From an uncultured Candidatus Saccharibacteria bacterium (GTDB taxonomy: Bacteria; Patescibacteriota; Saccharimonadia; Saccharimonadales; AWTP1-31): a stretch of 64,000 nt of DNA. The translations under genes were made by a program, and so were the position numbers. The notes under the pieces are model-generated. The model was given only the letters and a program-made list of their open reading frames with translations, searched no databases and was not told the DNA's origin. Where the stretch lies: the NCBI GenBank assembly GCA_964643545.1, contig CAZXTE010000003.1:52463-116462 (forward strand), in the 5' to 3' direction. Of this stretch, positions 1 through 64,000 are shown one piece after another; positions within the stretch are counted from its first letter, which is position 1; every line of letters starts with the position of its first letter.

Positions 1-531
1 ACGCTAACCCTCGAAAAGTTTGCGATTCTCAAGAACCCAAACCATCAACTAACGTGCAGCATTAACCCCCTCTTAAGTTGTGGGCCAATTATCACCTCCG
101 ACGAAGCAAGTGCGTTCGGGTTTCCAAATACCCTTATTGGTATTTTTGCCTTTAGTGTCCTTATTGCCGTTGCATTAAATATGTTGGCCGGTGCCACGGT
201 GAAGAAAGAGCAAAAATGGTACTGGAAGACTTTTGTGGCTGTGCATGTATTTGGTCTGGGATTTGTAGCATGGCTTATGAGGGAGGCGTTATACGAGCTC
301 AAAGCGCTCTGTATTTACTGCATGGTCGCCTGGGCAGTAACAATTGTTCTAAATTGGTATGGCTTTTTGTGGCTCTCCAGTACGGGGAGGCTCGGTACGT
401 CCAGTAAAGTCGCCAAGATTAGAGACTGGGGGCTGAAGAATCACTGGGGTGTCGTTCTGCTTGCGTACCTGTTGGTTTTTGGCCTGATATTTGTGCAGTT
501 TCGTGATTATTTTCATAGCGTTTGGTTCTAG
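1..531 (+). CDS. Vitamin K epoxide reductase (VKOR) family membrane protein, 5' end cut by window edge
   Basis: Frame 1 is open from nt 1. The translation has the VKOR loop Cys pair (LTCSINPLLSCG) and the CxxC redox motif (CIYC) within hydrophobic helices. Confidence 0.7.
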   Translation, partial: TLTLEKFAILKNPNHQLTCSINPLLSCGPIITSDEASAFGFPNTLIGIFAFSVLIAVALNMLAGATVKKEQKWYWKTFVAVHVFGLGFVAWLMREALYELKALCIYCMVAWAVTIVLNWYGFLWLSSTGRLGTSSKVAKIRDWGLKNHWGVVLLAYLLVFGLIFVQFRDYFHSVWF

Positions 532-564
532 CACTCAAGGGCCCGAAGTGCTAAAATATAGGGC

Positions 565-1191
565 ATGTTAAGTCAACTATTTTTTGTAGCGGGTATACAC
601 CTCTTGGCTGTTATGAGCCCGGGGCCAGATTTTGCAATGGTAATGCGAAACTCACTCGTATACTCTCGGCGTACGGGGGTCTTGGCGGCTTTAGGTTTAT
701 CTTTAGGAATTGCTCTGCACGTGACATATTCATTGCTTGGTATAGGCTTGCTTATTTCTCGTTCAATTCTGCTCTTTAACACCATCAAGTGGATTGGGGC
801 GCTGTATTTAATCTTTATAGGTGTGCGCTCTCTGATTTCTCGTCGACCAAAAGATGATAAACAGCTACTGAGTGTCGAGAAGCAAGATCTAACCACCGGT
901 CAAGCGCTTCGTATGGGATTCCTGACCAACGCGCTTAACCCAAAAGCAACCTTATTCTTTCTTGCATTATTTACGACAGTAGTGAGCCCAAGTACGCCCG
1001 TTGCTTATAAGCTGGTATATGGCGTAGAGATGGTTATTGCTACATTTGCATGGTTTGCTTTTGTGGCCGTCATTCTATCGCACAGTAAGATTAACAGTTT
1101 ATTTGCCCGTGTAAAGCATCGTATAGAGAAAGTATTTGGTGTTGTCCTGATTGCGTTTGGGCTTAAAGTTGCGCTGGGGAGTCATAGATGA
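565..1191 (+). CDS. LysE/RhtB family amino-acid exporter
   Basis: 208 aa with about 6 TM segments. N-terminus ...[12 protein letters not shown]... and [11 protein letters not shown] are typical of LysE-type translocators. Its TGA stop overlaps the dnaJ ATG. Confidence 0.8.
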
Positions 1192-2288
1192 GCAAGCGAG
1201 ACTACTACGAAGTTCTTGGTGTCGGCAAGACAGCGAGTGACGATGAGATTAAAAAAGCCTTTCGGCGTAAGGCAGTCGAGCATCACCCAGACCGGGGAGG
1301 TGACGAAGCAAAGTTCAAGGAATTGAACGAAGCCTATGAAGTACTGAAGGATGATAAGAAGCGACAGCGTTACGATCAATTTGGTCATGCAGGTGTTGGT
1401 AGCAGCGCTGCCAGCGATGGCGGCAATCCATATGCAGGCTTTGGTGGGCAAGGGCAAAACATCAATTTTGATTTTGGTGATCTGGGCCTCGGAGATATAT
1501 TGGGGAGTTTCTTTGGTGGTGGCCAGCAACGACAGAGTAGCCAGCGGTCACGTGGTCGCGATGTAGAAACCGGCGTAGATATTACATTCGAACAAGCCGT
1601 TTTTGGCACCGATGTCGATATTCGGATGAATTTGGAGGATAACTGTGAGCACTGCAAAGGGACAACGGTAGAACCGGGGCACGACTTAAAAACGTGCGAA
1701 ACCTGCAAAGGTTCGGGTCAGACAGTACGGGTTGCCCAGACTATCTTTGGTAATATCCAGCAAGCAACAGTTTGCAATACGTGTAAAGGCAAGGGAAAAA
1801 TTCCCGAAAAGGTTTGTAGTGTTTGCCGCGGCAAAGGCACGCAACAGAAAGCACAAGACATTAGCCTAAAAGTCCCTGCCGGTATAGACGATGGGGCCAC
1901 GATCCGACTGCGTGAGCGTGGCGAGGCGGTAGCAAATGGGCCAAAAGGTGATCTGTACGTCAATATTCGAGTCAAACCGCACAAACACTTTACGAGGGAA
2001 GGTGACCTTATTTTGAGCGAAGAACACGTCACTATGGTTGACGCCGCCCTGGGCACCGAAATTGAGGTAGCTACCGTTGATGGTCCGGTTCGCATGAAAG
2101 TTCCAGCCGGGACACAAAGCGGCACAGACTTTAAGTTATCAAATCACGGTGTGCACCACTTGCGAGGCTCGAGCCGTGGCGCACACATCGTTACGGTTGT
2201 TGTGGACACTCCTACAAAACTAACCAAACATCAACAAGAGCTACTTCAACGATTTAACGACAAAACAGAACGTCGCTTCTTCGGCTAA
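1188..2288 (+). CDS. dnaJ: Molecular chaperone DnaJ
   Basis: J-domain (DYYEVLGV...HPD), a G/F-rich linker, and four CxxCxGxG zinc-finger repeats. Confidence 0.97.
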
Positions 2289-3001
2289 CGATAACTACCC
2301 TGTTCAGTAGCCTGTATAGCTTTGTCTTTGAACATCGCTTGGTCGGCTGCTTCCAAAATATCAACGGGTGCTATGCCTGGCTGCCAGACCGAACCGCCGA
2401 TGGACATACTGACGCCATTTTTAAGTAGCTCAGGATCTTGATGGATATCATTCTTCAATCGTTCAATTACGCTATCAAGTGTTTCTTGGTTTTTTATGCC
2501 CTGTAGTATTACAGAGAACTCGTCCCCGCCGAATCTTCCCGTGCCTTCCTCGTCCATGGTATAGAATGGTTCATTTGAAATTATGTCCGTCTCGCGTGGT
2601 TCACGATCTTTGCCGGCTTCTGTGCGCAACGAAGTAGTTAACTTCTGTGCAAATGCCTTTATGAAGTTATCGCCTGCCACATGCCCCTGTTCGTCGTTCA
2701 CTCTTTTGAAGTCCTTTAGGTCTATAAAGAGAACAGCTAAACCCTCTCCAGATTTTTCTGCTTCTTCCACCCTTTTCGTAAGCTCTTCTCTCCAAGCTTC
2801 CTTGGTTAGAAGTCCAGTCAGCGGATCTCTGCGGGCATTTTCGACTATTTCCTCGCCTTCTATTGCAAGACGAATCGTGTGTGCCATAAACGTAGCCAAT
2901 TTTTGTTGCTCGGGCGTAAGTTTGTCGAATGGAATCAAGCCAAATGCCCCGAAGGCTTCGCTGTCGCTTCTGTTGGTGTTCCTTGCGTTTAGTGAGCTCA
3001 T
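2285..3001 (-). CDS. GGDEF-domain diguanylate cyclase
   Basis: [12 protein letters not shown]..., [16 protein letters not shown] and the active-site motif [12 protein letters not shown]. Confidence 0.85.
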
Positions 3002-3083
3002 TGACCTAAATTATATCACAAATTAGTCTATATTGCGAACAACGCTTGTGTTTAAACCTCCGACTGCCTACAATAAAAATACA

Positions 3084-3194
3084 ATGTCGAAACTGCAAAA
3101 AGATCAGCAGGGTTTTGTCCCAATGATGATCGCCCTTGTGTTAGTCCTAGGAGCAGTGATTGTATTTGCCTTTCTCCGTGTCGCGCATCGTTAG
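3084..3194 (+). CDS. Possible 36-aa single-TM peptide (hypothetical)
   Basis: ATG-to-TAG ORF MSKLQKDQQGFVPMMIALVLVLGAVIVFAFLRVAHR in an otherwise empty 250-bp gap. There is no homology evidence. Confidence 0.3.
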   Translation: MSKLQKDQQGFVPMMIALVLVLGAVIVFAFLRVAHR

Positions 3195-3254
3195 GGTATT
3201 GAAAAATAACAAATAATCTTGTATAATCTCCTCAATTTATAAAAGGCAGTCCAG

Positions 3255-3668
3255 ATGGCAGAAGAACAGCAGACGATAGGTACATTTGAGCAGGTGAGTT
3301 TCCCATTGCTCAAGGCGAGCAGCCACCTCATTGCAAAAATAGACACCGGTGCCTATACGGGGGCTTTGCATTGTACAGAAGCACGCGAGGAGAAAACACC
3401 CGAAGGAACACTGCTTTATTTTGTGCCGTTTGGTAAACAAAAATATGCACAGTACACAAATGACTATTCTAGGAAACACGTAAAGAGTTCAAATGGGCAT
3501 CGACAGGAACGATTCGTAATCACTACCCAGATAGTAGTTCGTGGCAGGGCGTACAGCATTAGGCTGACCTTGACCGATCGAAGCGAGATGAAGTACCCAG
3601 TTTTGATTGGTAGACGGTTCCTAAGGATGCACAAATTAATGGTTGACCCAGCCCAGTATAAGAAGTAA
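3255..3668 (+). CDS. RimK-associated retropepsin-like peptidase (DUF785 / 'ATP-dependent zinc protease' family)
   Basis: AKIDTGAYTGALH aspartic-peptidase-like motif and YPVLIGRRFL. It lies directly upstream of rimK, as in many genomes. Confidence 0.7.
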   Translation: MAEEQQTIGTFEQVSFPLLKASSHLIAKIDTGAYTGALHCTEAREEKTPEGTLLYFVPFGKQKYAQYTNDYSRKHVKSSNGHRQERFVITTQIVVRGRAYSIRLTLTDRSEMKYPVLIGRRFLRMHKLMVDPAQYKK

Positions 3669-3677
3669 AGTGCGGCT

Positions 3678-4580
3678 ATGAATATTGTAATTTTATCAAA
3701 AGGACCAGGCAATTATTCGACTCGTCGACTCCGCGAAGTCGCACTAGAACGTGGCCATAATGTTCGTGTTGTCAACCACGCAGAGTGCTACGTTACCGTC
3801 GAAAAAAGTAAGCCAGTCGTTCGTTACCGTGGAGAAGACCTGGTAGATGTAGACGTCATTATTCCGCGTGTGGGGCAGAGTCTTACCAAGTACGGTACAG
3901 CCGTAGTTCGTCAGTTTGAAATGCAGGGCGTCTATACGACTGCAAGCTCAATTGCCATTAACCGTTCTCGTGACAAATTGCGCACTATGCAAATATTGGC
4001 GCGTGCAGACGTGGGTATACCAAAGACGGTGTTTGCCCGTGAAACTGGTGACCTAGAAGACGTTATCGAGCAGGCCGGTGGGACACCGCTCATTATCAAG
4101 GTTGCTCGTGGTACGCATGGTAATGGTGTTGTGTTGGCAGAGACCAGAAAAGCTGCACAAGCGGTAATGCAGGCATTCTATGTCGAGGGCGTGAACTTTG
4201 TCGTACAAGAATTCGTAGCAGAATCTGCCGGTGAGGATATTCGTGCGTTTGTCGTTGGCGGAAAAGTTGTGGCAAGTATGAAGCGACAAAGTCTCGACGA
4301 CGATTTTCGTTCTAATTTACACCAGGGTGGCGAAGGTACTCCCGTAAAGTTGACAGACGAAGAACGAAAGACGGCCGTTAAGGCTGCACGAACTATGGGG
4401 CTGCCAATCTGTGGTGTCGATATGATGCGTAGCGATCGGGGTCCGTTAGTACTCGAAGTAAACCCGAGCCCTGGTTTTGGGATAGAAAAAGTAACAAATC
4501 GTGGTGTCGCAGAAAAAATCATTGAATATATCGAACAAAATGCCAAAGGAAGACGTCGAAAAGACCGCGTCGGCGCGTAA
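3678..4580 (+). CDS. rimK: RimK-family alpha-L-glutamate ligase (ATP-grasp)
   Basis: 300 aa. ATP-grasp motifs (PLIIKVARGTHGNGVVL, EDIRAFVVGGKVV, GVDMMRSDRGPLVLEVNPSPG) and overall RimK architecture. Confidence 0.92.
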   Translation: MNIVILSKGPGNYSTRRLREVALERGHNVRVVNHAECYVTVEKSKPVVRYRGEDLVDVDVIIPRVGQSLTKYGTAVVRQFEMQGVYTTASSIAINRSRDKLRTMQILARADVGIPKTVFARETGDLEDVIEQAGGTPLIIKVARGTHGNGVVLAETRKAAQAVMQAFYVEGVNFVVQEFVAESAGEDIRAFVVGGKVVASMKRQSLDDDFRSNLHQGGEGTPVKLTDEERKTAVKAARTMGLPICGVDMMRSDRGPLVLEVNPSPGFGIEKVTNRGVAEKIIEYIEQNAKGRRRKDRVGA

Positions 4581-5001
4581 GTTCATCCTATTTGGGGTGG
4601 CGAGTGCAGTACTTGCTTTTGTGTGGTTTAGTTACAGCAATCTCAACAAAGGACAGGTTGCTTTGCTTGGTTTCAGGAAATTTCACTACGAGATAGCGGC
4701 AAACGACATCGCTCGCCAAAAGGGTTTAAGCGGTCGACCATTTATAAAGAGTAACCAGGCCATGCTGTTTGTTTTTCAGAAATCAGATGTCTACTGTTTC
4801 TGGATGAAGGATATGCGCTTCCCTATTGACATCATCTGGGTAGATTCTAGCAAGACTATAGTTGGCACAACTGAACAAGTTTTGCCGAGCAGTTACCCAA
4901 AAACATTTTGTTCCCCAAATCCCGTGCAGTATGTATTTGAAATTTCTGCTGGGCAAGTGTCGGCGGCGAGTGTTAGGCCTGGCCAACGCATCAACTTCTA
5001 G
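4540..5001 (+). CDS. DUF192-domain protein with N-terminal TM anchor
   Basis: MLFVF...CFWMKDMRFPIDIIWVD... is a typical DUF192 core. The start is uncertain (GTG 4501 or ATG 4540), and both candidates overlap the rimK 3' end. Confidence 0.65.
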   Translation: MPKEDVEKTASARKFILFGVASAVLAFVWFSYSNLNKGQVALLGFRKFHYEIAANDIARQKGLSGRPFIKSNQAMLFVFQKSDVYCFWMKDMRFPIDIIWVDSSKTIVGTTEQVLPSSYPKTFCSPNPVQYVFEISAGQVSAASVRPGQRINF

Positions 5002-5018
5002 CGTGCTATTATGAATGC

Positions 5019-5513
5019 ATGAATCCGCTTATTGTTATCGGTCTATTAAGTTTAATACCAGTGGCGCTTATTATTCTTATGCGCGTCAATGCTGCAATGG
5101 TTTTTTTAAGTCTTTGCGTGGGCAGCATAACGGCACAATACCTAGGTGATGATACCGACCGTATCTTTAACTCGTTTCTGCCAAATAGCAGTGTCGCTAT
5201 TCAAGCAGCTGTCCGCATTGGTTTGTTCTTGTTGCCCGCATTTTTGACCATTATTTTCTTGCGGCGCAGCGTACATGGGCACAAATACGTATTTAATATT
5301 CTCCCAGCAGTATTAACGGGAGCGGTTACGGCCATATTAGTGGTGCCACTACTGCCGGACGGTACTAAGTATGCAATCACCACAAGCTCGCTTTGGACCA
5401 GCACTCAGCAATTCCAAAGTACCATTGTGGGGGCGGCTGTCCTGATTTGTTTGTTGCAGCTTTGGACAACGCACCCAACCGGACCGCGTGGTGGTCGTCT
5501 CCGACATAAGTAG
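5019..5513 (+). CDS. Hypothetical integral membrane protein
   Basis: 164 aa with 4-5 hydrophobic helices. No recognisable family. Confidence 0.6.
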   Translation: MNPLIVIGLLSLIPVALIILMRVNAAMVFLSLCVGSITAQYLGDDTDRIFNSFLPNSSVAIQAAVRIGLFLLPAFLTIIFLRRSVHGHKYVFNILPAVLTGAVTAILVVPLLPDGTKYAITTSSLWTSTQQFQSTIVGAAVLICLLQLWTTHPTGPRGGRLRHK

Positions 5514-7212
5514 GGTAGGACCCTACATTGACTTTTTGCCAAAAAAAGAGATAATGTAATCTGTTATTTCCCCGTATTGGACATACGGGCCCATAGCTCA
5601 GTAGGTTAGAGCAGTGGCCTTTTAAGCCACGTGTCCTGGGTTCGAATCCCAGTGGGCCCTCCAGTCTAGTAAAATCAGCCTCTTCGGGGGCTTTTTTGTT
5701 ACTACCGTATCTGTAAATAGCACTAATTTCTGGTATATAAACTTTTTTGTCTGGGGAAAGCTGTATTCCCGCAGGGAAAAGCATTTGTTTATATATAAGC
5801 ATCGTAGCCTTGTCTTGCTCCCACCATTTCGTGCTCAGGTTGTCCATGATGTCGAAAGCGTAGCCGATGAACTCACCGAAGTCTTTTTCATAGTCTTGGG
5901 CTTCTGAGGCGGCCTTTTCGGCCTCACCGATTTGTAGCTTTAGTGTGTCGATTTTGTCTTTGATGTCCTGCTTCATTTCAGGGTCTTGCTCAGACAGGTA
6001 GCTGTCCATAGCTGAGTCCTTTTTGTTTCTCAGTAGCTGCACCTTACCTAAGGCGATCCTAGCCCTCTCCATACGCTCAACCTCGTAAGACGACCACACT
6101 TTACGCATGTGGCTCTTGAGCTTTTCACGCTGCTCTTGCGTCATGAGTAGGTCTGAAAGTTCGGTTGTAATTTCTCCATGCACAGCTTCAATACGAGCCT
6201 CTAAGTTACAGGCACGACAGCGGTAGCGTTTGTAGGTGTGATTTTTATTTCTCCCACCTTGCGTCTGCGTTGCACTGGTAAAGCGAGGGTGTTTGAAGCC
6301 AGACAGTGCACACCGCAGACACTCCATCTCATTGGCAAGCGGGTAGTCAGGATTATCCTTGTTGATAGTAAAACGTTTGCCTTTATTCTTAGCTATCGCA
6401 ACCAGTATTTCGTGTTCCTCAGGTGTAATCATAGGTTTATGTAAGCCGTTCTTATTGACCTCAGGCCAATCGGCTAATTTCACGACACCGCAGAAGTAGG
6501 GATCGCACATAAGGTCTTTCCAGCGATACATATCTATTGTCTTGCCACCGACTGCTTTTGGTCCGTAATTCTTTGTACGAAGACCGTCGGCTGTTGCACG
6601 TTTAAGACCCTCACGAATATCACACTCTCCAGCAATCATGGCTTTGAAAGCGTTACGCATAGCTGACCAGTTAGGCTCATCGGGTAGATGTAAGCCAGGC
6701 ACATCAGAGGTTTTATAACCCGTATGAGGGTTGCTTGGGTAATAACCAGCACGAATTTTTGCCATCATCTTCTCAGGTGTCTTATGTATACGTTCGTTGT
6801 TGCTTTGCTCGGCACGGTACACGTCGATCAGCTCATCGAATACAGCACGATCATCATCGGGGTTAATGTCTGGACGGTTAGCGTGTACGAGACGAACACC
6901 GATTTTTTTGAACTCCATCTTCCACCAGTAATATTCTTCGATTGAACGCATGAAGCGGTCTACTTCATCTACAATCAGATACTTCACCGATTTGTAACGC
7001 TTGCAGTAATCAAGCATCTCAATCAAGTCTTTACGCTTTAGGTTCTTGCCCTTGCGACTTGAAACCGCCAAAGCCCAGACTTTTACGAGGTCTACGCCTA
7101 AAATGTCGGCTGCACGTTGTACATTTTCTTGTTGTGGGACTAGGTTGCCCTCGTTTGCTTGGCCTTGAGTTGATACACGGCATAGTGCGATTGCTTTTTC
7201 TTTTGTTGTCAT
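5377..7212 (-). CDS. Large serine recombinase (integrase); 3' part of the ORF is antisense to host tRNA-Lys and neighbouring sequence
   Basis: N-terminal resolvase catalytic domain (AIALCRVSTQGQ..., VDEVDRFMRS), a recombinase domain, a Zn-ribbon (CLRC...CRAC) and a coiled coil. SD GGAGAA precedes the ATG at 7212. The ORF stays open through 5587-5698 (tRNA plus terminator) down to 5377. Confidence 0.85.
   Translation of the reverse strand: MTTKEKAIALCRVSTQGQANEGNLVPQQENVQRAADILGVDLVKVWALAVSSRKGKNLKRKDLIEMLDYCKRYKSVKYLIVDEVDRFMRSIEEYYWWKMEFKKIGVRLVHANRPDINPDDDRAVFDELIDVYRAEQSNNERIHKTPEKMMAKIRAGYYPSNPHTGYKTSDVPGLHLPDEPNWSAMRNAFKAMIAGECDIREGLKRATADGLRTKNYGPKAVGGKTIDMYRWKDLMCDPYFCGVVKLADWPEVNKNGLHKPMITPEEHEILVAIAKNKGKRFTINKDNPDYPLANEMECLRCALSGFKHPRFTSATQTQGGRNKNHTYKRYRCRACNLEARIEAVHGEITTELSDLLMTQEQREKLKSHMRKVWSSYEVERMERARIALGKVQLLRNKKDSAMDSYLSEQDPEMKQDIKDKIDTLKLQIGEAEKAASEAQDYEKDFGEFIGYAFDIMDNLSTKWWEQDKATMLIYKQMLFPAGIQLSPDKKVYIPEISAIYRYGSNKKAPEEADFTRLEGPLGFEPRTRGLKGHCSNLLSYGPVCPIRGNNRLHYLFFWQKVNVGSYPTYVGDDHHAVRLGALSKAATNKSGQPPPQWYFGIAECWSKASLW
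5528..5555 (+). promoter_or_regulatory. Sigma70-like promoter for tRNA-Lys(UUU)
   Basis: TTGACT (5528-5533), a 16-nt spacer, then GATAAT (5550-5555), about 30 nt upstream of the tRNA 5' end. Confidence 0.5.
5587..5663 (+). tRNA. tRNA-Lys (anticodon UUU), CCA encoded
   Basis: Cloverleaf drawn by hand: acceptor GGGCCCA/TGGGCCC, anticodon arm GTGGC-CTTTTAA-GCCAC, T arm CTGGG-TTCGAAT-CCCAG. Confidence 0.93.
5677..5698 (+). terminator. Rho-independent terminator after tRNA-Lys(UUU)
   Basis: Hairpin AGCCTC-TTCG-GGGGCT followed by TTTTTT. Confidence 0.75.
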
Positions 7213-7481
7213 GGTATTCTCCTCTGTTAAGTATATATCTATGAAATATTATTAGCAATCTGTCCAATATTTGTGTTCGGTTCACTGGTCAGGTCTGCTT
7301 GCTTCTTTTTCTTGTATTGAGCGAGAAGAAAAGCAGCCAGCTCATCGAAAGCCCTTTCGTACTCCTTTTTAGTTGTTGGCTGCTGAGTTTCGCTCATGCC
7401 CTAATAATATGGCGAAATAGCCTAGAATCTTAGGGAGAATCACCCACTATAACAGGGGTGATAATGACGTTATTCGGGATA

Positions 7482-8246
7482 TTACTTCGGCAGCTTTTTA
7501 GGGCGTATTTGTTGGTTGCCGTAGGTATTCTGGAATAGCTGAAATGATAGTGGGAAAACCTTGGCGTTTAACCTGTAGCCACCCACTTGAGTAATAACTT
7601 TATTGTCTACACCACCACAAGCCTTACGCAATGCACTGATTGCGTCGTTAATGGCGTACTTTATTGGGTCGTCCTTATGGTCAATTTTTGCTATTACTTC
7701 CATCGTTGCTCTGTCGATCACATTTGGTGCGGCGAGAAACAATGCCTTGAATAGTCTCTTGTTTCTTCCTTTAAGATAGACAGCATGTCCATTGACTAAG
7801 CCACGACCTGAATTGAGGTCGTAATAAGCAAGATTTGGAACGGATTCATCTTCAATAGATTCCTCGTAGCCGTCGTAATTGGTTAGTCTTGCATCTGTTT
7901 TCTGTAGTGTTAGCAATAGCTCCTCAAAAGCGTAGCGGTTAATGATCGTTACCATGTAGTCGTCACCGCTACTGCCAGCAGCTACATACTTATAATCTTC
8001 CATGAACTTCAATTCGATTATCGCTGCACCCTCTGCCAACCACTTGAGGCACATGAGCCTACTCCATACAAAACTAGTGTTGTCTGGATTATTGTGCTCG
8101 TCGAAATCACCAACGAATACAGGGTGGTTGTCGGCGAGTCCACCAAGTTGATAGGTAACGGCGTACATCGTATCAAGCAAAGCCCTACAGACCGCTTCAC
8201 GCTTACCCTCGTCCATAGCTTCTAGTTGTTCAAGATATGTGCTCAT
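7482..8246 (-). CDS. Hypothetical protein with C-terminal OmpR/PhoB-type winged-helix DNA-binding domain
   Basis: C-terminus ...RLFKALFLAAPNVIDRATMEVI...AISALRKACGG...VITQVGGYRLN resembles Trans_reg_C. The N-terminal 150 aa are unassigned. Confidence 0.6.
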   Translation of the reverse strand: MSTYLEQLEAMDEGKREAVCRALLDTMYAVTYQLGGLADNHPVFVGDFDEHNNPDNTSFVWSRLMCLKWLAEGAAIIELKFMEDYKYVAAGSSGDDYMVTIINRYAFEELLLTLQKTDARLTNYDGYEESIEDESVPNLAYYDLNSGRGLVNGHAVYLKGRNKRLFKALFLAAPNVIDRATMEVIAKIDHKDDPIKYAINDAISALRKACGGVDNKVITQVGGYRLNAKVFPLSFQLFQNTYGNQQIRPKKLPK

Positions 8247-8312
8247 CTACAGCCATTTTACGTCAAATGTCATACTTATAAGAGAGGGTTACGCAAAAAC
8301 AAAGGAGCTATT

Positions 8313-8546
8313 ATGGCAATAAGAAAAGCCATCGGAAGACCAAATAAAATAAATCGTCGGGTAATGATAAAGTTGGCTGACGCAATACAACACAACGCCA
8401 ACATCACCGATGCGTGTAGGTACGCTGGCATTAGTCGCCAGACTTATTATTACTATTTGAGTAACGAAGCAGTATTCGCCGAAACAATGACTACGGCCAA
8501 AAATAATCAAGACAAGCTGGTGATGAGTTTTCTGACAGTCTGGTGA
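8313..8546 (+). CDS. Small helix-turn-helix protein (77 aa)
   Basis: AAGGAG SD lies 6 nt before ATG 8313. GRPNKI...ITDACRYAGISRQTYYYYL is a classic HTH of the resolvase or terminase-small-subunit N-terminal type. Confidence 0.65.
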   Translation: MAIRKAIGRPNKINRRVMIKLADAIQHNANITDACRYAGISRQTYYYYLSNEAVFAETMTTAKNNQDKLVMSFLTVW

Positions 8547-8726
8547 AAACACGCATGTTTTCGCTAGGTTTTTATAAAATTTGATGTCAGTAAAGTCGGA
8601 TTCTGGGAAAAAAATTTGGGAGCAGTTGCTCTCTGTTCTAGTTAAGTAAAAGATGAACGACTTGATTAACCCTCTAGGACGCTCCTTGGGGTCGTAGGAC
8701 AGGTTTTAGAGCACAATATGGGTAAT

Positions 8727-9164
8727 TTATTGCTCTTGTTTGAGCCATTGCTCAAAGGCTTCAACAGTCGGGAATATGTGATCAAAAATATTGTAAAGCG
8801 TTTCGGTTTTTTCTAGCTTGCCGATAGCAATACAACGCTTGCCAAGTCCGTAGGCAACGCCAGCTTCAATGTGTGCAGCAATGCCAGCGGGAAACACTAG
8901 TAAAAAGGTATCGGCTTCACGCTCGGCTTTCATGTCAATATCAAATATCTTTTCTATAAAAGGGTGGTCTTGGGGCAGGTCTTCAAGCTGTGCCATGAAT
9001 ACTTCTGGTTCGCCGTCCATCTTTAGTTCGATTATCTCGCCCTTGTAGTCGTTTTCTAGAAAGCAGTAAGCAGTCTTGCCGTTTGCTCGTACTAGGTCAA
9101 GTACGGGCTTAATATTGTCTTTGTTTCGCCAGCGTCCAGCAATAAAGTAATCTGTTTTAGCCAT
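8727..9164 (-). CDS. Nucleoside 2-deoxyribosyltransferase-like protein
   Basis: N-terminal YFIAGRW and C-terminal FPAGIAAHIEAGVAYGLGKRCIAIG match the NDT-family Rossmann-like pattern (hYhAGP ... E.G.A.alGKP). Start taken at MAKTDYF. Confidence 0.6.
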   Translation of the reverse strand: MAKTDYFIAGRWRNKDNIKPVLDLVRANGKTAYCFLENDYKGEIIELKMDGEPEVFMAQLEDLPQDHPFIEKIFDIDMKAEREADTFLLVFPAGIAAHIEAGVAYGLGKRCIAIGKLEKTETLYNIFDHIFPTVEAFEQWLKQEQ

Positions 9165-9252
9165 AGGTAGATTGTAGCAGAAACGAGACTTGTAAAGCGG
9201 TGTTAAAGCTATAATGATTGACATGTATATATCTAACAAAATCAGGTACTAA

Positions 9253-10491
9253 ATGAGTGTTGCCGAAAAAAAGTGGCAAGAGCAGAACAAAAGCTGGGAA
9301 AAGCGTTACTCTGTTTTAGCGGAAGAAACAATGGTCGACGAGGCTTTAATTAAGATGAGCCGTGAACAACTTATTGCATATTTCGGAGAAGAATGGCTAA
9401 AGGATGCATACTCTAGGCAAAAGGCGTACTCACCAGGAGACCCTACTGGGATTGTCGGCGTGATAACTAATCCTATGGACAATCATGGCGTTGAGGTTGT
9501 AGAGCTGGCTAAGTACCTGAGTGCAGTAGAGGGTCAAGATAACTTTTCGGAAATCATTACAAAATTAAAAAGTACGTCTGACTATGAAGCTATAAGACTT
9601 AATCTAGCTGTGGCATATAGACTGATGCACTCTGACTGGGAAAATGTGTATGTTGAGCCAGCGGTTGGAGATGTTGAGGGTACACTCTACGGTAAAAAAT
9701 ATGTAGTTGAGTGTTCAGTGATAATGCCACCAAACCCATCAAGTAAATATACTAATGAGATATTTAGAAGTGTCTACAAGACACTAAAGCAAAATAAGAT
9801 ACCAGTATGGATTCACCTTAAATTCAATGTGGATTTCAAGACAATACCGCTAAAAAATGTTATTGAAGCCGTCAAAGAACTTAACAAACGATTTTTGGTT
9901 GAAAACAAACCAGTTGAAACACAAACGAAAGAATTTAGTATGACTGCTTGTTTGCTCGATGGTCGTGTTAAGCAAATTCTAGAAGAACAACGAAGCAAAG
10001 AAGATGGTATTACAGAAATCGGTTTTCGTATTGCCACTGCTAAGCCTAAAATACCAGGTGATGTTCATAGTGTTGACCCAGACGATCCTAACCAAATTGA
10101 AGACGGCACAATAACGTTTGGCGGACTGAGCGATTATATAAAAGATAAAACCACCAGCGAGCGGCTAAGAACTAAGATTCGAGATAAAAAAGAACAAACG
10201 TCTGACTTGCCGAGAGGTACAAAAAGATTATTCGTATTTATGGCAAATGGAAAAGTTGAAGATGATGACTGGCGGGAATTGGGCCAGGTAGTTAGGAAAT
10301 CCACTAGCCTCAGCGACAATATAGACGCTGTTTTGTTTATAGATAGAAGAAGGCAAGAATTTGAAGGTAAAATACGGTTTCCGTCAGGCCAAGTACACAT
10401 ATTTACAAAGCCATATCGTCTAACAGCCCTTGAGACTTCGTTTAGAAAAATGAAAGCATTTGAAGAGAGTGACTGGATTAACGAACCTTAG
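9253..10491 (+). CDS. Hypothetical protein (412 aa), no recognisable domain
   Basis: Long uninterrupted ORF, divergent from the NDT-like gene across an 88-bp gap, with coding-like composition. Confidence 0.7.
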   Translation: MSVAEKKWQEQNKSWEKRYSVLAEETMVDEALIKMSREQLIAYFGEEWLKDAYSRQKAYSPGDPTGIVGVITNPMDNHGVEVVELAKYLSAVEGQDNFSEIITKLKSTSDYEAIRLNLAVAYRLMHSDWENVYVEPAVGDVEGTLYGKKYVVECSVIMPPNPSSKYTNEIFRSVYKTLKQNKIPVWIHLKFNVDFKTIPLKNVIEAVKELNKRFLVENKPVETQTKEFSMTACLLDGRVKQILEEQRSKEDGITEIGFRIATAKPKIPGDVHSVDPDDPNQIEDGTITFGGLSDYIKDKTTSERLRTKIRDKKEQTSDLPRGTKRLFVFMANGKVEDDDWRELGQVVRKSTSLSDNIDAVLFIDRRRQEFEGKIRFPSGQVHIFTKPYRLTALETSFRKMKAFEESDWINEP

Positions 10492-10518
10492 CTAACACAG
10501 TATCTATATGTATAACTG

Positions 10519-10794
10519 CTACAGGGAATATAATTCTTTTCTACGGCGATTACTAAGCTGATACTGCTTGAACCTGTTATCTAATAGCTCACGCCAACGT
10601 ATCAGTTCGTCAACCAAATATATAAATTTGTTCCTTGGTCGACCTCCAAACAAAATGCCTCAGCAACGCTGGGGTTTTTTGTTTGGTTCGTTCGCCCGGG
10701 AAGGGATGCAGGATGTAGATTTTGCGTTGCAGAAAATGATGCTAGTCTTCTGTTCGGTCAGCCCAAGCCGGGTGTAGAAACTAGCTTCGAGCAT
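10519..10794 (-). pseudogene. Possible disrupted small HTH-like gene (one in-frame TGA at 10660-10662)
   Basis: From ATG 10794 the frame reads MLEASFYTRLGLTEQ...PQRC-TGA-GILFGGRPRNKFIYLVDELIRWRELLD... to TAG 10519. It is a single frame with one opal codon. Confidence 0.3.
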
Positions 10795-10830
10795 AGCCGC
10801 AGGCGTGTAACAAGCAGGGGCTCACAAATA

Positions 10831-10859
10831 TTGACAGTGAGTACTATTAGTCGTATAAT
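10831..10859 (+). promoter_or_regulatory. Perfect consensus sigma70 promoter
   Basis: TTGACA (10831-10836), exactly 17 nt of spacer, then TATAAT (10854-10859). The ATG of the downstream ORF is 10 nt after the -10 element. Confidence 0.75.
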
Positions 10860-10868
10860 ATCTATATT

Positions 10869-11396
10869 ATGGATGATATTCCTGTTTCGGAGCAACTGAG
10901 ATTAGTACCCCCAGAATATGACCATGCTTTGCATGAATTGGACTCTTTAGTAGCGTCTTTCCTGGATCGGTTTCCAGATGATATTGAGTATTATCGCAAT
11001 GGTTGTGGTTTGTCGTTACGCTCTGAGGGTATGGCGCCTAATACGTACTACGTTGTGTCTAAATCTCTACCGTTTCCGTACCCAGAAGCCCCCGACTGGA
11101 GCACTATAAAGGCTACGCTAGGGCATACGACAGAGCATGGCAAGAATTCCGGATATACGGTTCATTATGAGATGGACGGAGGGCTGCTAACTGCCACGAG
11201 CGCCGCATACGACAATAACGAGTTTCTAGACGAAGACTGGCCTTCACCACAAGAACTTTCTGAGGCAGACATCCGAAGAATCATCGATGAATTGTCGGCT
11301 GCTGAACCAGTCCACCCCGATGCAATTGAGCAGGGAAAAATTGGAAAAATCGCCAGAGTAAGTTCATTTATCAAGCGGGTGCTTTTTCGCAAATAA
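10869..11396 (+). CDS. Hypothetical acidic protein (175 aa)
   Basis: ORF immediately downstream of the consensus promoter. About 30 D/E against about 16 K/R by hand count. No recognisable family. Confidence 0.65.
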   Translation: MDDIPVSEQLRLVPPEYDHALHELDSLVASFLDRFPDDIEYYRNGCGLSLRSEGMAPNTYYVVSKSLPFPYPEAPDWSTIKATLGHTTEHGKNSGYTVHYEMDGGLLTATSAAYDNNEFLDEDWPSPQELSEADIRRIIDELSAAEPVHPDAIEQGKIGKIARVSSFIKRVLFRK

Positions 11397-11422
11397 GCTT
11401 GCAGCATTTTGTAGATACGTTT

Positions 11423-12226
11423 ATGGCACAAGCAAACCAAGATAACCCGTTACGACAAGATGGCGGTTTACCACCTCTGTTTTTGGCGGAAATTGATCCA
11501 CGTTTAGATTGGGAGGGTAAGTCGGTCGAACGAATCAGTGACCCAGTGGCGAGGCTTGTAGTGCTTTGGACGATAATAGGTCAATACGACAATGTTGCCC
11601 GGATGAACGGAGGGGGGCCAGACGGCGAGCCAACCGTGGCTGATGCACAAAGGTACCAGTTGATGTCAACGTGGGCTCACGAAAGTCGCCGAGTAATGCC
11701 GTGTCAACGTCTTGAGCCGACTGAGCGGTCCGCACAGCAAAGGGTGTTAGACAAACTTGGGGAAACCCCCCTTGGAGCATATGTAGAGGTTGTTGAAATT
11801 AGAGATTGGATGCCCGAAATGATGCACCCAGACGTGCGTTTTGATCTGCTCTATAGAATTTGGGCGAACTCTACTGATTTGAATGAAACGGATAGCTTCA
11901 GAGACATTATCGCCAGAGATATGATTAGCGAGACTTTGCCCGGAGGTGAGGGGTACTGCGATAATCCTGAACGACTTCGAAGATACAATGTACTATCCAG
12001 AGTAGACCCAAAATTTCAGCAAGTAGTAGACGGTTATCTTGCTAGCTGTATGGCGAGCGGAGATCTAGAGCAACATGGTTATTACGACGACAAACCTATG
12101 TCGATAACAGAAGTTTGCCGCATTGCAGTCGAAAGAAGATATACCGAATTAGCGCAGTACATGCTGGATGCGGGCGTACTAGAGCTAGATGACGAACATG
12201 TGCTACTAACGTTACTGGCTGATTGA
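11423..12226 (+). CDS. Hypothetical protein (267 aa)
   Basis: ORF 27 nt after the previous stop (ATG 11423; the ORF track uses TTG 11399). No recognisable family. Confidence 0.65.
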   Translation: MAQANQDNPLRQDGGLPPLFLAEIDPRLDWEGKSVERISDPVARLVVLWTIIGQYDNVARMNGGGPDGEPTVADAQRYQLMSTWAHESRRVMPCQRLEPTERSAQQRVLDKLGETPLGAYVEVVEIRDWMPEMMHPDVRFDLLYRIWANSTDLNETDSFRDIIARDMISETLPGGEGYCDNPERLRRYNVLSRVDPKFQQVVDGYLASCMASGDLEQHGYYDDKPMSITEVCRIAVERRYTELAQYMLDAGVLELDDEHVLLTLLAD

Positions 12227-12312
12227 TATAGGCTGCGTTCTCTCGCAGCTCCGGTAGCCTGATATGATTAAACAATGGCCATAAACAACGTGTGAATTTT
12301 GTGGCAAAGAGC

Positions 12313-13443
12313 TTAATAACCCGCTACGTACTGGGCTAGAAACGGTACCGCATACTCTACAAGTGGCGTTTGATAGAATTCTTGTTGATGGCCTGACCCT
12401 GGGTAGGTGACTGATGTGCACGTATGGCCTATCGAATTCAGATATGCACAATCCGCAACGTGGTCATTGGGCGTACCGCCGTAACCCGTGTCATCATCGT
12501 AGCTTGCAAACATGTGAGTAGGGCTATAGTTGGTACTAAATGTTTTAAGTCCCCCCACCAATACATCGAGGTCTGCTAAGAATGAAGAAAAGTTACTTGA
12601 TGCTCCCAGCACTGCTTTGAGTCCGTACGGCGTAGGCAGTGCGGCCATATTTGCTAGCGAGCTACTAATGAGACCCCCGGCTGACCAGCCGGCAAACCCT
12701 ATTCTGGTTGTATCAACCCCATATTCTTGGCTGTGTGCCAGAGCGTACTGGTAAGCATCATACAGGTCAGTGCTGCTTTTCTTGATCATTCTTGTATATA
12801 CGGAGAAGTCCTCTGTTGGCACTGGCGCGGGAGCATCAGCGGGCAGCATTGAATAATCGATTGTCATCGTAACGTACCCCATACGTGCATAATATTCTGC
12901 GCTTGCTTCTTGCTGATACCTATCTCCAAAAACCCATCCACCTCCGTAGACAAAAATAATAAGCGGACGTTTTAAGACCGGGTCGTTCTCGGGCTGGTAT
13001 AGGTTGAGTTTTAAATCTACCTGAGTGTTCGTATCGTCAGCTAGGATAAAGTTTGTCGGACTCTCTTCAATCAGCATGGTTGCATTTCTTGTCGCATAAC
13101 GAATATCCTTGCTGGACTTAATCAGGCTAAACACCTGACTCCTATACCTGCCATTTGGCATTTTGCTTTCGTCTAATGGGCTAGAGACAGATGACGTAGT
13201 TGTTTTTGAATTACTGCGCCATGTTGTTGGTGATGGCGCATTTGAAGGAGCTGGTGCTTGGCTGCTTTGCTCATCCCCATCATCATTCTTTTCGCCATTG
13301 TACTTTTCTGAGTTTGAAGTGTTCGGCTTTTCGCTTGGTGCTGGTCTTGACGGGGGGTTCGCTTGAGTCGCGAGATATGCCCCGGTACATGCCGCAACCG
13401 CTACGACTACAAATAAAACGGGCTTTCTAATAATACTCTTCAT
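12313..13443 (-). CDS. Secreted/lipoprotein alpha/beta-hydrolase (esterase/lipase)
   Basis: Signal peptide with a lipobox-like VAAC, a low-complexity S/P/T linker, an oxyanion region (FVYGGGW) and the nucleophile elbow GWSAGG. Confidence 0.75.
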   Translation of the reverse strand: MKSIIRKPVLFVVVAVAACTGAYLATQANPPSRPAPSEKPNTSNSEKYNGEKNDDGDEQSSQAPAPSNAPSPTTWRSNSKTTTSSVSSPLDESKMPNGRYRSQVFSLIKSSKDIRYATRNATMLIEESPTNFILADDTNTQVDLKLNLYQPENDPVLKRPLIIFVYGGGWVFGDRYQQEASAEYYARMGYVTMTIDYSMLPADAPAPVPTEDFSVYTRMIKKSSTDLYDAYQYALAHSQEYGVDTTRIGFAGWSAGGLISSSLANMAALPTPYGLKAVLGASSNFSSFLADLDVLVGGLKTFSTNYSPTHMFASYDDDTGYGGTPNDHVADCAYLNSIGHTCTSVTYPGSGHQQEFYQTPLVEYAVPFLAQYVAGY

Positions 13444-13560
13444 AAGCTCTATGCTGTTGAGTATAACACCGCTAATGCTAACTGATGTAGTGAAATTTCC
13501 ATGCTTCTAGAATTAGTGTGCTTTTGTTTATCGACTGGTGGGCGGGTATGATTCAAGACA

Positions 13561-15021
13561 ATGAAATTGTATGGCTGTCAGCTTAGACGAACAACAGGTA
13601 TCGCCATTGTATTGACATGCTTTCTGCTGGGCCTCGGTGCAGCCCGGCGTTTGCAGTGTGATGCTTTGGTGTGTGCAGTTCTCGGTGTCCTCGTTCTAGT
13701 AACGGCTAGAAAGAAAAATACGTTAAGCATATTAAGCATTGCGATGTTTTCCTTTGCACTTGGCTGTTGGCGCGGTACGGCTTTTCTGCAAAAGGTTGTT
13801 GTATATCAACAATTCGCAAAAACACCAGTTATTGTGCAGGGTATTGTCGACAGTGACGCGGTCTATGCTGATAAGTCCCAACTTTACTTTGATGTTGCAC
13901 AATTAAGGATTCTAGATCCAGTTGAGCAGCCACTGGTGGGTAAAATTGGTGTTAAGGGCTATGGCGAGACGATGGTATACAAGGGCGATATGGTGCAGGT
14001 CGAAGGTAAGTTATTCCCCACGCGTGGTTCCAAGCAGGCAAGTATAGGGTTCGCAGAAATAAAAGTTTTGCAACGCGGATCGGCTTCGATAGACAAAGTA
14101 CGGCGGAATTTTGCGAGCGGCATGACGTCTGCCTTACCAGAACCGCAAACGTCATTTGGCTTAGGCTTATTGATCGGCCAGCGAACGACGTTGCCTAAAA
14201 GTCTTACCGACCAACTATCTACTGTTGGGTTGACACACATTGTTGCTGTGTCTGGTTATAATCTTACGATCATCATGTTAGTGGTGCATCGTTTAACAGC
14301 AAAGCGGTCGAAGTATCAGTCCGCGATTTTAAGCCTAGCGCTCATCCTCGTTTTCTTATTATTGACAGGAACGGGTGCAAGCATTGTGCGGGCGGCAATT
14401 GTCAGTGCTCTGGGTCTTGCTGCTTGGTATTATGGCAGAACATTCCGTCCTATCGTTCTTATACTAATCGCCGCAACCCTGACTGCTGGGTGGTACCCGA
14501 TATATCTGTGGTCAGATCTAGGCTGGTACTTATCGTTTCTGGCATTCTTTGGCATATTGGTCGTCGGTCCACTATTTAGTAAACGTTACTTTAAAAAGCA
14601 GCCTAGACTTGTTCTGCAAATACTTGTAGAGACATCGGCTGCTCAGATAATGACATTACCGCTCATCCTGTACATCTTTGGCAGGTTATCGGTTGTGTCA
14701 CTCATGGCGAATGCATTGGTTGTACCACTGGTGCCTTTGGCTATGCTACTAAGTCTTGTCGCTGGATTGGGGGGCATGCTTGCCCCGGCAACTGCGGGTT
14801 GGCTTGCATGGCCGGCACACATACTCCTTGCATATATGATTGAAATCGTTAGGCTGCTGGCTGGTTTGCCACATGCTGCAATTGCTCAGTCGGTGAGCCT
14901 TAGCCAGATGCTTTTCTTATATTGTCTTATCGGTCTGTTGACAGCACTGCTCTGGAAAAAGACCAAGCAGAATGGTAAGATTACAGATAGAAAACAAGCT
15001 TTATCATCGGAGAACTCATGA
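13561..15021 (+). CDS. comEC: ComEC/Rec2 family competence DNA-uptake channel (no MBL domain)
   Basis: Polytopic membrane protein with the competence-domain motif GLTHIVAVSGYNLTII. Confidence 0.85.
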   Translation: MKLYGCQLRRTTGIAIVLTCFLLGLGAARRLQCDALVCAVLGVLVLVTARKKNTLSILSIAMFSFALGCWRGTAFLQKVVVYQQFAKTPVIVQGIVDSDAVYADKSQLYFDVAQLRILDPVEQPLVGKIGVKGYGETMVYKGDMVQVEGKLFPTRGSKQASIGFAEIKVLQRGSASIDKVRRNFASGMTSALPEPQTSFGLGLLIGQRTTLPKSLTDQLSTVGLTHIVAVSGYNLTIIMLVVHRLTAKRSKYQSAILSLALILVFLLLTGTGASIVRAAIVSALGLAAWYYGRTFRPIVLILIAATLTAGWYPIYLWSDLGWYLSFLAFFGILVVGPLFSKRYFKKQPRLVLQILVETSAAQIMTLPLILYIFGRLSVVSLMANALVVPLVPLAMLLSLVAGLGGMLAPATAGWLAWPAHILLAYMIEIVRLLAGLPHAAIAQSVSLSQMLFLYCLIGLLTALLWKKTKQNGKITDRKQALSSENS

Positions 15022-15746
15022 GCGGTCACTCAAAATGGTCAACCATAAAACGGCAGAAAGGTGCAAAAGACGCAGCGCGTGGTGCCGTCTTTACCAAGTT
15101 AGGTAACGCCATAGCGATTGCAGCGAGAGGTGGCGCTGACCCAGACATGAATTTCTCTTTGCGCTTGGCTATCGACAAGGCAAAATCGGCAAATATGCCC
15201 CTAGCCAACATACAACGATCCGTTGATAGGGGGAGTGGCAAGCTTGGTGGTGAGCAGATCCAGGAGCTTTTGTACGAGGGCTACGGACCGGGCGGCGTGG
15301 CGATATTGGTAGAGTGCGCGACAGATAACATCAACCGTACGTATCCTGAAGTAAAGTTGGCATTTAGTAAACACGGTGGCAACATCGCTGAGAAGGGGGC
15401 TGTTGCCTTCCAGTTTGACCACAAAGGTATGATCCGTATCAAAGGATCAGGTGATGAACTTATGTTGCAAGCACTCGATGCAGGGGCAGAAGATGTAGAA
15501 GAAGAGGGCGGCGAGACTGTTGTATATACGGGGCCTAAAGAATTAGCGAAAGTGCGCGATACGCTAAAAGCTGCCGACCTAGAAATTACAGAGGCAGAGT
15601 TAACATATGTGCCCAACAACACCGTTGCAGTAACCGATGCAGCTACTGCAGGTAAGATCATGCGCCTGATGGATGCGCTTGATGATATAGACGACGTAAC
15701 CAATACGCACGTCAACTTCGATATCCCCGAAGAGTTAGTTGGCTAA
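15018..15746 (+). CDS. YebC/PmpR family DNA-binding regulator
   Basis: MSGHSKWSTIKRQKGAKDAARG... is the hallmark N-terminus. ATGA overlap with comEC. Confidence 0.95.
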   Translation: MSGHSKWSTIKRQKGAKDAARGAVFTKLGNAIAIAARGGADPDMNFSLRLAIDKAKSANMPLANIQRSVDRGSGKLGGEQIQELLYEGYGPGGVAILVECATDNINRTYPEVKLAFSKHGGNIAEKGAVAFQFDHKGMIRIKGSGDELMLQALDAGAEDVEEEGGETVVYTGPKELAKVRDTLKAADLEITEAELTYVPNNTVAVTDAATAGKIMRLMDALDDIDDVTNTHVNFDIPEELVG

Positions 15747-15750
15747 CGCT

Positions 15751-16224
15751 ATGCGTATCATCGGGATTGATCCTGGCACAGGGATCCTAGGCTTTGGAGT
15801 GATAGATGTTGACTCACGTGGAAGCATTTCATTGGTAGATGCCGGTGTTATTCGAACGCCGGTCAAAGAAGACGATGCTGTTCGGCTGGAAACAATTTTT
15901 GACGAACTGGCAGATATTATTATGCAAAATAAACCAACAGTAATGTCGGTGGAAAAGTTATTCTTTGCACAAAATGTCACCACGGCTATGACGGTGGCGC
16001 AGGCTAGGGGGGTTGTGCTGCTGCTGGGCCAACAAAATAAACTTGACCTGCATGAATATACGCCGTTACAAATAAAACAGGCAATAACTGGCTATGGGAA
16101 AGCAGATAAGAAGCAAATGCAGGAAATGGTCAAAGTTCTCTTGGGGTTGAAAGAAGTACCAAAACCAGATGACGCGGCCGATGCGCTAGCAGCAGCTATA
16201 TGTTGCTCAATGACTGTGCGATAA
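15751..16224 (+). CDS. ruvC: Holliday junction resolvase RuvC
   Basis: MRIIGIDPGT..., EKLFF and DAADALA motifs. An alternative TTG start lies at 15739. Confidence 0.93.
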   Translation: MRIIGIDPGTGILGFGVIDVDSRGSISLVDAGVIRTPVKEDDAVRLETIFDELADIIMQNKPTVMSVEKLFFAQNVTTAMTVAQARGVVLLLGQQNKLDLHEYTPLQIKQAITGYGKADKKQMQEMVKVLLGLKEVPKPDDAADALAAAICCSMTVR

Positions 16225-16231
16225 TAGCAAT

Positions 16232-16807
16232 ATGATTGCAACGCTTAGGGGTATCGTTTCTGAAAAGCAGCACAACGGTGTTGTTTTAGAGGTTGGCGGC
16301 GTTGGCTATGGTGTGCTTACGACAACCGCAGATGGCGGAAGCTTGCGAACGGGTCACGATGCAAAAGTATATATTTATGAAAACATAAAAGAAGACACGC
16401 ACGACTTATATGGTTTTTGCTCGATCGAAACGAAACAACTCTTTGAACAGCTTATAAGTGTAAAGAACGTAGGCCCAAAAGTCGCTCTGGCAGTGCTCGA
16501 TACTGGCTCAATCGAAGATGTACGTACGGCAATTGCGGGCGGTAATGTAAAATTTTTGCAAACAGCAAAAGGCGTTGGTAAGCGCGCAGCAGAACAGATT
16601 GTCGTAGAATTGCGGGACAAGGTTGGTTCGCCGATAGGCGAAGCCGCCGAGAACGTCATAGGTAGGGCTGGTGTGAATAGCAAGGATGAGGCTGTGCAAG
16701 CACTTATTGCACTTGGTTATAGTGATATTGATGCGCAGGCGGCACTAACCAATATTGACAAGACGCTCCCAACCGAAGAGCGGATTAAACAGGCTCTACG
16801 ACGCTAA
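16232..16807 (+). CDS. ruvA: Holliday junction branch migration protein RuvA
   Basis: MIATLRG...GVGYGV OB domain, HhH motifs (VKNVGPKVALAVL, GVGKRAAEQIV), and position between ruvC and ruvB. Confidence 0.93.
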   Translation: MIATLRGIVSEKQHNGVVLEVGGVGYGVLTTTADGGSLRTGHDAKVYIYENIKEDTHDLYGFCSIETKQLFEQLISVKNVGPKVALAVLDTGSIEDVRTAIAGGNVKFLQTAKGVGKRAAEQIVVELRDKVGSPIGEAAENVIGRAGVNSKDEAVQALIALGYSDIDAQAALTNIDKTLPTEERIKQALRR

Positions 16808-16823
16808 CTGGTAGGATGAATAT

Positions 16824-17849
16824 ATGGCAATAGAACGAATCGTAGATACCAGCCCCGAAGAAGAAGTAGTTGAACTAGAGCTTGAAAATACTATTCGCCC
16901 CAAGGATTTTGTGAACTACATTGGTCAGGAACGACTGAAGGATAATCTAAAGCTTTCAATCGCTGCCGCCAAGAAGCGTGGCGAGCCGCTGGATCATGTC
17001 TTGCTGTATGGTCCTCCAGGTCTTGGCAAGACCACCATGGCAAGCGTCATTGCTAATGAAATGGGTGCCCAAATTCGCATAACCAGTGGGCCGGCTATAG
17101 AGCGTGCTGGTGATCTGGCAAGCTTACTCACCAACCTGCAAGATGGCGATATCTTATTTATTGATGAGATTCATAGACTGCACCGAACTGTCGAAGAGGT
17201 ACTGTATAGTGCCATGGAAGATTTCCGGTTAGATATTGTGCTCGGGAAGGGCCCAAGCGCACGAAGCTTACGCCTAGATTTGCCCAAGTTCACCATTATC
17301 GGCGCAACTACCCGTACCGGATCTTTGGCGGCACCGTTGCGCGATCGCTTTGGTATGATCCATCGCCTAGAATTCTATAAGCCAGACGAGATAACCAAGA
17401 TCATCCAGCGTTCTGCCAAAATTTTGGACATACATATTGATAAGGTGGCAGCTCAGGAGCTTGCTGAGCGTGCTCGTTTAACACCGAGAATTGCGAATCG
17501 TTTATTGCGTCGCGTGCGAGATTACGCAGACGTCAATGGCGATGGCATTATCGACACTACTATTACAGCACAAGCACTTAACCTTCTGGAGGTCGATAGT
17601 CTTGGCTTGGATCCAGGCGATAGGATGCTTCTCAACGCGATTATTGATCATCATCGAGGTGGCCCTGTTGGGGTGGAAACGCTAGCTGCACTCACCGCAG
17701 AAGAGCGTTCAACCATCGAAGACTTTTATGAGCCGTACCTTATGCAGATAGGCCTTATGGAGAGAACGCCACGTGGTCGAAAAGTTACGTCAAAAGCATA
17801 TAAGCATTTAGGGAAGAAGCCAGACTCGGACCAAGCTGCTCTGCTCTAG
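16824..17849 (+). CDS. ruvB: Holliday junction DNA helicase RuvB
   Basis: Walker [10 protein letters not shown], Walker B FIDEIHRL, sensor and arginine-finger regions, and a C-terminal winged helix. Confidence 0.97.
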
Positions 17850-17872
17850 AGAATGCTATACTAAGGGCAAGT

Positions 17873-18784
17873 ATGCCATTTACAAAAGAAAAGAATATGA
17901 CCGAGCCAAGTCTTGAGCGACAAGATGCAAACACGAAAGTTGTTGCAATAGTGCACCGACACCCGTTTGGCATATTAGTCATCTATCTTCAAATGTTTGT
18001 TGGGCTTGCTGCTGCGGGGCTACTTATCTACTTACTGATGCCGAGTTTAGTTAATCGCGAGGACAATCCGGGTGCATACGTTTTGGTGGGCGTTGTCATG
18101 TTGATTCTAGCGGCATTTATGGTGGTTGTTATGTTAGTAGCAACTGTTATATATCGACAAAGCAAGCTAATCATGACAGATAAAGACATAACTGAAGTCA
18201 CGCAGGAGGGCCTTTTTAATCGCCGCATTGCACAGCTTAATGTGTCGAACATAGAAGATGCCACTGCGGATCGGCGCGGTGTATTTCAGACGCTACTAAA
18301 CTTCGGTATTCTTAATATAGAAACTGCTGGAGAAACCGATAACTTCTATTTTCACTATTGTCCAGAACCCGATAAATATGCCAAGGTTGTTTTGCAGCTT
18401 AGGGAAAATTTCTTATCCAACAGGGAACGAGACAATGTAGAAGCAGGCATGCGCTATGCAAGCGCTGGTTTGCAGCAAGCAATGACGAATTCAGCACAAG
18501 CGGCTGGTTCACCTCCACCACCGCAACAAAACTATCAACCACAGCAGTCATATCAGCAACAACAAACTGATCCTGCGACTACCGAAGGCTCTTTGCAAAA
18601 CGACCATCCCAGTGTTGACCCGTATGCTCAACCTGTCGTAAGTCAGCAAACGCAGCGCGATTATAGCAACAACAACGCACCACTAGATTACGGACAGTCG
18701 GTTAGTGGTCAGGATGACAATGCAGTGCCGCCATACCCAACACCCCTAGAAGATAACCAGCGTCAATACCCCCCGCAACAGTAG
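17873..18784 (+). CDS. Membrane protein with bacterial PH (YdbT/DUF304-like) domain and Q/P-rich tail
   Basis: Two TM helices after VVAIVHRHPFG, then a bPH-like segment (LIMTDKDITEVTQEG...LNIETAG) and a low-complexity PPPPQQNYQPQQSYQQQQ C-terminus. Confidence 0.6.
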   Translation: MPFTKEKNMTEPSLERQDANTKVVAIVHRHPFGILVIYLQMFVGLAAAGLLIYLLMPSLVNREDNPGAYVLVGVVMLILAAFMVVVMLVATVIYRQSKLIMTDKDITEVTQEGLFNRRIAQLNVSNIEDATADRRGVFQTLLNFGILNIETAGETDNFYFHYCPEPDKYAKVVLQLRENFLSNRERDNVEAGMRYASAGLQQAMTNSAQAAGSPPPPQQNYQPQQSYQQQQTDPATTEGSLQNDHPSVDPYAQPVVSQQTQRDYSNNNAPLDYGQSVSGQDDNAVPPYPTPLEDNQRQYPPQQ

Positions 18785-18821
18785 ACCAGAGTTATTGCAG
18801 ACTGGGTTATGTCTAAAGGAA

Positions 18822-19265
18822 CTAGTTCAGGTTGCTTTTTGTGAATACGCCGCCGCTCTCGTAGGTCGCTGATAGGGTGTATTTTGTGCAGTCTTTTGCG
18901 TTGTTGTCGCAGTCGGTGTCATCGCTCGCTTTTACGGCGTAGCTGTAGACGTTCTTTGCAGGTTTATCTGCCAGCGCTTGCAATAATGCCTGCGGATCAC
19001 GCAGTACATCTGCGTCGAGACCCTTCATGCTAGTAGCCCGCCACTTCTCATCGTTTAGGTTCGCGAGGGTAGGATACTTTCCGGCTTGCGCAAAGTAAGA
19101 CTCTACCTGCGCATGAAGTGTTTTGATGTCATTCTGACGTTCGTTGTCACGATCTTTCTGCTTGAGACTAGAAAAGGAGGCAATCACCAAGCCAGTAAGA
19201 CCACCTACAACCAAGATCACGATGATTAACTCGATAATGGTGAAACCGCTTTGTCTTGTTTTCAT
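18822..19265 (-). CDS. Type IV pilin (prepilin-type N-terminal cleavage/methylation domain)
   Basis: GGAGGA SD lies 7 nt before ATG 19265. MKTRQSGFTIIELIIVILVVG is the class III signal (G/FTxxE). Confidence 0.9.
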   Translation of the reverse strand: MKTRQSGFTIIELIIVILVVGGLTGLVIASFSSLKQKDRDNERQNDIKTLHAQVESYFAQAGKYPTLANLNDEKWRATSMKGLDADVLRDPQALLQALADKPAKNVYSYAVKASDDTDCDNNAKDCTKYTLSATYESGGVFTKSNLN

Positions 19266-19390
19266 CAAGAAATCCTCCAAATATATTTCTTCACGTGTAC
19301 CCTATGATTATAAGCGTAAGCAAACAATGGTCAAGTTACTTTGAGTGCATACTAATAACTGCTAAAGTACTAGGGTATAAGCACGAGCAT

Positions 19391-19638
19391 TCTATGAGGG
19401 TACAAAAACACATCTACACACTTCTGTCTGTTGTTCTGCTGCTGGCTTCAGCGGTGTATATTGTATTGCCTAGACACGCACAAGCTGCCACTACATTTAC
19501 GGTAACATCTACGGGTGATCAGTCCGACACTGATTTAGGAGACAACCTTTGTGATGTTGGGGGTGGCGTCTGTACGTTACGGGCTGCTATAGAGCAGGCA
19601 AATGCTACAGCGGGTGCCGATACAATCGAGTTTAATAT
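19391..19638 (+). repeat. 248-bp perfect direct repeat, copy 1 (5' end of surface-protein gene)
   Basis: Compared base by base with 22240..22487 and found identical. Identity starts 3 nt before the ATG and stops abruptly after GAGTTTAATAT. Confidence 0.9.
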
Positions 19639-22186
19639 TGTTGGGCTGGGACTGCATACAATTCAGCCACTTACTGCTCTGCCCAATATTACAGATACGG
19701 TTATCATTGATGGCTACACTGAGCCTGGTTCTACGGCGAATTCGGCAGCATTTCCATTGCCTATGAACGGTACTCTGACAGTAGAACTGGACGGCAGTAA
19801 CTTACCACTAGATAGCAGTACCTGGGGGCTTAGGGTCAATGCAGATGATTCTGTAGTCAGGGGGCTTATTATCAATAACTTCGGCAATAGTGGCATCATT
19901 GTGGACGCCAATGGTTGTGTTGTGCAGGGTAACTACGTGGGGACTGATGAAACAGGTATGTTTGATGAAGGCAATGGACGTGGGTATGCATTGGGTTCAA
20001 TTGCCAACGGCATATTTACTGTGGCGGGTGCGAACGGTATGGTCCTGGGGGGCGTGAACCCTGAAGACAGAAACATTATTGCGGGCAACCAAGCAGGAGA
20101 CATATTTATGGGTGCAGATAATGGGACCGCACTTAATCATAGTGTGATACAGGGGAACTACATCGGTGTTGGTGCTAATGGCGTTAAGCCACTACCCTCG
20201 GGGTATGCTTTGGGTCTAGGAAATGCAATCCTGATGGAAGGTACACACTATACCCTCATAGGTGGGACTGATTCTGGAGCGGGGAATATAATTGGCAGCT
20301 CTTCTGAATACGGTATTGGTTTTCGTGAAGGAGTAACTAATACAACCATTCAGGGTAATAAAATCGGCACGGACTACACAGGTTCGCAGCTCATGACACA
20401 CACTTTAGGTACTGGCAATGCCCAGGCAGGAATACATGTCGGTATTGTTTCTAATGCCGGTTATACGCTGAAATCACACGACATACTTATAGGCGGGACG
20501 ACTGCTTCCGCGCGAAATATTATTAGTGGCAATAACAACGCGGACTCTAGTTACATTGCCGGAATAAGCCTTAACGATGGGGCGTACAACGTTACAGTCC
20601 AAGGGAATTACATTGGCACTACAAGCAGCGGATTAAGCACTTTGCCAAACGGAACAGGCGTATTATTGGATACATCTGACCCAGCTTCTTATCAACAGGC
20701 ATACGATAATACGATTGGTGGCAGTTCAGCTGGTGCTCGTAATGTCATTTCTGGTAATAAGGGATGTGGGGTTTACCTAAATGGGCCGGGTGTGACTAAC
20801 AATACGTTCAGGGGAAATTATATAGGCTTAGGGGCTGATGGTAGCACGATGGTGTCGAACGGGGAAGATGGCGTGCGGATATTGGACGGTCCTCAGAACA
20901 ATATGTTCGGGGGTGACGCAGTAGGTGAGGGTAACACCATCGTTTCTTCGACGGGCAATGATAGCTCCGCGGGTGCGGGAATTATTGCCTACGGCAGTAC
21001 TAGCAAGAATTCCTTTATCGGGAATTCAATTTACGCGAACGCTGGCCTTGGTATAGACCTGAGCCCTAAGGGTCTAACCACTAACGATTTATATGATGCT
21101 GATTCTGGCCCGAACGATCTATTAAACTACCCAGAATATACACAAGTGAACGAAGTTGGCGGTGACACAGTAATTAAGTATAGGGTTGATGTCCCTGCTG
21201 GCCAGTATAGGGTTGAATTCTTCTCTAACACGTTGGCCGACCCGAGCGGTAATGGTGAGGGGCAAACGTATTTGGGTTACGAGAACATTCTTTCAAGTGG
21301 ACCTGGATATGTAGCTCATGAGTATACGCTTGTTGGTCTCACAGGAGCCGTCAACCTAGCCTTGACTGCTACAAAAATAGATGAAGGATCCCCGACAGGC
21401 TTTGGTGTCACGAGTGAGTTTGGCGGTTTTGCAGCTCCTATTGCGGACATATCCATCGCAAAGGACATAATAAATCCTAGTGAAGTGGCGCGTGGGGCGG
21501 TTATTGACTATGGTTTAACCATGACGAATAACGGGCCAGACACCTTTGACTTAACACAGCACAGTACCCTGTTTGGTAGTCCTCCTCTGATTGTTGACTT
21601 TGCGCCACCCGACCTAGTTGCAGCCAACCGCTTGAGCGCCGGGCCGTTACAGGACAGTTTCTTTATAGACGTTGGCAACTCCGATCTTACGTGTCTTTGG
21701 GCGGGCCCGGCTTCAGCTGGTCAATATTCTGGAATAATTACATCTACCAACTATTCAGTCACACTCTGTTGGTATACGGGTACATCAACCACTGAGCTGA
21801 TCAGCGGTAGCTCTATTTTCGCTAGCATCTCATTCACCGTTTCTAACGAGTCCTCACTGGTGTTTACGAACTACGCTGTTACAGGAACGCAAAGTAGTGA
21901 TCCAGATTACGCAGCAATAACGGACATATTCAACTCGGGGAATGATATTCTGGAGGAGTATATTGCATCGAATGGCTCCATCAACAACTTTGCATCAGCT
22001 GTCTACCCTGTCCCCGTCACGCCGACACAAACCACGCAAGCCAACGCCAGCAATAACGGCGCTCTGGGCACCACTGGCCAAATTATGTACTCCTGGCAGA
22101 TGCTCGGTGTCTTCCTGGTCTCCACCGGTCTGCTTGTCCGCCAGTGGCGCAGGAAACGCTATGCTGTCTACTCTCTAAGAGCATAG
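19394..22186 (+). CDS. Giant surface protein: signal peptide, CSLREA-type N-domain, parallel beta-helix repeats, DUF11 domain, C-terminal sorting signal
   Basis: Signal peptide ...RHAQA/ATT and CTLRAAIEQAN (CSLREA motif). Many GN.IG..... beta-helix turns (IQGNYIGV, VQGNYIGT, FRGNYIGL), TNNGPD (DUF11), and a terminal LGTTGQ plus TM plus RRKR. Confidence 0.85.
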   Translation: MRVQKHIYTLLSVVLLLASAVYIVLPRHAQAATTFTVTSTGDQSDTDLGDNLCDVGGGVCTLRAAIEQANATAGADTIEFNIVGLGLHTIQPLTALPNITDTVIIDGYTEPGSTANSAAFPLPMNGTLTVELDGSNLPLDSSTWGLRVNADDSVVRGLIINNFGNSGIIVDANGCVVQGNYVGTDETGMFDEGNGRGYALGSIANGIFTVAGANGMVLGGVNPEDRNIIAGNQAGDIFMGADNGTALNHSVIQGNYIGVGANGVKPLPSGYALGLGNAILMEGTHYTLIGGTDSGAGNIIGSSSEYGIGFREGVTNTTIQGNKIGTDYTGSQLMTHTLGTGNAQAGIHVGIVSNAGYTLKSHDILIGGTTASARNIISGNNNADSSYIAGISLNDGAYNVTVQGNYIGTTSSGLSTLPNGTGVLLDTSDPASYQQAYDNTIGGSSAGARNVISGNKGCGVYLNGPGVTNNTFRGNYIGLGADGSTMVSNGEDGVRILDGPQNNMFGGDAVGEGNTIVSSTGNDSSAGAGIIAYGSTSKNSFIGNSIYANAGLGIDLSPKGLTTNDLYDADSGPNDLLNYPEYTQVNEVGGDTVIKYRVDVPAGQYRVEFFSNTLADPSGNGEGQTYLGYENILSSGPGYVAHEYTLVGLTGAVNLALTATKIDEGSPTGFGVTSEFGGFAAPIADISIAKDIINPSEVARGAVIDYGLTMTNNGPDTFDLTQHSTLFGSPPLIVDFAPPDLVAANRLSAGPLQDSFFIDVGNSDLTCLWAGPASAGQYSGIITSTNYSVTLCWYTGTSTTELISGSSIFASISFTVSNESSLVFTNYAVTGTQSSDPDYAAITDIFNSGNDILEEYIASNGSINNFASAVYPVPVTPTQTTQANASNNGALGTTGQIMYSWQMLGVFLVSTGLLVRQWRRKRYAVYSLRA

Positions 22187-22239
22187 TTCCATCACTCGAA
22201 CGTATCTGTTAAAATACAATAGACATAACGCTTATGTTG

Positions 22240-22487
22240 TCTATGAGGGTACAAAAACACATCTACACACTTCTGTCTGTTGTTCTGCTGCTGGCTTCAG
22301 CGGTGTATATTGTATTGCCTAGACACGCACAAGCTGCCACTACATTTACGGTAACATCTACGGGTGATCAGTCCGACACTGATTTAGGAGACAACCTTTG
22401 TGATGTTGGGGGTGGCGTCTGTACGTTACGGGCTGCTATAGAGCAGGCAAATGCTACAGCGGGTGCCGATACAATCGAGTTTAATAT
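22240..22487 (+). repeat. 248-bp perfect direct repeat, copy 2
   Basis: See copy 1. Confidence 0.9.
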
Positions 22488-24591
22488 AGCCCCACTCGAT
22501 GGGGGCGTGAAGACGATCGTACTTGATAACTCAGTCTTGCCAGACATTACCTCTGAAATCACTATAGACGGCTATACCCAAGACCCTACAGTAAGTGAGC
22601 CAAACTCTGCTGTTGCACCTAATCCATTTAATGGAACGTTGCTAATTGAACTTAATGGGCAGAATACGCCAGATAACGATGCTTCGGCAGGGCTTTTGCT
22701 AAACACAGGTTCGGATAATAGTGTAATAAAGGGTCTTGTCATAAATCGCTTCCCAGGGTCTGGTATAGGGATTAACCCTGGAGTAGATGGAGTAATAATT
22801 CGGGGAAATTATGTTGGAACAGACCCAACTGGAATGATCGCGCGACCAAATAAAAGAACGGCTATTAATACATTCAGTTTAGCTGTTGATAGTGGCGGGC
22901 CAACTAATGGACTGCTTGGTGGTAGTCAACCGGCTGACCGTAATATACTGTCGGGTAATTCGTGCAGTTGTGCTGACCCAGCTAAGTACCCGCAAGGTAT
23001 TTCGATTGCAGGCGGTGCAAATAACTGGGTTATTAAAGGCAATTATGTTGGTGTTGCTTCAGATGGCGTAACTGCTATGGGCAACGATGCAGGGGGTATA
23101 ACGGTCGATTATGTTAATGGTCTTGTGCTCGGTGGATCCGAAACAGGGGCGGCGAATATATTTTCTGGCAATGGAGATGGTGGGATCCAGCCTGACTACA
23201 CAACGAACATGGTTATTCAGGGCAACTACATAGGGACTGATTATACCGGTACAGTGCCCGTTCCGAATGCGTCAAAAGGTATATCGGTAGCATATGGCAG
23301 CAACAATATACTAATTGGTGGTGATCAGCCCGGGGCAGGTAATATAATTGCAAATGCACCTAATGGATTCCCTGGGGTGTATACAACGTCTGCCATGTTT
23401 GGCCAGCCAGATACGGACAACATTTCTATAATCGGGAACTCAATATTTAATAATGACTCATTGGGGATAGACGTTAACCTCGATGGCTTAACACTAAATG
23501 ATCCCCTAGACTCCGATTCTGGTTCAAATGGCCTTCTTAACTACCCAGAATACTCTTCTGTTACTGAGTCTGCCGGCAATACCACAGTTGAGTACCGCCT
23601 GGATGTGCCTGCGGGTAATTATCGCATAGAATTCTTCTCTAACACTGCCGCAGACCCTTCTGGTAAAGGCGAGGGCGAGACATACCTCGGGTTCCAAAAC
23701 ATCAGCCATGCCGGCGGTGGTGCAGAGTTCCGTACCCACGTATTAACCGGTGTCACTGGGGTAACGAATTTGGCAATGACAGCAACGCAACGAGATAATT
23801 CGGCAGATGGCTTTGGTGCAACCAGTGAGTTCGGTGGCCAATATACTCCTGTTGCGGACGTATCCGCCACAAAGACCCTTCTAAACCCTCAAGATGTAGC
23901 GCAGGGTGCAACAGTTAACTATGATGTCGCCATAACTAATAATGGGCCAGATAACCTAGACCTTACAGAATTCACAAACGTAGGCGCTGGTCCACCACTT
24001 ATTGTGGATTACGCGCCGCCAGACCTAACTGCTGCTAACCAGCTGGCTGCAGGTCCAGCACCGGATAGCTTCTTCATTGACGTTGGTAATCCTGACCTTG
24101 CATGTCTTTGGGCCGGCCCTAACTCAGGCGGCCTATATATAGGCCTTACTACATATGCCGACTATTCTCTAACGTCCTGTTGGTATACAGGCGCTCTTAC
24201 TGAGCTTGCTCCTGGCAGCTCCATATCATCCACTATTTCTTTTACAATAGCTAATGACTCATCTTTGGTCTTCACAAACTATGTCGTTGGAGGAAATCCT
24301 GCTACAGATCCAGACAGCGCTGCGATTGGTGCGATATTCACGACTGGGGATGATGTTCTGGAGATGTTAATAGCTTCGAGTGGCACCATAAACAACTTCG
24401 CCTCTGCAGCCTACCCTGTCCCTGTCGCGCCCACACAAACCACTCAACCCACCGCTAACAATGGTGCTCTTGGCACCACCGGCCAGATTGTGTACTCGTG
24501 GCAGATGCTAGTTGTCTTTTCTATATCCACCGCATTGCTAATCCATAAATGGCGAACAACAAAAACTAATACATATAAGATAATTCGCTAA
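22243..24591 (+). CDS. Paralogous giant surface protein (CSLREA / beta-helix / DUF11 / sorting signal)
   Basis: Same architecture as 19394..22186, and the first 82 codons are identical at the nucleotide level. An alternative ATG lies at 22234. Confidence 0.85.
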   Translation: MRVQKHIYTLLSVVLLLASAVYIVLPRHAQAATTFTVTSTGDQSDTDLGDNLCDVGGGVCTLRAAIEQANATAGADTIEFNIAPLDGGVKTIVLDNSVLPDITSEITIDGYTQDPTVSEPNSAVAPNPFNGTLLIELNGQNTPDNDASAGLLLNTGSDNSVIKGLVINRFPGSGIGINPGVDGVIIRGNYVGTDPTGMIARPNKRTAINTFSLAVDSGGPTNGLLGGSQPADRNILSGNSCSCADPAKYPQGISIAGGANNWVIKGNYVGVASDGVTAMGNDAGGITVDYVNGLVLGGSETGAANIFSGNGDGGIQPDYTTNMVIQGNYIGTDYTGTVPVPNASKGISVAYGSNNILIGGDQPGAGNIIANAPNGFPGVYTTSAMFGQPDTDNISIIGNSIFNNDSLGIDVNLDGLTLNDPLDSDSGSNGLLNYPEYSSVTESAGNTTVEYRLDVPAGNYRIEFFSNTAADPSGKGEGETYLGFQNISHAGGGAEFRTHVLTGVTGVTNLAMTATQRDNSADGFGATSEFGGQYTPVADVSATKTLLNPQDVAQGATVNYDVAITNNGPDNLDLTEFTNVGAGPPLIVDYAPPDLTAANQLAAGPAPDSFFIDVGNPDLACLWAGPNSGGLYIGLTTYADYSLTSCWYTGALTELAPGSSISSTISFTIANDSSLVFTNYVVGGNPATDPDSAAIGAIFTTGDDVLEMLIASSGTINNFASAAYPVPVAPTQTTQPTANNGALGTTGQIVYSWQMLVVFSISTALLIHKWRTTKTNTYKIIR

Positions 24592-24683
24592 CATTTTGTA
24601 CATAAGCAGTTAACTTGTTGCCGGACTTGCTATACTATCTGAACACAGAGAGAACTAAGCTAAGGGTAGCAAAGGGGTAGAGG

Positions 24684-25715
24684 ATGGCTGACAAGAAAAC
24701 GGACAATGCTAAAAGCAACAACGCCGAGTCTGACGGCAAGAGTAAGGCGCTCGGTTTGGCGCTAGACAGTATTGAGAAACAGTTTGGCAAGGGCTCCATT
24801 ATGAAGATGGGTGACTCGTATGCGACTAAAGTAGAATGTATTCCGACAGGCAGTTTATCGCTCGATCTTGCGCTTGGCGGTGGTATACCCAAAGGAAGAA
24901 TCATAGAAATTTATGGCCCGGAATCGTCAGGGAAAACGACTCTAACCCTTCATGCTATTGCCGAAATACAAAAACAAGGCGGTACGGCAGCGTTCATTGA
25001 CGCAGAGCATGCGCTTGATCCAGCGTATGCAAAACGAATCGGCGTAGACGTAGAAAACCTCTTGCTTAGCCAGCCCGACAACGGCGAACAGGCACTCGAA
25101 ATTGCCGAGACCTTGGTGCGCAGCAATGCGGTTGACCTGATTGTGGTTGACTCGGTTGCAGCCCTGGTGCCACGTGCCGAGATCGAGGGAGATATGGGCG
25201 ATAGTCATATGGGCCTGCAGGCTCGGCTTATGAGCCAAGCACTTCGTAAGCTAACGGGCGTTATTTCACGTTCAAACGCTACGGTTGTATTTATCAACCA
25301 GATTCGTATGAAGATTGGGGTGATGTTTGGTAACCCAGAAACCACCACAGGTGGTAACGCACTCAAGTTCTATGCATCAGTTCGCATGGACATCCGTCGT
25401 ATTGCGCAGATCAAGCAAGGCGAAAGTATTATTGGCAACCGAACTCGTGTAAAAGTTGTTAAGAACAAAATTGCTCCGCCGTTTCGGCAGGCAGAGTTCG
25501 ACATTATGTATAACGAAGGAATATCCAAGGCAGGTGATGTGTTGGACCTTGCGGTAACACACGAGATTGTCGAAAAGTCCGGCGCGTGGTTTGCGTATAA
25601 AGGCGAGAAGATTTCCCAAGGGCGAGAGGCCGCCAAGGTGTACCTGGTTGCAAATCCAAAAGTGCTCGAAGAGATTGCAAAAAAAGTTACAGAAGCCGCC
25701 GCAAAAGAAGCATAA
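24684..25715 (+). CDS. recA: Recombinase RecA
   Basis: KQFGKGSIM, Walker [10 protein letters not shown], and the L1/L2 loop regions ([30 protein letters not shown]). Confidence 0.98.
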
Positions 25716-25770
25716 GAACTACTTGCATTCTTGTAGCAAAGTCGTATAGTACGTCCATAGATCTAATGCT

Positions 25771-26112
25771 ATGAGCGGAATCCTTCATCCTAATCAACAA
25801 CCAAACGCACATTTACTCATCGGGCGACAACCGCATGGGTTGGTGCCTGACGCAATGCTCGCACATCTAATAGGCGTTCCGCTGCCGGTCTTTGGCGATG
25901 CGAGGCATGAACGTGGGGCTGAGTTATATGAATATGCAGTTGGCGCACCGCTTGCGGAGCTTGATGTTGTGCGTGTCGAAACGTTTGACATTATAGAGGC
26001 TCTTTCTCACCGTAGCCATGCGGCAGCTGAACGCTTTGAGCGTGAGGTATTGGGGCATGGACAGATGTTGCTACGCGTCTCACTTGGTCTGGGTTCTTAC
26101 GAAGTGCATTGA
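25771..26112 (+). CDS. Hypothetical protein (113 aa)
   Basis: The only sizeable ORF in the recA-downstream gap. No motif recognised. Confidence 0.4.
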   Translation: MSGILHPNQQPNAHLLIGRQPHGLVPDAMLAHLIGVPLPVFGDARHERGAELYEYAVGAPLAELDVVRVETFDIIEALSHRSHAAAERFEREVLGHGQMLLRVSLGLGSYEVH

Positions 26113-26136
26113 TACAAATACGCTATACTGTCCTGT

Positions 26137-26706
26137 ATGAAACGAGCAGTAATCTTGCACGCTATGGAACAAAATTCTCAGGGCCACTGGTACCCATGGC
26201 TTAAGGCTGAGTTAGAGAAACGTGGGTACGAAGTTTTTGTGCCGAATTTACCCAGCCCGAAACTGCCAAGTACGGAGGAGATGACTGCTTACTTACTCGA
26301 TCAAACAGACTGGGATTTTTCAGACAATCTCGTTATTGGGCATTCCTCTGGCGCGGTTGAAGTTTTATATTTGCTGCAAGCTCTGGGCCCAAGGGTAAAG
26401 ATCAACTGCGGTGTGCTGGTCGGGTCTTTTGAAAAGCCAGTAACTGGTATGGAAGCGCAACATGCCAAGATGTTTAACACACCACTTAATTTTCAAGAAG
26501 CCAAGCTGCACGCGACAAGATTGCTTTTTGTTCATGGAGATGATGATCCGTGGTGTCCGCTCGAGGGCGCAAAACACCTAGCGGAGTTAACAGATGCTGA
26601 GTTGGTTGTAGTGCCTAGAGGTAAACATTTTAGTACCAGTCTAGACCCCGCCTATACTGAATTCCCGAAACTACTGCAAATTTTAGAAGAGCGAGACCTG
26701 GTTTGA
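26137..26706 (+). CDS. RBBP9/YdeN-family serine hydrolase (alpha/beta fold)
   Basis: ILHAMEQNSQGHWYPWL, nucleophile GHSSGA and VHGDDDPWCP match the PF06821-type pattern. Confidence 0.75.
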   Translation: MKRAVILHAMEQNSQGHWYPWLKAELEKRGYEVFVPNLPSPKLPSTEEMTAYLLDQTDWDFSDNLVIGHSSGAVEVLYLLQALGPRVKINCGVLVGSFEKPVTGMEAQHAKMFNTPLNFQEAKLHATRLLFVHGDDDPWCPLEGAKHLAELTDAELVVVPRGKHFSTSLDPAYTEFPKLLQILEERDLV

Positions 26707-27152
26707 CGGGTTTTAATCACGCCGCAACGGGAGCTATTTTAGCGTTGACCATAAAACAGCCAGCGCTTGTTTTGCCTCTGGCGTTTGTTTCGCACCTTGT
26801 GTTGGATTCTGTACCGCACTTTGGCGTGGGTGAGAATCAAAGAGAGGTCTCCAAATCTGCCGAGCGGATGTTATGGTCGGATATTATTCTTGTGCCCAGT
26901 TTTTTTATTGCCATGTTGCTTATTACGCAAAACTGGCTAGTTATAGCGGCAATGCTGATGGCAATTTTGCCAGATCTTATCTGGTTTCCTTCTTTTGCTG
27001 CAAATCATTTCTTTGGAAAATCATTCAAGAAACCAGCCGATCCGTTCACGCGTTTCCATAGTTGGATCCAATGGGGTGAGCGACCGTGGGGCTGGATCAT
27101 CGAAATTCCGTACAGTTTTGTTGCAATTTTTGTGCTGACAGCGCTACGCTAG
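26703..27152 (+). CDS. Membrane-bound metal-dependent hydrolase-like protein (DUF457/YdjM-like)
   Basis: TTGA overlap start. N-terminus GFNHAATGA...SHLVLDSVPH and 3-4 TM helices. Confidence 0.5.
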   Translation: MTGFNHAATGAILALTIKQPALVLPLAFVSHLVLDSVPHFGVGENQREVSKSAERMLWSDIILVPSFFIAMLLITQNWLVIAAMLMAILPDLIWFPSFAANHFFGKSFKKPADPFTRFHSWIQWGERPWGWIIEIPYSFVAIFVLTALR

Positions 27153-27157
27153 ACCAT

Positions 27158-27763
27158 ATGAAAATTACTGCAATAAAACAACAGGTTAAGCGGCCGGACA
27201 GGTACTCCATCTTTGTGGAAGGAAAATTTGTGTTTGGCCTGAGCGAATCAGCGCTGCTGCAGAGCAAGGTTTACCTTGGTCAAGAGATAGATGCGAACGA
27301 ACTAGAGAGCCTCAAAGACGGGGCGACTTTAGACAAGGCGTATCAAGCATGCTTAGGGCTGATTGCGCGACGGCAGCGAAGCCACTGGGAAATGGAGACG
27401 TATCTACGTAGGAAAGGATACGAAATAGAATTGATAGAAAAGGTGATGAAGAAGCTCATCGCAAAGGGCTATGTTGACGATACTGCATTCGCTAAGGCAT
27501 GGCTAGACAACAGGCGACTGCTGAAACACATCAGTAAACAACGGTTGATTCAGGAGTTGCGGCAGAAACGAGTGGCCGATAGCATCATTGACACTGTTGT
27601 AGCGGCAGACACGGAAGAAGACGCGCACGTTCTTGCGGCATTGGTGTTACGCAAGCGCCAACAGTCGCGGTACAAGGATAACGTCAAGCTCATGCAGTAT
27701 CTTGTTCGACAAGGGTTCCGCTATGAAGATGTAAAGGCGGCGGTCCAGGACACGATTAGCTAG
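27158..27763 (+). CDS. recX: Regulatory protein RecX
   Basis: KRPDRYSIFVEGKFVFGLSE... N-terminus and three-helix repeats (RRKGYEIELIEKVMKKLIAKGYVDDTAFA). Confidence 0.85.
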   Translation: MKITAIKQQVKRPDRYSIFVEGKFVFGLSESALLQSKVYLGQEIDANELESLKDGATLDKAYQACLGLIARRQRSHWEMETYLRRKGYEIELIEKVMKKLIAKGYVDDTAFAKAWLDNRRLLKHISKQRLIQELRQKRVADSIIDTVVAADTEEDAHVLAALVLRKRQQSRYKDNVKLMQYLVRQGFRYEDVKAAVQDTIS

Positions 27764-28283
27764 CAACCGCGGGTGCGGGCATCCCAGCAGGAACTGGCTG
27801 AAGTGGATCCTGAATAACAATTTTCCGGTTTGTGATTTCGACAATCTGATTACGATCAACGCCTAAATTCCCACCGGTGACGCTCTTGATAATTGATTGT
27901 GACACGTAGATCTTTTGGATATATAGATCACCTAACTCGGTAGAAAAGTCACTCACTTTTCCGAGCCGTTGTTTGCTGGTGGTTACGACAGTTTTGCCGA
28001 GTAGTTCAAAATTAACACGCAAAGTTTCGCGTAAACGAATCAAATCCTCTGGATGAGCTAGTACATCGTGATCATTCACTACGATACCTACGGGAAGAAT
28101 ATCGCGAATATCCTGAGAAAGTAATATCAGTTGCAGCTTCTTGTCGACGGAGTCTTGGCAATAGAAGCCCTCTATCTTAAGGTTGTTTGGGTTAATGATT
28201 GGCTGCGTGACGGTGCCTATACGCCCACCAGTTCGGAGACTCATGACGGGCTTATTAAGGAGACTCTGGCTTAGTACTTGCAT
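27756..28283 (-). CDS. PRC-barrel domain protein (two PRC-like repeats)
   Basis: LLNKPVMSLRTGGRIGTV and LLGKTVVTTSKQRLGKVSDF are PRC-barrel-like beginnings. Start taken at MQVLSQS. Confidence 0.5.
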   Translation of the reverse strand: MQVLSQSLLNKPVMSLRTGGRIGTVTQPIINPNNLKIEGFYCQDSVDKKLQLILLSQDIRDILPVGIVVNDHDVLAHPEDLIRLRETLRVNFELLGKTVVTTSKQRLGKVSDFSTELGDLYIQKIYVSQSIIKSVTGGNLGVDRNQIVEITNRKIVIQDPLQPVPAGMPAPAVAS

Positions 28284-28398
28284 AGCTACAGTATAGCAAC
28301 CAGAGAAGCAGAGAACCAAAAAGCTTGTGTTTACAATAAAAATGTTTTGCAATATAAAAATTTAGTAGTATATTTTTCTTACATACGAGGGTAACAGT

Positions 28399-29748
28399 AT
28401 GACGAGATTCTATGGAACTGTCGGCGTTGCGAGCCTATTATTAATCAGCACAGTGCTGCCAAATGCAAAGTTGGGCGCTGTACCAGCTGTGTCTTCCGAT
28501 GTTCTGATCTCTGAGATCCAAACAGGATCAGATGCGTCTGCCAGCCAAGAATTTATAGAGCTGGCCAACATCAGCCAGAAGAATATTGATATTTCTGAGT
28601 GGCGCGTGGAGTATTTTTCTGCAAGCCCAAAGAACTTTGATACGCCAACGCGCGTTATGCCGTTGCGGGGTGTCTTGCCTGCTGGGCAGCGGTACCTTCT
28701 TGCAAGTAGCGGATATCTTGTGGGTATCGCCAACGATTCGTTTAGCGCAGGTTTGTCGGCAGCCGGTGGCCATCTAAGAATCATTGTCCCAAACATCGAA
28801 AAACCAACTGAACCGGTGGTTAATGATTTGGTTGGGTGGGGTTCGGCGACGTATCCTCTTGGTGCAGCGGCAGTTGCACCCAAAGTAGGCGTTAGTTTGG
28901 AGCGCAAGACGCTTGACGGTCAGCTGCAAAATACGCAGAGCAATGCGGCAGACTTTCAAGAAGCAACGCCAACTCCGCAGGGATTTGTCGCTTCGGATGA
29001 TACCGAAGACCCACTTCCAATAGAAGATTCGGGCCCGGGAATTACATTGCAGATAACCGAGTTGCTGCCAAACCCTGCAGCGCCTCAGACCGATGCGGCG
29101 GATGAGTACGTCGAACTCTATAACCCAAACTCAATGAGAGTAGAGCTAAGAGGTTATAAGCTACAAACCGGAACAACATACAGCCATACCTACACTTTTA
29201 CCACCCAAGCAATTGAACCCAATGCGTACAGCGCATTTTACATATCAGACACCGGGGTCGTGTTGGCCAATTCGGCCGGCAAGGCAAGATTAGTGGATGC
29301 CTCCGGTGTAATCGTGAGTGAGACTGCCGATTATACTGACGCCCCAGATGGCCAAGCCTGGGCTTGGGATGGTTCGAGCTGGCAGTGGACAACCGAGCCG
29401 TCTCCTAACATGCAAAATACAATTGTGACCCCAGATAAAGCTAATGATACGACTGCATCTGCCAGCGCAACCTCCAAGAAAACGGCAACAGCGAAAAAGC
29501 CAAAAACAGCAGCAAGTTCGAACGCAAAAAAAGTAAAAGCTGCCAGTACAGCAGCAGACGGACAGCAAAAAATAGGCGGCTCTATAGCAGCCGAACCAAA
29601 ACCGGCAACTCGCTCTCTGATTCTTGCGGTTATAGGCGGTCTCGCGGTACTATACGGAGCGTATGAATACCGACAAGACATTAAGAATTACTACCATCGA
29701 CTCATCAGAGACAGAAAAAATGGCAGAACTGCTCGGGCAAAGGCTTAG
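28399..29748 (+). CDS. Membrane-anchored surface protein with two lamin-tail (LTD) domains
   Basis: Signal peptide, LISEIQTG...EFIELANIS...ISEWRVEY and ITELLPNPA...EYVELYNPN...LRGYKL (LTD signatures), a K/A/T-rich linker, and a C-terminal TM helix. Confidence 0.8.
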   Translation: MTRFYGTVGVASLLLISTVLPNAKLGAVPAVSSDVLISEIQTGSDASASQEFIELANISQKNIDISEWRVEYFSASPKNFDTPTRVMPLRGVLPAGQRYLLASSGYLVGIANDSFSAGLSAAGGHLRIIVPNIEKPTEPVVNDLVGWGSATYPLGAAAVAPKVGVSLERKTLDGQLQNTQSNAADFQEATPTPQGFVASDDTEDPLPIEDSGPGITLQITELLPNPAAPQTDAADEYVELYNPNSMRVELRGYKLQTGTTYSHTYTFTTQAIEPNAYSAFYISDTGVVLANSAGKARLVDASGVIVSETADYTDAPDGQAWAWDGSSWQWTTEPSPNMQNTIVTPDKANDTTASASATSKKTATAKKPKTAASSNAKKVKAASTAADGQQKIGGSIAAEPKPATRSLILAVIGGLAVLYGAYEYRQDIKNYYHRLIRDRKNGRTARAKA

Positions 29749-30130
29749 GGGCGGTGAAGTTATTGAGCTTATAAGCGATCTGGGTGGTGGCAAAACGACG
29801 TTTGTACGTGGCTTGGCCAAAGGTTTAGGTTGCAAAGATCGCGTTACGAGCCCGACATTCAAGATAAGTAATGAGTATAAAGGAGAGGCACTTACCCTGT
29901 TGCATTACGACTTCTATCGGCTCACCGAACCAGGCCTCATGAAACACGAATTGGCTGATGTGTTAGGCGATGATGCGGTCGTTATTGCGGTAGAATGGGC
30001 TGGCGTCGTTGATGACGTTTTACCTGCAGAGAGAATTAGTGTCCATATAAAAACAAAAGACGAGCATAGCAGAGATATTTCACTGCATGCCCCCAATGGG
30101 CTCGCATACTCACTCGGAGGTCTGGTGTAA
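29663..30130 (+). CDS. tsaE: tRNA t6A biosynthesis ATPase TsaE
   Basis: P-loop GDLGGGKTTFVRGLAKGLG, SPTF and YHYDFYRL. Overlaps the LTD gene by 86 nt if ATG 29663 is used. Confidence 0.85.
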   Translation: MNTDKTLRITTIDSSETEKMAELLGQRLRGGEVIELISDLGGGKTTFVRGLAKGLGCKDRVTSPTFKISNEYKGEALTLLHYDFYRLTEPGLMKHELADVLGDDAVVIAVEWAGVVDDVLPAERISVHIKTKDEHSRDISLHAPNGLAYSLGGLV

Positions 30131-30525
30131 TGACGATCCTTACCCTCAGGACAGAAAAACCAGAAGCAGAACTTGCTCTCTTAGACGGTCAAACAGTTTT
30201 GGAACATGTTTCTTGGCAGGCTCACCGCCAATTATCCGAAACGCTACACAACAGAATAAATGATCTTCTCCAACACAATAATAAAGACTGGAGAGATATA
30301 GATGGGATTGTTTGTTACGAGGGGCCAGGCAGCTTTACTGGCTTACGCATAGGCTGCAGTGTTGCCAATGCATTATCGCTTAGTCTGGGTATCCCCGTTG
30401 TAGGTACGACGGGTGACAACTGGATAGTGGAGGGCGCTCAGCAGATCGAGCTGGGGAAAGTGGGCCAGAAACCAATTATCCCCGAGTACGGAGCTCCGGT
30501 TCACATTACACAGCAGCGTAAGTAA
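30130..30525 (+). CDS. tsaB: tRNA t6A biosynthesis protein TsaB (short form)
   Basis: ATGA overlap with tsaE. GPGSFTGLRIG motif. Confidence 0.8.
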   Translation: MTILTLRTEKPEAELALLDGQTVLEHVSWQAHRQLSETLHNRINDLLQHNNKDWRDIDGIVCYEGPGSFTGLRIGCSVANALSLSLGIPVVGTTGDNWIVEGAQQIELGKVGQKPIIPEYGAPVHITQQRK

Positions 30526-30678
30526 ATTTGTTATTTTGCCTCCCCAAAGGTATTATTAGATTGGATTTTCGCAGTTTTGGGAGCAAAGTCCGAAACATTT
30601 TTATTTGATTATTCAGAGATTGTTTGGCTAATGAAGTGATAGTGATTGCCACACGTGATCTGAGAAGAGGAGACAAGT

Positions 30679-32193
30679 ATGGAACCAATAACTATTATTT
30701 TGGCTTTGATTGGTGTTGGCGCTGGTTTTGGTGCCAGCACCGCAGTAACCAAGCGTAAACTTGGAACAGCACAAGATGCCGTCGAGAAAGAACTAAAAAA
30801 AGCAAAGAGAGAAGCAGAAAAGCAGGTTGCCGATGCCCGTGAAGAAGCGCTGAAAGTTGCAGAAAATGCACGCAAAGAGGAACAGACAAGGCGCAAAGAA
30901 TTAAAAGACATCGAACAGCGCTTGTTGGATAGGGAAGAAGCACTCGATAAAAAACTAGATCAGCTAGACAAACGTGGTGAGTCACTTCGCAAAGGCGAGG
31001 ATGAGGTAGAAGCGCTCAAAGATGAAATCCGAACTATCCGAACCAAGCAGCAAGACAAACTTGAGAAGATAGCTAAACTTACCAAGCAAGATGCAGCAGA
31101 GAAGCTTATGGCGATGACCGAACGCGACATCCGTAATGATTTAACAGGTCTCATAACTAAGCTACAAAATGAAGCAAAAGAAAATGCCGAAGAAAAAGCG
31201 GCCGTTGTTATCGTGAGCGCTATGGAGCGAATGGCCAGTGAAGTGACTGCGGAACGCACAGTGACTGCAATGAAATTGAGCGACGAAGAGATGAAGGGAA
31301 GAATCATCGGAAAAGAAGGCCGTAACATTCAGGCCCTGCAACGAGCAACGGGCGTCGACATTATGGTAGACGACACTCCAGGAATGATTATCTTTAGCTC
31401 ATTCGACCCAGTACGCCGCGAGGTTGCCAGGCAGACACTTGAGATGCTTATGAAAGATGGCCGCATCCATCCAGGACGCATCGAAGAAGTTGTCGAGAAA
31501 GCCCAAAAGAATGTGCAAAAAGATGTCATGCATGCGGCCGAAGATGCGGCTAGAGAAGTCGGTGTCATTGGTATTCCAAAAGAAGTCTTACAGCTACTTG
31601 GTGAGCTAAAATACCGAACCAGTTATGGCCAGAATGTACTAAAACACTCTACCGAGATGGCGCATATGGCAGGTATTATGGCAGAGGAATTAGGCGCAGA
31701 TGTTCGCATAACCAAGTACGCAGCGTTGGTGCACGATCTTGGCAAAGCGCTAACACACAAGATGGAAGGCAAGCACCACCACATTAGTGGAGAGATGCTT
31801 CGCAAATATGGAGCTCCAGAAGAGGTTGCTGTTGCAGCAGAACAACACCACGATGATGTTGAGGCAACAACCGTCGAAGCACTTATTGTTCGCGTTGTCG
31901 ATGCTATTAGTGCTTCGCGCCCAGGTGCACGAAACATAAGTGCCGAGAACTTTGCAGAACGCATGAAAGATCTAGAGAACGTTGCTAATAGCTTCCCCGG
32001 TATTGATAAGTCCTACGCAATTAGTGCTGGTCGTGAAGTCAGAGTGTTCGTTAAGCCAAACCAGATAGACGATCTTAGCGCGATTAAACTGGCACGAGAC
32101 ATAGCTACAAAAATCGAGTCGAGCATGCAATATCCCGGGACTATTAAGGTCAACGTGATCCGCGAAACTCGGGCTATTGAATTTGCAAAATAG
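30679..32193 (+). CDS. rny: Ribonuclease Y
   Basis: N-terminal TM helix, a long E/K coiled coil, a KH domain (GRIIGKEGRNIQAL) and an HD domain (HSTEMAHMAG...VHDLGKA). Confidence 0.96.
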   Translation: MEPITIILALIGVGAGFGASTAVTKRKLGTAQDAVEKELKKAKREAEKQVADAREEALKVAENARKEEQTRRKELKDIEQRLLDREEALDKKLDQLDKRGESLRKGEDEVEALKDEIRTIRTKQQDKLEKIAKLTKQDAAEKLMAMTERDIRNDLTGLITKLQNEAKENAEEKAAVVIVSAMERMASEVTAERTVTAMKLSDEEMKGRIIGKEGRNIQALQRATGVDIMVDDTPGMIIFSSFDPVRREVARQTLEMLMKDGRIHPGRIEEVVEKAQKNVQKDVMHAAEDAAREVGVIGIPKEVLQLLGELKYRTSYGQNVLKHSTEMAHMAGIMAEELGADVRITKYAALVHDLGKALTHKMEGKHHHISGEMLRKYGAPEEVAVAAEQHHDDVEATTVEALIVRVVDAISASRPGARNISAENFAERMKDLENVANSFPGIDKSYAISAGREVRVFVKPNQIDDLSAIKLARDIATKIESSMQYPGTIKVNVIRETRAIEFAK

Positions 32194-32208
32194 TTCTATA
32201 CTGTAGCC

Positions 32209-32397
32209 ATGAGTCAGGTCCAACCTCCAAAAGTTCAAAGCTTTCAGCAGCAGCTTTTTCGGTCGGCATTACTGCTGGTTATAGCTGGTGTCTTCGTCAT
32301 CCTATTTGCAAAAGTATTTGTCGGCGTGATTCTGGCACTTCTTGGAATTATTGCAGGCATTGGTAGCCGGCTGACCAGAAATAAGCCACTCGAATAA
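32209..32397 (+). CDS. Small membrane protein (62 aa)
   Basis: Two hydrophobic helices, tightly packed after rny. Confidence 0.5.
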   Translation: MSQVQPPKVQSFQQQLFRSALLLVIAGVFVILFAKVFVGVILALLGIIAGIGSRLTRNKPLE

Positions 32398-32425
32398 AAG
32401 ACCGAGGATTGCTACAATACGTGTA

Positions 32426-33148
32426 ATGCAAGAATTGCTCCTCAAGAAAATCCGCCTCAGCTGGTACTTTGTCATATTCTTTGTATTCTATGCATTCCTG
32501 GCAGTCCTGTTGCCTCGCCAACAATTCGAAGGTGGTGCACTCACGCTATTTTCGGTTAACTCGTTCCTTTACGGTTTCTATATCTCACCCATTCTCAGTG
32601 CTCAAAAAGGAAGAATTGAAGACCTGCATAAGATTGTTCGCGAGGAAGCCAACGCGCTTTTTGCTATGGTCTTAGCAACGAAGAACTTACCCGAAGAACT
32701 ACGAAACAAACTACAAGAGATGTTCAGAATCTATATACGCAATAATATCAACTATCGTCACGCAGCAGCAGAGAAAGACTACGAATCGCTCATTACCTTT
32801 TGTCTTGACTACAAAGGGCCAGAGAAAAAAGCAGTAGACAGCATGTTAGATAAGTTAGTCGCCAACCAAAAGAATCGCACCATGTTTAGTATGCAGATTG
32901 CAAATAAGGTCTTTAGTAACGAGTGGATGATTATGTTAATGCTGTTTAGCATCACCCTGACATTTATCTTAATACTCGATACCGGCAGCGGTCTGATCTT
33001 GCGTTTTGTGACTGCCCTTTTGTGTACTGGTCTGACAATGCTGCTTGTTATCTTGGTGAAGCTGAGCACCCTAACCCACAAAAAAGCAAAGCAAGTCTGG
33101 CTGCCCCTTCAGAAACTTGCCGACAGTCATTTCTATCGGATAGATTAG
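32426..33148 (+). CDS. Hypothetical membrane protein (possibly DUF4239-like)
   Basis: Two TM helices at the N-terminus and two at the C-terminus flank a soluble helical region. Confidence 0.6.
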   Translation: MQELLLKKIRLSWYFVIFFVFYAFLAVLLPRQQFEGGALTLFSVNSFLYGFYISPILSAQKGRIEDLHKIVREEANALFAMVLATKNLPEELRNKLQEMFRIYIRNNINYRHAAAEKDYESLITFCLDYKGPEKKAVDSMLDKLVANQKNRTMFSMQIANKVFSNEWMIMLMLFSITLTFILILDTGSGLILRFVTALLCTGLTMLLVILVKLSTLTHKKAKQVWLPLQKLADSHFYRID

Positions 33149-33151
33149 TCG

Positions 33152-33790
33152 ATGAAAATTACTAAACTTGTTCATTCTTGTGTCTTGGTAGAGGATGGAG
33201 GTAACGTAGTTTTGTTTGACCCCGGTGTATTTAGTTGGCAGTCCGGCTTGGTTGACGTGGCAGCGTTACCAAAACTCAATTCGGTGGTTGTAACGCACAA
33301 ACACCCAGATCATCTGGGGCCAGAATTTGTCCAGGCACTCGTTATATCTCAGCCAGACGCACAGTGGTTTGCACCAGCCGATGCGCATGCAGACCTGCGG
33401 GCGTTGGGGGTAAAGCTGGTAACGGATAAATCTATTGGCGACGTACAAATTGTCCCGGGCAATCATGCACCGGTAGAGCCATTTGGGGTGCAAGTACAAA
33501 ACTTACTTGTCAATTGGGGCAATAAGCTAACAAACCCGGGCGACACTCACGATATTCAGCAGACCAGAGACCTATTGTTGCTTCCGGTGCAGGCTCCCTG
33601 GGGAACGACTGTAAGAGCCATGGAATTAGCAGCTTCCTTAAAACCAAAGTTTGTTTTGCCAATTCACGATTGGATGTGGAATGAACAGTGGCGCAATATC
33701 TGCTATGATCGTTTTTCCGATGTTTTTTCGTCAGTCGGCATACGGTTCATACGTCCGGTGGACGGGGAAGTAGTCGAGTTAGACGCATGA
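33152..33790 (+). CDS. MBL-fold metallo-hydrolase
   Basis: The VTHKHPDH (HxHxDH) motif. Confidence 0.8.
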   Translation: MKITKLVHSCVLVEDGGNVVLFDPGVFSWQSGLVDVAALPKLNSVVVTHKHPDHLGPEFVQALVISQPDAQWFAPADAHADLRALGVKLVTDKSIGDVQIVPGNHAPVEPFGVQVQNLLVNWGNKLTNPGDTHDIQQTRDLLLLPVQAPWGTTVRAMELAASLKPKFVLPIHDWMWNEQWRNICYDRFSDVFSSVGIRFIRPVDGEVVELDA

Positions 33791-34200
33791 GTAGTGGTAG
33801 CGAGGGAACGGAGACAATAAAAGTTGAAGTCATTGCCGGGGTTGTCATCGAAAAAGACGGCAAGTATGTCTTGGTGCAAGAGTCAATACCAAAGGCCTAC
33901 GGAACGTGGAATCTGCCTGCGGGCAAGGTTGATGAGGGAGAGACTATAGAACAGGCTGCCGTGCGCGAGTGCAAAGAAGAGTGTGGCCTAAACGTTTCGC
34001 TGATAAAACATGTGTTAGTGCTGCATGAAGCCGCAACAGCACCAGTGAAGCATGCATTCTTGACAAAAATTATTGGTGGCGAACTTCAAAAAGAGGAAGG
34101 GCTTCTGGATGTTGGTTGGTTTACGTTAGAAGAGATCAAGAAGCTCCCGCTTAGGAATGCAGCGTATATTCTAGAAGCGATCGAAGCTTCGCGCCATTAA
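33787..34200 (+). CDS. NUDIX hydrolase
   Basis: Nudix box GKVDEGETIEQAAVRECKEECGL. Confidence 0.9.
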   Translation: MSSGSEGTETIKVEVIAGVVIEKDGKYVLVQESIPKAYGTWNLPAGKVDEGETIEQAAVRECKEECGLNVSLIKHVLVLHEAATAPVKHAFLTKIIGGELQKEEGLLDVGWFTLEEIKKLPLRNAAYILEAIEASRH

Positions 34201-34274
34201 CTATACTTTGCCGCCCTTTCCGGATTATATCTTTGCGTACCGAAGTTAAAAGGGTATAATAGCCTGGTTGATGT

Positions 34275-34351
34275 CGGGGTGTGGCGCAGTTGGCTAGCGC
34301 GCCTGGTTTGGGACCAGGAGGTCGGAGGTTCGAGTCCTCTCACCCCGACCA
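34275..34351 (+). tRNA. tRNA-Pro (anticodon UGG), CCA encoded
   Basis: Acceptor CGGGGTG/CACCCCG, anticodon arm CCTGG-TTTGGGA-CCAGG, T loop TTCGAGT. Confidence 0.92.
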
Positions 34352-34389
34352 TTTATTTGGGGGCACAGGTGCCTCCATTTTTATATACT

Positions 34390-35049
34390 ATGAATAGAAA
34401 CATTTTAGATGTATCTGGTAGGTCAGAATTGGTTGGCGCATGTGAGCAAGTGCTAACCAATAGACGTCTTGATCTTGTTGTTGTGCGAAACTGCGTAACT
34501 GTTGTTGAGCTTGATGAAATACATATGCTTCCTGGTAATGATGCTGGAAGCGAACGACTACGCGATATAGTGCCGGAAGTTGACGAGGTAGATGCCCTTG
34601 TAGACGACTACTGGCGGGCTGAGGGGTATTCCGACTATTCAATTGACCCAAAGTTGCGACCATCTTACTATAAATCCAAAGATGACTCCTCGATTCCGCA
34701 TTTAGACGAACTAAGTTTAAAACATGGCTCATACGATGGCATCGCTGCAGGACTATCTATGAGCGTAGCGGGAGGGCAGGAGGCCGCCTCTGCTATGTAT
34801 AGGGCGAAGCGCCCCAAGAAATCGTTCAGAGCCCCAGATGGATATTTTGATAGAGCCCGCTATGAACGAGATTGTAGAAGGGCAAGTGCTATACGTATGT
34901 TTGGTGGAGCAACGATAATCCAGAGGCCGACTGATTTTGTGATCTTCCCACAGCATCCGTATGCAACAATGCACGCAGTAGAGAGTCGCCATGGTCGGTG
35001 GGCAAAGATGCTCGACTACTTTGCCCGAGAGCGCGTTCCATTTGTGTAG
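34390..35049 (+). CDS. Hypothetical protein (219 aa)
   Basis: ORF starts at ATG 34390; the upstream part of the track ORF is the tRNA-Pro gene. No family recognised. Confidence 0.6.
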   Translation: MNRNILDVSGRSELVGACEQVLTNRRLDLVVVRNCVTVVELDEIHMLPGNDAGSERLRDIVPEVDEVDALVDDYWRAEGYSDYSIDPKLRPSYYKSKDDSSIPHLDELSLKHGSYDGIAAGLSMSVAGGQEAASAMYRAKRPKKSFRAPDGYFDRARYERDCRRASAIRMFGGATIIQRPTDFVIFPQHPYATMHAVESRHGRWAKMLDYFARERVPFV

Positions 35050-35076
35050 ATTTTAAAAAGAGTACTCCTTGACTGG

Positions 35077-35745
35077 GTGGTGCAGTTGGCGATGCTGCAC
35101 TATACTAATTGCAACATGCTAGCAACGATCATTGGTTTTATTTTTGGCTGTGCCTATATAGGTTTTGTAGAATATCTGTACAGAAAAAAGCGCATAAATG
35201 CTGAACTGTCTCGAAAAATGATTCACGTTGCACACGGACTCATAATAGTAGCTCTGTCGTTCCATATTAATTACTCAGCAATTATCCTGCTTGAGATGGC
35301 CACCTTGGTCCTCGTGATTTTGGCGCGTCGGTACCGTTGGTTTGGTGACCAGTATTATATGGTTGAACGCCAAAGTTGGGGTGAGCTATTCTTTCCAGCG
35401 GGGATTATCTTTATTGCCTTTTTAGAGCCCATTCACTGGCTTTTTGTTGTCTCTATATTGCATCTTGCTTTGGCTGATTCAGCTGCCGCTCTGGTGGGGA
35501 TTAAGTATGGCAGACGTACAAGTTATAACGTGTTTGGCCAGAAAAAGTCCGTAGCTGGCAGTGCTGCATTCTTTGCGGTATCTGTCCTGATTATGCTGGT
35601 AGCACTGCCGACGCTGCCCGTTGGCATGGGTATTGCTGAAAGCTTCTTCCTGGTACCATTGGTTGCAACAATTGCAGAGAACGTTGGCGTGTACGGAGTC
35701 GATAATTTCTTGATCCCACTTGCCGTTATGCTGCTACTGCGCTAA
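35077..35745 (+). CDS. Polyprenol/dolichol kinase-like membrane protein (CTP_transf_1 superfamily)
   Basis: SRKMIHVAHG, ADSAAALVGIKYGR and KSVAGSAAFF motifs. The start is uncertain (35077, 35092 or 35116). Confidence 0.65.
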   Translation: MVQLAMLHYTNCNMLATIIGFIFGCAYIGFVEYLYRKKRINAELSRKMIHVAHGLIIVALSFHINYSAIILLEMATLVLVILARRYRWFGDQYYMVERQSWGELFFPAGIIFIAFLEPIHWLFVVSILHLALADSAAALVGIKYGRRTSYNVFGQKKSVAGSAAFFAVSVLIMLVALPTLPVGMGIAESFFLVPLVATIAENVGVYGVDNFLIPLAVMLLLR

Positions 35746-37603
35746 CGAAAGACTTCTTTTTGCGCCACGAACCGTGGGCGCGTAGTGCGTTAAGAATGAC
35801 TACTACGTCAACAACTTCCTGAACTGCTGCACCGTAGACTGGCTTAAAGCGTCCTGTTGAAAATACAAACATAAGGATCACGCTCAGGAATATACCCGTT
35901 AAGATGCTTTGTTTTGCAATAAAGAAGGTTCGGCGAGCGATAGCGACGCCGTCTGCAACACGTTCGATATTATCCACCATAATAACGATGTCTGCTGACT
36001 CGCTGGCGGCGGTTGAACCGCGTGCGCCGAGTGCTATGCCAACATCTGCGGCGGCAAGTACGGGTGCATCGTTAACACCGTCGCCCACAAATGCAACAGG
36101 GCGATGAACCAAGGACTCAACCGCCTTTAACTTATCGGCCGGTAATGCCTCTGCGGTTACTTGGTCTATGCCAAGCTGTTTTGCAATTTTTGCAGCAGTC
36201 ACTTTATTGTCGCCAGTAACCATGAGCATATGTTTGATGCCCAGTTTTTTCAGCCTCTGCAAAGTAGCTTTGCTGTTTGATCGTAGTTCGTCTTCAAAGG
36301 TTATCGCGCCAGCAAGCACGCCATCGATCGCCACAAATGCAGCGGTTTGGGCAAAAGATGTGGGTTTAAAGCTCTTTGGTATTTCAACGGATTCCTGTTG
36401 CATTAAAGTAAGTCGCCCCACAAAAATCTCTTTCCCACCAATGTGCGCCTTAAGCCCCTTGCCGGATATTTCAATAACATGCTTTGCGCGAGGAGCCTTG
36501 ATGCGTTTTTCTTCTGCATAGTCTACAACTGTTTGTGCGAGGACATGGTTAGAACTTTGTTCCAGGCTCGCAGCTGCAGACACAACCTCGGTACTTGAAA
36601 ATGTGCCAAAGGTTGAGACTTGCTTAACAATTGGTTTCCCCATGGTCAGCGTGCCGGTCTTGTCGAATCCAATCGTCTTTGCAGCGGCAAGCTGCTCTAG
36701 TGCAGATCCGGTTTTTATAATAATTCCGTGCTTGGCTGCACGACTCATTCCAGAAATGAGAGCAATTGGCGCCCCAAGTATTAGTGGGCAGGGTGTTGCC
36801 ACAACTAGAACCTCAAGAAAACGCATGGAATCACCACTAAGCGCCCACGCCCCAAGCGCAATACTAAAGGCTAACAACGTAAAGGGAATGCTATACCGAT
36901 CGGCCATGCGCACGAAGGGGGCTTTACTGGCCTCGGCAGACTTAACAAGTTTAATGATCTGTTCATATTGGCTGTCAGCAGCTGAATGTAATGCCTTTGC
37001 AGTAATCGACCCGTCAAGGTTTATACTACCGCTCAAAACGTCTTGGTTGACCGTTTTGACTACAGGTAAACTTTCGCCGGTAAGGCTAGACTCATCAAAG
37101 TTAGCGGTACCAGTAAGTATAATGGCATCAACCGGTACAACCTCACCTGGCTTTATGAGTATTTTGTCGCCAGCACGCACTTCGGCCACCGGCACATCTA
37201 TTTCTTTTCGGCCACGAAATACATGGGCTTTTGTGGGTGCGCGATTTAGTAGGTCGCTCAGTTCTGCTTTCGCTCGAGTTTCAGCGTAGTCCTCGAGTGC
37301 CTCGCCACCCGTCAGCATGAATACAATGACAATGCCCGCCCAGTACTCGCGGAAAAGGACGGCGCTCACAATTGCAGTTGCTGCCAGGATGTCTACACCG
37401 TAAATCCCCATGCGCAAGTTCTGGATCATCCCCCAGACCAGCGGGATGACGTTAACAAGTGCGCTAAAGATTAGAACAATATGGGCAGCTGATTTATAGC
37501 CGAGCGCATACAGGACAAGGGCGTCTATAATCGTAAACAGCACGAATCCAAATTGGCGATACTCTTTAAAGAATGTTACAAATTTTCTCAAGACGCTCCT
37601 CAT
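35726..37603 (-). CDS. Heavy-metal translocating P-type ATPase (P1B, no N-terminal HMA domain)
   Basis: TGES, the TM6 sequence ATPCPLILG, the phosphorylation site DKTGTLT, and the hinge GDGVNDAP. Confidence 0.93.
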   Translation of the reverse strand: MRSVLRKFVTFFKEYRQFGFVLFTIIDALVLYALGYKSAAHIVLIFSALVNVIPLVWGMIQNLRMGIYGVDILAATAIVSAVLFREYWAGIVIVFMLTGGEALEDYAETRAKAELSDLLNRAPTKAHVFRGRKEIDVPVAEVRAGDKILIKPGEVVPVDAIILTGTANFDESSLTGESLPVVKTVNQDVLSGSINLDGSITAKALHSAADSQYEQIIKLVKSAEASKAPFVRMADRYSIPFTLLAFSIALGAWALSGDSMRFLEVLVVATPCPLILGAPIALISGMSRAAKHGIIIKTGSALEQLAAAKTIGFDKTGTLTMGKPIVKQVSTFGTFSSTEVVSAAASLEQSSNHVLAQTVVDYAEEKRIKAPRAKHVIEISGKGLKAHIGGKEIFVGRLTLMQQESVEIPKSFKPTSFAQTAAFVAIDGVLAGAITFEDELRSNSKATLQRLKKLGIKHMLMVTGDNKVTAAKIAKQLGIDQVTAEALPADKLKAVESLVHRPVAFVGDGVNDAPVLAAADVGIALGARGSTAASESADIVIMVDNIERVADGVAIARRTFFIAKQSILTGIFLSVILMFVFSTGRFKPVYGAAVQEVVDVVVILNALRAHGSWRKKKSFVSAVAA

Positions 37604-37634
37604 TACTATCTATTATAACAGAGATGATCCAGGT

Positions 37635-38063
37635 TTATTTCTTAGAAGGGAAGGTGAAATATTTCTTGCCAGTTTTGTGTGATTCTACATAGGCCGTAAA
37701 ACACCCAAACAGATTCTTTGGCAGCGCGTCCAGATTGTACCACTCCCAACTCTCGAGCTTCTCTGGCTCAAGTACTTCGGGTTCGCCATTGTCCCATTCT
37801 GCGTAGAAGCCGATGTCCACATAGTGTTTCGGGGAGTACTTTAAAAGGTCAGACACACATAGCATCCGCAGATTTTTGATAGTAATGCCGCACTCTTCTT
37901 TTGTCTCGCGTATGGCGGTCTGCTCTAGGGTCTCGCCATATTCTAAGTGACCACCGGGGCCACCATATTCATCAGCACCGTGGCTACCTTTCCGTTTACC
38001 AAGGAGAACTTTGCCTTCTTTGAAGATGAGTACTCCAACCCCAACTTTCGTTTCTCTATCCAT
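37635..38063 (-). CDS. NUDIX hydrolase
   Basis: Nudix box GGHLEYGETLEQTAIRETKEECGI. Confidence 0.9.
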   Translation of the reverse strand: MDRETKVGVGVLIFKEGKVLLGKRKGSHGADEYGGPGGHLEYGETLEQTAIRETKEECGITIKNLRMLCVSDLLKYSPKHYVDIGFYAEWDNGEPEVLEPEKLESWEWYNLDALPKNLFGCFTAYVESHKTGKKYFTFPSKK

Positions 38064-38080
38064 AGTTTCACTGTAGCAGG

Positions 38081-39430
38081 TTAGACCACTTTTCGAGACT
38101 GATGACCAATGTCTTTTCTGTATTGCATACCATCAAAGTGAACCCCACCGTTTGCTTGGCCAATTGCTGCGTATGCATTAGCTGCTGCAGTATCAGTGTC
38201 TTGTCCAAATCCTGTCAAATACAGCACGCGTCCGCCCGCAGTTACGTATCTATCCCCGTTTTTACCAACACCTGCGTAGTGGACAACGGCATCTGTATAA
38301 TCGTTGTCTAGGCCAAATATCTCGTCCCCTTTTCTTGGGTTGTCTGGGTACCCCGTGGCAGCCAAGCAAACGGATAAAGCAGCACTGCTAAGTACTTTTG
38401 AGTCAGGAATCGCATAGTCCTCTGGCCGAAGACTGCCGTCTGCGGCAGAACGAAATAGATCGTATGCATCAACGCTTGCCCGGCCAAGCAAAGGGATGAC
38501 CGGCTGGGCTTCCGGATCACCAAAGCGGATGTTGTACTCAATTAAGGCCGGGTCATCTGCCTCAAATCCTGGTACTTCACCAGCTTCTTCGGCCAGCATG
38601 TAGCTGAAGTACAGAAGGCCTTTTGCGTTGAGGCCTCGTTTGTTCAGCCCATTGTATGTTCTATCGATCGACTCGTATATTTTTTTGTATTGTCTCGGGG
38701 TAAGATTCATATATGGAGCATAGGCACCCATGCCACCAGTGTTCGGTCCTTCGTCCCCATCAAGTAGTCGCTTGTGGTCTTGTGAAAAGAAGGGAATAAC
38801 ATAATAGTTTTTGCCGTCGCTTACTGCAAAAACTGATACTTCTGGGCCATGCCATCGATCTTGCACCTGAAAGCGTTCTTGCCCAGCTCCACCAAATAGC
38901 TTACCAGAAAGCATGCCATGCATAATTTCTTCTGCCTCTTGTTGATCATGCGGCAGCACAACACCCTTACCTTGGGCGGGCTTGTCTGCTTTTAGAACGT
39001 AGCTTTTTGGATCGCGATTTGCTGTGGCTGCAATCGCCTCGTCCCAAGTAGTTACCACCCTTGAAGGTGGTCGCAAAATACCGAATTCTTCCATAAACTT
39101 GTCGGCTTCAACTTTGCTGCCTTCCAGGAAGGCTGTCTCTTGCCGAATGCCGAGTACCCGCTTGCGAAAACCGGCAGCATCGAGCTCATCCGCGAGCCCG
39201 GCTATGAGCGGTGCTTCGGGCCCCACAAAGACAAGATCTGGGTCGAGCGCAGTAATTGCGCCAACTAGATTCTTTTCATTAATATTGAAGCCACCCGGTA
39301 TAGCTACACCATCAGTCCCTGCATTACCGGGCAGAAACGCAATTTCTGAAACACTCTGTGAAGCTGCAAGGGCCTCTCCAACTACAAATTCACGCCCACC
39401 TCCACCAACTACAGCTGCAATACCCGACAT
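38081..39430 (-). CDS. purD: Phosphoribosylamine-glycine ligase
   Basis: GGAGG SD before ATG 39430. VVGGGGREF, ATP-grasp core and C-terminal GGRVL... are typical of PurD. Confidence 0.88.
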   Translation of the reverse strand: MSGIAAVVGGGGREFVVGEALAASQSVSEIAFLPGNAGTDGVAIPGGFNINEKNLVGAITALDPDLVFVGPEAPLIAGLADELDAAGFRKRVLGIRQETAFLEGSKVEADKFMEEFGILRPPSRVVTTWDEAIAATANRDPKSYVLKADKPAQGKGVVLPHDQQEAEEIMHGMLSGKLFGGAGQERFQVQDRWHGPEVSVFAVSDGKNYYVIPFFSQDHKRLLDGDEGPNTGGMGAYAPYMNLTPRQYKKIYESIDRTYNGLNKRGLNAKGLLYFSYMLAEEAGEVPGFEADDPALIEYNIRFGDPEAQPVIPLLGRASVDAYDLFRSAADGSLRPEDYAIPDSKVLSSAALSVCLAATGYPDNPRKGDEIFGLDNDYTDAVVHYAGVGKNGDRYVTAGGRVLYLTGFGQDTDTAAANAYAAIGQANGGVHFDGMQYRKDIGHQSRKVV

Positions 39431-39490
39431 CTTTCTACCTCCATTTATGCAGTAATTCTGCCTGCAGTTACGTATATTAGCAAGCATAAG

Positions 39491-39522
39491 TAAAAAGAAA
39501 AGTCGCCTACATTCAGGCGACT
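39491..39522 (-). terminator. Rho-independent terminator after the 39547.. gene
   Basis: On the minus strand: AGTCGCCT-GAATGT-AGGCGACT followed by TTTCTTTTT. Confidence 0.7.
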
Positions 39523-39546
39523 TTTCTGGCCAACTCACACCTCCGT

Positions 39547-40035
39547 TTAGTCTGTGTGCGGGCCGCCTTCGCCACGCATCTTGCCGTGGTGCCCAGGGCC
39601 TCCCGTGGGTCGAGCAATCTCTTCTGGGATTTTATTGTCACTCAACCATTTTTGAAACTCATCCATCTTTGCCTTGTGGGCATCTCGTTCTGCCTGCGTT
39701 GCTTGTTTTAGCTCCTTCCGATCGGCTTGTAGCTCCTTAAGTTTCGCGATTAACTTGTCCTCTTGTTCTTGTGTAATCTTCTTGTCTTTGACAGCCTGAT
39801 CCAATCGCTCCTTTATCTTCTGTTCTCGAGCTGCCGCGTGTTCTTGTCGATTCTCATCGATCACTTTCTGAACATCGCTCTTGTTCAAGTTGAACTTCGA
39901 GACAAGCTTATCGACCAGTGTATCTGGTGGGTTGCTAGTCGTTGCCGCTGAAGCAAAACCCATGCTCAGCACACTTGCCGCGCCAATTGACGTTATTGCA
40001 CCACCAATGAGCAGTGTTCGCTTTAATGCTTTAAT
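39547..40035 (-). CDS. Secreted coiled-coil protein; probable non-canonical AUU start (conservative GTG start at 39972)
   Basis: In-frame upstream extension (I)KALKRTLLIGGAITSIGAASVLSMGFASA/ATT gives a complete signal peptide. AAGGAGG lies 5 nt before ATT 40035. There is no ATG, GTG or TTG between the upstream TAG and 39972. Confidence 0.6.
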   Translation of the reverse strand: MKALKRTLLIGGAITSIGAASVLSMGFASAATTSNPPDTLVDKLVSKFNLNKSDVQKVIDENRQEHAAAREQKIKERLDQAVKDKKITQEQEDKLIAKLKELQADRKELKQATQAERDAHKAKMDEFQKWLSDNKIPEEIARPTGGPGHHGKMRGEGGPHTD

Positions 40036-40165
40036 GTGAACCTCCTTTGTTATTGTTTGTCGCTATCCTATGCGATAACAAGCATTAGACTATGCTGCCA
40101 ATATGAAAAAATGCTGAGAAAATAGAAAAGAGACACAGGAATGTGCCTCTTTTGGTTGCGGAATA

Positions 40166-40243
40166 TGGGGCGAGCTATGGGGATCGAACCCACGACCTTC
40201 GGAACCACAACCCGACGCTCTAACCAACTGAGCTAAGCTCGCC
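40166..40243 (-). tRNA. tRNA-His (anticodon GUG) with encoded G-1 and CCA
   Basis: Reverse complement G-GCGAGCT...TCGGG-TTGTGGT-TCCGA...AGCTCGC-C-CCA. Confidence 0.92.
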
Positions 40244-40310
40244 AAACAGAGGTGATTATACCGCAGTTGCAAAACAATAACAACATGTCAAAATATGTTA
40301 TAATAAGCGT

Positions 40311-41087
40311 ATGAGCAGGCCAAAAGTTGAACTACCTAATTATGTGGAAGTCTATAAGTATTATCGTGAACGGGATCCGAACCCACGTGTTGCACGTGCT
40401 GCGCATTATTTAGTTTCAAAAAAACTAAAACCGCATGTTGCTTTTGCTCCTGGCGCCCAAGAACAAATTGTCGATCATCTTAAAAACGGCAAGAAGCTAC
40501 TAACTGCGACCAATCATGTGCATGCACTTGATCCATTTCATATTGCATCTGCAATGCAAACAGAACATGTCTTTGCTCCAATGATCGCACGGACGGTAAT
40601 CGCAGCGCGTCCGGATTTGTTTAGCGCAGGACTAAATAATGGTCTTGGTCTTGGTCGTAGAGCCCTTGATGGTGTCGGTGGCTTTCCCGCCTTCAGATCA
40701 AAGGACCTTGGCGAAGATGCAGACGAGACAGAAAGGCTCCTACAACATGGTGCGGCAGATGCAATGATTGATACCGCAGTCGCAAAGGTTGATCGTGGCT
40801 TTAATCTCACTATGTTTGGCGAAGGAGAACGCAATAAAGTTGATCCAAAAGTGGTGCGACCCATTCTTCGAGGTATAGGTATTATTTTTTCTGAAGTACA
40901 ACAGGCTCAAGGTTTGGCGATGTTGCCAGGAGGTCTTTACTATCCACCAGGAGGTACTTCCTACGATCCAGTATTATACATCGGTCGCCCCATGCTAGAA
41001 GGCGCAAAAGACCCGACTGAGGTAAGGGGAGAAGCACATAGTGCAATACAGCATGCTGTGGATCAGGCTGTCCAAATAGCCGCATAA
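40311..41087 (+). CDS. Lysophospholipid (1-acyl-sn-glycerol-3-phosphate) acyltransferase family protein
   Basis: H(X4)D motif NHVHALD and FGEGERN block. Confidence 0.75.
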   Translation: MSRPKVELPNYVEVYKYYRERDPNPRVARAAHYLVSKKLKPHVAFAPGAQEQIVDHLKNGKKLLTATNHVHALDPFHIASAMQTEHVFAPMIARTVIAARPDLFSAGLNNGLGLGRRALDGVGGFPAFRSKDLGEDADETERLLQHGAADAMIDTAVAKVDRGFNLTMFGEGERNKVDPKVVRPILRGIGIIFSEVQQAQGLAMLPGGLYYPPGGTSYDPVLYIGRPMLEGAKDPTEVRGEAHSAIQHAVDQAVQIAA

Positions 41088-41095
41088 CTATATAT

Positions 41096-41611
41096 CTATA
41101 GTGATCTTGAGTCGTAAGCCCAGTGTAACAATGCCTGGCGTTGTCTAGGACGACAAGACAAGTCTCCAGGCAGGCAGGCCTTCTGAATTTGGCTAGCGTG
41201 TCGTTTTATATCAATCCAGCGTTTAATCTGGCGGTCATCTTCTTCGGGAATGCGCCGACCCATATAGTAGCGACAATACCAAAGAAACCAACCCTTTGGG
41301 TCTTCTTCGTAAATCCATCCCTTTTTCTTCCATATGGCTAACGGCTGGCTAGCATTAACTCCGAAAAAGTTCAGCCGTTTATCAGCGCCGCTTTTTGAAA
41401 GTTGCACACCTTCAAACCAGTTAGCAGGGAATTCGGATGGAACCTCATTGAAGTAATCTCCTCCGAAGACGCCCAGCTTGAGCATTTGCTCTGGGCTGAG
41501 TTGTGGCTTAAAGTCACTGCGAAAGTTTTCTCCTTGTGCTTCAACAAGGGTGTACTCATAGCCCTGTTGGTATTGTTCGTTAACGACAATGTGTCTAGTG
41601 CTCTTGCCCAT
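41096..41611 (-). CDS. Conserved hypothetical protein (171 aa)
   Basis: Clean ORF with a conserved-looking core (GWFLWYCRYYMGRR...IKRW). Family not recognised with certainty. Confidence 0.65.
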   Translation of the reverse strand: MGKSTRHIVVNEQYQQGYEYTLVEAQGENFRSDFKPQLSPEQMLKLGVFGGDYFNEVPSEFPANWFEGVQLSKSGADKRLNFFGVNASQPLAIWKKKGWIYEEDPKGWFLWYCRYYMGRRIPEEDDRQIKRWIDIKRHASQIQKACLPGDLSCRPRQRQALLHWAYDSRSL

Positions 41612-41673
41612 ACTTCATACCCATCATACCAAAGAAAAAGACTCCTTAAAGAAGTCTTGACACGAAACCGGCA

Positions 41674-41750
41674 TGGTACCCCGGGAGGGACTCGAACCCC
41701 CAACCTAATGGTTAGAACCCACTTGCTCTATCCAATTGAGCTACCGGGGC
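41674..41750 (-). tRNA. tRNA-Arg (anticodon UCU), CCA encoded
   Basis: Reverse complement GCCCCGG...AGTGG-GTTCTAA-CCATT...TTCGAGT...CCGGGGT-A-CCA. Confidence 0.9.
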
Positions 41751-41836
41751 ATACCAAGATTATACAGTACACTACCCCTTGTGAGTTGCAAAAATATTCT
41801 ACGAGGTTCATACTTCCGTAAAAGAACATAAGCAAT

Positions 41837-43216
41837 ATGGCACAAGAAGAAACACCAGAGTTCCCTACGCAGAGCAACCCGCAAGGTAATCCGGGCGAGA
41901 CGCTTCCTGTAGTGTCTTCAAAAGAAGAGCAGGATCTGCAAGACGTGTCTCAGCATATCAACGATCCCCAAGATGGAACGCAGCCTACCGAACCAAGTGC
42001 GGGAGCCAGTAAACAAAAAAAGCCTCGTAGTAAGAAAAAGATACTGCTCATCACTTCATTCCTCGTGTTATTGATTGTCGTTGGGCTTGTACTTGTGTTG
42101 GTTCTTGGCAAAAAAACAAAAACCAACCCCAGTGCTAACGATACGATATCTGGGCAGCCATCTGGTGGTGCGAGTGGGCAAGTGCAGAAGAGCTACCAGC
42201 CAAATACGGTTGCCTATGCGTTCAAGGTGACCAGTACAGACCCACTATCGGCCTTTTGGCGTCCCGCAGCCGGCGGCAACAGAACAGAAGTTCAGAAATT
42301 GCCAAAAGAATACTTCCCCGCAAACAAAGACACTACGGGTACGAAGGTTGTGTTTAGTGACGACAAAACAGTCTACGCAAGCACGGACGCAGGTAAAAGC
42401 TACAAGAAAGTGTACGAGACCACTGGCGGGGAGATGATAACAAGCATAAAGCTGTCTAGTACGGGCGCAAAAATTGCGGTCAGTACAGTAGCGGCAAACT
42501 ACACCTCTGGCGCAAAAGTAACCGTTATGGACATGGATGGTGGCAACAAAACAGACACAGTTTCCATAAAAGAATTCGCGATATACATAATTGGCTGGAA
42601 CGACAAGCAGACTATCTATGCCGAAGGGTGCTATGGCTGTGACGGAGGCCGAAAAGCCTATAAGGTATACGATCAAAAAACCAAAGAATCAAAAGATTTG
42701 TTGCCTGGTGTTGATGTACGGACAATCGAGTCTGGTATGGCTGTCTCGGAAGACTTCACAAAGATGGTGTACGTACAGTCAACGGTTGACCCGAATATTA
42801 AGGACGCTGGTCCTCCCGGGTACCATGCCGCTGCACCGTACGAGGTGCTGCTTGTAGATCTCGCGACAGGAAAATCGGTCAAGTTGGCAACGGTTGGTTC
42901 GAAGGGCGAAAAGAATACCAACGACACCTACAAATACCGCCAGTTCTCTGTTGGCTTTGTTGCAGGAACGGACACGGCATACTACGCTGAAGGGACCACG
43001 CTCTACACAGCACCAAACAATAAGCTGAGCCTCTTATACACCGCCGACAAGCCCATTCTGTCTGTCTCTCATGTGGGCAGTAAGTCCGTCATTTTGTCGA
43101 CAGGTTTTGATACAAACGACTTTACACTCAGTAACTACAACTTAGCTGATAAAAAAGCCGTGGCAATCTTTCAAGGTGATAATAATACGGTAATCTTTGG
43201 GGTTACAACACAGTAA
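41837..43216 (+). CDS. Membrane-anchored extracellular protein, beta-propeller-like
   Basis: Disordered N-terminus, one TM helix (LLITSFLVLLIVVGLVLVLVLG), then repetitive beta-strand-rich sequence. Confidence 0.65.
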   Translation: MAQEETPEFPTQSNPQGNPGETLPVVSSKEEQDLQDVSQHINDPQDGTQPTEPSAGASKQKKPRSKKKILLITSFLVLLIVVGLVLVLVLGKKTKTNPSANDTISGQPSGGASGQVQKSYQPNTVAYAFKVTSTDPLSAFWRPAAGGNRTEVQKLPKEYFPANKDTTGTKVVFSDDKTVYASTDAGKSYKKVYETTGGEMITSIKLSSTGAKIAVSTVAANYTSGAKVTVMDMDGGNKTDTVSIKEFAIYIIGWNDKQTIYAEGCYGCDGGRKAYKVYDQKTKESKDLLPGVDVRTIESGMAVSEDFTKMVYVQSTVDPNIKDAGPPGYHAAAPYEVLLVDLATGKSVKLATVGSKGEKNTNDTYKYRQFSVGFVAGTDTAYYAEGTTLYTAPNNKLSLLYTADKPILSVSHVGSKSVILSTGFDTNDFTLSNYNLADKKAVAIFQGDNNTVIFGVTTQ

Positions 43217-43220
43217 GTAT

Positions 43221-43295
43221 TGGTGCGGGATACCAGAGTCGAACTGGTCTCCTCAGTTTGGAAAACTGATATATTAACCGATATACGAATCCCGC
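43221..43295 (-). tRNA. tRNA-Gly (anticodon UCC), CCA encoded
   Basis: Reverse complement GCGGGAT...TCAGT-TTTCCAA-ACTGA...TTCGACT...ATCCCGC-A-CCA. Confidence 0.9.
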
Positions 43296-43412
43296 TCGAA
43301 CAGGGGTCATTATATCACGGGTACGCCAAGATCTATAACGGCATAGTTTGTTTAGGACAGGTACCACGAGGGCTCTTAAAGAGCCATCCCGTGGTAACGG
43401 AGGACTGCTGTC

Positions 43413-46400
43413 TTATCTTTGACTTTTTTTACGGGGTGCCAAAGTTACTGCTAAGGCTAGTGTAGAACCGACAAACAGGAGTGCGGCCGCAATAGTTGGG
43501 TAGGCTTGCCCCGTTACTACGAGCGGCGGTGTACTTGTTGTTTCTCCAAGGACCTGTGGAATGCTTAGACTGTGGCTGTCCTGGTTGCAGGCTTGCACGC
43601 CCTTACTGTTGTTGATAGCAAGGAAACGGACGCCATCTACTGCAGCCTCTTCCTCGTTGTATTGTGCTGCATCGTAGCCACATGCTGTCACCGTGTTTAC
43701 AACGTCTGCTTTCTGGGATGACGGTATGACATAGTCTGCCGTGTAAACCCAGGTCTCGGCAAGGTCGAGTTTGTCATCGAGGTCTGTGTCACCGGAAACG
43801 TACGTGCCACTTCCTGTGAGTGAGTCAACAACAGTTAAGCTATTGAGAGCAACATCTCCAGTATTGGTGACGGTAAAGGTGTAGGTGACTGTAGAGCCAG
43901 CAGAGGCGGTGCTTGGGCCAGTCTTAACTACATTGATCGAAGGGTGGAGCACATCAAGAGTATGCTCGTCGGTTGCAGTTACTGTGGTTTCTGATGATGA
44001 GTCGGTCCCGCTTGCCACAACGTGATTGACAACATCTGCAACTTGCGGCGAAGGAATGGTGTAGCTGGCAGTGCACCAAGTAGACTCACCAACAGATAGT
44101 GTTGTTTTATTGCAGGTTTCTCCGGTAGCGATGTCATCGGCGATGCCTACATTATCGAGGTCTGTGTCACCGGTATTTGTAACCTGAAAATTGTAGGTTA
44201 CAGTGTCACCCTCGTGTGCTGTACTTGGGCCGTACTTAACTACGTTGATCGAAGGGTGGGGGATATCGTCGTTTGTAACGATACATGTCTTAGTTTCACC
44301 AACGGCTATTGTGCCGCTACAGTCTGGGCTAAGAGACATGGCGTAGCCACTATCGGCAAGTTCTCCAACAGTATAGCTACCTTCATTTAGGCCAATAGTT
44401 ACACCATCCTCGTTCCCGGCAAAGTTCGCTACTGTGGCTGTATTGCCACTGACTGTCATAGTAAAGTCACTGGGCTGTTTGCCTCCGCTGTTGTTGTTGA
44501 CCACAACTTTTTTGACTATGAGCTTGGGCTGAACTGCTGTGTTTGTAAGAGTACATGTTGCGTCATCAGCAAGACCCAATAGGACGCTAATAATGTCGTT
44601 ATTCATCGTACAGTCGCCAGAGACACCAGTAAAGATGTACCCGCTTTGAGATGTTTCGCTGACCGTATGAGCCCCCGCGTTGAACTGTGTTTTTACACCG
44701 CTGACAATGGGCGTGCCATCAACAAATAGCGGAAATGATGATGCTGCACGTGGAGGGCCGTAAGGGTTTACGACTACTTTTGTAACTGTCAATTTTGGTG
44801 CAATATCGTCATTGGTAATGGTGCAGACAACATTCTGGTTGTTAGCAAGTACAACAGGGTTGGCAACGACCTGTAGGTTAGCTTGATCAACACACTTGAG
44901 CTCGGTCTGAGTATAGCCGGCTTTTGCGTCTTCACTAATGAGGTATGTATTTGTCGGCAGTGTATATGTTGTCCCAGATGCTGAACCTACTGCAGGGCTA
45001 CCAGATACATCCACTCCTGATTGTTTGACGCGTAAGGTAAAGTCACTTGCTTGTGCTGTGCCGCCGTTGTTGTTCACCACGTTTTTGACAACCTTTAGTG
45101 TGCCCGTGTTCCGTGCGTTACATAGGGTGATCTGGCGTACTTGATTGCTTGTGACCGTCAGTGCAACCGGCAAAGACGTACCTTGCGGATTTGAACATGA
45201 ATAGTCAGTATTTGAGGTCGTGTACCATCCAGTAAAGTGGTAGCCACTTACGTTGTTCTCGCCAATCATATGACTGCCAGTGCTCACTTCTGAAACAGTG
45301 CTACCCATAGAGTTTGACCCACTGCCATCGATGCTCCATGTGAACCCGAGCCCATTCGCTACGGCATTGTCGCCGTCGTAGGTACCATTGCCATCAGTAT
45401 CTACTTTTTTATTAACTTTAATTGAACCCTTGCTGGGCGTATTGACGAATATACATGAAACGATATTTTCGTTGGCAACGGTAATGCCTATCACGCTACT
45501 TCCTTGCAGCGAGCCATTAACGGATGCGCCCGTACAGCTTGCAGAGACAAGCTGATATCCGTTCTGGGCAACCTCGTTAACACTATACGTTCCAGCATCA
45601 ACTTTGACGGCGACAGTTTGTCCATTGGCGCCAGTTACAGTTGCGGCAGGATTGCTTGGTGAGCCATTAATATCGAAAGACCAGCCTTGACCTGGCGTTT
45701 GATCATTCACCGTATTGAGGTTGCCGTCTTGATCGATGATCTTCTGTGTCGTGATCGTGCCACCACAAGTTTGTCTTGCAAACGTGGCAAGCTCTGCAGC
45801 TAGATTTGAGAAATCGGTTGTAATGACGTCAGAAGTCAGCACATTGCCCGTGTTAACATTTGGGCCAGAAATAGCCTGCAATCTTGAGACGGTTGGGCTG
45901 CCGATGCCTAGGGCAAGTATTCGGCTCCCACCTGTTTTGATGCTGTCAGCTACAGTTACGGCAGGGGCAAGATGTACGTTTGGCTGAGATGTATCATCGG
46001 GGCCAGCGCTACTGGCGGTAGGATCACCGTCAGAAGCAAACAGAACGAGATTTGGGTTAGTTCGATTTGGTAGCGTGCTCGCAGCTTTTGTCAGGCCATC
46101 TTGCCAGTTCGTATAACCGCCACCGACGGGGACGCCATTAATTGCAGTATTAACGTTCGCGATGTTGCTTGTAAAAGGCTGTATGACAGATGCCGAAGAG
46201 GCGAAACGAGTAACCGAAAACTGCGTTGGTGTTCCGGCGAGCGCATTTGTAAACGTAGTCATGGCAGTTTTCATCTGTCCCATCTCCGAACTGCTAATAC
46301 TGGTCGAGTTGTCTATAACAATAGCGATGTCTAGACCGCATGACTGTGGCAAGCTGGGGTTTGCCACGGGCTGTACGACGGCCGCTTGAGCAGCGACAGG

Positions 46401-46508
46401 TTGTGTCAGCAGAACAAATGCAGAAACAGGGCCAGCAACCTGTATTGCACTAAATAGTGTGGCTACAAATCCATTTGTAAGCCGTTTAATAATTTGATGG
46501 GTTGCCAT
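43413..46508 (-). CDS. 1031-aa surface protein: vWA domain, multiple prealbumin/SpaA-like fold domains, two DUF11 repeats, C-terminal sorting signal
   Basis: Signal peptide, MIDAS motif DNSTSIS, repeated KL.V.K.VVN...SDF modules, two HPSINVVK.GPST...VTNTGD repeats, and a terminal LVVTGQ plus TM plus PRKKSQR. Confidence 0.85.
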   Translation of the reverse strand: MATHQIIKRLTNGFVATLFSAIQVAGPVSAFVLLTQPVAAQAAVVQPVANPSLPQSCGLDIAIVIDNSTSISSSEMGQMKTAMTTFTNALAGTPTQFSVTRFASSASVIQPFTSNIANVNTAINGVPVGGGYTNWQDGLTKAASTLPNRTNPNLVLFASDGDPTASSAGPDDTSQPNVHLAPAVTVADSIKTGGSRILALGIGSPTVSRLQAISGPNVNTGNVLTSDVITTDFSNLAAELATFARQTCGGTITTQKIIDQDGNLNTVNDQTPGQGWSFDINGSPSNPAATVTGANGQTVAVKVDAGTYSVNEVAQNGYQLVSASCTGASVNGSLQGSSVIGITVANENIVSCIFVNTPSKGSIKVNKKVDTDGNGTYDGDNAVANGLGFTWSIDGSGSNSMGSTVSEVSTGSHMIGENNVSGYHFTGWYTTSNTDYSCSNPQGTSLPVALTVTSNQVRQITLCNARNTGTLKVVKNVVNNNGGTAQASDFTLRVKQSGVDVSGSPAVGSASGTTYTLPTNTYLISEDAKAGYTQTELKCVDQANLQVVANPVVLANNQNVVCTITNDDIAPKLTVTKVVVNPYGPPRAASSFPLFVDGTPIVSGVKTQFNAGAHTVSETSQSGYIFTGVSGDCTMNNDIISVLLGLADDATCTLTNTAVQPKLIVKKVVVNNNSGGKQPSDFTMTVSGNTATVANFAGNEDGVTIGLNEGSYTVGELADSGYAMSLSPDCSGTIAVGETKTCIVTNDDIPHPSINVVKYGPSTAHEGDTVTYNFQVTNTGDTDLDNVGIADDIATGETCNKTTLSVGESTWCTASYTIPSPQVADVVNHVVASGTDSSSETTVTATDEHTLDVLHPSINVVKTGPSTASAGSTVTYTFTVTNTGDVALNSLTVVDSLTGSGTYVSGDTDLDDKLDLAETWVYTADYVIPSSQKADVVNTVTACGYDAAQYNEEEAAVDGVRFLAINNSKGVQACNQDSHSLSIPQVLGETTSTPPLVVTGQAYPTIAAALLFVGSTLALAVTLAPRKKSQR

Positions 46509-46592
46509 ACATTCCTCCTCGTTAGTAAGAACTCTTCATAATCAAATATCCCACTTAGTTGATTAGAATGCAAGTAGTATGTATGCTTGTGC

Positions 46593-48113
46593 TTAAATTT
46601 CGTGCATCAACGTTATTTTTGCGCCAATGCTGTTGAGTCGTGCTGCCAAATCTTCATAGCCTCGATTGATTGAATAGACATTGCGCAGAATAGATATGCC
46701 TGGGGCAGCGAGCATTGCAATAAGCAAAAGTACTGCCGGGCGCAAAGCTGGCGGGCAAACCACATCTGCCGCACTGAATTTGGTTGGTCCATCGACAAAT
46801 GCTCGGTGGGGGTCAGCTAACGTTACATTGACATTAAGTTTTCTAAGCTCTGTATAGTACAGGGCACGTTCTTCGTAAACCCAATCATGAATCAGGGTGC
46901 GTCCTTTTGCGACGGCACAGATGGGCACAAAATAGGGTAAGTTATCGATGTTGAGGCCAGGAAAAGTGTTGGGGTGAATCTTTTCATCCAACGCGACCAA
47001 TTGCCCATTATGCTTATGGATAAGGATATCAACCAGGTCTGTTTGCCCATTTTCAGCTTTGTACTTGGAGCTCACTTTAAATGTAAGCCCCATTTTCTTT
47101 AGTTTAAGTAGCTCAAGCTCAAGAAATTCTATGGGGCAACGTCGAACGGTAATTGATGAGTTTGTAACTACGGCTGCTGCGATAAACGTCATGGATTCTA
47201 TGGGGTCTTCTGCCGGAGCATAGGTGACATTTTTTCGGATGTCCCGAACGCCACGAACACGTAGGGTGCTAGTGCCTATCCCCTCGATCTTTACCCCTAG
47301 ACGACGCAAGAAAAAGCACACATCCTGAACCATATAGTTGGCACTGGCCATTTTTATAACCGTCTCTTCCTCAAAGCGTGCGGCTGCCATTAACAAGTTT
47401 TCGGTGGTAGTATCACCAGATTCGTACAACACAATTTCGGGCGTGTGCTTTTTGTTGACTGTGACGTGGTAATGCCCGGTTTTTGCCACTATGTCGACAC
47501 CAAGCTCTTCCAAGGCAAACAAATGTGGCTGAACAGTGCGCGTGCCCAATTTGCACCCCCCAGCATAAGGTATCTGAAAGGTGTCGAATAAGTGCATGAG
47601 CGGCCCCAGCATCATGATGACACTTCGTGTTTTACGAGCAGCAGCTTTATTCATTTTGCTGAGGTCTAGCTGAGCCGGAGGTCGAATTTCGATATCTCCA
47701 CCAGGTAGCCATTTAACTTGGACGCCAATACTCATTAAGACTTCGATGATGCGATTTACTTCCTCGATCTTGGGCATTTGTTTTAGGCGAGTTGTGCCTT
47801 TATTGAGTAACGCTGCGAAGAGCAGTGCCACGGCGGCATTTTTGGAAACTTTTGTGTCAATGCTACCACTTAGCTCTTGGCCGCCCTCAACACGGAAATT
47901 GAGCGAACTGCCCGAAATACTGATGATTGGTTTGTTCAGGACCTCGCTAATACGGCCGAGCGTTTCTAGACTGAGGTTCTGTTTGCCATGTTCTATACGG
48001 TTAACCGCCGACTGGCTGGTGTGAAGAAGACTGGCGAAGGAAGCCTGAGTAAGACCTCTTTCTTGTCGTATCTGGTAAATAAGTTGCCCTATTTTTTCGT
48101 TAGTAGTCGACAT
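46593..48113 (-). CDS. murA: UDP-N-acetylglucosamine 1-carboxyvinyltransferase fused to an N-terminal XRE-type HTH domain
   Basis: Residues 1-65 are a Cro/C1 HTH (IRQERGLTQASFASLLHTSQSAVNRIEHGKQNLSLETL). The rest is MurA (SKNAAVALLFAALL, active-site loop GGCKLGTRTV with the Cys retained). Confidence 0.88.
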   Translation of the reverse strand: MSTTNEKIGQLIYQIRQERGLTQASFASLLHTSQSAVNRIEHGKQNLSLETLGRISEVLNKPIISISGSSLNFRVEGGQELSGSIDTKVSKNAAVALLFAALLNKGTTRLKQMPKIEEVNRIIEVLMSIGVQVKWLPGGDIEIRPPAQLDLSKMNKAAARKTRSVIMMLGPLMHLFDTFQIPYAGGCKLGTRTVQPHLFALEELGVDIVAKTGHYHVTVNKKHTPEIVLYESGDTTTENLLMAAARFEEETVIKMASANYMVQDVCFFLRRLGVKIEGIGTSTLRVRGVRDIRKNVTYAPAEDPIESMTFIAAAVVTNSSITVRRCPIEFLELELLKLKKMGLTFKVSSKYKAENGQTDLVDILIHKHNGQLVALDEKIHPNTFPGLNIDNLPYFVPICAVAKGRTLIHDWVYEERALYYTELRKLNVNVTLADPHRAFVDGPTKFSAADVVCPPALRPAVLLLIAMLAAPGISILRNVYSINRGYEDLAARLNSIGAKITLMHEI

Positions 48114-48123
48114 TGGTACACCT

Positions 48124-48143
48124 AGTATACCGCCTACGGTATA
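48124..48143. promoter_or_regulatory. Perfect 8-4-8 palindrome GTATACCG-CCTA-CGGTATAC in the murA/glyA divergent region
   Basis: Read directly. It lies 11-30 nt upstream of the HTH-murA ATG (minus strand) and about 75 nt upstream of glyA. Confidence 0.5.
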
Positions 48144-48217
48144 CAGGTCAAGATTGTGTACAATAGATATATGCTGTAACACCACATGACATTCTGCAAA
48201 CAAAGGGGAGAGACATA

Positions 48218-49477
48218 ATGAAAGATAAAGACATTGCTCGGTTGATCAAAGCCGAGACGGCCCGGCAGCTTGAGGGACTAGAAATGATACCAAGTGAAAA
48301 TCATACATCAACGAGTGTATTGGCTGCATTGGGCTCACGATTAACGGATAAATATTCTGAAGGTTACCCGGGCATGAGGTACTACGGTGGTTGTGAGTTT
48401 GTAGACCAAGTAGAGAATATCGCACGAGACCGAGCCAAAAAACTCTTTGGCGTAGATCACGCCAACGTGCAACCATATTCGGGCTCGCCAGCCAATTTGG
48501 CTGTATATTTTGCACTGGTAGATCCGGGAGAAACTATTATGGGTCTGGATCTGTACTTTGGTGGCCATTTAACGCATGGACTAAAAGTGAACGTCTCTGG
48601 GCGTTGGTTCCATTCGGTTCAGTACAAAACGGGCAAGGATGGCTACCTCGACTATGATGCGATGGCGGAACTTGTCGATAAAGAAAAGCCAAAACTAATT
48701 TTTGTTGGCGCAACCGTGTATCCAAGAGTCTTTGACTGGAAGCGGCTCAGAAAAATTGCAGACCAGTGTGGCGCCTATCTTGTTGCTGATATTTCGCACA
48801 TTGCTGGTTTGGTCGCAGGTGGCGCCCACCCATCGCCAGCGGGTATTGCAGATGTTATTACAACGACGACCCACAAAACGCTTCGTGGCCCACGTGGTGC
48901 AATGATTCTTTGCAATGGTAAACCATCAACACCGCTAAAAAAGGTTGAACGAAGTCGCGAGAACTTGCCAAGTTTGATTGACCGCGCCATATTCCCGGGC
49001 CTTCAGGGTGGCCCACACAATCATCAGACCGCCGGTATCGCCGTCGCGTTAGGTGAAGCGTCTACGCCAGAATTCAAGGTGTATGCTCATCAGGTTGTCA
49101 AGAACGCGCAAACACTTGCAGGAGAACTCAGCAATAAGGGCTACCAGCTCGTTACGGGCGGAACCGATAATCACCTCATGTTGATTGACTTGAATAACAA
49201 GAAGGTTCGCGGGGCAGAAGCTGAGGATGCGCTTGGAAAAGCAGGGATTACCGTTAACAAAAACACCGTACCTTTTGATCCTCGTCCACCATTCGATCCA
49301 AGTGGTATCCGGCTTGGGACGCCCGCTCTTACAACTCGCGGCATGAAAGAAGCAGATATGTTACAGGTTGCAGAATGGATCGACCAGGCAATTAGGCACC
49401 ATCGTGACGATACGTATCTGGCCACTTTGCGTAAGCAAATCAAACAGTTTGCTATAGACTTTCCATTGCCGAGCTAA
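48218..49477 (+). CDS. glyA: Serine hydroxymethyltransferase
   Basis: SENHTS, the PLP site TTTTHKTLRGPRG, and overall length. Confidence 0.97.
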   Translation: MKDKDIARLIKAETARQLEGLEMIPSENHTSTSVLAALGSRLTDKYSEGYPGMRYYGGCEFVDQVENIARDRAKKLFGVDHANVQPYSGSPANLAVYFALVDPGETIMGLDLYFGGHLTHGLKVNVSGRWFHSVQYKTGKDGYLDYDAMAELVDKEKPKLIFVGATVYPRVFDWKRLRKIADQCGAYLVADISHIAGLVAGGAHPSPAGIADVITTTTHKTLRGPRGAMILCNGKPSTPLKKVERSRENLPSLIDRAIFPGLQGGPHNHQTAGIAVALGEASTPEFKVYAHQVVKNAQTLAGELSNKGYQLVTGGTDNHLMLIDLNNKKVRGAEAEDALGKAGITVNKNTVPFDPRPPFDPSGIRLGTPALTTRGMKEADMLQVAEWIDQAIRHHRDDTYLATLRKQIKQFAIDFPLPS

Positions 49478-49698
49478 GACCAGCGAAGCAATAATACAAT
49501 CAAAGCAATAATAGACAGGGGTAGCGACGCCAGCCAGCAGGCAAGAAACCACAGGGTTCTTGGTTTCATTCGAATTTCGTGTGAGTCGCCAAAAAAAAGT
49601 TTGCCACTAAAAATAAAACGCCGGACGCTTCGCTTTGCTTCTAGTAGCATCAAAAAGGGTGCAACAACAAACGCAATAAGTAAGATGTCAACAATCAT
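49474..49698 (-). CDS. Small membrane protein (74 aa)
   Basis: Two TM helices, overlapping stop/start junctions with murB and glyA. Confidence 0.5.
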   Translation of the reverse strand: MIVDILLIAFVVAPFLMLLEAKRSVRRFIFSGKLFFGDSHEIRMKPRTLWFLACWLASLPLSIIALIVLLLRWS

Positions 49699-50723
49699 CC
49701 AATAAGCTCCGGTTCTTGTACAAGCTGTACGTCAAATTTCTTGTGCACGGCCGTTATGATAGTGTCGCGGAATTTCAGTAAATCCTTAGTGGTTTTGGCG
49801 TGCTTATTTACAAGCACCAAGGGCTGAGATGGCCACGTTGCCATGCCTGTTTCTTTATCGCTAACGTTCTTAAATCCAGCATGTTCTATCAGCCATGCTG
49901 CCGATAATTTGATCTTAGTTTTGTCTACTTTCCAGTGAGGCATGTCGGGATATTTCTTTGCCAAGGCCTTGTACGATAATGTGCTGACAATTGGGTTCGC
50001 AAAAAAGGAACCATTATTTGCCATCTTTGCCGGGTCTGGCAGTTTGCTCGAGCGAATTGCAATAACTGCTTTCCGCAGTGTCCTAGGTGTTACTACATTA
50101 ATACGATGTTCGCGCAGGTAGTTTGCGACGGCAGGGTAATGAGGCGGTCGGGGGTTGATATGGCGCAACCGAAAGGTGAGCCCGACAATAACAAAACGCC
50201 CCTTGTCTCCAGTCTTAAAGCGGCTTGTTCGATAGCCAAAAGCACAGTTTTCGTTTGGTATTGTGACAAATTGTTTGTGGGTGGTGTCATATGCTTCGAC
50301 ACTCACTAAGCAGTCTGCTATTTCCTGACCATACGCACCAACATTCTGAACAGGTGTCGCGCCGCTAGTGCCTGGGATAAGGCTCAGTGCCTCAATGCCA
50401 TGCAACCCCGCAGCGACTGTTCTTTTTACGACACCATCCCAGTTCTCGCCAGCACCAACGCTGACGTAAGAGAACTCTTTGTCTTCCGGGTGAATTTTAA
50501 AGCCGAGTATATGGTTGACGATCACGAGCCCGTTATAGCCTTTATCGCCCCACACGATATTGCTACCACCCCCAATGACGATGGTTTTAAGCCTGTGTTC
50601 CTCTGCCCACGTTAACGCGTCGACCAAAGCATGTTTGTCGGAAATATGTACTAAATTGCGTGCCTTACCGCCGAGTCGCATGGTTGAGTAGTCTGCCAGT
50701 GCTATATCATTCTGAATGTCCAT
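49695..50723 (-). CDS. murB: UDP-N-acetylenolpyruvoylglucosamine reductase
   Basis: FAD-binding domain (TMRLGGKA, IGGGSNIV), GAGENW, and a C-terminal GSFFANP. Confidence 0.92.
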   Translation of the reverse strand: MDIQNDIALADYSTMRLGGKARNLVHISDKHALVDALTWAEEHRLKTIVIGGGSNIVWGDKGYNGLVIVNHILGFKIHPEDKEFSYVSVGAGENWDGVVKRTVAAGLHGIEALSLIPGTSGATPVQNVGAYGQEIADCLVSVEAYDTTHKQFVTIPNENCAFGYRTSRFKTGDKGRFVIVGLTFRLRHINPRPPHYPAVANYLREHRINVVTPRTLRKAVIAIRSSKLPDPAKMANNGSFFANPIVSTLSYKALAKKYPDMPHWKVDKTKIKLSAAWLIEHAGFKNVSDKETGMATWPSQPLVLVNKHAKTTKDLLKFRDTIITAVHKKFDVQLVQEPELIG

Positions 50724-50849
50724 TAGCTTTATTATACGGTAAGGCCTTTACACATAGGCACTTTAATTGTTCATTGCTATTCATTCTGCCTATACTATAA
50801 AGTAGCTACATAAATGAGAATCAGTACTTCTCATTAAAATATAAACACC

Positions 50850-52403
50850 ATGCTAAAAAATAAGCACTCAGAATCACTCAGACGTAGTTTGGTCACCATT
50901 GCCACCGCTGGGATGCTCGCAGTACCATTCGTGCTTACTCGTTTTGCGGGCTTGAGCATACTGAGTTTTTTGCTGGTACTGTTCGTGTTACAGAAAGCGA
51001 GCAAGCTAACCACGAGGCAATTCATTCGCCAGAGTTATCTGTTTGGCTTGGTCTACTTCGCCATTGTAATGGCCTGGATCTACAAAATTCATGCCACCGA
51101 TCTAATCCCTAACAATACGCTGGCTATTATGTTCAAAACACTCACTTTCTTGTTGATCATGAGCTCTATGGGCACCGGATTCTTATTGGCTGGGCTGCTA
51201 TACCGCAAGCTTAAGATCGATATCAATGGCCGAACAGCACTCTATATTCCGGCAATTTGGGTTGTTGGCGAATACTTTCGCAGTGTGTTCTTCTCGGTCT
51301 TTACGACTGGGCAAGGGGGCTCAATCGGACCGTATTGGAGCTTTGGCACCCTTGGCCTAACGCTCACTAATACGCCGTTAAAATATGCCAGCAGATTTGT
51401 GGGTATGTACGGCATGAGTCTGCTAGTGATCGTAATTTCTCTAGTGCTTTTTCGTCTGTACCAGCGGCGGTTCAAGTGGTTGTGGCTATTAGTTTTACCG
51501 ATGACTCTTTCCTTTGGTGGTTGGCTGGTATATCACCAATCCACGGGTCATCAGCTCCAGGTTCGGGCTGTTGGGCTTGGGCCCAAAACCGAAGATGGTT
51601 ATGAACCGGCCTTGACGCATTCACTTACCAACAGAACGCCAGCAGACTTAACCGTATTGCCGGAATATTCAAACTTCTATGGGTCCGAAAAACGCAACGA
51701 TAACAAACTGCCCGATTCCAGCGGTTTAGTGGTCGACAGCCGACTCGGAACCTCTGCGCAGGGCCGCAAAAATATCACGACATTCTACCAGCCGGATGGC
51801 ACTATATTGGCCGAACGCCAAAAGAGTTTTTTGATACCAGGCGGTGAATTTGTGCCTTTTATATACGCAGGTATTTTAGTTGCCTCCGGCAATAACGAAA
51901 TATTGCTCAGCATTCGTAAGGACAGAAGTGTTTATCAGTCCATTGAGAAAGAAAAACCCTTTACTTATAAAGAGGTTAGTTATGGGGCGCTAGCCTGCTC
52001 TGGCGCCATAGCACCAAACTTGTATTCACGCCTAGCTAAACAAGGTGCCGAAGTGTTAGTTAACAGCGCATCTATATCTAGTCTCGGCGTGTCCGATCTT
52101 TACTACAAGCAAGCCTCGCAGATGTCTGCATTTATCGCCAATAGCAATGCTCGGCCGTTTGTGCAGGCGGCCCGCGGCGGCCCGAGTTATATACTCAACA
52201 AAGACGGCCACGCCCAAACCTATGCAAGTAGCCCCGAGCAACTGACGGTTCTAAGCAGCGAAATACACTCTAACTCGACTAAGACAATCTATTCTCGTTT
52301 TGGTGAATTTTTTGCGGGTCTCAGCATGGTTGCGGTGCTGGTGCGGGCTTTCTTGGTTTTTCGACAAGAGCGGAAGCTAAAATACGCAAGAAAACGAAGG
52401 TAG
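50850..52403 (+). CDS. lnt: Apolipoprotein N-acyltransferase-like protein (polytopic N-domain plus CN-hydrolase domain)
   Basis: Six to eight TM helices, then VLPEYSNF (Glu), KSFLIPGGEFVPF (Lys block) and ALACSGAI (Cys) resembling the Lnt E-K-C triad. Confidence 0.65.
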   Translation: MLKNKHSESLRRSLVTIATAGMLAVPFVLTRFAGLSILSFLLVLFVLQKASKLTTRQFIRQSYLFGLVYFAIVMAWIYKIHATDLIPNNTLAIMFKTLTFLLIMSSMGTGFLLAGLLYRKLKIDINGRTALYIPAIWVVGEYFRSVFFSVFTTGQGGSIGPYWSFGTLGLTLTNTPLKYASRFVGMYGMSLLVIVISLVLFRLYQRRFKWLWLLVLPMTLSFGGWLVYHQSTGHQLQVRAVGLGPKTEDGYEPALTHSLTNRTPADLTVLPEYSNFYGSEKRNDNKLPDSSGLVVDSRLGTSAQGRKNITTFYQPDGTILAERQKSFLIPGGEFVPFIYAGILVASGNNEILLSIRKDRSVYQSIEKEKPFTYKEVSYGALACSGAIAPNLYSRLAKQGAEVLVNSASISSLGVSDLYYKQASQMSAFIANSNARPFVQAARGGPSYILNKDGHAQTYASSPEQLTVLSSEIHSNSTKTIYSRFGEFFAGLSMVAVLVRAFLVFRQERKLKYARKRR

Positions 52404-52404
52404 C

Positions 52405-52632
52405 ATGGCATTTATATTTCGCTTATGCTATAAAGTAAATAATACATTAAATAAAAGGCAGCCTCTTTATGAAAATAAAAACACTCTTAAAAAACTAAAC
52501 CAGCGTGGTTTTAGTCATCACATACTTATGCCGGTTGCGGTCCTCGTTGCGGTAACTGCCATTGGTGTAAAGGTTCTAACCCAGAGCCATGCGGCAACAA
52601 ACTACAGGTTCGTACATTATGCCACCAGATGA
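52405..52632 (+). CDS. Hypothetical signal-peptide-bearing fragment (75 aa)
   Basis: Contains a TM/signal segment (MPVAVLVAVTAIGVKVLTQSHAA) and stops at a TGA that overlaps the next ATG. Confidence 0.4.
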   Translation: MAFIFRLCYKVNNTLNKRQPLYENKNTLKKLNQRGFSHHILMPVAVLVAVTAIGVKVLTQSHAATNYRFVHYATR

Positions 52633-52997
52633 CCGGTGGTACATTGGTAACTAAAAGTGGTGGGACAAGTTATAGGGCGCTAGACTGCGGCACCAACACC
52701 CGGGTCGTTTGTAATACGGGAAAGGACTCCCTGTATACATTTGTTAGTAAGTCCGAGATGACCAATACAAAACAAATATGCACTCACTATTTGGGAGGGG
52801 CTGGGTTTATAAATATTCGGCATAGTAGCGGGAAGCAGGTTACTGGTGTTATTCCTGGATCATCCGGCAATCTTTGCATGACAGTAGATGCTTCAACATG
52901 GACCGATGGAGCGATATATGTTTCCGTGTTGTCCGACGGTAATCCCTCCAATCCTATTAGCAAAGCTCAGATTGATACCATCTACGGCAAACCGTAG
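52629..52997 (+). CDS. Hypothetical Cys-containing protein (122 aa), possibly the mature part of a frameshifted secreted protein
   Basis: Four Cys residues and no signal peptide of its own. ATGA junction with the preceding signal-peptide ORF. Confidence 0.5.
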   Translation: MTGGTLVTKSGGTSYRALDCGTNTRVVCNTGKDSLYTFVSKSEMTNTKQICTHYLGGAGFINIRHSSGKQVTGVIPGSSGNLCMTVDASTWTDGAIYVSVLSDGNPSNPISKAQIDTIYGKP

Positions 52998-53067
52998 CAA
53001 AAGTTCACACATTTAGATGAGTACTAATGCTTGCACTGGCGCGCGGTGCCAAGTACCATAGACACCA

Positions 53068-53625
53068 ATGGGAGATCAAAAACCAACCGAACCATATTGG
53101 GCGTTAGGAATAGAGCTGAAGCGTGCGCGAGAAACACGTAGCCAGACGTTGGCAGAGGTATCTGGTGCAGTTGAGATTGATGAGGCCATGCTTACGAGTA
53201 TCGAACAGGGTGTTGAGCGACCGAGCGAAGACATCTTAATGCTTTTAATTAGCTACTTTGACCTACACGAAGAAAAGGCTGCAAAGCTATGGGAACTTGC
53301 TGATTATATCGACAACCAAAAGACCCAGCAAAAGACGGCACAGAGCAATATTTTTGAGCTTGCCCAACCGGTGGCAATGCTTATGTCTATGGATACAAGG
53401 GTTGTATATACAGATATGGTGCATGTTGTCTCGAACGACTTCGGCATTGTTATGAATTTTATGCAGGCTGGTGGTACAAACGGTCAGCCACTAGCTGTTG
53501 CTCGGGTAGGCATGAGCAAAGAACATGCTAACAAAGTTGTCCAGGTTCTAAGCCAGGCTTTAACGCCGACGAACAAGCCTATAAAAGCATTGCAAAAAGG
53601 CAATAAACCAAAAGAAAAACCATAG
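53068..53625 (+). CDS. XRE-family HTH protein with uncharacterised C-terminal domain
   Basis: LKRARETRSQTLAEVSGAVEIDEAMLTSIEQGVERPSEDIL is a Cro/C1-type HTH. Confidence 0.75.
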   Translation: MGDQKPTEPYWALGIELKRARETRSQTLAEVSGAVEIDEAMLTSIEQGVERPSEDILMLLISYFDLHEEKAAKLWELADYIDNQKTQQKTAQSNIFELAQPVAMLMSMDTRVVYTDMVHVVSNDFGIVMNFMQAGGTNGQPLAVARVGMSKEHANKVVQVLSQALTPTNKPIKALQKGNKPKEKP

Positions 53626-53914
53626 TGCTACGGCGTGTACAAAAACACGAGCTAGAGGTAGAGCCCAGAACTTAAGGCGCTACGGTTATTGTGCGCGAGC
53701 GTCTTTCCCGGAGCGAATTTGCCCTACATCTTGGCATGATCTAGGTTTGGACCGGCCCCCACAACCAGCGAGCACTAACACTACCTTGCCACCAAATGGC
53801 CTTGCTGCTGTCTCGACAACAACTACCACTACCACAGCCACTGTTGCTCCATCTGCACCACTCGTAACGACACCATAGTCGAAACAGGCCGCATCTGTTA
53901 TAATCGTGACCTAC

Positions 53915-53991
53915 GCACCGGTAGCTCAGTGGATTAGAGCATCTGTCTTCGGAACAGAGGGTCGGGGGTTCGAATCCCTCCCGGTGTACCA
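53915..53991 (+). tRNA. tRNA-Arg (anticodon UCG), CCA encoded
   Basis: GCACCGG...TCTGT-CTTCGGA-ACAGA...TTCGAAT...CCGGTGT-A-CCA. A TATAAT box sits at 53900-53905. Confidence 0.9.
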
Positions 53992-53999
53992 ATTCATGG

Positions 54000-54021
54000 G
54001 CCTCGCGAAAGCGAGGCTTTT
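54000..54021 (+). terminator. Rho-independent terminator after tRNA-Arg(UCG)
   Basis: GCCTCGC-GAAA-GCGAGGC followed by TTTT. Confidence 0.75.
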
Positions 54022-54120
54022 GAATTGGTTAATAAAAGTGAGATTCGAACGGTGAGATCAGTACAGCTCAGCCGTCTGAACTCCCCCTAGGAACTGTTAG
54101 TTGCTGCTACAATAACACTT

Positions 54121-55398
54121 ATGGAGATAACTAGCTTTGCTCAGGCCGAACAAGTTCTTGCCGGCTTTGTGCCTCCAGCACGAAAGTTTCGTGATGCGTA
54201 TACGCTCAACAGCATGCAGAACTTGATGGGAGCACTTGGCAACCCGCAGGATAGCTATAGGGTAATTCACATAGCTGGCACCTCTGGGAAAACATCCACC
54301 GCCTATTACGTTGCTGCGTTGTTGAAGCAAACAGGCAAGAAGGTAGGGTTGACGGTCTCTCCGCATATAGATCAACTCAATGAGCGTTTGCAGATCAATC
54401 TTGAACCATTGCCCGAAAGCATCTATTGCCGAGAGTTGAACGAGTTTTTAGAGATACTTAACAAGTTAAACATTAAGCCCACGTATTTTGAGCTACTTGT
54501 TGCATTCGCATATTGGCAGTTTGCAAAACAGAAGGTAGATTACGCGGTGATTGAAGTTGGCCTTGGCGGTTTACTGGATGGCACTAACGTTGTTACTCGA
54601 CCAGATAAAGTTTGTGTAATCACTGACATTGGCTTAGATCATACGCATGTTCTGGGAATGACATTGCCCGAAATCGCTTTTCAGAAAGCGGGTATCATAC
54701 ACCAGGGTAATAACGTGTTTTGCTATAAGCAGAGCGCAGAAGTTAACAAGGTTATTGCAAAAGCATGCACAGAAAAAGGTGCAAACCTGCATCAGGTTGA
54801 GAATGCGGAAATGACACCTGAGCTTGCGTTATTGCCACTATTCCAGCAGAGGAACTGGGGTCTGGCGAAAGTCGTTGCCGACTTTGTGGTCGATAGGGAC
54901 GGTTTGCAGACACCTAGCACCGATCAAGTTATCGATACACTCGCTACGTACGTACCGGGCAGGATAGAGGTTATGGCGATACGCAATAAAACGATAGTAA
55001 TGGATGGTGCACATAATGCCCAGAAGATGCACGCACTAAGAGAAAGCTTAGAAGAGAAATACCCTAAGCAAAAATTTGAAGTGGTTCTTGGCATCGGCAT
55101 GACAAATGACGAGAAAACGGGAAACGTGCTCGACGAGTTATTGCCCGTAGCAAGCCGGGTTATTGTGACACCCTTCTATGCACAGCAGGACTTTCGTAAG
55201 CACGCAACCAGCCGCAAAAAAATTGTTAACCAATGTTTAGCGCGTGGATTTACGGACGCATATGAGGCAAAAGACGTGAAAGATGCTTATGGTCAAATGA
55301 TGAAAAGTAACGAACCGCATGTACTTATATGCGGTTCCTTCTATCTGTTGAATAAAATTAGACCAATACTATTTAATGATAGAAGGGGAAGAATATGA
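54121..55398 (+). CDS. folC: Bifunctional folylpolyglutamate synthase/dihydrofolate synthase
   Basis: Mur-ligase P-loop HIAGTSGKTST, EVGLGG, and a C-terminal DGAHN. Confidence 0.9.
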   Translation: MEITSFAQAEQVLAGFVPPARKFRDAYTLNSMQNLMGALGNPQDSYRVIHIAGTSGKTSTAYYVAALLKQTGKKVGLTVSPHIDQLNERLQINLEPLPESIYCRELNEFLEILNKLNIKPTYFELLVAFAYWQFAKQKVDYAVIEVGLGGLLDGTNVVTRPDKVCVITDIGLDHTHVLGMTLPEIAFQKAGIIHQGNNVFCYKQSAEVNKVIAKACTEKGANLHQVENAEMTPELALLPLFQQRNWGLAKVVADFVVDRDGLQTPSTDQVIDTLATYVPGRIEVMAIRNKTIVMDGAHNAQKMHALRESLEEKYPKQKFEVVLGIGMTNDEKTGNVLDELLPVASRVIVTPFYAQQDFRKHATSRKKIVNQCLARGFTDAYEAKDVKDAYGQMMKSNEPHVLICGSFYLLNKIRPILFNDRRGRI

Positions 55399-55877
55399 TT
55401 CGATTTATCGCAGCACTGGATAACAAGCGGGGTATTGCAAATGAGCATGGTATCCCGTGGCAGGGCAAAATACCCACCGATGTTGCTCATTTCCGAAAGT
55501 CTACACTCCATGGAATTGTGATGATGGGGTATGGCTGGTACGTGGAGCAAAAAATGCCACTGCCCGAACGACGCAATCTAGTTGCTACCACCAAGCCCGA
55601 AGAGTTACGTGCAGGGTTCGAGAGGGTAACGGATGCACGTACATTCTTGCAGGAAACCAAGGACGATGTTTGGGTTGGTGGCGGTGCAGGCCTTTTTGCC
55701 AGCACCATTGATCTTGCGGACGAACTCGTCCTCACGCTAATAGAAGCAGATTTTCGGTGTACCAAATTTTTCCCACCTTACGAGGACGCTTTTGAATTAG
55801 CTGAGTCGAGTGATGTGATTGTAGAGAGTGGTATTTCGTATCGATTTACAAGATGGTCTCGTCGCAAAAACATATAA
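55395..55877 (+). CDS. folA: Dihydrofolate reductase
   Basis: MIRFIAALDNKRGIANEHGIPW and VWVGGGAGLF. ATGA overlap with folC. Confidence 0.88.
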   Translation: MIRFIAALDNKRGIANEHGIPWQGKIPTDVAHFRKSTLHGIVMMGYGWYVEQKMPLPERRNLVATTKPEELRAGFERVTDARTFLQETKDDVWVGGGAGLFASTIDLADELVLTLIEADFRCTKFFPPYEDAFELAESSDVIVESGISYRFTRWSRRKNI

Positions 55878-55935
55878 ACGTATCCAGCTTATGGCTACTT
55901 TGCTACACTGTGTGTAACTAAAAAAGGAACCAGCT

Positions 55936-57105
55936 ATGCCTCCACAAGCACCAAATCAAACCTCAGCAATGCCCGAGATGCAAAAACCAAAAGTAATTCT
56001 CAACCCGTTCAAACACTTAATTAGTGGCGCTAAAAATATGTTTGCGACCAACGCTCTTGTTGCTTTGTTGACCATGGTGATTGCGAGTGTATTCTATTTT
56101 GTCGTCTTGTTTGGGTTTAGCAGACTTGTGGCAAAAGTTATCTCCGATTACCTGGCTGGCGGTTCGTTCCCTGTTGTTCGGTTTGTTATGGGAACTGTTG
56201 CGCTGCTCGCAATTCTTATTGTGGCCGCAAGTATTGTCAATCAGATCGTAATGCGCACCGTCGTTACAGGTTCGCGCAAACAAAAAGTAACTATCAAAGA
56301 GGCATTCACCCTTGTGTTGGGTAGGCTTGGCTTGTCGATACTTACGTTTCTTATTGTCTTTGGTGCAATTTTTGGCGTAGAGCTCTTTGTCATACTGACA
56401 GCTTTCCTTAAAGTGCCCGTACTAACCGCTCTGCTTGCCATCGCTGCAGCCGTACTCATCATTAAGGCAGTTCTAAATCTTTCTTTCATCGCATTTGTTT
56501 TAGTGGATGACGAAAAGCCAGACGGGGCAGTTGCGGCAATGAAACAAAGTTCACATCTTTGGAAAAGGAGCCGAGGCGCGCTGCTTATGTACTGGTTTCT
56601 TTGGTTTGGTATTAGCATTGTTTTCTCCCTGCTGACGGGCTTCGGATCGTACAAGGTAAGTACTTCAACTACATACTCAACAAGGGCAACTAGCTACACC
56701 ACGCCACAGACATATAATTCTTCAGAAGAGATTACAGTGGATGCAAATGACACATCACCAGATTGGGTTTTACCTCCGCCGTCACCCGACCGAAACGAAA
56801 AACGAGCAACTATCACTACGATGCCTGTAGCCTCTATGCTTCTGACCAGCGTGCTGAGCGGATTATTCAGTATCGTTCTATTCTCTGGGCTTGGTAAGAT
56901 CTATAACGATGCAAAAGTACTTGAGGGTTTGCCAGGGCAGCAGCTGGTGGGCGGTTCGCCTCCCAAATCTCCCGAGCAGCCATCAGCCATGCCAAACACA
57001 GAGCCACAATTACAAGCTACGCCAACTACTGCGATGCCTCCCGCACCCGAGGCAACCCCAGTCCCGGTTGAACAACCCCCAGCAGATCAACCGAAAGACC
57101 AATAG
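55936..57105 (+). CDS. Hypothetical polytopic membrane protein with S/T- and P-rich C-terminal regions
   Basis: Five to six TM helices and low-complexity C-terminal tails. Confidence 0.65.
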   Translation: MPPQAPNQTSAMPEMQKPKVILNPFKHLISGAKNMFATNALVALLTMVIASVFYFVVLFGFSRLVAKVISDYLAGGSFPVVRFVMGTVALLAILIVAASIVNQIVMRTVVTGSRKQKVTIKEAFTLVLGRLGLSILTFLIVFGAIFGVELFVILTAFLKVPVLTALLAIAAAVLIIKAVLNLSFIAFVLVDDEKPDGAVAAMKQSSHLWKRSRGALLMYWFLWFGISIVFSLLTGFGSYKVSTSTTYSTRATSYTTPQTYNSSEEITVDANDTSPDWVLPPPSPDRNEKRATITTMPVASMLLTSVLSGLFSIVLFSGLGKIYNDAKVLEGLPGQQLVGGSPPKSPEQPSAMPNTEPQLQATPTTAMPPAPEATPVPVEQPPADQPKDQ

Positions 57106-57155
57106 AGTACAGTGTTTACCTTCGCCGGCTAATCTGTTAGAATTGGCCGGTTAAT

Positions 57156-57232
57156 GGGCCAGTAGCTCAGCTGGTTAGAGCGTCTGCCTCTTAAGCAGAA
57201 TGTCGAGGGTTCGAGTCCCTCCTGGCCCTCCA
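57156..57232 (+). tRNA. tRNA-Lys (anticodon CUU), CCA encoded
   Basis: GGGCCAG...TCTGC-CTCTTAA-GCAGA...GAGGG-TTCGAGT-CCCTC-CTGGCCC-T-CCA. Confidence 0.93.
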
Positions 57233-57241
57233 ACTAAGAAC

Positions 57242-57264
57242 GCCATCCACCGGATGGCTTTTTT
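57242..57264 (+). terminator. Rho-independent terminator after tRNA-Lys(CUU)
   Basis: GCCATCC-ACC-GGATGGC followed by TTTTTT. Confidence 0.75.
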
Positions 57265-57392
57265 AGTTGGTCGGTTCAGTATGGATCCCGAACCCGAATG
57301 AGTGAGCACAGCGAACGGAGGGTTCGGTGTAGCGAGGCTACTCACAGGTGCTTGCACCGAGAACAACCGAGCGGAAAAGGACGAAGTCCGCT

Positions 57393-57411
57393 GTCCCTCC
57401 TGGCCCTCCAA
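57393..57411 (+). repeat. Exact 19-bp duplicate of the tRNA-Lys(CUU) 3' end (att-like copy 2)
   Basis: GTCCCTCCTGGCCCTCCAA occurs at 57215-57233 (inside and just past the tRNA) and again at 57393-57411. Confidence 0.9.
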
Positions 57412-57437
57412 GCATAAGTGTTATGAAATTTCTGTAG

Positions 57438-58808
57438 TTACTGAGCTGCGGTGTAAAGATTCCGCTTGAGTTGATAACCAGGCTTATCAGCATTTGCGAC
57501 CATTTCTACGACAACTTTGCCTCTAGCTACTAGTAAAACCAGCACATTGCGCATTGTTTCGCTCTTGATCGGCCTGCCTACCATTTCTCTGTATGCGTCT
57601 GTTAGTTCATGAAGCGTCCCCTGTCCACGCTCTGCAACAAGTGTCTCCACCTCAACTGCAGTGGCGAGAGTGCTTTTCTTTTGTGCATAGGGGGAAAACG
57701 CAAACGCTTTACTCATAATCTGAGCACGTTGTGCAGGATCTTGCTTTACTTCTTGCAAAAGCCCCAAGCCCTCTCTACGCATCCTTTCATCATCATCCTC
57801 TAGAATCTTTAGGATACTAAGGAACTCTTCTACAGCATCGTTGTGATCATCTTTGACACGAAAACGAGTTAGAGCACCATCGTTAAATCGCGCTGGATCG
57901 GCCTTTGTTATGCCCTTATAAAATCGCTGACTAAAATATGCGTTGTGGATTGCTCTTCGTACCTTCATTGGATCGACTTGCAAACCTTGATCGGATAATC
58001 TATTCAAGGTTAGCACTACTGCGTCATTGTAACCTATTGCTAGGGGAGCATCTCTGTCCGTTCTTTTAGCATCTAAGACAGCAATGACCTCGTACAGGGC
58101 CCGAGCAACTTCATAGCGAGGCTGGTTTGCAACGTTATCGGGCATGTGAGGGTCGACAATTAACAATTCTCTATCATCATCAAATTCCACAGTTTCTGCA
58201 CACAAAATACCTGCTACGGCAAGAGCGTTGACGGCTTTTGATATGCGCGTTCGCTCCTGCTTGTATTCAAGTGACTCCCAGTCTGGGTCAATAACGTCAG
58301 CAAAAGCTGCACGCACACTAAGGCCACCAATGGCGGGTGCGCTTATAGCATCTTCTAGCACCCGGCTTCTGGTTTCACCCGCACGAAACTTACCGCTAGA
58401 ATTAGTATTACCCAACAAATCCTGCAACGACACATTTGGGTAGCGTAAACTCCAGTCCAGTAAGAACCCGGCGGCTGGTACGGCTAACCTCTCTCCATAA
58501 TCTGTTAACCTATGCGCGCGAGCCTCAATCTGCCTTGCAATAACCAACTCCTCTGATACGGTACCTGCTGGAACGAGGCTCTGCCGACAATAACTATAGG
58601 CGGCCATAGAATTGGGCACCCAAGTCGGGTACTCCTGCTGTGGTTCGTTCATTGCCCTGTGTAACTGGCTAGCCGTAAGTGCAGTAGGTTGACAATCGAG
58701 AGCCATAAACACCATCAATTTCGCCTCGTGATTAAATGCCCGCGAGGCTAGCTCGGGTATAGACTGTGGCGTATCAATAGTCGTTGCAGACATTAGTATA
58801 TTATACAA
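57438..58808 (-). CDS. Hypothetical protein (456 aa), possibly with winged-helix-like segments
   Basis: Long clean ORF. wHTH-like stretches at the N- and C-termini (judged by eye, weak). No family recognised. Confidence 0.65.
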   Translation of the reverse strand: MYNILMSATTIDTPQSIPELASRAFNHEAKLMVFMALDCQPTALTASQLHRAMNEPQQEYPTWVPNSMAAYSYCRQSLVPAGTVSEELVIARQIEARAHRLTDYGERLAVPAAGFLLDWSLRYPNVSLQDLLGNTNSSGKFRAGETRSRVLEDAISAPAIGGLSVRAAFADVIDPDWESLEYKQERTRISKAVNALAVAGILCAETVEFDDDRELLIVDPHMPDNVANQPRYEVARALYEVIAVLDAKRTDRDAPLAIGYNDAVVLTLNRLSDQGLQVDPMKVRRAIHNAYFSQRFYKGITKADPARFNDGALTRFRVKDDHNDAVEEFLSILKILEDDDERMRREGLGLLQEVKQDPAQRAQIMSKAFAFSPYAQKKSTLATAVEVETLVAERGQGTLHELTDAYREMVGRPIKSETMRNVLVLLVARGKVVVEMVANADKPGYQLKRNLYTAAQ

Positions 58809-58888
58809 TAAAGTATGAAAATATACTACTATTGGGCTTCTGAGAGAACTATCAGATGATTTAAGTCGTATAGTTTAGTTGCAATTAG

Positions 58889-58908
58889 CTCTACGATGGC
58901 CCTCCAAT
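58889..58908 (+). repeat. att-like copy 3: CTCTACGATGGCCCTCCAAT
   Basis: An 11-nt match (TGGCCCTCCAA) to the tRNA 3' end, and 17/20 identity to copy 5, including the non-tRNA arm CTCTACGA. Confidence 0.7.
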
Positions 58909-59016
58909 CCTGATTTTATTTTAAATCCTCAGCCCGACGAGTTTCTCTTTGCTTGCAATTGATTAATAAAGTGATACACTTCACACGATTATTAAGGGTG
59001 GTGAGTTAAGGAACGT

Positions 59017-59583
59017 ATGGCCGATATTATTGAGTGCGTTGAACCTACAGGATTTGAAGCGGTTGACGGCACCTGGCAGTTTGACCTCGACTTTTACCGA
59101 GAAATAGGTTTGAATCTTGCACCCCTTGAAGATCCGAGCGAAACTGCAGCAATGCCAAGACTTCGAAGGGCTGCTGGACTTTTTGTGGCCACAGAAACCA
59201 GCACAAAGGCGAGTCCCGATCAGCAGGAGCGAGCTAGGACCTTACTCCTTGATGCACACTCAGCTGTTGGCCAGCTTATGCGCCAAGCACTACGCGGCAT
59301 TAGCTATGACGGGATAGATGAAGATCATCCTGCTGTTGTTGCATGGAAAGAGCGAGACCCGGAAGCTGCAAGAAGACAATGTCAACCGAACGGACCAATG
59401 TTTAATCAGCTGGACTGGATTTATCTTGGGCTCGTACGAGAACGAATGCCAGACATCGATTCTGATACTGGAACGGCAAAGTACGTTCCCATAGTCATCC
59501 CCGGCACGAATCATTATCGCACTCCCACTGAAGTTGCTAGTCAGCTCACGCTTGCACGTGCAGGCGTTTGGTGGGATATATAA
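59017..59583 (+). CDS. Hypothetical protein (188 aa)
   Basis: ORF with an upstream GGTGGTGAG purine-rich stretch. No family recognised. Confidence 0.6.
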   Translation: MADIIECVEPTGFEAVDGTWQFDLDFYREIGLNLAPLEDPSETAAMPRLRRAAGLFVATETSTKASPDQQERARTLLLDAHSAVGQLMRQALRGISYDGIDEDHPAVVAWKERDPEAARRQCQPNGPMFNQLDWIYLGLVRERMPDIDSDTGTAKYVPIVIPGTNHYRTPTEVASQLTLARAGVWWDI

Positions 59584-59601
59584 GTTGCAATAGGTAGCAC
59601 T

Positions 59602-59614
59602 ATGACCCTCCAAT
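59602..59614 (+). repeat. att-like copy 4 (degenerate): ATGACCCTCCAAT
   Basis: Matches copy 3 (ATGGCCCTCCAAT) at 12/13 positions. It lies in the 59583/59661 intergenic gap. Confidence 0.5.
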
Positions 59615-59660
59615 GCGCTTATGATTGCAAGTTTATCCATGCTAGTTTACTGTAAGTGAT

Positions 59661-59951
59661 ATGCCTGAAACAGAAGCAGTATCCGCTCAAGCATCTCCGA
59701 ACGGAACACCCCTTATAACACGTCGACATTTAATAGGCGGTGGCTTAGCCGTCGGCCTGTTTGCTGCTGCCGGAGGGATCGGAATATATTTAGGTAGAGA
59801 TGGCGGACCGACACCAACTGAGAGGGATATTATTGAAGGAATTGAGAGTGAGTGGCAAAATGTAGCTGTTTTTGCAGGTGGCCTTGTGTTGGGCTCAGAG
59901 ACGAAATTAAACAGAAGCCCTGACTTCGGGGAAGACCAAGAGGTCGAATGA
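59661..59951 (+). CDS. Tat-signal-like N-terminal part of a gene interrupted by in-frame TGA
   Basis: TRRHLIGGGLAVGLFAAAGG looks like a twin-arginine signal. It ends at TGA 59949-59951 in the same frame as 59967..61085. Confidence 0.55.
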   Translation: MPETEAVSAQASPNGTPLITRRHLIGGGLAVGLFAAAGGIGIYLGRDGGPTPTERDIIEGIESEWQNVAVFAGGLVLGSETKLNRSPDFGEDQEVE

Positions 59952-59966
59952 CCTGCTCAGGGAAAA

Positions 59967-61085
59967 GTGCTTGGCGTAAGAAGACCAGTAATGGTCGCTC
60001 AGTCCACTGATATGAATGGATACGATAGCGGAGAGATTGACCCTAATGTTATGGGCCTGTGGCTTCCTGGCTCATCCGATCAACTAGTATTCGCGCGGTA
60101 TAATCGTAGCGACTCATTTTGGCCCATCTACAGAGGAAGGGACACTGGCTATACTAAAGATCTTGGGCAGATGACGGGTGAAACTGTCAAGCTCGAACCA
60201 GGTGGTAGTCCTCGTCATTTTATTGTAGAACGTCCAGAGTATAAGGATAAGGAGTCTCGTACTCGCCGCAAAGACGTGGGGCGGTCGGCTGCTATAAGTC
60301 CTACAGAAGTGCGTGCATTCGTGAGAAGCCTAGAAGAAACGTATGGAGGATTTGAAATAAGAGACTGGGTAGAGTACTCAGGGCTTGGCCAAGATTTTCA
60401 GCAAGTTGACGAAGGGTATTTTGACGACACATCTGAAATTTCGGATAAGCTGACTGATAAGATTTCTCGAGGGCTTGAGTCTGATTGGAGCGATATTAAT
60501 GTCTTCGGTGGGGTTGTGGGTATTAACAAGACTTCTTCGGTATTTAGCGACCCAAGGCTTGTCAAAGGCAGTGAAGTCGAATGGCCGAAAGACTACCCCC
60601 ATGCAGTGGTAGTTCGACCTATGTTCGTAGTTGGCTCTAGCAGAATAAATATAGATGGTGAAGAACTAGAACAAGTTGAAAAGGCCATCAGGCGTACAAC
60701 TATAGGTTTCTGGCTGCCTGGTCCAAATCGATTTGTTTATATGGATACACAAACCAATTCAGGCAACATGATACCTATAGCGAGAGGATTCTATCCTGAC
60801 CAAGTAAAGGCTAATGGGCTCTTAGGATATGACGTATCTCTAGACGGCAGAGAAGCAAAAGGAGGCGTTTCCTTCCCTTACTTTAATGATGAATATAGCG
60901 AGCAAATTGCTGAAGGGGGATATGATGAGGAGACCTCCAGTTATACGCGACCTCAGTACGAACGGAGAATCCGACGAGCATTAGTGGGGCATAGTCTAGG
61001 GTTCTCTAGCGGTGCTGATGCTGTAGCCACTCTCGACGCTTTTTCTACGGGTGACATGGCCCAACCTCTAATACTAGAAGACTAA
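59967..61085 (+). CDS. Hypothetical protein, downstream part of the same reading frame (internal tandem domain duplication)
   Basis: Same frame as 59661..59951. The sequence spanning the TGA aligns with an internal repeat (ESDWSDINVFGG...SEVEWP...VVRPMFVVGS...GFWLPGPNRFVY). Confidence 0.6.
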   Translation: MLGVRRPVMVAQSTDMNGYDSGEIDPNVMGLWLPGSSDQLVFARYNRSDSFWPIYRGRDTGYTKDLGQMTGETVKLEPGGSPRHFIVERPEYKDKESRTRRKDVGRSAAISPTEVRAFVRSLEETYGGFEIRDWVEYSGLGQDFQQVDEGYFDDTSEISDKLTDKISRGLESDWSDINVFGGVVGINKTSSVFSDPRLVKGSEVEWPKDYPHAVVVRPMFVVGSSRINIDGEELEQVEKAIRRTTIGFWLPGPNRFVYMDTQTNSGNMIPIARGFYPDQVKANGLLGYDVSLDGREAKGGVSFPYFNDEYSEQIAEGGYDEETSSYTRPQYERRIRRALVGHSLGFSSGADAVATLDAFSTGDMAQPLILED

Positions 61086-61122
61086 CATTTGTACTAACCC
61101 TAGGAATCTTAGTTGTAACGGA

Positions 61123-61143
61123 CTCTACGAAGGCCCTTCAACT
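61123..61143 (+). repeat. att-like copy 5: CTCTACGAAGGCCCTTCAACT
   Basis: GGCCCTTCAACT against the tRNA end plus flank GGCCCTCCAACT (11/12). It shares the CTCTACGA arm with copy 3 and lies in the 61085/61165 gap. Confidence 0.65.
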
Positions 61144-61164
61144 CGGTTATGCTACGATTATTGC

Positions 61165-61587
61165 ATGGCGAAGAGAGACAAAAGAGTAGACTGGGGACTA
61201 ACATTCCTTCTGATCCCATCTCAGATTATTCGGCATATATACTACAAATATTTTTTGAACCGCTTAAGTCGAGAGAGTCAGCTTCTCCCACTTAGATCCC
61301 CGGGAAGAAGTTTTAATGTAGATTCATTGTTAGTAGCTAAATTACCGATGCGTATCTTCGCAATAATTTTGTCCATTCTCTCGACAGCTTTAGTTAGCTT
61401 AGTGTCGCTACCATTGTTAATTAGGACAGACCGTCTAGATAGGTACCGGGGCAGGAGCTTGCCAGAAACAATTGGCGTTCTGTTAGCAACCTGGCTATTT
61501 GTATGGGGCATTCGCAACACGATATGGATGGTGCGCCATTTCAAGTTCACACTAGCAGAATTTAAAGTAAGGTATGGCGCAAAATAA
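61165..61587 (+). CDS. Hypothetical membrane protein (140 aa)
   Basis: Two to three TM helices. No family recognised. Confidence 0.55.
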   Translation: MAKRDKRVDWGLTFLLIPSQIIRHIYYKYFLNRLSRESQLLPLRSPGRSFNVDSLLVAKLPMRIFAIILSILSTALVSLVSLPLLIRTDRLDRYRGRSLPETIGVLLATWLFVWGIRNTIWMVRHFKFTLAEFKVRYGAK

Positions 61588-61792
61588 ATCTACGCGAGCC
61601 TTAGTGCAGCAAGCTCTCCAATACGTAACAAGAATACATGACTTTGAAGACGGATTTATCTTACTCGCAGAAGCGTGACGAATAATCTTGGAAATGATCA
61701 CCGGTATCGTTTATTGTCAGTCGCGGTATTAAAGTTTTGTGTTTTGGTGTATAAATTGGCTACAGAATAACACAGGAATCAAGGAGCGATCT

Positions 61793-62161
61793 ATGAATCT
61801 AAATGGTGTCCAGATGGGTGCTGAGAACGCAAAGGAACTAGCAAAATTTTATGCAAAATCATTTGGTGAGCCAAAATGGGCAATGCCGGGAGATTGGTAT
61901 GGATGGGATATCGGTGGAGGTCATATATTTTTTGGACCTCATAGCGAAGTAAAAGGTATGGCATCCGAACCGCAGAGAATTATGATAGCGCTTGAGGCGA
62001 AAGATGTTCAGAAATCTTACGACAAATTAATAGCTGCTGGCGGTAAAGAAGTGGCCAAGCCATACAATCCCGACCCAAAAAATGAGCAATTCATGCAAGC
62101 TACGGTAGCCGACCCAGAGGGTAATTATTTGCAGCTTGCCAGCCCTTGGGGCGATATGTAA
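61793..62161 (+). CDS. VOC/glyoxalase-family protein
   Basis: AAGGAG SD before ATG 61793. Small beta-alpha-beta-beta-beta-like protein ending ...VADPEGNYLQL, typical of the glyoxalase/bleomycin-resistance fold. Confidence 0.65.
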   Translation: MNLNGVQMGAENAKELAKFYAKSFGEPKWAMPGDWYGWDIGGGHIFFGPHSEVKGMASEPQRIMIALEAKDVQKSYDKLIAAGGKEVAKPYNPDPKNEQFMQATVADPEGNYLQLASPWGDM

Positions 62162-62279
62162 TCCTGGCATCGTCTCATCGTTTGCTTTATGGCGACGATT
62201 TTTAAGACGTCGCATCTTACTTTAAGTGCTGTTTCCATAGCTAATAGAGAAAGTACTGATTTATACTTAGATACGGCAT

Positions 62280-62726
62280 ATGGCTGAAGTAATGATCTTT
62301 GACTGGAAGCGTACGCTCTACGACCCCGAGCATAGAGTCTTAATGAATGGTTCCATGGATGTTTTGCAGCACTTGGCGACCAGAGGCCTAAAGATGTATC
62401 TTGTTGGTAAAGACTCATTCGGAGACATGCCAATTGAGACGCAGCGCCTCGGCGTTGCCGGTTTTTTTCACAAGATTCATTTTGTTCCGGGAGCCAAGAC
62501 CGATGATGACATTGGTCAGTTTATAAATCATGACTTTCCCGAGGGGTCTGTAGTGGTCGGGGATAGAGTTCGCTCTGAGATTGCAGTGGGGAATCGCCTT
62601 GGTGCAAAAACAGTTTGGCTAGAGAAGGGTAGGTTTGCCAGTGAGCGTCCGTTACTACCCGACCAAGTGCCCGATTATACAATTGCGGATATTATTGAGT
62701 TAATCCCTCTCAGTGAAACTTTGTAA
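62280..62726 (+). CDS. HAD-superfamily hydrolase-like protein
   Basis: N-terminal IFDWKRTL in place of the canonical DxDGTL motif, with a late VVGDRVRSEI (motif IV-like). Confidence 0.55.
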   Translation: MAEVMIFDWKRTLYDPEHRVLMNGSMDVLQHLATRGLKMYLVGKDSFGDMPIETQRLGVAGFFHKIHFVPGAKTDDDIGQFINHDFPEGSVVVGDRVRSEIAVGNRLGAKTVWLEKGRFASERPLLPDQVPDYTIADIIELIPLSETL

Positions 62727-62748
62727 AAAAGCAGCACTGGCTAGATAG

Positions 62749-63309
62749 TTAACGGCCTCCACTTGTGGGTTTGTAATTCTGGAAGGTATCTCGAATTGCG
62801 AAAAAAGCTTGCTTTGGCGTATAGTCACTTCTGAAAAGTAACGGGTCAGCATCGTCTAAACCGATTCCGTTATACCAACTTTGGCGATCGATAAGCCCAA
62901 GAAAGCCAAAGTTGCGGCAAATTTTCGGCCCCACCTGCAAACAGGCTTTTAGCATATCGGCATAAATCCCTGCCTGCCGTTGCTCTTTCTCTTTATCGCT
63001 TCCTTTGGAGTCGTGCATGTTTACGTCAAATTCAGTGATGTATACTTTTAATCCCAGATCGGCGAATCTACGCATGTTGGAGACTACTTTTTCTGTTGAT
63101 GGGTTGTTGACGCTACTGATGTGCATCTGCATACCGATTGCATCTATTGGTATGCCACGAGACTTGGCGCCTTTAATGTAGTCGTACATCAAATTCGAAA
63201 TATCGCTCTCAGTTTCATTGCCAAAATCGTTTAAAATTAATACAGCATTCGGATCGGCTTCTCTTGCCCAAATAAAGGCATTGTCGATGCCGGTAGAATT
63301 AATCGCTCC
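62749..63309 (-). pseudogene. Glycoside hydrolase family 10 (xylanase-like) C-terminal fragment, N-terminal half missing
   Basis: The frame is open without a start from 63324. ...AREADPNAVLILNDFGNE...PIDAIGMQMHI...VYITEFDV (nucleophile Glu motif) are present, but the N-terminal ~150 aa of the GH10 barrel, including the acid/base Glu, are absent. Confidence 0.6.
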
Positions 63310-63697
63310 AACGGACGAATATGGTCAGCGGTTGCTGAGTAGACAAGTAAAATCGGCTGACGCCGAAAATGTGATGGGAATAACGAACAACCAAACTAAA
63401 CGAGAGATTAGCCGCTTGGCGGAACGTGCTTTTATTGCCCTTGGTGCTCGTGACTACGGTCGTATTGATGTTCGAATGGATGCAGGGGGAAACGCAAACT
63501 TCCTAGAGGCAAATCTTATCCCAAGCCTCATTGCCGATTACGGCAGTTTCCCAAAAGCATGTTCGCTTAATAATCAAATTGATTACGAGTCGATGATTTT
63601 GCGCATTGTTCGGTTGGGTTTTGCGCGTAATGTTGGTGCTAGCGAAGACGTTCGCGAATCATTCACACCAAATACTACCAGTCCCGCGTACTTCTGA
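63300..63697 (+). pseudogene. D-alanine-D-alanine ligase-like (ATP-grasp) C-terminal fragment
   Basis: ...REISRLAERAFIALGARDYGRIDVRMDAGGNANFLEANLIPSL...SFPKAC...YESMILRIVRLG matches only the last ~110 aa of Ddl-type ligases. The upstream part of the ORF is antisense to the GH10 fragment. Confidence 0.55.
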
Positions 63698-63699
63698 TA

Positions 63700-63906
63700 C
63701 TACTTTTTGCTTGTGTTTGAAGCTTTGCCCAGTTGATTCGTCCAAATAAGCGCATCAACGAGCCACCAAACACCAAAACCACCCAGGGTGAGTAGCTTAA
63801 AGATCCCTAGGCCAATGTCACCTTTATAAATGCGATCTGCACCTAAAAAGCCGATAGACCAACTGATGATTGTCCCCACTAATAGCCATGTGTATTCTTT
63901 GTTCAT
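63700..63906 (-). CDS. TM2 domain-containing membrane protein
   Basis: GADRIYKGDIGLGIFKLLTLGGFGVWWLVD is the TM2-domain signature. Confidence 0.8.
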   Translation of the reverse strand: MNKEYTWLLVGTIISWSIGFLGADRIYKGDIGLGIFKLLTLGGFGVWWLVDALIWTNQLGKASNTSKK

Positions 63907-64000
63907 AGCGTCTCCTCTCTAACACTATTATATACCCGCTACACTAACTTTTGGGGCGCGGGAAGGTGTATACTTTTGGTATAAAAGGAGGGTATATGAG

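Follow-up and report, generated by a model that had tools for sequence, protein, structure and literature searches.

Probable location of attP within the coding sequence of a large serine recombinase gene integrated at tRNA-Lys(UUU) in Candidatus Saccharibacteria

Integrases of the SSV type usually target tRNA genes. In canonical large serine recombinases (LSRs), attP adjoins the integrase gene (int) rather than lying within it, and most of the targets are genes for proteins. For mycobacteriophages, Broussard et al. are said to have shown experimentally, in 2013, that attP lies in the repressor gene and that integration truncates this gene with loss of a degradation tag. In phage Mx8, attP is located within the int gene encoding IntP, and integration creates a new 3' end which changes the C-terminus of the prophage protein; activity is reported to be modified by this change without being lost (PMC6070905, with reference to Tojo 1996 and Magrini 1999; PMC4383910). 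The 'suicidal' integrases of the SSV type are tyrosine recombinases, and disruption of an integrase's own gene has been described as confined to this enzyme class and to archaea (PMC8371274). For serine integrases, the Islander and TIGER papers call the use of t(m)RNA genes unreported or unproven (PMC4383910; PMC7192596, with 14 of 297 predicted cases). In the literature covered, which is an incomplete selection, we came across neither LSRs whose int gene contains attP nor tRNA-targeting LSRs of Patescibacteria.

We analyzed a 64,000-nucleotide stretch of DNA from an uncultured Candidatus Saccharibacteria bacterium (referred to as the window), in which a first-pass annotation had recognized an LSR gene of 611 codons. 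This assignment was confirmed. The 611-aa product has a resolvase-type catalytic domain (Pfam Resolvase PF00239, residues 7-155, E=5.4e-12), and residues 220-362 match the recombinase and zinc-ribbon region of A118 integrase (4kis, 6dnw; phmmer). Residue S14 in an RVST motif occupies the position of the nucleophilic serine, which is invariant in 34 homologues, and the zinc-ribbon cysteines C298, C301, C332, and C335 are all invariant in Int homologues as well. The structure model refers to P0008, a homologue with 77% identity to the window Int, and not to the window protein itself; in this AF2 model, a coiled coil is formed by long helices (360-457), and the best Foldseek matches were the LSR-DNA complexes 9dxf, 9dxh, 9iu2, 4kis, and 9rah with E-values down to 1.6e-14. 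An exact database look-up of the 611-aa window protein returned no record.

The 3' part of the ORF runs antisense through tRNA-Lys and its promoter, then through the upstream gene's terminator, and overlaps CDS 5019..5513 by 137 nt, residues about 517-542 (EGPLGFEPRTRGLKGHCSNLLSYGP) being the antisense of the tRNA. The read-through described in the first-pass annotation holds for the tRNA, its promoter, and the 137 nt of coding sequence, whereas the tRNA terminator that had been counted as a host feature is element DNA, and the host-derived part amounts to only 93 codons (519-611) instead of the last 150-180 or so. The integration junction was correctly placed inside the 3' end of int: the boundary coincides with a CCTCCA core at the tRNA 3' end, which consists of the last two acceptor-stem bases, the discriminator base, and CCA. 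The catalytic, DNA-binding, and coiled-coil domains are all located N-terminal of the junction, and Int homologues diverge completely past the tRNA 5' end. Judged from sequence comparisons, the ORF is very probably the prophage-state (attL) form of an LSR gene that carries attP within its own reading frame, some 41 codons ahead of its natural stop. The element is inserted at the terminal 6 bp (CCTCCA) of tRNA-Lys(UUU), leaving the tRNA intact, and int is severed after codon 518. The conserved tail with its E..RWR motif, a predicted helix, stays behind at attR, and the severed gene is joined to antisense tRNA and host DNA, contributing 93 arbitrary codons in the window. Upon excision, the gene would be rejoined.

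Table 1. Features of the integrated element and its surroundings in the window.
Feature	Position	Strand	Remarks
tRNA promoter-like site TTGACT/16/GATAAT	5528..5555	+	read antisense by the ORF tail
Host tRNA-Lys(UUU)	5587..5663	+	ARAGORN and Rfam; intact after integration
attL core CCTCCA (TGGAGG on int strand)	5658..5663		codons 517-519; crossover within identity block shared with attR
Integrated element	5664..10648		4,985 bp
Chimeric int ORF, attL-spanning integrated form	5377..7212	-	611 codons
Host-encoded tail of chimeric ORF	5377..5657	-	codons 519-611 (93 codons)
Element-encoded int part	5664..7212	-	codons 1-517; resolvase, recombinase, zinc ribbon, coiled coil; end ...NKKAPEEADFTR(L)
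Intrinsic terminator, element-borne (hairpin and T-run)	5677..5697	+	antisense of int codons NKKAPEEA
52-aa ORF	7239..7397	-	just upstream of int; 52-57 aa and conserved in relatives
254-aa ORF	7482..8246	-	
HTH protein	8226..8546	+	
Nucleoside deoxyribosyltransferase-like protein	8727..9239	-	
412-aa ORF	9253..10491	+	
Detached int tail exon	10519..10642	-	..VDQGTNLY/LVDELIRWRELLDNRFKQYQLSNRRRKELYSL, then stop; adjoins attR; out of frame in window
attR core CCTCCA	10643..10648		right-end homology of L001 and L003 ends here
Native tRNA-Lys terminator, displaced (host B' arm)	10657..10683	+	

Since the CCTCCA core is repeated at 10643-10648, the element has a length of 4,985 bp, and its far end lies at about 10.65 kb instead of the proposed 12.3 kb or so. 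The same attR layout was found in three loci, with a host-specific terminator followed by TGGAGG and a conserved P arm, and the flanks beyond the attR core are host-specific. Compared to locus L001, the element shows 90% nucleotide identity, but the host flanks only about 75%. The block of identity between the att sites measures 6 bp in the window and 6-9 bp in relatives. Long direct repeats flanking the element were not found, and a search for a second copy of the 25-mer at the tRNA 3' end with up to three mismatches gave none, only the 6-bp core being repeated. A tyrosine-type att duplication was ruled out by this absence of direct repeats of the tRNA 3' end within the island, which fits a serine integrase. 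As for the hallmarks of Islander-type elements, integration into the 3' portion of a t(m)RNA gene that is kept intact is present, and a displaced tRNA fragment (typically at least 15 nt) at the distal end is absent. A search for dyad symmetry gave no placement of the crossover dinucleotide within the 6-bp core.

An empty tRNA-Lys site, which the first-pass annotation had suggested looking for in relatives, was present in strain L008. This strain carries tRNA-Lys without the element, shares 95.5% nucleotide identity with the window over the upstream flank and the tRNA, and is identical to the window over the last 53 nt of the tRNA. Because L008 also lacks 10649-11406, attB of the window strain (...CCCAGTGGGCCCTCCA-AACAAAATGCCTCAGC...) is a reconstruction rather than an observation. 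An element end at about 11,400, as derived from L008, was rejected, since neither the conserved P arm nor the right ends of L001 and L003 extend past 10643-10648. The segment 10649-11406 is a strain difference to L008. Circularization in silico gave the predicted junction ...GCTGATTTTACTAGAC-TGGAGG-TCGACCAAGGAACAAATTT..., with GATTTTACTAGACTGGAGGTCGACCAAGG at the junction in int.

Integration has carried the native trailer and terminator of the tRNA 5 kb away to attR. At the position equivalent to 10657..10683, L001 and L003 have different, host-specific hairpins. The terminator located antisense within int would serve tRNA-Lys in place of the native one. A replacement terminator of this kind (hairpin and T-run inside int) was detected in 49 of 52 distinct elements compared to 25 of 624 control windows, and the stems vary with compensating changes among elements.

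The antisense read-through is not due to chance, because among 72 distinct 3' ends of related int genes, 52 likewise overlap a tRNA gene; two more overlap a tmRNA gene. Target sites of the family are the 3' ends of tmRNA genes and of genes for tRNA-Lys, Val, Arg, Gly, and Glu, with at least seven anticodon types among the tRNA targets; its elements have sizes of 3.6-8.4 kb and originate from Saccharibacteria and relatives. A scan of viral contigs yielded only two distant relatives, both at tRNA-Gly. Homology of Int extending through the tRNA antisense region had been named beforehand as evidence against a junction at this place. Such homology was found in the databases, but it is no valid counterargument, because conserved tRNA genes are also the integration sites of these homologues.

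A tail exon encoding about 41 conserved amino acids with the E..RWR motif was found in more than 30 loci, where it has the orientation of int. When attL and attR were joined in silico, the result was an in-frame full-length int including the tail in 26 related integrated loci with five tRNA targets; the exon was out of frame in only two loci (the window and L066), i.e., in frame in 26 of 28. An in-frame tail after joining was required for assigning the core in relatives; this test replaced an automatic search, in which TGGAGG(G) matches inside the RWR codons had given spurious cores. In the int frame of the exon, 137 differing codons were synonymous and 71 non-synonymous, compared to 37/188 and 19/200 in the other two frames, which indicates that the exon is under selection as coding sequence. 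Among 32 tails, E and R of E..RW were invariant and W was present in at least 90%. In the AF2 model of P0008, the tail forms a helix (526-558, pLDDT about 80-86) that is preceded by a disordered linker. Contiguous full-length int genes exist in databases (P0008, P0026, P0066, P0069, P0074, P0092, P0107, and P0111), and L092 and L072 combine a full-length contiguous int with overlapping contig ends as in circular assemblies and the absence of a tRNA. When the tail alone was used for a profile search, 14 small orphan ORFs appeared among just 35 candidates, which is no count of full-length forms. The earlier proposal that integrated and excised elements encode recombinases with different C-termini is borne out by the conserved exon at the far end, the 26 in-frame reconstructions, and the full-length forms (P0008, L092, L072). 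The exon at attR may also be translated separately, from an xTG start made by the CCA end of the tRNA.

Full-length Int would be used for integration, and Int', lacking the tail or carrying the chimeric end, would have weakened or changed activity, by which the integrated state would be stabilized. Free and integrated elements would then make enzymes of differing activity or stability. We tentatively consider it possible that these proteins form an undescribed LSR clade of Saccharibacteria and other uncultured bacteria which is specialized on t(m)RNA 3' ends and uses the exchange of the RWR helix as a state switch. Full-length Int would then be produced only from the free circle, and the prophage enzyme would differ in directionality, activity, or stability. 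If true, this would represent a second, self-encoded layer of directionality control in serine integrases beside the recombination directionality factors.

No canonical LSR domain is missing from the tail-less forms, which could have full activity. It is rather doubtful, however, that the arrangement is a passive by-product, in which attP happens to fall into the 3' end of int, the tail is dispensable, both protein forms are alike, and the long antisense ORF is an accident of the tRNA's single open antisense frame. The location of all known domains ahead of the junction agrees with such a by-product, and so do the host-encoded tails, which range from 4 to more than 100 aa as set by tRNA sequence and frame; with lengths varying this widely, there is clearly no selection on the added sequence as such. 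A dispensable tail is difficult to reconcile with its conservation across 14-90% identity, including the invariant E and R and the near-invariant W, with the excess of in-frame synonymous changes, and with the maintenance of the reading frame in nearly all loci. Moreover, no family member has a stop codon ahead of the junction.

In the window, the exon has a 1-nt deletion in a T run near 10619 (TATATTTGG versus TATATTTTGG) and is otherwise intact up to the shared stop codon. Because of this deletion, the excised form would end after 13 extra residues as a 531-aa protein lacking the RWR helix, whereas the repaired gene would encode 559 aa. An error in sequencing the homopolymer may account for the deletion, or the deletion may have newly crippled the window copy, which may be inactive because of the frameshift. 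We regard it as unlikely that this copy is a decaying, immobilized remnant with a pseudogene-like int relic and a read-through without present function. Besides the deletion, the lack of recognizable conjugation, replication, and capsid genes in the element would fit a remnant. On the other hand, the 518 element-encoded codons are intact, and the window Int shares 98% aa identity with P0001 at 90% nucleotide identity; as the host flanks reach only about 75%, this argues for a recent transfer under purifying selection. An exon intact except for one deletion, which could be a sequencing error, is also not what a relic would lead one to expect. Searches of the cargo against Pfam and PHROGs gave almost no matches, and the 52-aa ORF upstream of int had no family match in either.

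That tRNA-Lys is cargo of the element, like a phage-borne tRNA, with the true junction upstream of it, is highly improbable: Int homology does run exactly up to the tRNA 5' end and then stops, but L008 keeps tRNA and upstream flank without the element, 12 of the 77 tRNA positions are not the same in the window and L001, compensating changes included, although the element DNA right after CCA is about 99% identical, attR consists of the core plus a host-type terminator, and L092 and L072 contain no tRNA.

Whereas t(m)RNA genes are held to be targets of tyrosine integrases, a whole LSR family uses such sites here. With attP inside int, a self-splitting integrase gene would now be present in a bacterial serine recombinase, Mx8 being an earlier bacterial C-terminal variant. 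If the tail affects activity, it would offer a new handle on LSR directionality and, with regard to genome engineering, natural integrases for highly conserved tRNA sites. The architecture would also account for over-long integrase ORFs overlapping tRNA genes in annotations and for orphan 'hypothetical proteins' of 40-60 aa at island ends.

The first-pass annotation had compared the locus to integration-dependent gene switches of temperate phages. This analogy appears apt for the architecture, and the likeness would be an architectural one only. As in mycobacteriophage integration-dependent immunity, integration truncates a gene of the element at attP and changes its product; there, however, a repressor gene is cut by a tyrosine integrase with an effect that was reportedly shown, whereas here int itself is cut by an LSR with an effect that we infer. 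The window Int shares with Mx8 IntP the attP site inside int and the exchanged C-terminus of the prophage form. In contrast to this tyrosine recombinase of a 50-kb Myxococcus phage, it is an LSR on elements of 3.6-8.4 kb, and the part lost appears to be a conserved helix of about 41 aa, whose loss may alter activity. With the SSV-type integrases (SSV1, pTN3, pT26-2), it has in common a recombination site in the integrase gene, so that integration divides the gene and excision makes it whole again. In these systems, the gene is inactive once divided, whereas here the catalytic and DNA-binding domains stay whole and only the C-terminal tail is detached. Although the window Int resembles the Mx8 and SSV-type integrases in architecture, it is a serine recombinase, which lacks the tyrosine chemistry of this class, and is therefore not a member. 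Its domain order and fold, together with the short attP/attB identity and the lack of long repeats, are those of A118/LI, Bxb1, phiC31, and SPbeta SprA, from which it is distinguished by an attP inside int and a t(m)RNA gene as target.

The window encodes Int, which is a large serine recombinase (LSR). Residues 7-155 match the Pfam Resolvase domain and residues 220-362, the recombinase and zinc-ribbon region, the A118 integrase; the PHROG integrase phrog_95 also matches, and neither S14 nor any of four cysteines varies among the homologs. The first-pass annotation had described the long int ORF as running antisense through a tRNA-Lys gene, its promoter and terminator and into the neighboring gene, and all of these features were located, including the final 137 nt of CDS 5019..5513 antisense to the 3' part of int. 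Of the three antisense frames of tRNA-Lys, a single one is open, which accounts for the long tail of the window protein.

Coordinates of int-associated features in the window and of LOOT RNA matches in or beside related elements
Feature	Locus	Coordinates	Strand	Remarks
int ORF	window	5377..7212	-	611 codons, present
Promoter-like site TTGACT/16/GATAAT	window	5528-5555	+	antisense to int 3' part
tRNA-Lys(UUU), intact	window	5587..5663	+	ARAGORN and Rfam; Int residues ~517-542
attL core CCTCCA	window	5658-5663
Hairpin and T-run	window	5677-5697	+	antisense of NKKAPEEA; antisense to int 3' part
Nucleoside deoxyribosyltransferase-like cargo protein	window	8727-9239	-	phrog_12607, E=6.6e-15
412-aa cargo protein	window	9253-10491	+	no family match
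attR core CCTCCA	window	10643-10648
Terminator-like site	window	10657-10683	+	displaced native tRNA terminator
LOOT RNA	L016	10937-11045
LOOT RNA	L027	2759-2888
LOOT RNA	L034	825-944
LOOT RNA	L074	3066-3186
LOOT RNA	L087	4460-4584
LOOT RNA	L089	582-694

The junction at the tRNA-Lys end of the element (attL) was located by comparison with the related locus L001, whose Int is 98% identical to that of the window. Nucleotide identity is 90% over 5586..8663 and only ~75% in the host flanks. The tRNAs differ at 12 of 77 positions, acceptor stem included and with compensating changes, and ~99% identity starts at the base after CCA, which places the boundary between host and element at the tRNA 3' end. 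When genome contigs were scanned for the 3'-terminal 53 nt of tRNA-Lys, an empty site emerged in a Candidatus Saccharibacteria genome (L008, DAISWP010000001.1). It is 95.5% identical to the window over the upstream flank and the tRNA and lacks the element; its tRNA retains its own terminator, with a homolog of window ORF 11399..12226 next in line downstream. The tRNA-Lys gene is thus a host gene, and the alternative that it is cargo of the element is ruled out.

At the opposite end (attR), the L001 and L003 elements align to the window only up to 10656-10662. In all three loci (window, L001, L003), attR reads on the int strand as a host-specific terminator hairpin, TGGAGG, and a conserved stretch of element DNA, the P arm (TCGACCAAGGAAC...). 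The hexamer TGGAGG is complementary to CCTCCA, with which the tRNA ends. The far end, formerly put at ~12.3 kb, therefore moves to the attR core, and the two cores delimit an element of 4,985 bp. A longer tRNA fragment repeated at the distal end was looked for and not found, as expected for a serine integrase. From attR to the next host gene in common, 758 bp (10649-11406) are absent from L008, a strain difference, so that the empty site (attB) of the window strain is reconstructed rather than observed. This segment holds the displaced terminator and ORF 10869..11396 (175 aa), which has no family match and is preceded by a 12-of-12 consensus promoter (10831-10859).

Past the core, the P arm encodes on the int strand ...VDQGTNLY(I/T)LVDELIRWRELLDNRFKQYQLSNRRKKELYSL followed by a stop codon, and joining attL and attR in L001 and L003 brought this peptide in frame with int. 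More than 30 loci have a similar tail exon upstream of int and in the same orientation. When excision was simulated systematically, with the 6 nt at the start of each reverse-complemented tRNA as the cut site, int and the tail formed one in-frame ORF in 26 loci, comprising five tRNA isoacceptor types and elements of 3.6-8.4 kb; the exon was out of frame only in the window and L066, with one third expected in frame by chance. Differing exon codons were synonymous in 137 and non-synonymous in 71 cases in the int frame, compared to 37/188 and 19/200 in the other two frames, a pattern that argues for coding selection on the tail in the int frame. Among 32 aligned tails (14-90% identity), E and R are invariant and W is near-invariant, giving the motif E..RWR. 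The window exon lacks one T (TATATTTGG versus TATATTTTGG in relatives) and is otherwise intact to the shared stop codon; its excised Int would end ...LEVDQGTNLYIWLTN before a stop codon and comprise 531 instead of 559 aa, and this copy may be impaired by the frameshift. In public data, the attR exon appears as orphan 'hypothetical proteins' predicted by gene callers (P0121-P0128, 39-64 aa). Some start exactly at M-EVDQ..., since the core TGGAGG and the base preceding it together form an ATG in frame. As the core gives xTG directly before GAG, the attR exon often starts with in-frame ATG, TTG or GTG, and the tail might be translated separately in the integrated state.

Contiguous full-length Int proteins are present in the database. 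P0008 (559 aa) ends ...MEVDQGTNLYTLVDELIRWRSLLDNRFKQYRLNMGRQKELYS, and further examples are P0026, P0066, P0069, P0074, P0092, P0107 and P0111. A contiguous full-length int also lies on two contigs that lack a tRNA and whose ends overlap, as expected when circular molecules are assembled (L092, 30-nt overlap; L072, 127-nt overlap). An AlphaFold2 model of P0008 (29-sequence alignment, mean pLDDT 83) comprises the LSR domains, a coiled coil (helices 360-457), a low-confidence linker (505-524) whose codons span the terminator and core region, and the tail as a helix (526-558, pLDDT ~80-86). Its best Foldseek matches are LSR-DNA complexes, including those of Bxb1, phiC31 and A118/LI.

More than 500 Int homologs were found, and almost all of the best 120 cover ~89% of the query, including the tRNA-antisense stretch. 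They end either with ...EGPxGLEPxTPCLKGRCSNQLSYGP... followed by unrelated tails or, in another frame, with ...GGPGGTRTLDTLLKRQVL at the D-loop TAA. Protein homology as the explanation of this stretch was rejected, as all these genes read into conserved tRNA genes. The window locus and 94 fetched related loci yielded 72 distinct int 3' ends, of which 52 overlap a tRNA gene, six belong to contiguous 'free' forms, four run off the contig and ten are other. The targets are Lys-UUU (22 of 52), Lys-CUU (15), Val-GAC (6), Arg-UCG (3), Arg-GCG (3), Gly-GCC (2) and Glu-CUC (1). In two of the ten other cases (L089, L091), Rfam identified a tmRNA gene adjoining int. The architecture thus generalizes to a family of tRNA- and tmRNA-targeting LSRs whose gene is cut by its own integration. 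Distant relatives (33-34% identical) adjoin tRNA-Gly(GCC) in two IMG/VR contigs classed as viral (L009, 38 kb; L010, 45 kb). In L010, an in-frame int could be reconstructed for an element of 7.4 kb, so this may be an island within the contig and its integrase not that of the phage itself.

A hairpin followed by at least four T is located within int, 28-41 nt past the tRNA 3' end, in 49 of the 52 distinct elements; among control windows drawn from antisense int sequence, 25 of 624 gave the same result. The element thus supplies a replacement terminator for a tRNA whose own one is displaced. The widely varying stems (GCCTC/GGGGC, CCGTC/GACGG, GACACC/GGTGTC, AGAGCC/GGCTCT and others) point to selection on structure, and the protein motif K-K-x-P-E-G is largely the translation of this hairpin. 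The NKKAPEEA hairpin, first taken for the host tRNA terminator, hence originates from the element. With this correction and that of the coordinates, the initial reading of a junction inside the int 3' end and two alternative C-termini stands, supported by the core, attR, the detached exon, which in-silico excision brings in frame in 26 loci, and the contiguous full-length forms.

Two related elements are integrated in tandem at a single tRNA-Lys(UUU) in L011 (10001-17741; JGI Ga0604924_0000485). At their inner junction, TGGAGG is flanked by the distal element's P' arm and the proximal element's P arm, so that the distal int (P0007) ends with LEVHRPLSL and a stop codon. This arrangement implies integration beside an occupied site, with recognition mainly via the tRNA half-site, which to our knowledge is unusual for serine integrases. 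The L001 element, source of the 98% identical Int, comprises 4,653 bp (6900-11553; also in L002) and carries a seryl-tRNA synthetase gene (7061-8359) between the core genes and the tail exon, where the window has different cargo. The 412-aa cargo gene recurs in L003, and a gene pair similar in product length (415 and 167 aa) occupies the equivalent position in L011. Several related elements contain or adjoin a LOOT RNA (Rfam RF03000) scoring above the gathering threshold; the window has no match. In other Saccharibacteria genomes (L004, L006), a second copy of the tRNA's last 18-20 nt (…CCCAGTGGGCCCTCCA), preceded by a T-arm-like stretch, lies ~170 nt downstream of a complete tRNA-Lys. This copy may be the relic of a different type of integration or an intron-like insertion; group I introns have been reported from Patescibacteria tRNA genes (PMC13011429).

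At the sequence level, these comparisons demonstrate an attP, the site of the free element, inside int and a crossover within CCTCCA. Integration preserves the tRNA, replaces its terminator and trades the last 41 codons of int for host-encoded ones (93 in the window, 4 to >100 in relatives), and excision would restore the gene. The integrated and free states would produce enzymes that differ in their activity, their direction or their stability. As the added host codons are clearly not under selection, what would matter is that the RWR helix is lost.

Serine integrases that target t(m)RNA genes were stated to be unknown (PMC4383910) or, apart from 14 of 297 computational predictions, unreported (PMC7192596). 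Our literature search, of incomplete coverage, turned up neither an LSR with its attP inside int nor Patescibacteria members of a tRNA-targeting LSR family. For Mx8 IntP, the int 3' end is reported to hold attP, and the prophage protein to acquire a new C-terminus and a modified activity (PMC6070905; PMC4383910). Integration also splits the gene of SSV-type 'suicidal' integrases, described as exclusive to archaea (PMC8371274). The window element resembles both in architecture, but it is a member of neither, since these are tyrosine recombinases and its own enzyme is a serine recombinase.

Follow-up and report, generated by a model that had tools for sequence, protein, structure and literature searches.

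Genes A and B lie in tandem in the window, by which the whole analysed stretch of 64,000 nt is meant, between a divergently oriented type IV pilin-like gene and recA, with comEC and a ruvC, ruvA, ruvB group further upstream (Table 1). An earlier note on this DNA, made from the sequence alone, had described the two products as giant surface proteins, which is an overstatement since at their lengths they are large only. The adjacent type IV pilin gene mentioned in that note has been found, and the N-terminus of its product reads MKTRQSG/FTIIELIIV. In the public annotation of gene A (P0003, 960 amino acids) the start has been placed 30 codons too early. A sigma70-like motif TTGACC-16-TATAAT is located at 19334-19307 on the minus strand; neither the promoter scan in which it was detected nor the terminator scan gave an output above the shuffled expectation, and neither gene A nor gene B could be assigned a promoter. 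A serine recombinase gene at 5377-7212, 12 kb from the locus, is the only recombinase noticed. The counterparts of genes A and B are designated A'/B' or L1A/L1B in lineage L001, L2A/L2B in L002 and A'''/B''' in L019; in comparisons with them gene B of the window is called winB.

Table 1 Features of the A-B locus and its surroundings (positions in the window)
Feature	Position	Strand	Remarks
comEC	13561-15021		upstream of the locus; Pfam
ruvC, ruvA, ruvB	15739-17849		upstream of the locus; Pfam
Type IV pilin-like gene	18822..19265	-	divergent from gene A; matches to PF07963 N_methyl and TIGR02532 and to the N-termini of GspG, PilA and ComGC models
Gene A upstream (promoter) region	19266..19390	+	orthologous to L001 A' upstream; non-homologous to B upstream
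Gene A	19394..22186	+	930 aa; putative mosaic CSLREA/beta-helix/Ig-like/LxxTG surface protein
5' cassette, gene A copy (putative recipient)	19391..19638	+	3 nt leader, signal peptide, CSLREA cap, up to FNI motif
Gene A body	19639..21974	+	residues 83 to ~660, "type C" beta-helix; allele apparently replaced relative to the sister lineage
Gene A 3' module	21975..22186	+	PVPVTPTQTTQ linker, LGTTG sorting-signal-like motif, hydrophobic helix, RRKR tail; orthologous to L001 A' and L019
A-B intergenic/gene B upstream	22187..22239	+	no terminator-like site predicted
Gene B	22243..24591	+	782 aa; 95% aa identity to sister-lineage orthologue
5' cassette, gene B copy (putative donor)	22240..22487	+	orthologous to L001 B' 5' end, 89.6% nt identity
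B-type body module	22468..24422	+	83% nt identity to L2B of another Saccharibacteria species (blastn)
recA	24684..25715	+	context only; Pfam

A repeat search in the region 17000-28000 returned a single family of direct repeats, composed of two copies of 248 nt which are 100% identical, spaced by 2849 nt and located at the 5' ends of genes A and B. A 38-mer internal to the repeat has two exact occurrences in the window versus 0 expected. The identical tract (referred to as the cassette) starts 3 nt 5' of the ATG codons at 19394 and 22243 and terminates after base 2 of codon 82 (GAG TTT AAT AT); the codon itself reads ATT in A and ATA in B, so that 82 residues are identical in the two proteins. 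Signal-peptide cleavage within the cassette is predicted at AQA/A. The 3' edge falls into an 8-nt sequence of the FNI motif, TTTAATAT, which is the sole nucleotide island that the cassette has in common with type-C genes and is also found in the type-C gene P0055. Beyond the repeat the nucleotide identity of A and B drops abruptly to ~45-57% (~20-40% at third positions) and synonymous sites in the flanks are saturated. Inside the cassette dS between A and B equals 0.016, essentially zero, versus between-lineage values (window against L001) of 0.32 for recA, 0.42 for ruvB and 0.44 for winB and L1B over the cassette. The earlier note had reported the exact identity of 248 bp at both positions, its composition of 3 nt, signal peptide and CSLREA domain (82 codons in all), an abrupt boundary with diverged beta-helix regions behind it, and unrelated upstream regions, and was accurate on all these points; in the alignment the two upstream regions are non-homologous save for a short -10-like box. 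The figure of ~80% identity given there for the C-terminal regions applies to the last ~70 codons (74-83%) but not to the C-terminal half as a whole, which is 60-70% identical at the nucleotide level. No inverted repeats were detected within 17000-28000 and no further copies of the cassette in the 64-kb window. An exhaustive HMMER search of 1.84 billion representatives revealed no other protein with the cassette at >70% identity, and the sequence spanning the cassette/type-C junction gave 0 matches in the JGI metagenomes scanned; with a degenerate MRVQKHIY pattern 5 matches were obtained, all spurious.

The CSLREA_Nterm model TIGR04214 matches residues 35-70 of both proteins with 25.5 bits for A and 27.4 bits for B (curated cutoff of 25 bits), and by this cutoff A and B are members of the CSLREA proteins, a family which amounts to a domain definition only. 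The domain was found by HMMER in 7,719 cluster representatives; many giant proteins have it as an internal, repeated unit, so that its position is not strictly N-terminal. Neither a function nor a recombination behaviour of CSLREA is described in the literature searched, where the listed papers naming it concerned Acinetobacter baumannii. Pfam models Beta_helix (PF13229) and NosD (PF05048) gave no match in A or B at E<=0.01, and many homologues of the two proteins carry both. The structure of the gene B protein was predicted with AlphaFold (AF2, pLDDT 87.8). The model comprises a signal-peptide helix (residues 4-24), a cap helix (62-71), a predicted right-handed beta-helix (~76-411), Ig-like sandwiches (436-724), a disordered linker with LGTTG (731-748) and a probable transmembrane helix (745-781). 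In the Foldseek search the beta-helix, with its short strands and beta-helix period, matched the A-module of AlgE4 (2pyg_B, TMt 0.56 over 422 columns), the model also matched a K1 capsule lyase, and the Ig-like part gave fold matches to integrin, transglutaminase and AgI/II Ig-like domains. The join between cassette and body appears to keep the structural register in the model, with TIEFN as the first beta-strand. At the C-terminus protein A carries LGTTG, IMYSWQMLGVFLVSTGLLV and RQWRRKR, and protein B LGTTG and a terminal HKWRTTK; LGTTG is a variant of LPXTG, and sorting-like motifs of the homologues include LAATG, LPSTG, LPTTG, LASTG and LAAAGTNE. Models of anchor domains gave no match in A or B at E<=0.01 in the ncbifam scan, which returned only CSLREA_Nterm, and no sortase homologue was found by tblastn within the 64-kb window; a sortase gene directly adjoins the homologous genes in L002-L005, L016 and L017. 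Both proteins are predicted to be built of a signal peptide, a CSLREA cap, a beta-helix, Ig-like domains and a candidate LxxTG anchor.

The origin of the identity was approached by comparison with L001, a syntenic sister lineage with the same order pilin-A-B-recA. Its flanks are 90-93% identical to those of the window (the blastn block 12303-19509 of the window corresponds to L001 346-7573 with 90.4% identity), and 5' of 19391 gene A remains orthologous to A'. In L001 the 5' ends of A' and B' are just 83% identical over 139 nt and their CSLREA parts ~60%, the CSLREA segment of A' being different and aligned with indels. Among the informative sites of the window cassette 65 match sister B and 9 match sister A, which indicates a transfer from B as donor to A as recipient, well after the lineage split; in the signal-peptide part, with 10 B-type versus 5 A-type sites, the direction is ambiguous. 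Over codons 1-38 dS between L1A and L1B is 0.43, the level of the lineage split, which points to an earlier, shorter conversion. Between 19509 and 21975 gene A has no blastn match to A' of L001, and homology resumes at 21975. Two proposals of the earlier note gain support here: recent gene conversion, now with the direction B to A and with dS near zero in the cassette against 0.32-0.44 between lineages, and the shuffling of central regions among strains, as the A body is devoid of a nucleotide homologue in A' in spite of such similar flanks.

Comparisons with more distant homologues extend the picture. A GTDB scan with protein B identified only an L001-like MAG, CTOTU2456, plus unrelated phyla. 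Residues 83 to ~660 of protein A share 64-84% of amino acids with P0041, 57-76% with P0055 and 33-46% with L001 A' or with B; over residues 721-850 the identity to B is 62%, and the 3' module displays 84-92% amino acid identity to L1A and P0012. Homology of gene A to L019 begins at 21975, the same base at which L001 homology resumes. Gene A appears to be a mosaic of its own promoter region, a B-derived cassette, a type-C body and an orthologous 3' module with a putative sorting signal. The body types are old lineages with orthologues elsewhere (type A in L2A, type B in L2B, type C in P0041 and P0055), and synonymous sites between them are saturated. Homology between L2B and winB spans the B-type body module, one edge of which lies ~20 nt away from that of the cassette and the other where the 3' module begins, the 5' and 3' modules of L2B being unrelated to those of winB; homology between L2A and L1A spans L001 7692-9766, and P0005 shows upstream collinearity with L2A and, over its body, with L2B. 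Altogether 5' modules and body types occurred in 7 combinations among the homologues, and three junctions recur across lineages, one between signal peptide and CSLREA, one at the FNI motif (codon 82) and one at position 21975 of the window.

A''' and B''' of L019 share their first 55 nt without a mismatch and differ from the window cassette at 11 of these 55 positions; the paralog-identical tract of at least 55 nt appears to reflect concerted evolution. The two L002 paralogs resemble each other in the 5' module (85-88% amino acid identity), where both carry one and the same insertion of 13 aa, and their bodies group separately, one with L1A and the other with winB. The L002 5' modules are saturated at synonymous sites (pS 0.76), hence homogenisation in L002 is old; the similarity of these modules at the protein level could in part be due to stronger constraint. 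The window and the L002 species have no flanking genes in common for an estimate of genome-wide divergence; with dS of 0.70 for the B body versus 1.9 for the A body, the B body may have moved horizontally. The equivalent locus contains one gene in L017 and two in L002. On the comparison of only three lineages of this clade, locus A appears to be a variable slot and locus B a stable one.

We propose that the 248-bp identity is quite probably the footprint of recent non-reciprocal homologous recombination (gene conversion), one case of module shuffling in the whole family. Gene B, the downstream one, would have imposed its 5' module (3 nt leader, signal peptide and CSLREA cap) on the upstream paralog A, overwriting the counterpart there. 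On the left the tract would extend to the start codon, where the homology of A and B has its edge, across a stretch presumably homogenised once before, near the sister split, and on the right it would stop in TTTAATAT of the conserved FNI motif, beyond which the type-C body of A has no nucleotide similarity to B. The event may have been RecA-dependent, for example if a break in A was repaired by synthesis-dependent strand annealing and joined through microhomology at FNI. The family would be built of four modules (5' signal-peptide/cap, beta-helix, Ig-like and 3' sorting signal) with recombination at the same junctions both inside a Saccharibacteria genome and from one such genome to another.

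Several other readings have been weighed against gene conversion. An artefact of assembly or polishing would imply that the true 5' end of gene A differs and that B sequence has been threaded or written over it. The source is a 135.5 kb contig of metagenome type, examined here in its assembled form; in the SPAdes MAG CTOTU2456 a contig breaks inside the signal-peptide region of A'' and one contig head consists of a 55-nt B-type k-mer running on as A-type sequence, and both ends of L019 lie in the shared 55-mer. A graph error, however, would need the swapped piece to overlap exactly by k or more on either side, and on the right side B and the type-C body share only 8-9 nt, so that the link from B-type CSLREA to type-C body must truly be present in reads; mis-threading could affect no more than the left, signal-peptide part and would shorten the tract without abolishing it. 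At 60-83% identity the paralogs lie beyond what polishing can homogenise, the gene order is fixed by unique flanks matching L001, the reading frames of A and B are both intact, and the independent lineage L019 also has identical paralog 5' ends, all of which makes an artefact quite unlikely. A small chance may be given to a single chimera-forming event, for instance within an ancestral array of at least three genes (deletion or unequal crossover) or by the homology-facilitated illegitimate integration of foreign type-C DNA, through which the A promoter became fused to a gene already equipped with the B cassette. The location of the right junction in microhomology only, the variable copy number at the equivalent locus, the collinearity of P0005 with L2A and then L2B, and the replacement of the A body between lineages are in accord with it, but a 100% copy of the B cassette, and hence recombination between paralogs, would still be needed, and no remnant of a third gene is present in the window.

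It is extremely improbable that the identity has been kept by selection on nucleotides, as in a 5' mRNA or regulatory element, or that it was left by a recent duplication of the whole gene followed by hypermutation of the body, as by a diversity-generating retroelement. The identical tract does start at the translation start region, and diversity-generating retroelements occur in CPR bacteria. The sister A' has a different CSLREA segment with indels, however, from which it follows that the identity in the window is derived rather than conserved; the bodies are ancient lineages that have orthologues elsewhere and saturated synonymous sites between them, the repeat lacks adenine-specific mismatches and sits at the 5' end, and inverted repeats are absent from the locus. 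The direct assignment as a target of such a retroelement was rejected, the repeat being 100% identical and at the 5', not the 3' end. Also rejected were a shufflon or other site-specific inversion (no inverted repeats in 17000-28000, the sole noticed recombinase 12 kb off) and silent-cassette variation of the pilE/pilS type, as A and B are each a complete ORF preceded by an upstream region of its own, and there are no more copies in the window.

The gene conversion that we favour seems to be, by analogy, a mechanism of a known kind and resembles the babA/babB chimeras of Helicobacter pylori, which arise by intragenomic recombination with a 5' crossover ~60-240 bp from the start codon and with locus occupancy that varies by strain (PMC4552749). 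Like babA, babB and babC, A and B are full-length paralogous surface-protein genes with N-terminal homology, a divergent middle and C-terminal homology: the 248 bp 5' tract, the divergent bodies, the 3' module 74-83% identical and the A locus differing between lineages parallel the bab arrangement. As in the bab case, the tract of identity contradicts the divergence of flanks and orthologues, and a donor can be named. The Bab proteins are Gram-negative outer-membrane beta-barrel adhesins encoded at dispersed loci with CT-repeat phase variation, whereas A and B are encoded in tandem as putative sortase-type, predicted beta-helix proteins without a simple-repeat switch, and unlike in bab the right junction rests on microhomology only. 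For bab RecA dependence and in vivo switching have been demonstrated, whereas A and B are known at the level of sequence.

Non-reciprocal transfer of segments between related surface-protein sequences of one genome is also a feature of Neisseria pilE/pilS, Borrelia vlsE and Mycoplasma genitalium MgPar. In those systems many promoterless silent cassettes give variable segments to one expression site, whereas here two complete genes, the only copies in 64 kb, would trade a conserved end module and not the variable part. With the mosaic, sortase-anchored adhesins of Gram-positives (e.g. streptococcal M and M-like proteins of the emm region, AgI/II) A and B share the signal peptide, the variable ectodomain, conserved ends and, as a candidate only, the LPXTG-type anchor, as well as tandem paralogs and modular recombination between alleles and species; the predicted Ig-like part of B resembles the C-terminal domains of AgI/II. 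They differ from these adhesins in the predicted CSLREA-capped right-handed beta-helix ectodomain, the Patescibacteria/Saccharibacteria affiliation of the organism and the LGTTG motif variant. Gene conversion in Saccharibacteria was not found described in the literature searched. Conversion among paralogous adhesin genes being classical, the value of the locus lies in a well-documented case in an under-studied phylum and not in a new principle.

Attachment to host bacteria is the way of life of Saccharibacteria and other Patescibacteria, and Saccharibacteria are naturally competent and piliated. To our knowledge, host recognition by Patescibacteria is largely unknown beyond type IV pili, and the locus is a concrete candidate for a variable surface determinant of an epibiont: the slot of gene A contains different beta-helix bodies and caps in three closely related lineages, and the stable paralog B adjoins it. 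Recombination at fixed module junctions appears from the alignments to be both recent and recurrent. Its outcome would be variation of a host-contacting surface protein, and a role in the antigenic or host-range variation of these putative adhesins may be envisaged. The conserved end modules might serve as homology arms for allele replacement by transformation. Taken further, they would be portable arms of a cassette-exchange system in which whole beta-helix bodies (A, B, C) are swapped into the variable slot by the pilin gene, with paralogs or other strains and species as donors, recurrent conversion keeping the arms identical and swaps changing the attachable hosts; this extension we offer tentatively, as possible but rather doubtful. 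Through the present direct repeats the A body may in turn be deleted or duplicated, and perfect repeats of 248 bp lying 2.85 kb apart predict deletion and duplication variants visible in long reads. The locus is also expected to break or mis-thread short-read MAG assemblies, and it did so in two public assemblies examined.

A repeat search of 17000-28000 revealed no inverted repeats and a single direct-repeat family, two copies of 248 nt (19391-19638 and 22240-22487) that are 100% identical and lie 2849 nt apart; the window contains exactly two copies of a 38-mer taken from it (0 expected in shuffles). The copies form the common 5′ end (cassette) of the tandem surface-protein genes A and B, starting 3 nt before the ATGs at 19394 and 22243 and ending two bases into codon 82, which reads ATT in A and ATA in B, a synonymous difference. 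In a codon-aware alignment codons 1-81 are 100% identical, and past the cassette identity falls suddenly to ~45% of nucleotides, with third positions (20-40%) at saturation and one 145-codon indel. The repeat search and this alignment bear out exactly the sharply bounded, identical cassette described in the earlier note. Its figure of ~80% identity for the whole C-terminal region was too high, since the C-terminal half shows 60-70% nucleotide identity and 74-83% is reached only in the last ~70 codons, and "giant" overstates proteins of 930 and 782 aa.

Features of the A/B locus and of its protein products
Feature	Position	Strand	Description or basis
Type IV pilin-like gene	18822-19265	-	divergent, upstream of gene A
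Gene A	19394-22186	+	930 aa, tandem with gene B
Gene B	22243-24591	+	782 aa, tandem with gene A
Gene A, 5′ segment	residues 1-82		identical to gene B of the same genome; protein segment identity
Gene A, type C beta-helix body	residues 83 to ~660		64-84% to homologue P0041, 57-76% to homologue P0055, 33-46% to A′ (sister lineage) or B; protein segment identity
Gene A, C-terminal segment	residues 721-850		62% to B, 44% to A′; protein segment identity
Gene A, C-terminal end	residues 851-930		84% to A′; protein segment identity
Gene B, signal-peptide helix	residues 4-24		AlphaFold2 model
Gene B, cap helix CTLRAAIEQAN	residues 62-71		AlphaFold2 model
Gene B, first strand TIEFN	residues 76-80		AlphaFold2 model
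Gene B, beta-helix	up to about residue 411		AlphaFold2 model
Gene B, Ig-like sandwiches	residues 436-724		AlphaFold2 model
Gene B, disordered linker	residues 731-748		AlphaFold2 model
Gene B, transmembrane helix	residues 745-781		AlphaFold2 model

TIGR04214 (CSLREA_Nterm) matches both products above its cutoff at residues 35-70. Pfam gave no match for the gene A protein and only DUF11, below threshold, for that of gene B; Beta_helix, NosD and DUF11 are present in many of their homologues. In Foldseek searches with the AlphaFold2 model of gene B, built from 48 homologues (pLDDT 87.8), the helix resembled the AlgE4 A-module (2pyg_B, TMt 0.56) and the C-terminal part the Ig-like domains of integrin, transglutaminase and streptococcal AgI/II. 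Together with the domain match, the model predicts that the 248-bp cassette encodes the signal peptide, the N-terminal cap and the first strand of the beta-helix. A protein library search also found the CSLREA unit internally, in up to 6-8 copies in giant proteins of up to 7146 aa, which is consistent with CSLREA capping each beta-helix module. Both proteins end in LGTTG followed by a hydrophobic stretch and a basic tail, the equivalent motifs of homologues being LAATG, LPSTG, LPTTG and LAAAGTNE; a sortase gene adjoins homologous genes at other Saccharibacteria loci, and none was found within the 64-kb window. The public annotation of gene A (P0003, 960 aa) adds 30 codons (19304-19393) ahead of the conserved start at MRVQKH, so that the signal peptide would be buried.

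The direction and age of the transfer were read from a syntenic sister lineage, L001 (a 508-kb contig from ENA), in which ruvB, the gene of a 310-aa protein (its window copy matches the Pfam bacterial PH domain), the pilin gene, A′ (831 aa), B′ (786 aa) and recA follow in the same order as in the window, with flanks of 90.4% and 92.9% identity. Within L001 the 5′ ends of A′ and B′ are only 83% identical, over 139 nt, and in the CSLREA segments the two genes are set apart by two indels and by differences at ~40% of positions. The window cassette (19391-19638) is B′-like at 65 informative sites and A′-like at 9, 12 further sites being private to the window, and upstream of 19391 gene A still aligns as the orthologue of A′; B was thus the donor and A the recipient, whose 5′ module was overwritten. 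This direction is clear for 19512-19638 and weaker for the signal-peptide part (10 B-type vs 5 A-type sites). Within the cassette dS between A and B is 0.016, a single site, vs 0.32 (recA), 0.42 (ruvB) and 0.44 (gene B over the cassette) between window and L001, which argues for a conversion much younger than the split of the lineages. Over codons 1-38 of A′ and B′ dS is 0.43, the level of that split, which points to a previous conversion near that time, shorter and affecting the signal-peptide part. The recent recombination between paralogs proposed in the earlier note is thus supported by the L001 comparison and dS, as far as sequence can tell.

Gene A is a mosaic, with no nucleotide-level homology to A′ over 19509-21975. 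The right edge of the cassette falls in TTTAATAT, the site of the FNI motif, of which F80 and I82 are invariant in 48 homologues; apart from TTTAATAT, the B cassette and type-C genes share no nucleotide island (at this point P0055 has AAG TTT AAT ATT GCT).

The junctions recur elsewhere. A tandem pair in another Saccharibacteria species (L002-L005), located in a different context (TGT … sortase), combines one A-type body (L2A; 71-83% aa and 73% nt identity to A′) with one B-type body (L2B; 88-96% aa and 83% nt identity to gene B). The 5′ module of this pair is common to both L002 genes and includes the promoter (TTGCGN17TAYAAT), an insertion of 13 aa and a deletion; it is 83% identical in nucleotides and 85-88% in amino acids between them and only 30-60% identical to the window type. 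The near-consensus L002 promoters (1276-1306, 3800-3830) end ~9 nt before the start codon, implying very short leaders for both genes; in the window, the regions upstream of A and B yielded no comparable consensus. Nucleotide homology is confined to 22468-24422 for L2B and gene B and to L001 7692-9766 for L2A and A′. One limit of each block lies within ~25 nt of the edge of the cassette, the other where the 3′ module begins; the stretch L001 9742-9766 also marks the return of homology between L001 and the window, at window position 21975. Homology of the window to a third lineage, L019 (JGI, protein P0012), likewise begins exactly at 21975. P0012 combines a window-type signal peptide, an L002-type CSLREA cap, an A-type body and an A-type 3′ module (92% aa identity to gene A). 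The L019 contig carries the same 55 nt at its start and its end, so its two paralogs, A‴ and B‴, agree fully over their first 55 nt, of which 11/55 positions depart from the window cassette; this is an independent homogenisation, the signature of concerted evolution. Seven combinations of 5′-module type and body type occur among homologues. The B body (22488-24422) has a dS of 0.21 to L001, below that of its 5′ cassette (0.44), its 3′ module (0.37) and flanking housekeeping genes, and between species dS is 0.70 for B-type bodies (gene B-L2B) vs 1.9 for A-type bodies (A′-L2A); the lower values of B bodies suggest that body modules move between lineages. The TGT-sortase locus holds a tandem pair in L002 (1315-6185) and, in the species of L017 (10001-12310, GCA_964600985.1), one CSLREA gene. 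That single gene follows L2A collinearly over the upstream region and the 5′ module, and L2B over the first half of the body; it is either fusion-like or an ancestral single copy.

That the identical 5′ end of A is an assembly artefact is very unlikely. Short-read assemblers are visibly confused by the locus (CTOTU2456, L019): CTOTU2456, an L001-like SPAdes MAG, breaks inside the signal-peptide region of its A″ gene (L010 end/L006 start, DAISWP010000001 and DAISWP010000006). Contig 6 opens with a 55-nt B-type k-mer and runs on as A-type sequence, the assembly graph having crossed over at the run of 41-44 nt common to the paralogs. A graph artefact, however, can form only where sequences overlap exactly for k or more nucleotides, and the right junction has just 8-9 nt in common, so the join of B-type CSLREA to type-C body must be present in the reads; mis-threading is possible only for the left ~120 nt of the tract. 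A chimera formed in one step by deletion or illegitimate integration would be a variant of the recombinational explanation and is unlikely; the one- vs two-gene difference at the TGT-sortase locus shows that such events occur. Selection on the nucleotide sequence and DGR, shufflon or silent-cassette systems are contradicted by the repeat search, the divergent L001 5′ ends, segment identities, dS and the protein-library search.

At the sequence level the comparisons thus document that the 5′ module of B was transferred non-reciprocally into A, that a shorter 5′ stretch had been homogenised before, that the A body was replaced as an allele between sister lineages, and that modules reassorted at three junctions that recur (signal peptide|CSLREA, FNI and the 3′ module start). 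A break in A may have been repaired by RecA with B as template; the signal-peptide region, similar by then, would have provided the anchor, and microhomology at FNI the closing join. As perfect direct repeats, the two cassettes would now allow the A body to be deleted or duplicated, and the conserved ends could serve as homology arms for imported alleles; comEC and the pilin gene adjoin the pair in the window, an adjacency not kept in L002. The outcome would be surface or host-range variation.

The feature is real and its mechanism of a known kind. The closest analogue is babA/babB/babC of H. pylori, paralogs in which homologous N- and C-terminal regions enclose a variable middle and whose chimeras arise by conversion with a 5′ crossover ~60-240 bp from the start codon (PMC4552749). 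Gram-positive bacteria offer a second analogue in their mosaic LPXTG adhesins. The A/B pair differs in its CSLREA-capped beta-helix fold, tandem arrangement, phylum and microhomology right junction. Literature searches returned, among the papers listed, Acinetobacter baumannii papers for CSLREA, and unrelated papers only for "Saccharibacteria" with "gene conversion". The pair adds a new, well-resolved example of paralog conversion in Saccharibacteria, the nearest named relative being a "Candidatus Saccharibacteria bacterium" MAG.

The pair is bracketed by comEC, yebC, ruvC, ruvA and ruvB upstream (within 13561-17849) and recA and recX downstream (within 24684-27763), with the same synteny in L001; this association with recombination/competence genes is probably coincidental, because the L002-L005 pair sits elsewhere. 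The pilin gene has a dS of 0.90 and a dN of 0.009 to its L001 orthologue (dS of recA 0.32, ruvB 0.42), which may reflect recombinational import or different codon constraints. A 1031-aa protein (43413-46508, minus strand) with VWA, SpaA-like prealbumin-fold and DUF7507 domains shares its predicted architecture with the tip adhesins of Gram-positive pili. At 5377-7212 (minus strand), 12 kb from the A/B locus, a large serine recombinase of 611 aa with a Resolvase N-terminal domain possibly marks an integrated element.

Follow-up and report, generated by a model that had tools for sequence, protein, structure and literature searches.

What does a DNA-binding domain do on the enzyme that starts cell-wall synthesis? 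The first committed step of peptidoglycan synthesis is catalyzed by MurA, the target of fosfomycin. Canonical MurA is known to be controlled after translation, through feedback by UDP-MurNAc and, in Firmicutes, through ClpCP/ReoM proteolysis. A first-pass annotation of the 64-kb stretch of DNA analyzed here (the window, to which all positions refer) had described a MurA fused to an N-terminal Cro/C1-type helix-turn-helix (HTH) domain, and had proposed that the HTH serves either transcriptional feedback by the enzyme or its anchoring.

The HTH-MurA fusion and its two domains

HTH-MurA is encoded by one complete gene. The gene (46593..48113, minus strand) is an uninterrupted open reading frame of 506 codons plus a stop, from the ATG at 48113-48111 to the stop codon at 46595-46593, with matches to Pfam HTH_3 and EPSP_synthase and to NCBIfam NF006873. 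We looked for a stop codon or frameshift between the two parts and, reading the frame from 46593 to 48113, found no internal stops and no frameshifts; the fusion stands as described. The HTH peptide GLTQASFASLLHTSQSAVNRIEHGKQN corresponds to residues 20-46. A longer, TTG-initiated ORF (536 amino acids, from 48203) was rejected as the true gene: the homologues all begin M-x-T-T-N-E-K-I-G (MSTTNEK), and the conserved promoter and operator described below fall within the extension.

The fusion is shared by its relatives. Both Pfam domains were present in all of the top 120 database homologues, and each of the best 80 GTDB species matches covered residues 1-506, with identities of 64-100%. Because these homologues share the full architecture, chance read-through is excluded. 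An artefact in which a sequencing or assembly error merged two neighboring genes has virtually no chance of being the explanation and is already refuted: a few database entries are indeed unfused (P0122, P0124, and P0125, with 41-58% identity), but the identical continuous frame occurs in hundreds of independent assemblies, in Nonomuraea isolate genomes, and in Southlakia epibionticum.

The N-terminal region is an XRE/Cro-C1 HTH domain (residues 1-63; 47925..48113, minus strand). The annotation had assigned the first ~65 residues to such a domain, and the profile search agreed: residues 12-63 matched HTH_3 with 53.3 bits (cutoff 23; E 2.8e-14), and HTH_31 matched with 32.9 bits (cutoff 27). 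In the AlphaFold2 (AF2) model, helices span residues 4-18, 23-30, 34-41, and 49-59, and block-mean pLDDT is 80-88 for residues 11-60 and 70 for residues 1-10. Among solved structures, the nearest relatives of the domain are the small XRE-type proteins DBP48, HipB(Lp), CylR2, C.BclI, and C.AhdI (E 3e-5 to 1e-3). Column counts over 136 aligned, diverse fusions point to QSAVNRIE (residues 34-41; 47991..48014, minus strand) as the recognition helix; T32, R39, E41, and N46 are present in 136/136 and Q34 and S35 in 135/136.

The HTH is joined to the enzyme by a predicted flexible linker of ~10 residues. We assigned it to residues 64-71 (47901..47924, minus strand) on the basis of low pLDDT (57 for the block 61-70, below 50 at residues 66-68) and the start of MurA homology at residue 72. 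Such a linker would leave the HTH free to reach DNA. Whether the HTH could dimerize had been raised as a matter for structure prediction; in the AF2 model of the monomer the HTH has four helices and lacks the additional, fifth one through which many XRE proteins dimerize. MurA is generally regarded as a monomeric enzyme.

The HTH could instead be a protein-protein or localization module that tethers MurA to the machinery of cell-wall synthesis. XRE-type HTH folds are re-used for protein contacts, as in RodZ, a membrane protein whose XRE-type HTH binds MreB, and a four-helix HTH with no obvious dimerization helix would suit such a role. We consider anchoring very unlikely, because residues typical of the helices with which XRE proteins read DNA are invariant or almost so in the fusions, the RodZ-type HTH_25 is not among the Pfam matches at E<=0.01 (HTH_3, HTH_31, and HTH_19 are), and anchoring leaves unexplained a conserved, symmetric palindrome whose distance to the ATG is constant and the co-variation of that palindrome with the HTH helix (see below). 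By DSSP, the AF2 model also contains no long extra helix of the kind expected for a RodZ-type membrane anchor.

The remainder of the protein has the hallmarks of a functional MurA. The catalytic module (residues 72-506; 46596..47900, minus strand) aligned end to end with solved MurA (E 5.5e-51), with target-normalized Foldseek TM-scores of 0.88-0.92. Residues 75-490 matched EPSP_synthase (PF00275; profile positions 1-414 of 417, 155 bits, E 3.4e-45). Mean pLDDT of the whole AF2 model is 90.8, and most of the MurA fold is above 90. The score for the MurA subfamily NF006873 was 327.2 bits, above the cutoff of 297; those for the stricter equivalog TIGR01072 (312 bits; cutoff 392.7) and for NF009470 (222 bits; cutoff 552) were below their cutoffs, and canonical MurA neighbors from the Candidate Phyla Radiation (CPR) behave likewise on the curated MurA cutoffs.

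The catalytic residues are intact. Alignment to solved MurA and to the 136 fusions identified K91, N92, R163, C187, R192, D390, D410, R416, and R458, which cover the equivalents of E. coli K22, N23, R91, C115, R120, D305, D369, R371, and R397. The catalytic set is intact in 160 of 167 loci, and the catalytic Cys is present in 129 of the 136 aligned fusions. Here, the codon for Cys187, which corresponds to the fosfomycin-targeted Cys115 of E. coli, reads TGC at 47553..47555 on the minus strand, and the Cys loop that the annotation had called intact, GGCKLGTRTV, is at residues 185-194.

Residues 72-506 are probably a working UDP-GlcNAc enolpyruvyl transferase, and probably the only MurA of the cell. 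A tblastn search of the 64-kb window found no second murA and no second copy of the HTH. The orthologue in cultured S. epibionticum, SEML1_0687 (1524 nt), has PF00275 and PF01381 among its listed domains, is the sole gene annotated as carboxyvinyltransferase in the genome-wide table, and was called essential in each of the three Tn-seq passages (PMC10633639, including Tables S1/S2). That the protein encoded here is a regulator only, with a MurA-like sensor domain and with MurA activity supplied by another gene, is highly unlikely. Some relatives (the P0128/P0138 clade, below) have apparently taken this course and have a canonical murA next door, and the inspected part of the present genome is 64 kb. 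However, every catalytic residue is intact here, the NF006873 score (327 bits) is on a par with that of the canonical neighbor in L083 (325) and contrasts with that of the decayed P0128 (235), and in S. epibionticum the fused gene is both essential and the only annotated murA.

The architecture is widespread. More than 1,000 matched stretches encode it, drawn from Saccharibacteria, many further Patescibacteria lineages (including Liptonbacteria, Paceibacterota, Taylorbacteria, Colwellbacteria, Parcubacteria, and Doudnabacteria), and some high-GC bacteria; 523 of the stretches with this architecture were metagenomic, and a scan of GTDB gave 577 matched stretches that encode a relative, the best 80 of which provided the full-length matches described above. 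The distribution survey that the annotation had called for therefore does not bear out its framing of the fusion as a peculiarity of one genome: as judged from these sequences, MurA normally takes the HTH-MurA form throughout Patescibacteria (CPR). Cultured Nonomuraea also carries an HTH-MurA (58% identity), which hints at gene flow between epibionts and their actinobacterial hosts.

A candidate operator in the murA promoter

The murA promoter contains a palindrome that is a candidate binding site for the HTH. A promoter scan identified a -35 box, TTGACC (48146..48151, minus strand; TTGa is conserved at this place in relatives), a 16-nt spacer, and a -10 box, TATACT (48124..48129, minus strand), together matching 10 of 12 sigma-70-like positions. 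Between the two boxes, overlapping the -10 box and ~10 nt 5' of the ATG, is a 20-bp palindrome with perfect 8-bp inverted arms, GTATACCG-CCTA-CGGTATAC (48125..48144). It resembles typical XRE operators in being located in the promoter of the putative regulator and in having roughly one helical turn between its half-sites. The ATG is 10 nt past the -10 box, from which we predict a 5' UTR of ~4 nt and an mRNA that would be essentially leaderless.

The palindrome is almost unique to this position. The pattern TATAYC-N6-GRTATA had a single match in the 64-kb window (0.3 expected), at 48125-48144, and the site in the murA promoter was the only one in the window with an operator score of 12/12. The next-best score, 11/12, was at 128-143, within a coding region. 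Among the Saccharibacteria loci, TATAYC-N6-GRTATA was located 10-12 nt 5' of the ATG in 68/80, with at most one mismatch in 53/80, and the exact operator 16-mer was almost confined to the position just before the fused gene. When the 60-nt upstream regions of 164 loci were scored, 53% had a score of at least 11/12, compared to 0.22% of 17,294 control windows; the other ~47% were below 11/12 within 60 nt of the chosen start. Some of the low-scoring loci have a site further upstream or a misassigned start codon, and others have degenerate sites. The operator is retained in genomes of 61-77% GC, for example in Nonomuraea, where CATCTCATATGTGAGATA is 12 nt before the ATG. Upstream of the unfused relative P0124 (locus L082) there is a tRNA gene, and no operator of the HTH-MurA type was found there.

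The two half-sites vary together, and they vary with the HTH. Half-site variants shift jointly on both sides (ATATCA/TGATAT, ATCTCA/TGAGAT, ATAGCA/TGCTAT, ATACCG/CGGTAT). The bases of the free pair 4-13 were complementary in 65% of sites, compared to 43% after shuffling (at most 58% in any of 2000 shuffles), and operator variants were followed by variants at HTH residues 33 and 36-38, such that a 'TTQS' helix accompanied ATAGCA/ATCGCA sites and an 'SSIPR' helix accompanied ATCTCA sites; the shuffle tests and the association between helix and operator overstate the independence of the data because the loci are phylogenetically related. A strict Y/R co-variation inside the Saccharibacteria sites was also considered and was weak, with the symmetry clear only in the CPR-wide set. 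The right half-site shares bases with the -10 box and is therefore conserved in part as promoter sequence, so only the left half and the symmetry count as independent evidence.

The palindrome might be a promoter element or an RNA or DNA hairpin unrelated to the HTH, which would then have other targets or be vestigial. A hairpin would likewise produce symmetric co-variation, and the -10 box partly accounts for the right arm. We give this possibility little weight, because specific bases are conserved (AT-x-x-C ... G-x-x-AT) beyond what pairing requires, the palindrome is upstream of the predicted transcription start, and the stem would be a weak, AT-rich hairpin of 6-8 bp. In addition, the element is nearly absent from ~1.1 Mb of flanking DNA that is rich in other promoters, and it accompanies the gene into Nonomuraea at 70% GC. 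We infer that the palindrome is bound by the HTH.

Proposed autoregulation and the clade with a decayed enzyme part

We propose that HTH-MurA is a bifunctional protein, a MurA enzyme whose XRE-type HTH, as a dimer, represses its own promoter through the ~20-bp palindrome. The HTHs of two fusion proteins would pair and the dimer would sit on the palindrome in the promoter of murA; occupancy would block RNA polymerase, and the amount of MurA would limit further transcription of murA (negative autoregulation). We consider this probable. It is favored because the promoter palindrome is conserved from Saccharibacteria to other CPR and to Nonomuraea and co-varies with the recognition helix, and because lineages in which the MurA part is dead keep the HTH and the operator beside mur operons. 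The same comparative evidence, all of it from sequence, favors the transcriptional-feedback option of the annotation over anchoring.

The HTH might bind the palindrome as an activator or as a factor that shapes promoter architecture, for example by spacer remodeling. Many of the loci have spacers of 15-16 nt and imperfect -35 boxes, and some XRE-family controllers, such as C proteins and lambda cI at PRM, turn on their own leaderless genes when their concentration is low. Nonetheless, the site is inside the core promoter and over the -10 box, the classical position for steric repression, whereas Class II or PRM-like activators sit upstream of or abutting the -35 box, and most loci have a single site per promoter. 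Activation is thus unlikely, though we allow it some weight, and repression is the more plausible outcome of binding.

The target appears to be murA itself. The annotation correctly identified glyA, encoding serine hydroxymethyltransferase (Pfam SHMT, E 1e-164), as the neighbor divergent from murA (48218..49477, plus strand), and the murA/glyA synteny is also present in S. epibionticum (SEML1_0687/0688; PMC10633639). It had pointed to the murA/glyA intergenic DNA as the target; the comparison narrows this to the 20-bp candidate operator on the -10 box of murA, since the upstream neighbor varies between loci. glyA is probably not the primary target because it is not conserved as the neighbor at most other loci. 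murB, for the next enzyme of the pathway (49695..50723, minus strand; Pfam FAD_binding_4 and MurB_C), is two genes away, and we found no operator-like 12/12 site upstream of it. The 64-kb window contained no further high-scoring operator near other genes, and none that precedes murB or glyA specifically, leaving a wider regulon unsupported.

One clade appears to have kept the regulator and lost the enzyme. In P0128, P0132, P0286-P0290, and P0138, the Cys115 loop, Arg120, and Arg397 are lost and the HTH and operator are kept. The genes of this clade are divergent from canonical murA-murB or Mur-ligase operons and lie upstream of a Mur ligase or ddl. These proteins resemble HTH-MurA in their two-domain architecture, type of operator, and position of the operator before the ATG, and differ from it in lacking the Cys loop and PEP-binding arginines and in being paired with a separate canonical murA-murB or Mur-ligase operon. 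They are probably pure regulators, judging from the lost residues, and the clade may represent an enzyme on its way to becoming a dedicated regulator. An adjacent canonical murA was also considered as a general feature of the fusions and was rejected: it was found only in the dead clade (L083, L084, L086, L167, L169) and at 0/80 metagenome loci.

A more speculative extension is that the ligand state of MurA tunes DNA binding, so that the enzyme itself would sense metabolites. Whether MurA is open or closed, with UDP-GlcNAc or PEP bound or locked with UDP-MurNAc, the feedback ligand, would determine how tightly the HTH binds the operator, and transcription of murA would follow the demand for precursors, as would that of entire mur operons in the clade of pseudo-enzymes. 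D390, D410, and R416 are retained even in the catalytically dead members, which fits a retained ligand site. The full version, in which HTH-MurA is a metabolite-sensing precursor switch, the main and ancient control of peptidoglycan synthesis in Patescibacteria, and a self-contained cassette of promoter, operator, and gene moved by horizontal transfer between Saccharibacteria and their actinobacterial hosts (Nonomuraea), is one that we hold tentatively and think somewhat doubtful.

If the autoregulation model is correct, a MurA with its own repressor domain and operator is a new and very compact circuit for the control of cell-wall synthesis, and one that is the rule in the CPR/Patescibacteria, a superphylum with few transcription factors and mostly uncultured members. 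The circuit is open to direct test, with a defined 20-bp site and a soluble protein, and the genetically tractable Saccharibacterium S. epibionticum has the orthologue as an essential gene.

Comparison with known systems

The fusion was already visible in databases and in the supplementary table of one paper, and it is the regulatory reading that is new. Full-text literature searches returned no paper discussing an HTH-MurA fusion or MurA as a trigger enzyme, and in the 2023 Cell paper on S. epibionticum the HTH and MurA Pfam matches appear solely in a table (PMC10633639).

HTH-MurA shares with canonical MurA (E. coli and Enterobacter cloacae; PDB 1UAE, 1NAW, 3SWD) the two-domain inside-out alpha/beta barrel, the Cys115 loop, and the remaining eight catalytic equivalents. 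It differs in its 71 additional N-terminal residues (HTH and linker), which are covered by no solved MurA chain, in an insertion of ~14 residues in the second half of the module, and in an identity of only ~27%, with a score that misses the strict equivalog cutoff. RodZ also has an XRE-like HTH joined to a cell-wall-related protein. The HTH of RodZ binds protein, whereas HTH-MurA lacks the HTH_25 signal and has a candidate cognate palindrome.

The closest solved relatives of the HTH, namely C.AhdI and C.BclI (controller C proteins of restriction-modification systems), HipB, and CylR2, are small XRE autorepressors. Such proteins bind as dimers to palindromic operators that overlap the promoters of their own genes, and the genes for C proteins often lack a leader. 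The candidate operator of HTH-MurA similarly overlaps the -10 box, with the ATG ~10 nt beyond. The small autorepressors are stand-alone proteins of 65-80 amino acids, in contrast to the HTH of HTH-MurA, which has no fifth helix and is joined to an enzyme of 435 residues.

The proposed logic of self-regulation is that of the trigger enzymes BirA (biotin ligase and winged HTH), PutA (ribbon-helix-helix and proline dehydrogenase), and NadR (HTH and NMN adenylyltransferase), in which the enzyme doubles as a regulator through an operator at its own pathway gene or genes. HTH-MurA differs from these in enzyme, pathway, and class of HTH, and control by ligand, which has been shown for BirA, PutA, and NadR, is conjecture for HTH-MurA. 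Like them, it has an N-terminal DNA-binding domain on a metabolic enzyme and, as predicted from sequence, an operator in the promoter of its own pathway.

The fused gene and its two halves

The HTH-MurA gene is a single uninterrupted open reading frame of 506 codons on the minus strand, from an ATG at 48113 to a stop codon at 46595-46593. The first-pass annotation had described an XRE-type helix-turn-helix (HTH) domain continuing without a break into MurA. We found both peptides that it had quoted (residues 20-46 and 185-194) and no frameshift or stop codon dividing the two parts, and the same fusion is present in many relatives. Residues 12-63 matched Pfam HTH_3 (53.3 bits, E = 2.8e-14), in agreement with the HTH assignment, and residues 75-490 matched EPSP_synthase (E = 3.4e-45). 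A longer version starting at a TTG at 48203, from a mechanical ORF list, was ruled out. Because every homologue begins M-x-T-T-N-E-K-I-G and a conserved promoter lies inside the TTG extension, we place the start at 48113.

Next to murA, as the first-pass annotation had it, is glyA (SHMT, 48218-49477), which we found to be divergent; murB (49695-50723) is on the minus strand. A minus-strand gene directly downstream of murA (43413-46508) encodes a 1031-aa VWA/SpaA-type surface protein. A signal-like segment at its N terminus and a hydrophobic anchor at its C terminus flank a VWA domain and several repeats of the SpaA/prealbumin-fold and DUF7507 types. The protein resembles a large surface adhesin and may be of interest for the epibiotic lifestyle.

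The HTH is a four-helix bundle in the AF2 model (helices 4-18, 23-30, 34-41 and 49-59) and is joined to MurA by a flexible linker of low confidence (pLDDT <50 at residues 66-68). In the structure comparison, no solved MurA chain covered residues 1-71. Among solved structures, the HTH is most closely related to the designed protein DBP48 and to HipB, CylR2, C.BclI and C.AhdI, which are small XRE-type proteins. Among 136 diverse fusions, R16, Q23, T32, R39, E41, G43 and N46 are invariant, with Q34 and S35 in 135. Both the profile match and the predicted fold make this an XRE-type HTH protein, with a plausible cognate palindrome.

The second half is a MurA by fold and catalytic residues, with mixed results against model cutoffs: it scored 327 bits with the NCBIfam MurA subfamily model NF006873 (cutoff 297) and 312 bits with the strict equivalog TIGR01072, below the cutoff of 392.7. 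Its alignment to solved MurA structures spans the full length (E = 5.5e-51), and the AF2 model (mean pLDDT 90.8, pTM 0.84) matched solved MurA with target-normalised TM-scores of 0.88-0.92. The catalytic Cys loop is intact, as had been read from the sequence alone: C187 corresponds to E. coli C115, and the equivalents of E. coli K22, N23, R91, R120, D305, D369, R371 and R397 are all present (K91, N92, R163, R192, D390, D410, R416 and R458). This catalytic set is kept in 160 of 167 loci. No second murA was found within the 64-kb window.

In Southlakia epibionticum, a cultured, genetically tractable Saccharibacterium, the orthologue SEML1_0687 (1524 nt, minus strand, PF00275 and PF01381) is the only carboxyvinyltransferase-named entry in the genome-wide table (PMC10633639, Tables S1 and S2). 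It is divergent from the SHMT gene SEML1_0688, the same head-to-head murA-glyA arrangement as in the window (PMC10633639, Table S1). SEML1_0687, absent from the main text of that paper, was called essential at all three Tn-seq passages; for glyA the call was non-essential at passages one and two and growth-defective at passage three (PMC10633639). Based on the fold, the catalytic residues, the single murA in the window and the essential orthologue, we conclude that the fused protein should be the working MurA, and probably the cell's only one.

Distribution of the fusion

The architecture was widespread in Saccharibacteria and other CPR lineages, and was also found in Nonomuraea. The best 120 database homologues listed (76-100% identical, ~506 aa) all have both Pfam domains and come from sources named Saccharibacteria or Patescibacteria. 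When each GTDB species was represented by a single genome, a relative was encoded in 577 matched stretches; the best 80 of these cover residues 1-506 at 64-100% identity, nearly all in Saccharibacteria/Saccharimonadales MAGs. Among 1.84 billion cluster representatives, full-length fusions were found down to 32-43% identity, and a second homology search, with the distant relative P0128 as query, found at least 120 more, with source names including Liptonbacteria, Paceibacterota, Taylorbacteria, Colwellbacteria, Parcubacteria and Doudnabacteria. A metagenome scan added 523 matching stretches. GC content was 61-77% in about 15 loci. Cultured Nonomuraea (Actinomycetota) contribute a cluster of 246 sequences that are 58% identical, and a few close relatives (P0122, P0124 and P0125) are unfused. 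Given this wide distribution, the few unfused relatives and the Nonomuraea copies, sequence comparison shows the fused form to be the standard MurA in Patescibacteria, lost in some cases and in others spread beyond the group.

Pfam confirmed the HTH in eight of nine full-length fusions checked. The ninth, P0127 (529 aa, 43% identity), keeps the Cys loop and has no Pfam HTH in its N-terminal 80 residues; here the DNA-binding half, instead of the enzyme half, may be decaying. Three loci titled Candidatus Limnocylindria/Limnocylindrales (L016, L041 and L042, Chloroflexota MAGs) encode HTH-MurA 70-79% identical to the Saccharibacteria protein and are most likely mis-binned Saccharibacteria contigs.

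A promoter palindrome and proposed autoregulation

The murA promoter contains a conserved palindrome. On the minus strand, a -35 box TTGACC (48151-48146) and a -10 box TATACT (48129-48124) are separated by 16 nt, and the promoter matches at 10 of 12 positions. The candidate operator, the perfect palindrome GTATACCG-CCTA-CGGTATAC (48125-48144), extends across the spacer into the -10 box. No other sequence in the window matches TATAYC-N6-GRTATA (0.3 expected), and no other site there scores 12/12. An 11/12 site, ATACCCTTATTGGTAT at 128-143, inside an ORF running off the left window end, is probably a chance match.

Among 80 Saccharibacteria loci, the 18-mer TATAYC-N6-GRTATA was present with no mismatch in 30 and with one in 23, although part of the right-arm conservation reflects promoter function because that arm overlaps the -10 box. 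In 68 of the 80, the end of the site and the ATG were 10-12 nt apart, and the exact 16-mer occurred almost nowhere else in these loci. In other CPR lineages an operator-type element precedes the gene too: ATATCATATATGATAT in L102, L118 and L128, and TTGACA-at-ATATCATATATGATAT in L083, with the ATG 12 nt later.

We scored a 16-mer (AT..C.-N4-.G..AT with symmetric arms, cut-off >=11/12) in the 60 nt upstream of each start. Such a site was found in 87 of 164 loci (53%) versus 0.22% of 17,294 control windows taken from these loci; about 47% of loci had no strong site within 60 nt. Sites with perfect arms numbered 70 in 1.16 Mb, compared to 1-12 in shuffles. With the fixed core as the sole criterion for choosing sites, complementarity at the free positions exceeded that in shuffled sites (pair 4-13 complementary in 65% of sites, versus a mean of 43% and a maximum of 58% in 2000 shuffles); because the loci are related, the enrichment, symmetry and co-variation tests all overstate independence. 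Half-site variants go with recognition-helix variants in the sequences compared: 'TTQS' pairs with ATAGCA/ATCGCA sites and 'SSIPR' with ATCTCA sites.

In one subclade, five loci (L130:3619-3634, L148:541-556, L153:975-990, L155:3619-3634 and L162:1006-1021) contain a second perfect palindrome, ATATCAGC(C/T)TTGATAT, about 118 nt inside the HTH coding sequence. It could be an auxiliary operator or a by-product of the N-I-S-L-D-M codons.

The ATG is only 9-10 nt after the -10 box (48113-48129 in the window, and the equivalent position in L001-L166), so the mRNA would be essentially leaderless. Most of these loci also lack a Shine-Dalgarno sequence, and murA is probably translated from leaderless or near-leaderless mRNA. 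Such mRNAs are common for phage-type XRE repressors.

We propose that two fusion proteins would bind the palindrome through their HTH domains, occluding the -10 box and spacer and thereby repressing murA, a case of negative autoregulation. MurA opens and closes on UDP-GlcNAc and is locked by UDP-MurNAc; speculatively, the ligand state of this module might modulate DNA binding. The first-pass annotation had offered transcriptional feedback or anchoring by the HTH. The conserved palindrome in the gene's own promoter and its co-variation with the recognition helix support feedback in silico, whereas the Pfam result and the operator enrichment argue against anchoring through a RodZ-like, protein-binding HTH. 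We consider it likely that HTH-MurA is an autorepressor.

Operator and gene are inherited together across phyla. In Nonomuraea sp. NEAU-A123 (JAHFZZ010000002.1; L081:5971-7530), whose HTH-MurA is 58% identical to the window protein, the operator CATCTCATATGTGAGATA is 12 nt before the ATG and overlaps the end of the upstream gene; it is AT-rich and of the window type, in a host of 70% GC. The gene adjoins a phage-integrase gene and another XRE gene. Saccharibacteria are epibionts of Actinobacteria, and it looks as if promoter, operator and gene moved whole by horizontal transfer between a Saccharibacterium and an actinomycete.

Decayed enzymes and relation to known systems

Some fusions have lost catalytic residues and kept the candidate operator. 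Seven sequences in the alignment (P0128, P0132 and P0286-P0290) lack the Cys loop, R91, R120 and R397 and keep D305, D369 and R371 (D390, D410 and R416 in the window protein). The Cys loop, read by eye, is also degraded in the distant fusions P0138, P0147, P0150, P0173 and P0181; alignment confirmed that it is lost in L086 and L085, which hold P0138 and P0150 respectively. The operator is retained in every P0128/P0138-clade locus examined. These genes are head-to-head with mur genes (L083:2624-5503, L086:2558-5530, L167:2619-5536, L168:2547-5518 and L169:95-5003): divergent from a canonical murA-murB pair in L083, L084, L086 and L167, and from Mur-ligase genes in L168 and L169, with a canonical murA further along in L169. 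Mur ligase or ddl genes come after the pseudo-MurA gene. The canonical neighbour scored 325 bits with the MurA model, versus 235 bits for the decayed fusion.

Where a separate MurA is present, selection appears to keep the HTH and operator and let the chemistry decay, as would be expected of a fusion with its own regulatory role. The decayed proteins are probably pseudo-enzyme regulators of mur operons. The best structural match, PDB 9a7b, is a MurA2-MurA1 heterodimer built by integrative modelling; should MurA paralogues be able to pair, decayed HTH-MurA might likewise contact the canonical MurA of the adjacent gene.

We found no description in the literature of HTH-MurA, nor of MurA as a trigger enzyme; the architecture appears only in a supplementary table (PMC10633639) and in automated annotation, where the protein is named either MurA or 'helix-turn-helix domain-containing protein'. 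Within Patescibacteria the fusion as such is nothing unusual and has already been catalogued. The new elements are the conserved candidate operator, with a likely circuit of autoregulation at the first committed step of peptidoglycan synthesis, and the decay series from enzyme to regulator. By function, the closest analogues of HTH-MurA would be the enzyme-repressor fusions BirA, PutA and NadR, and its DNA-binding half is closest to the small XRE autorepressors: controller C proteins, HipB and CylR2.
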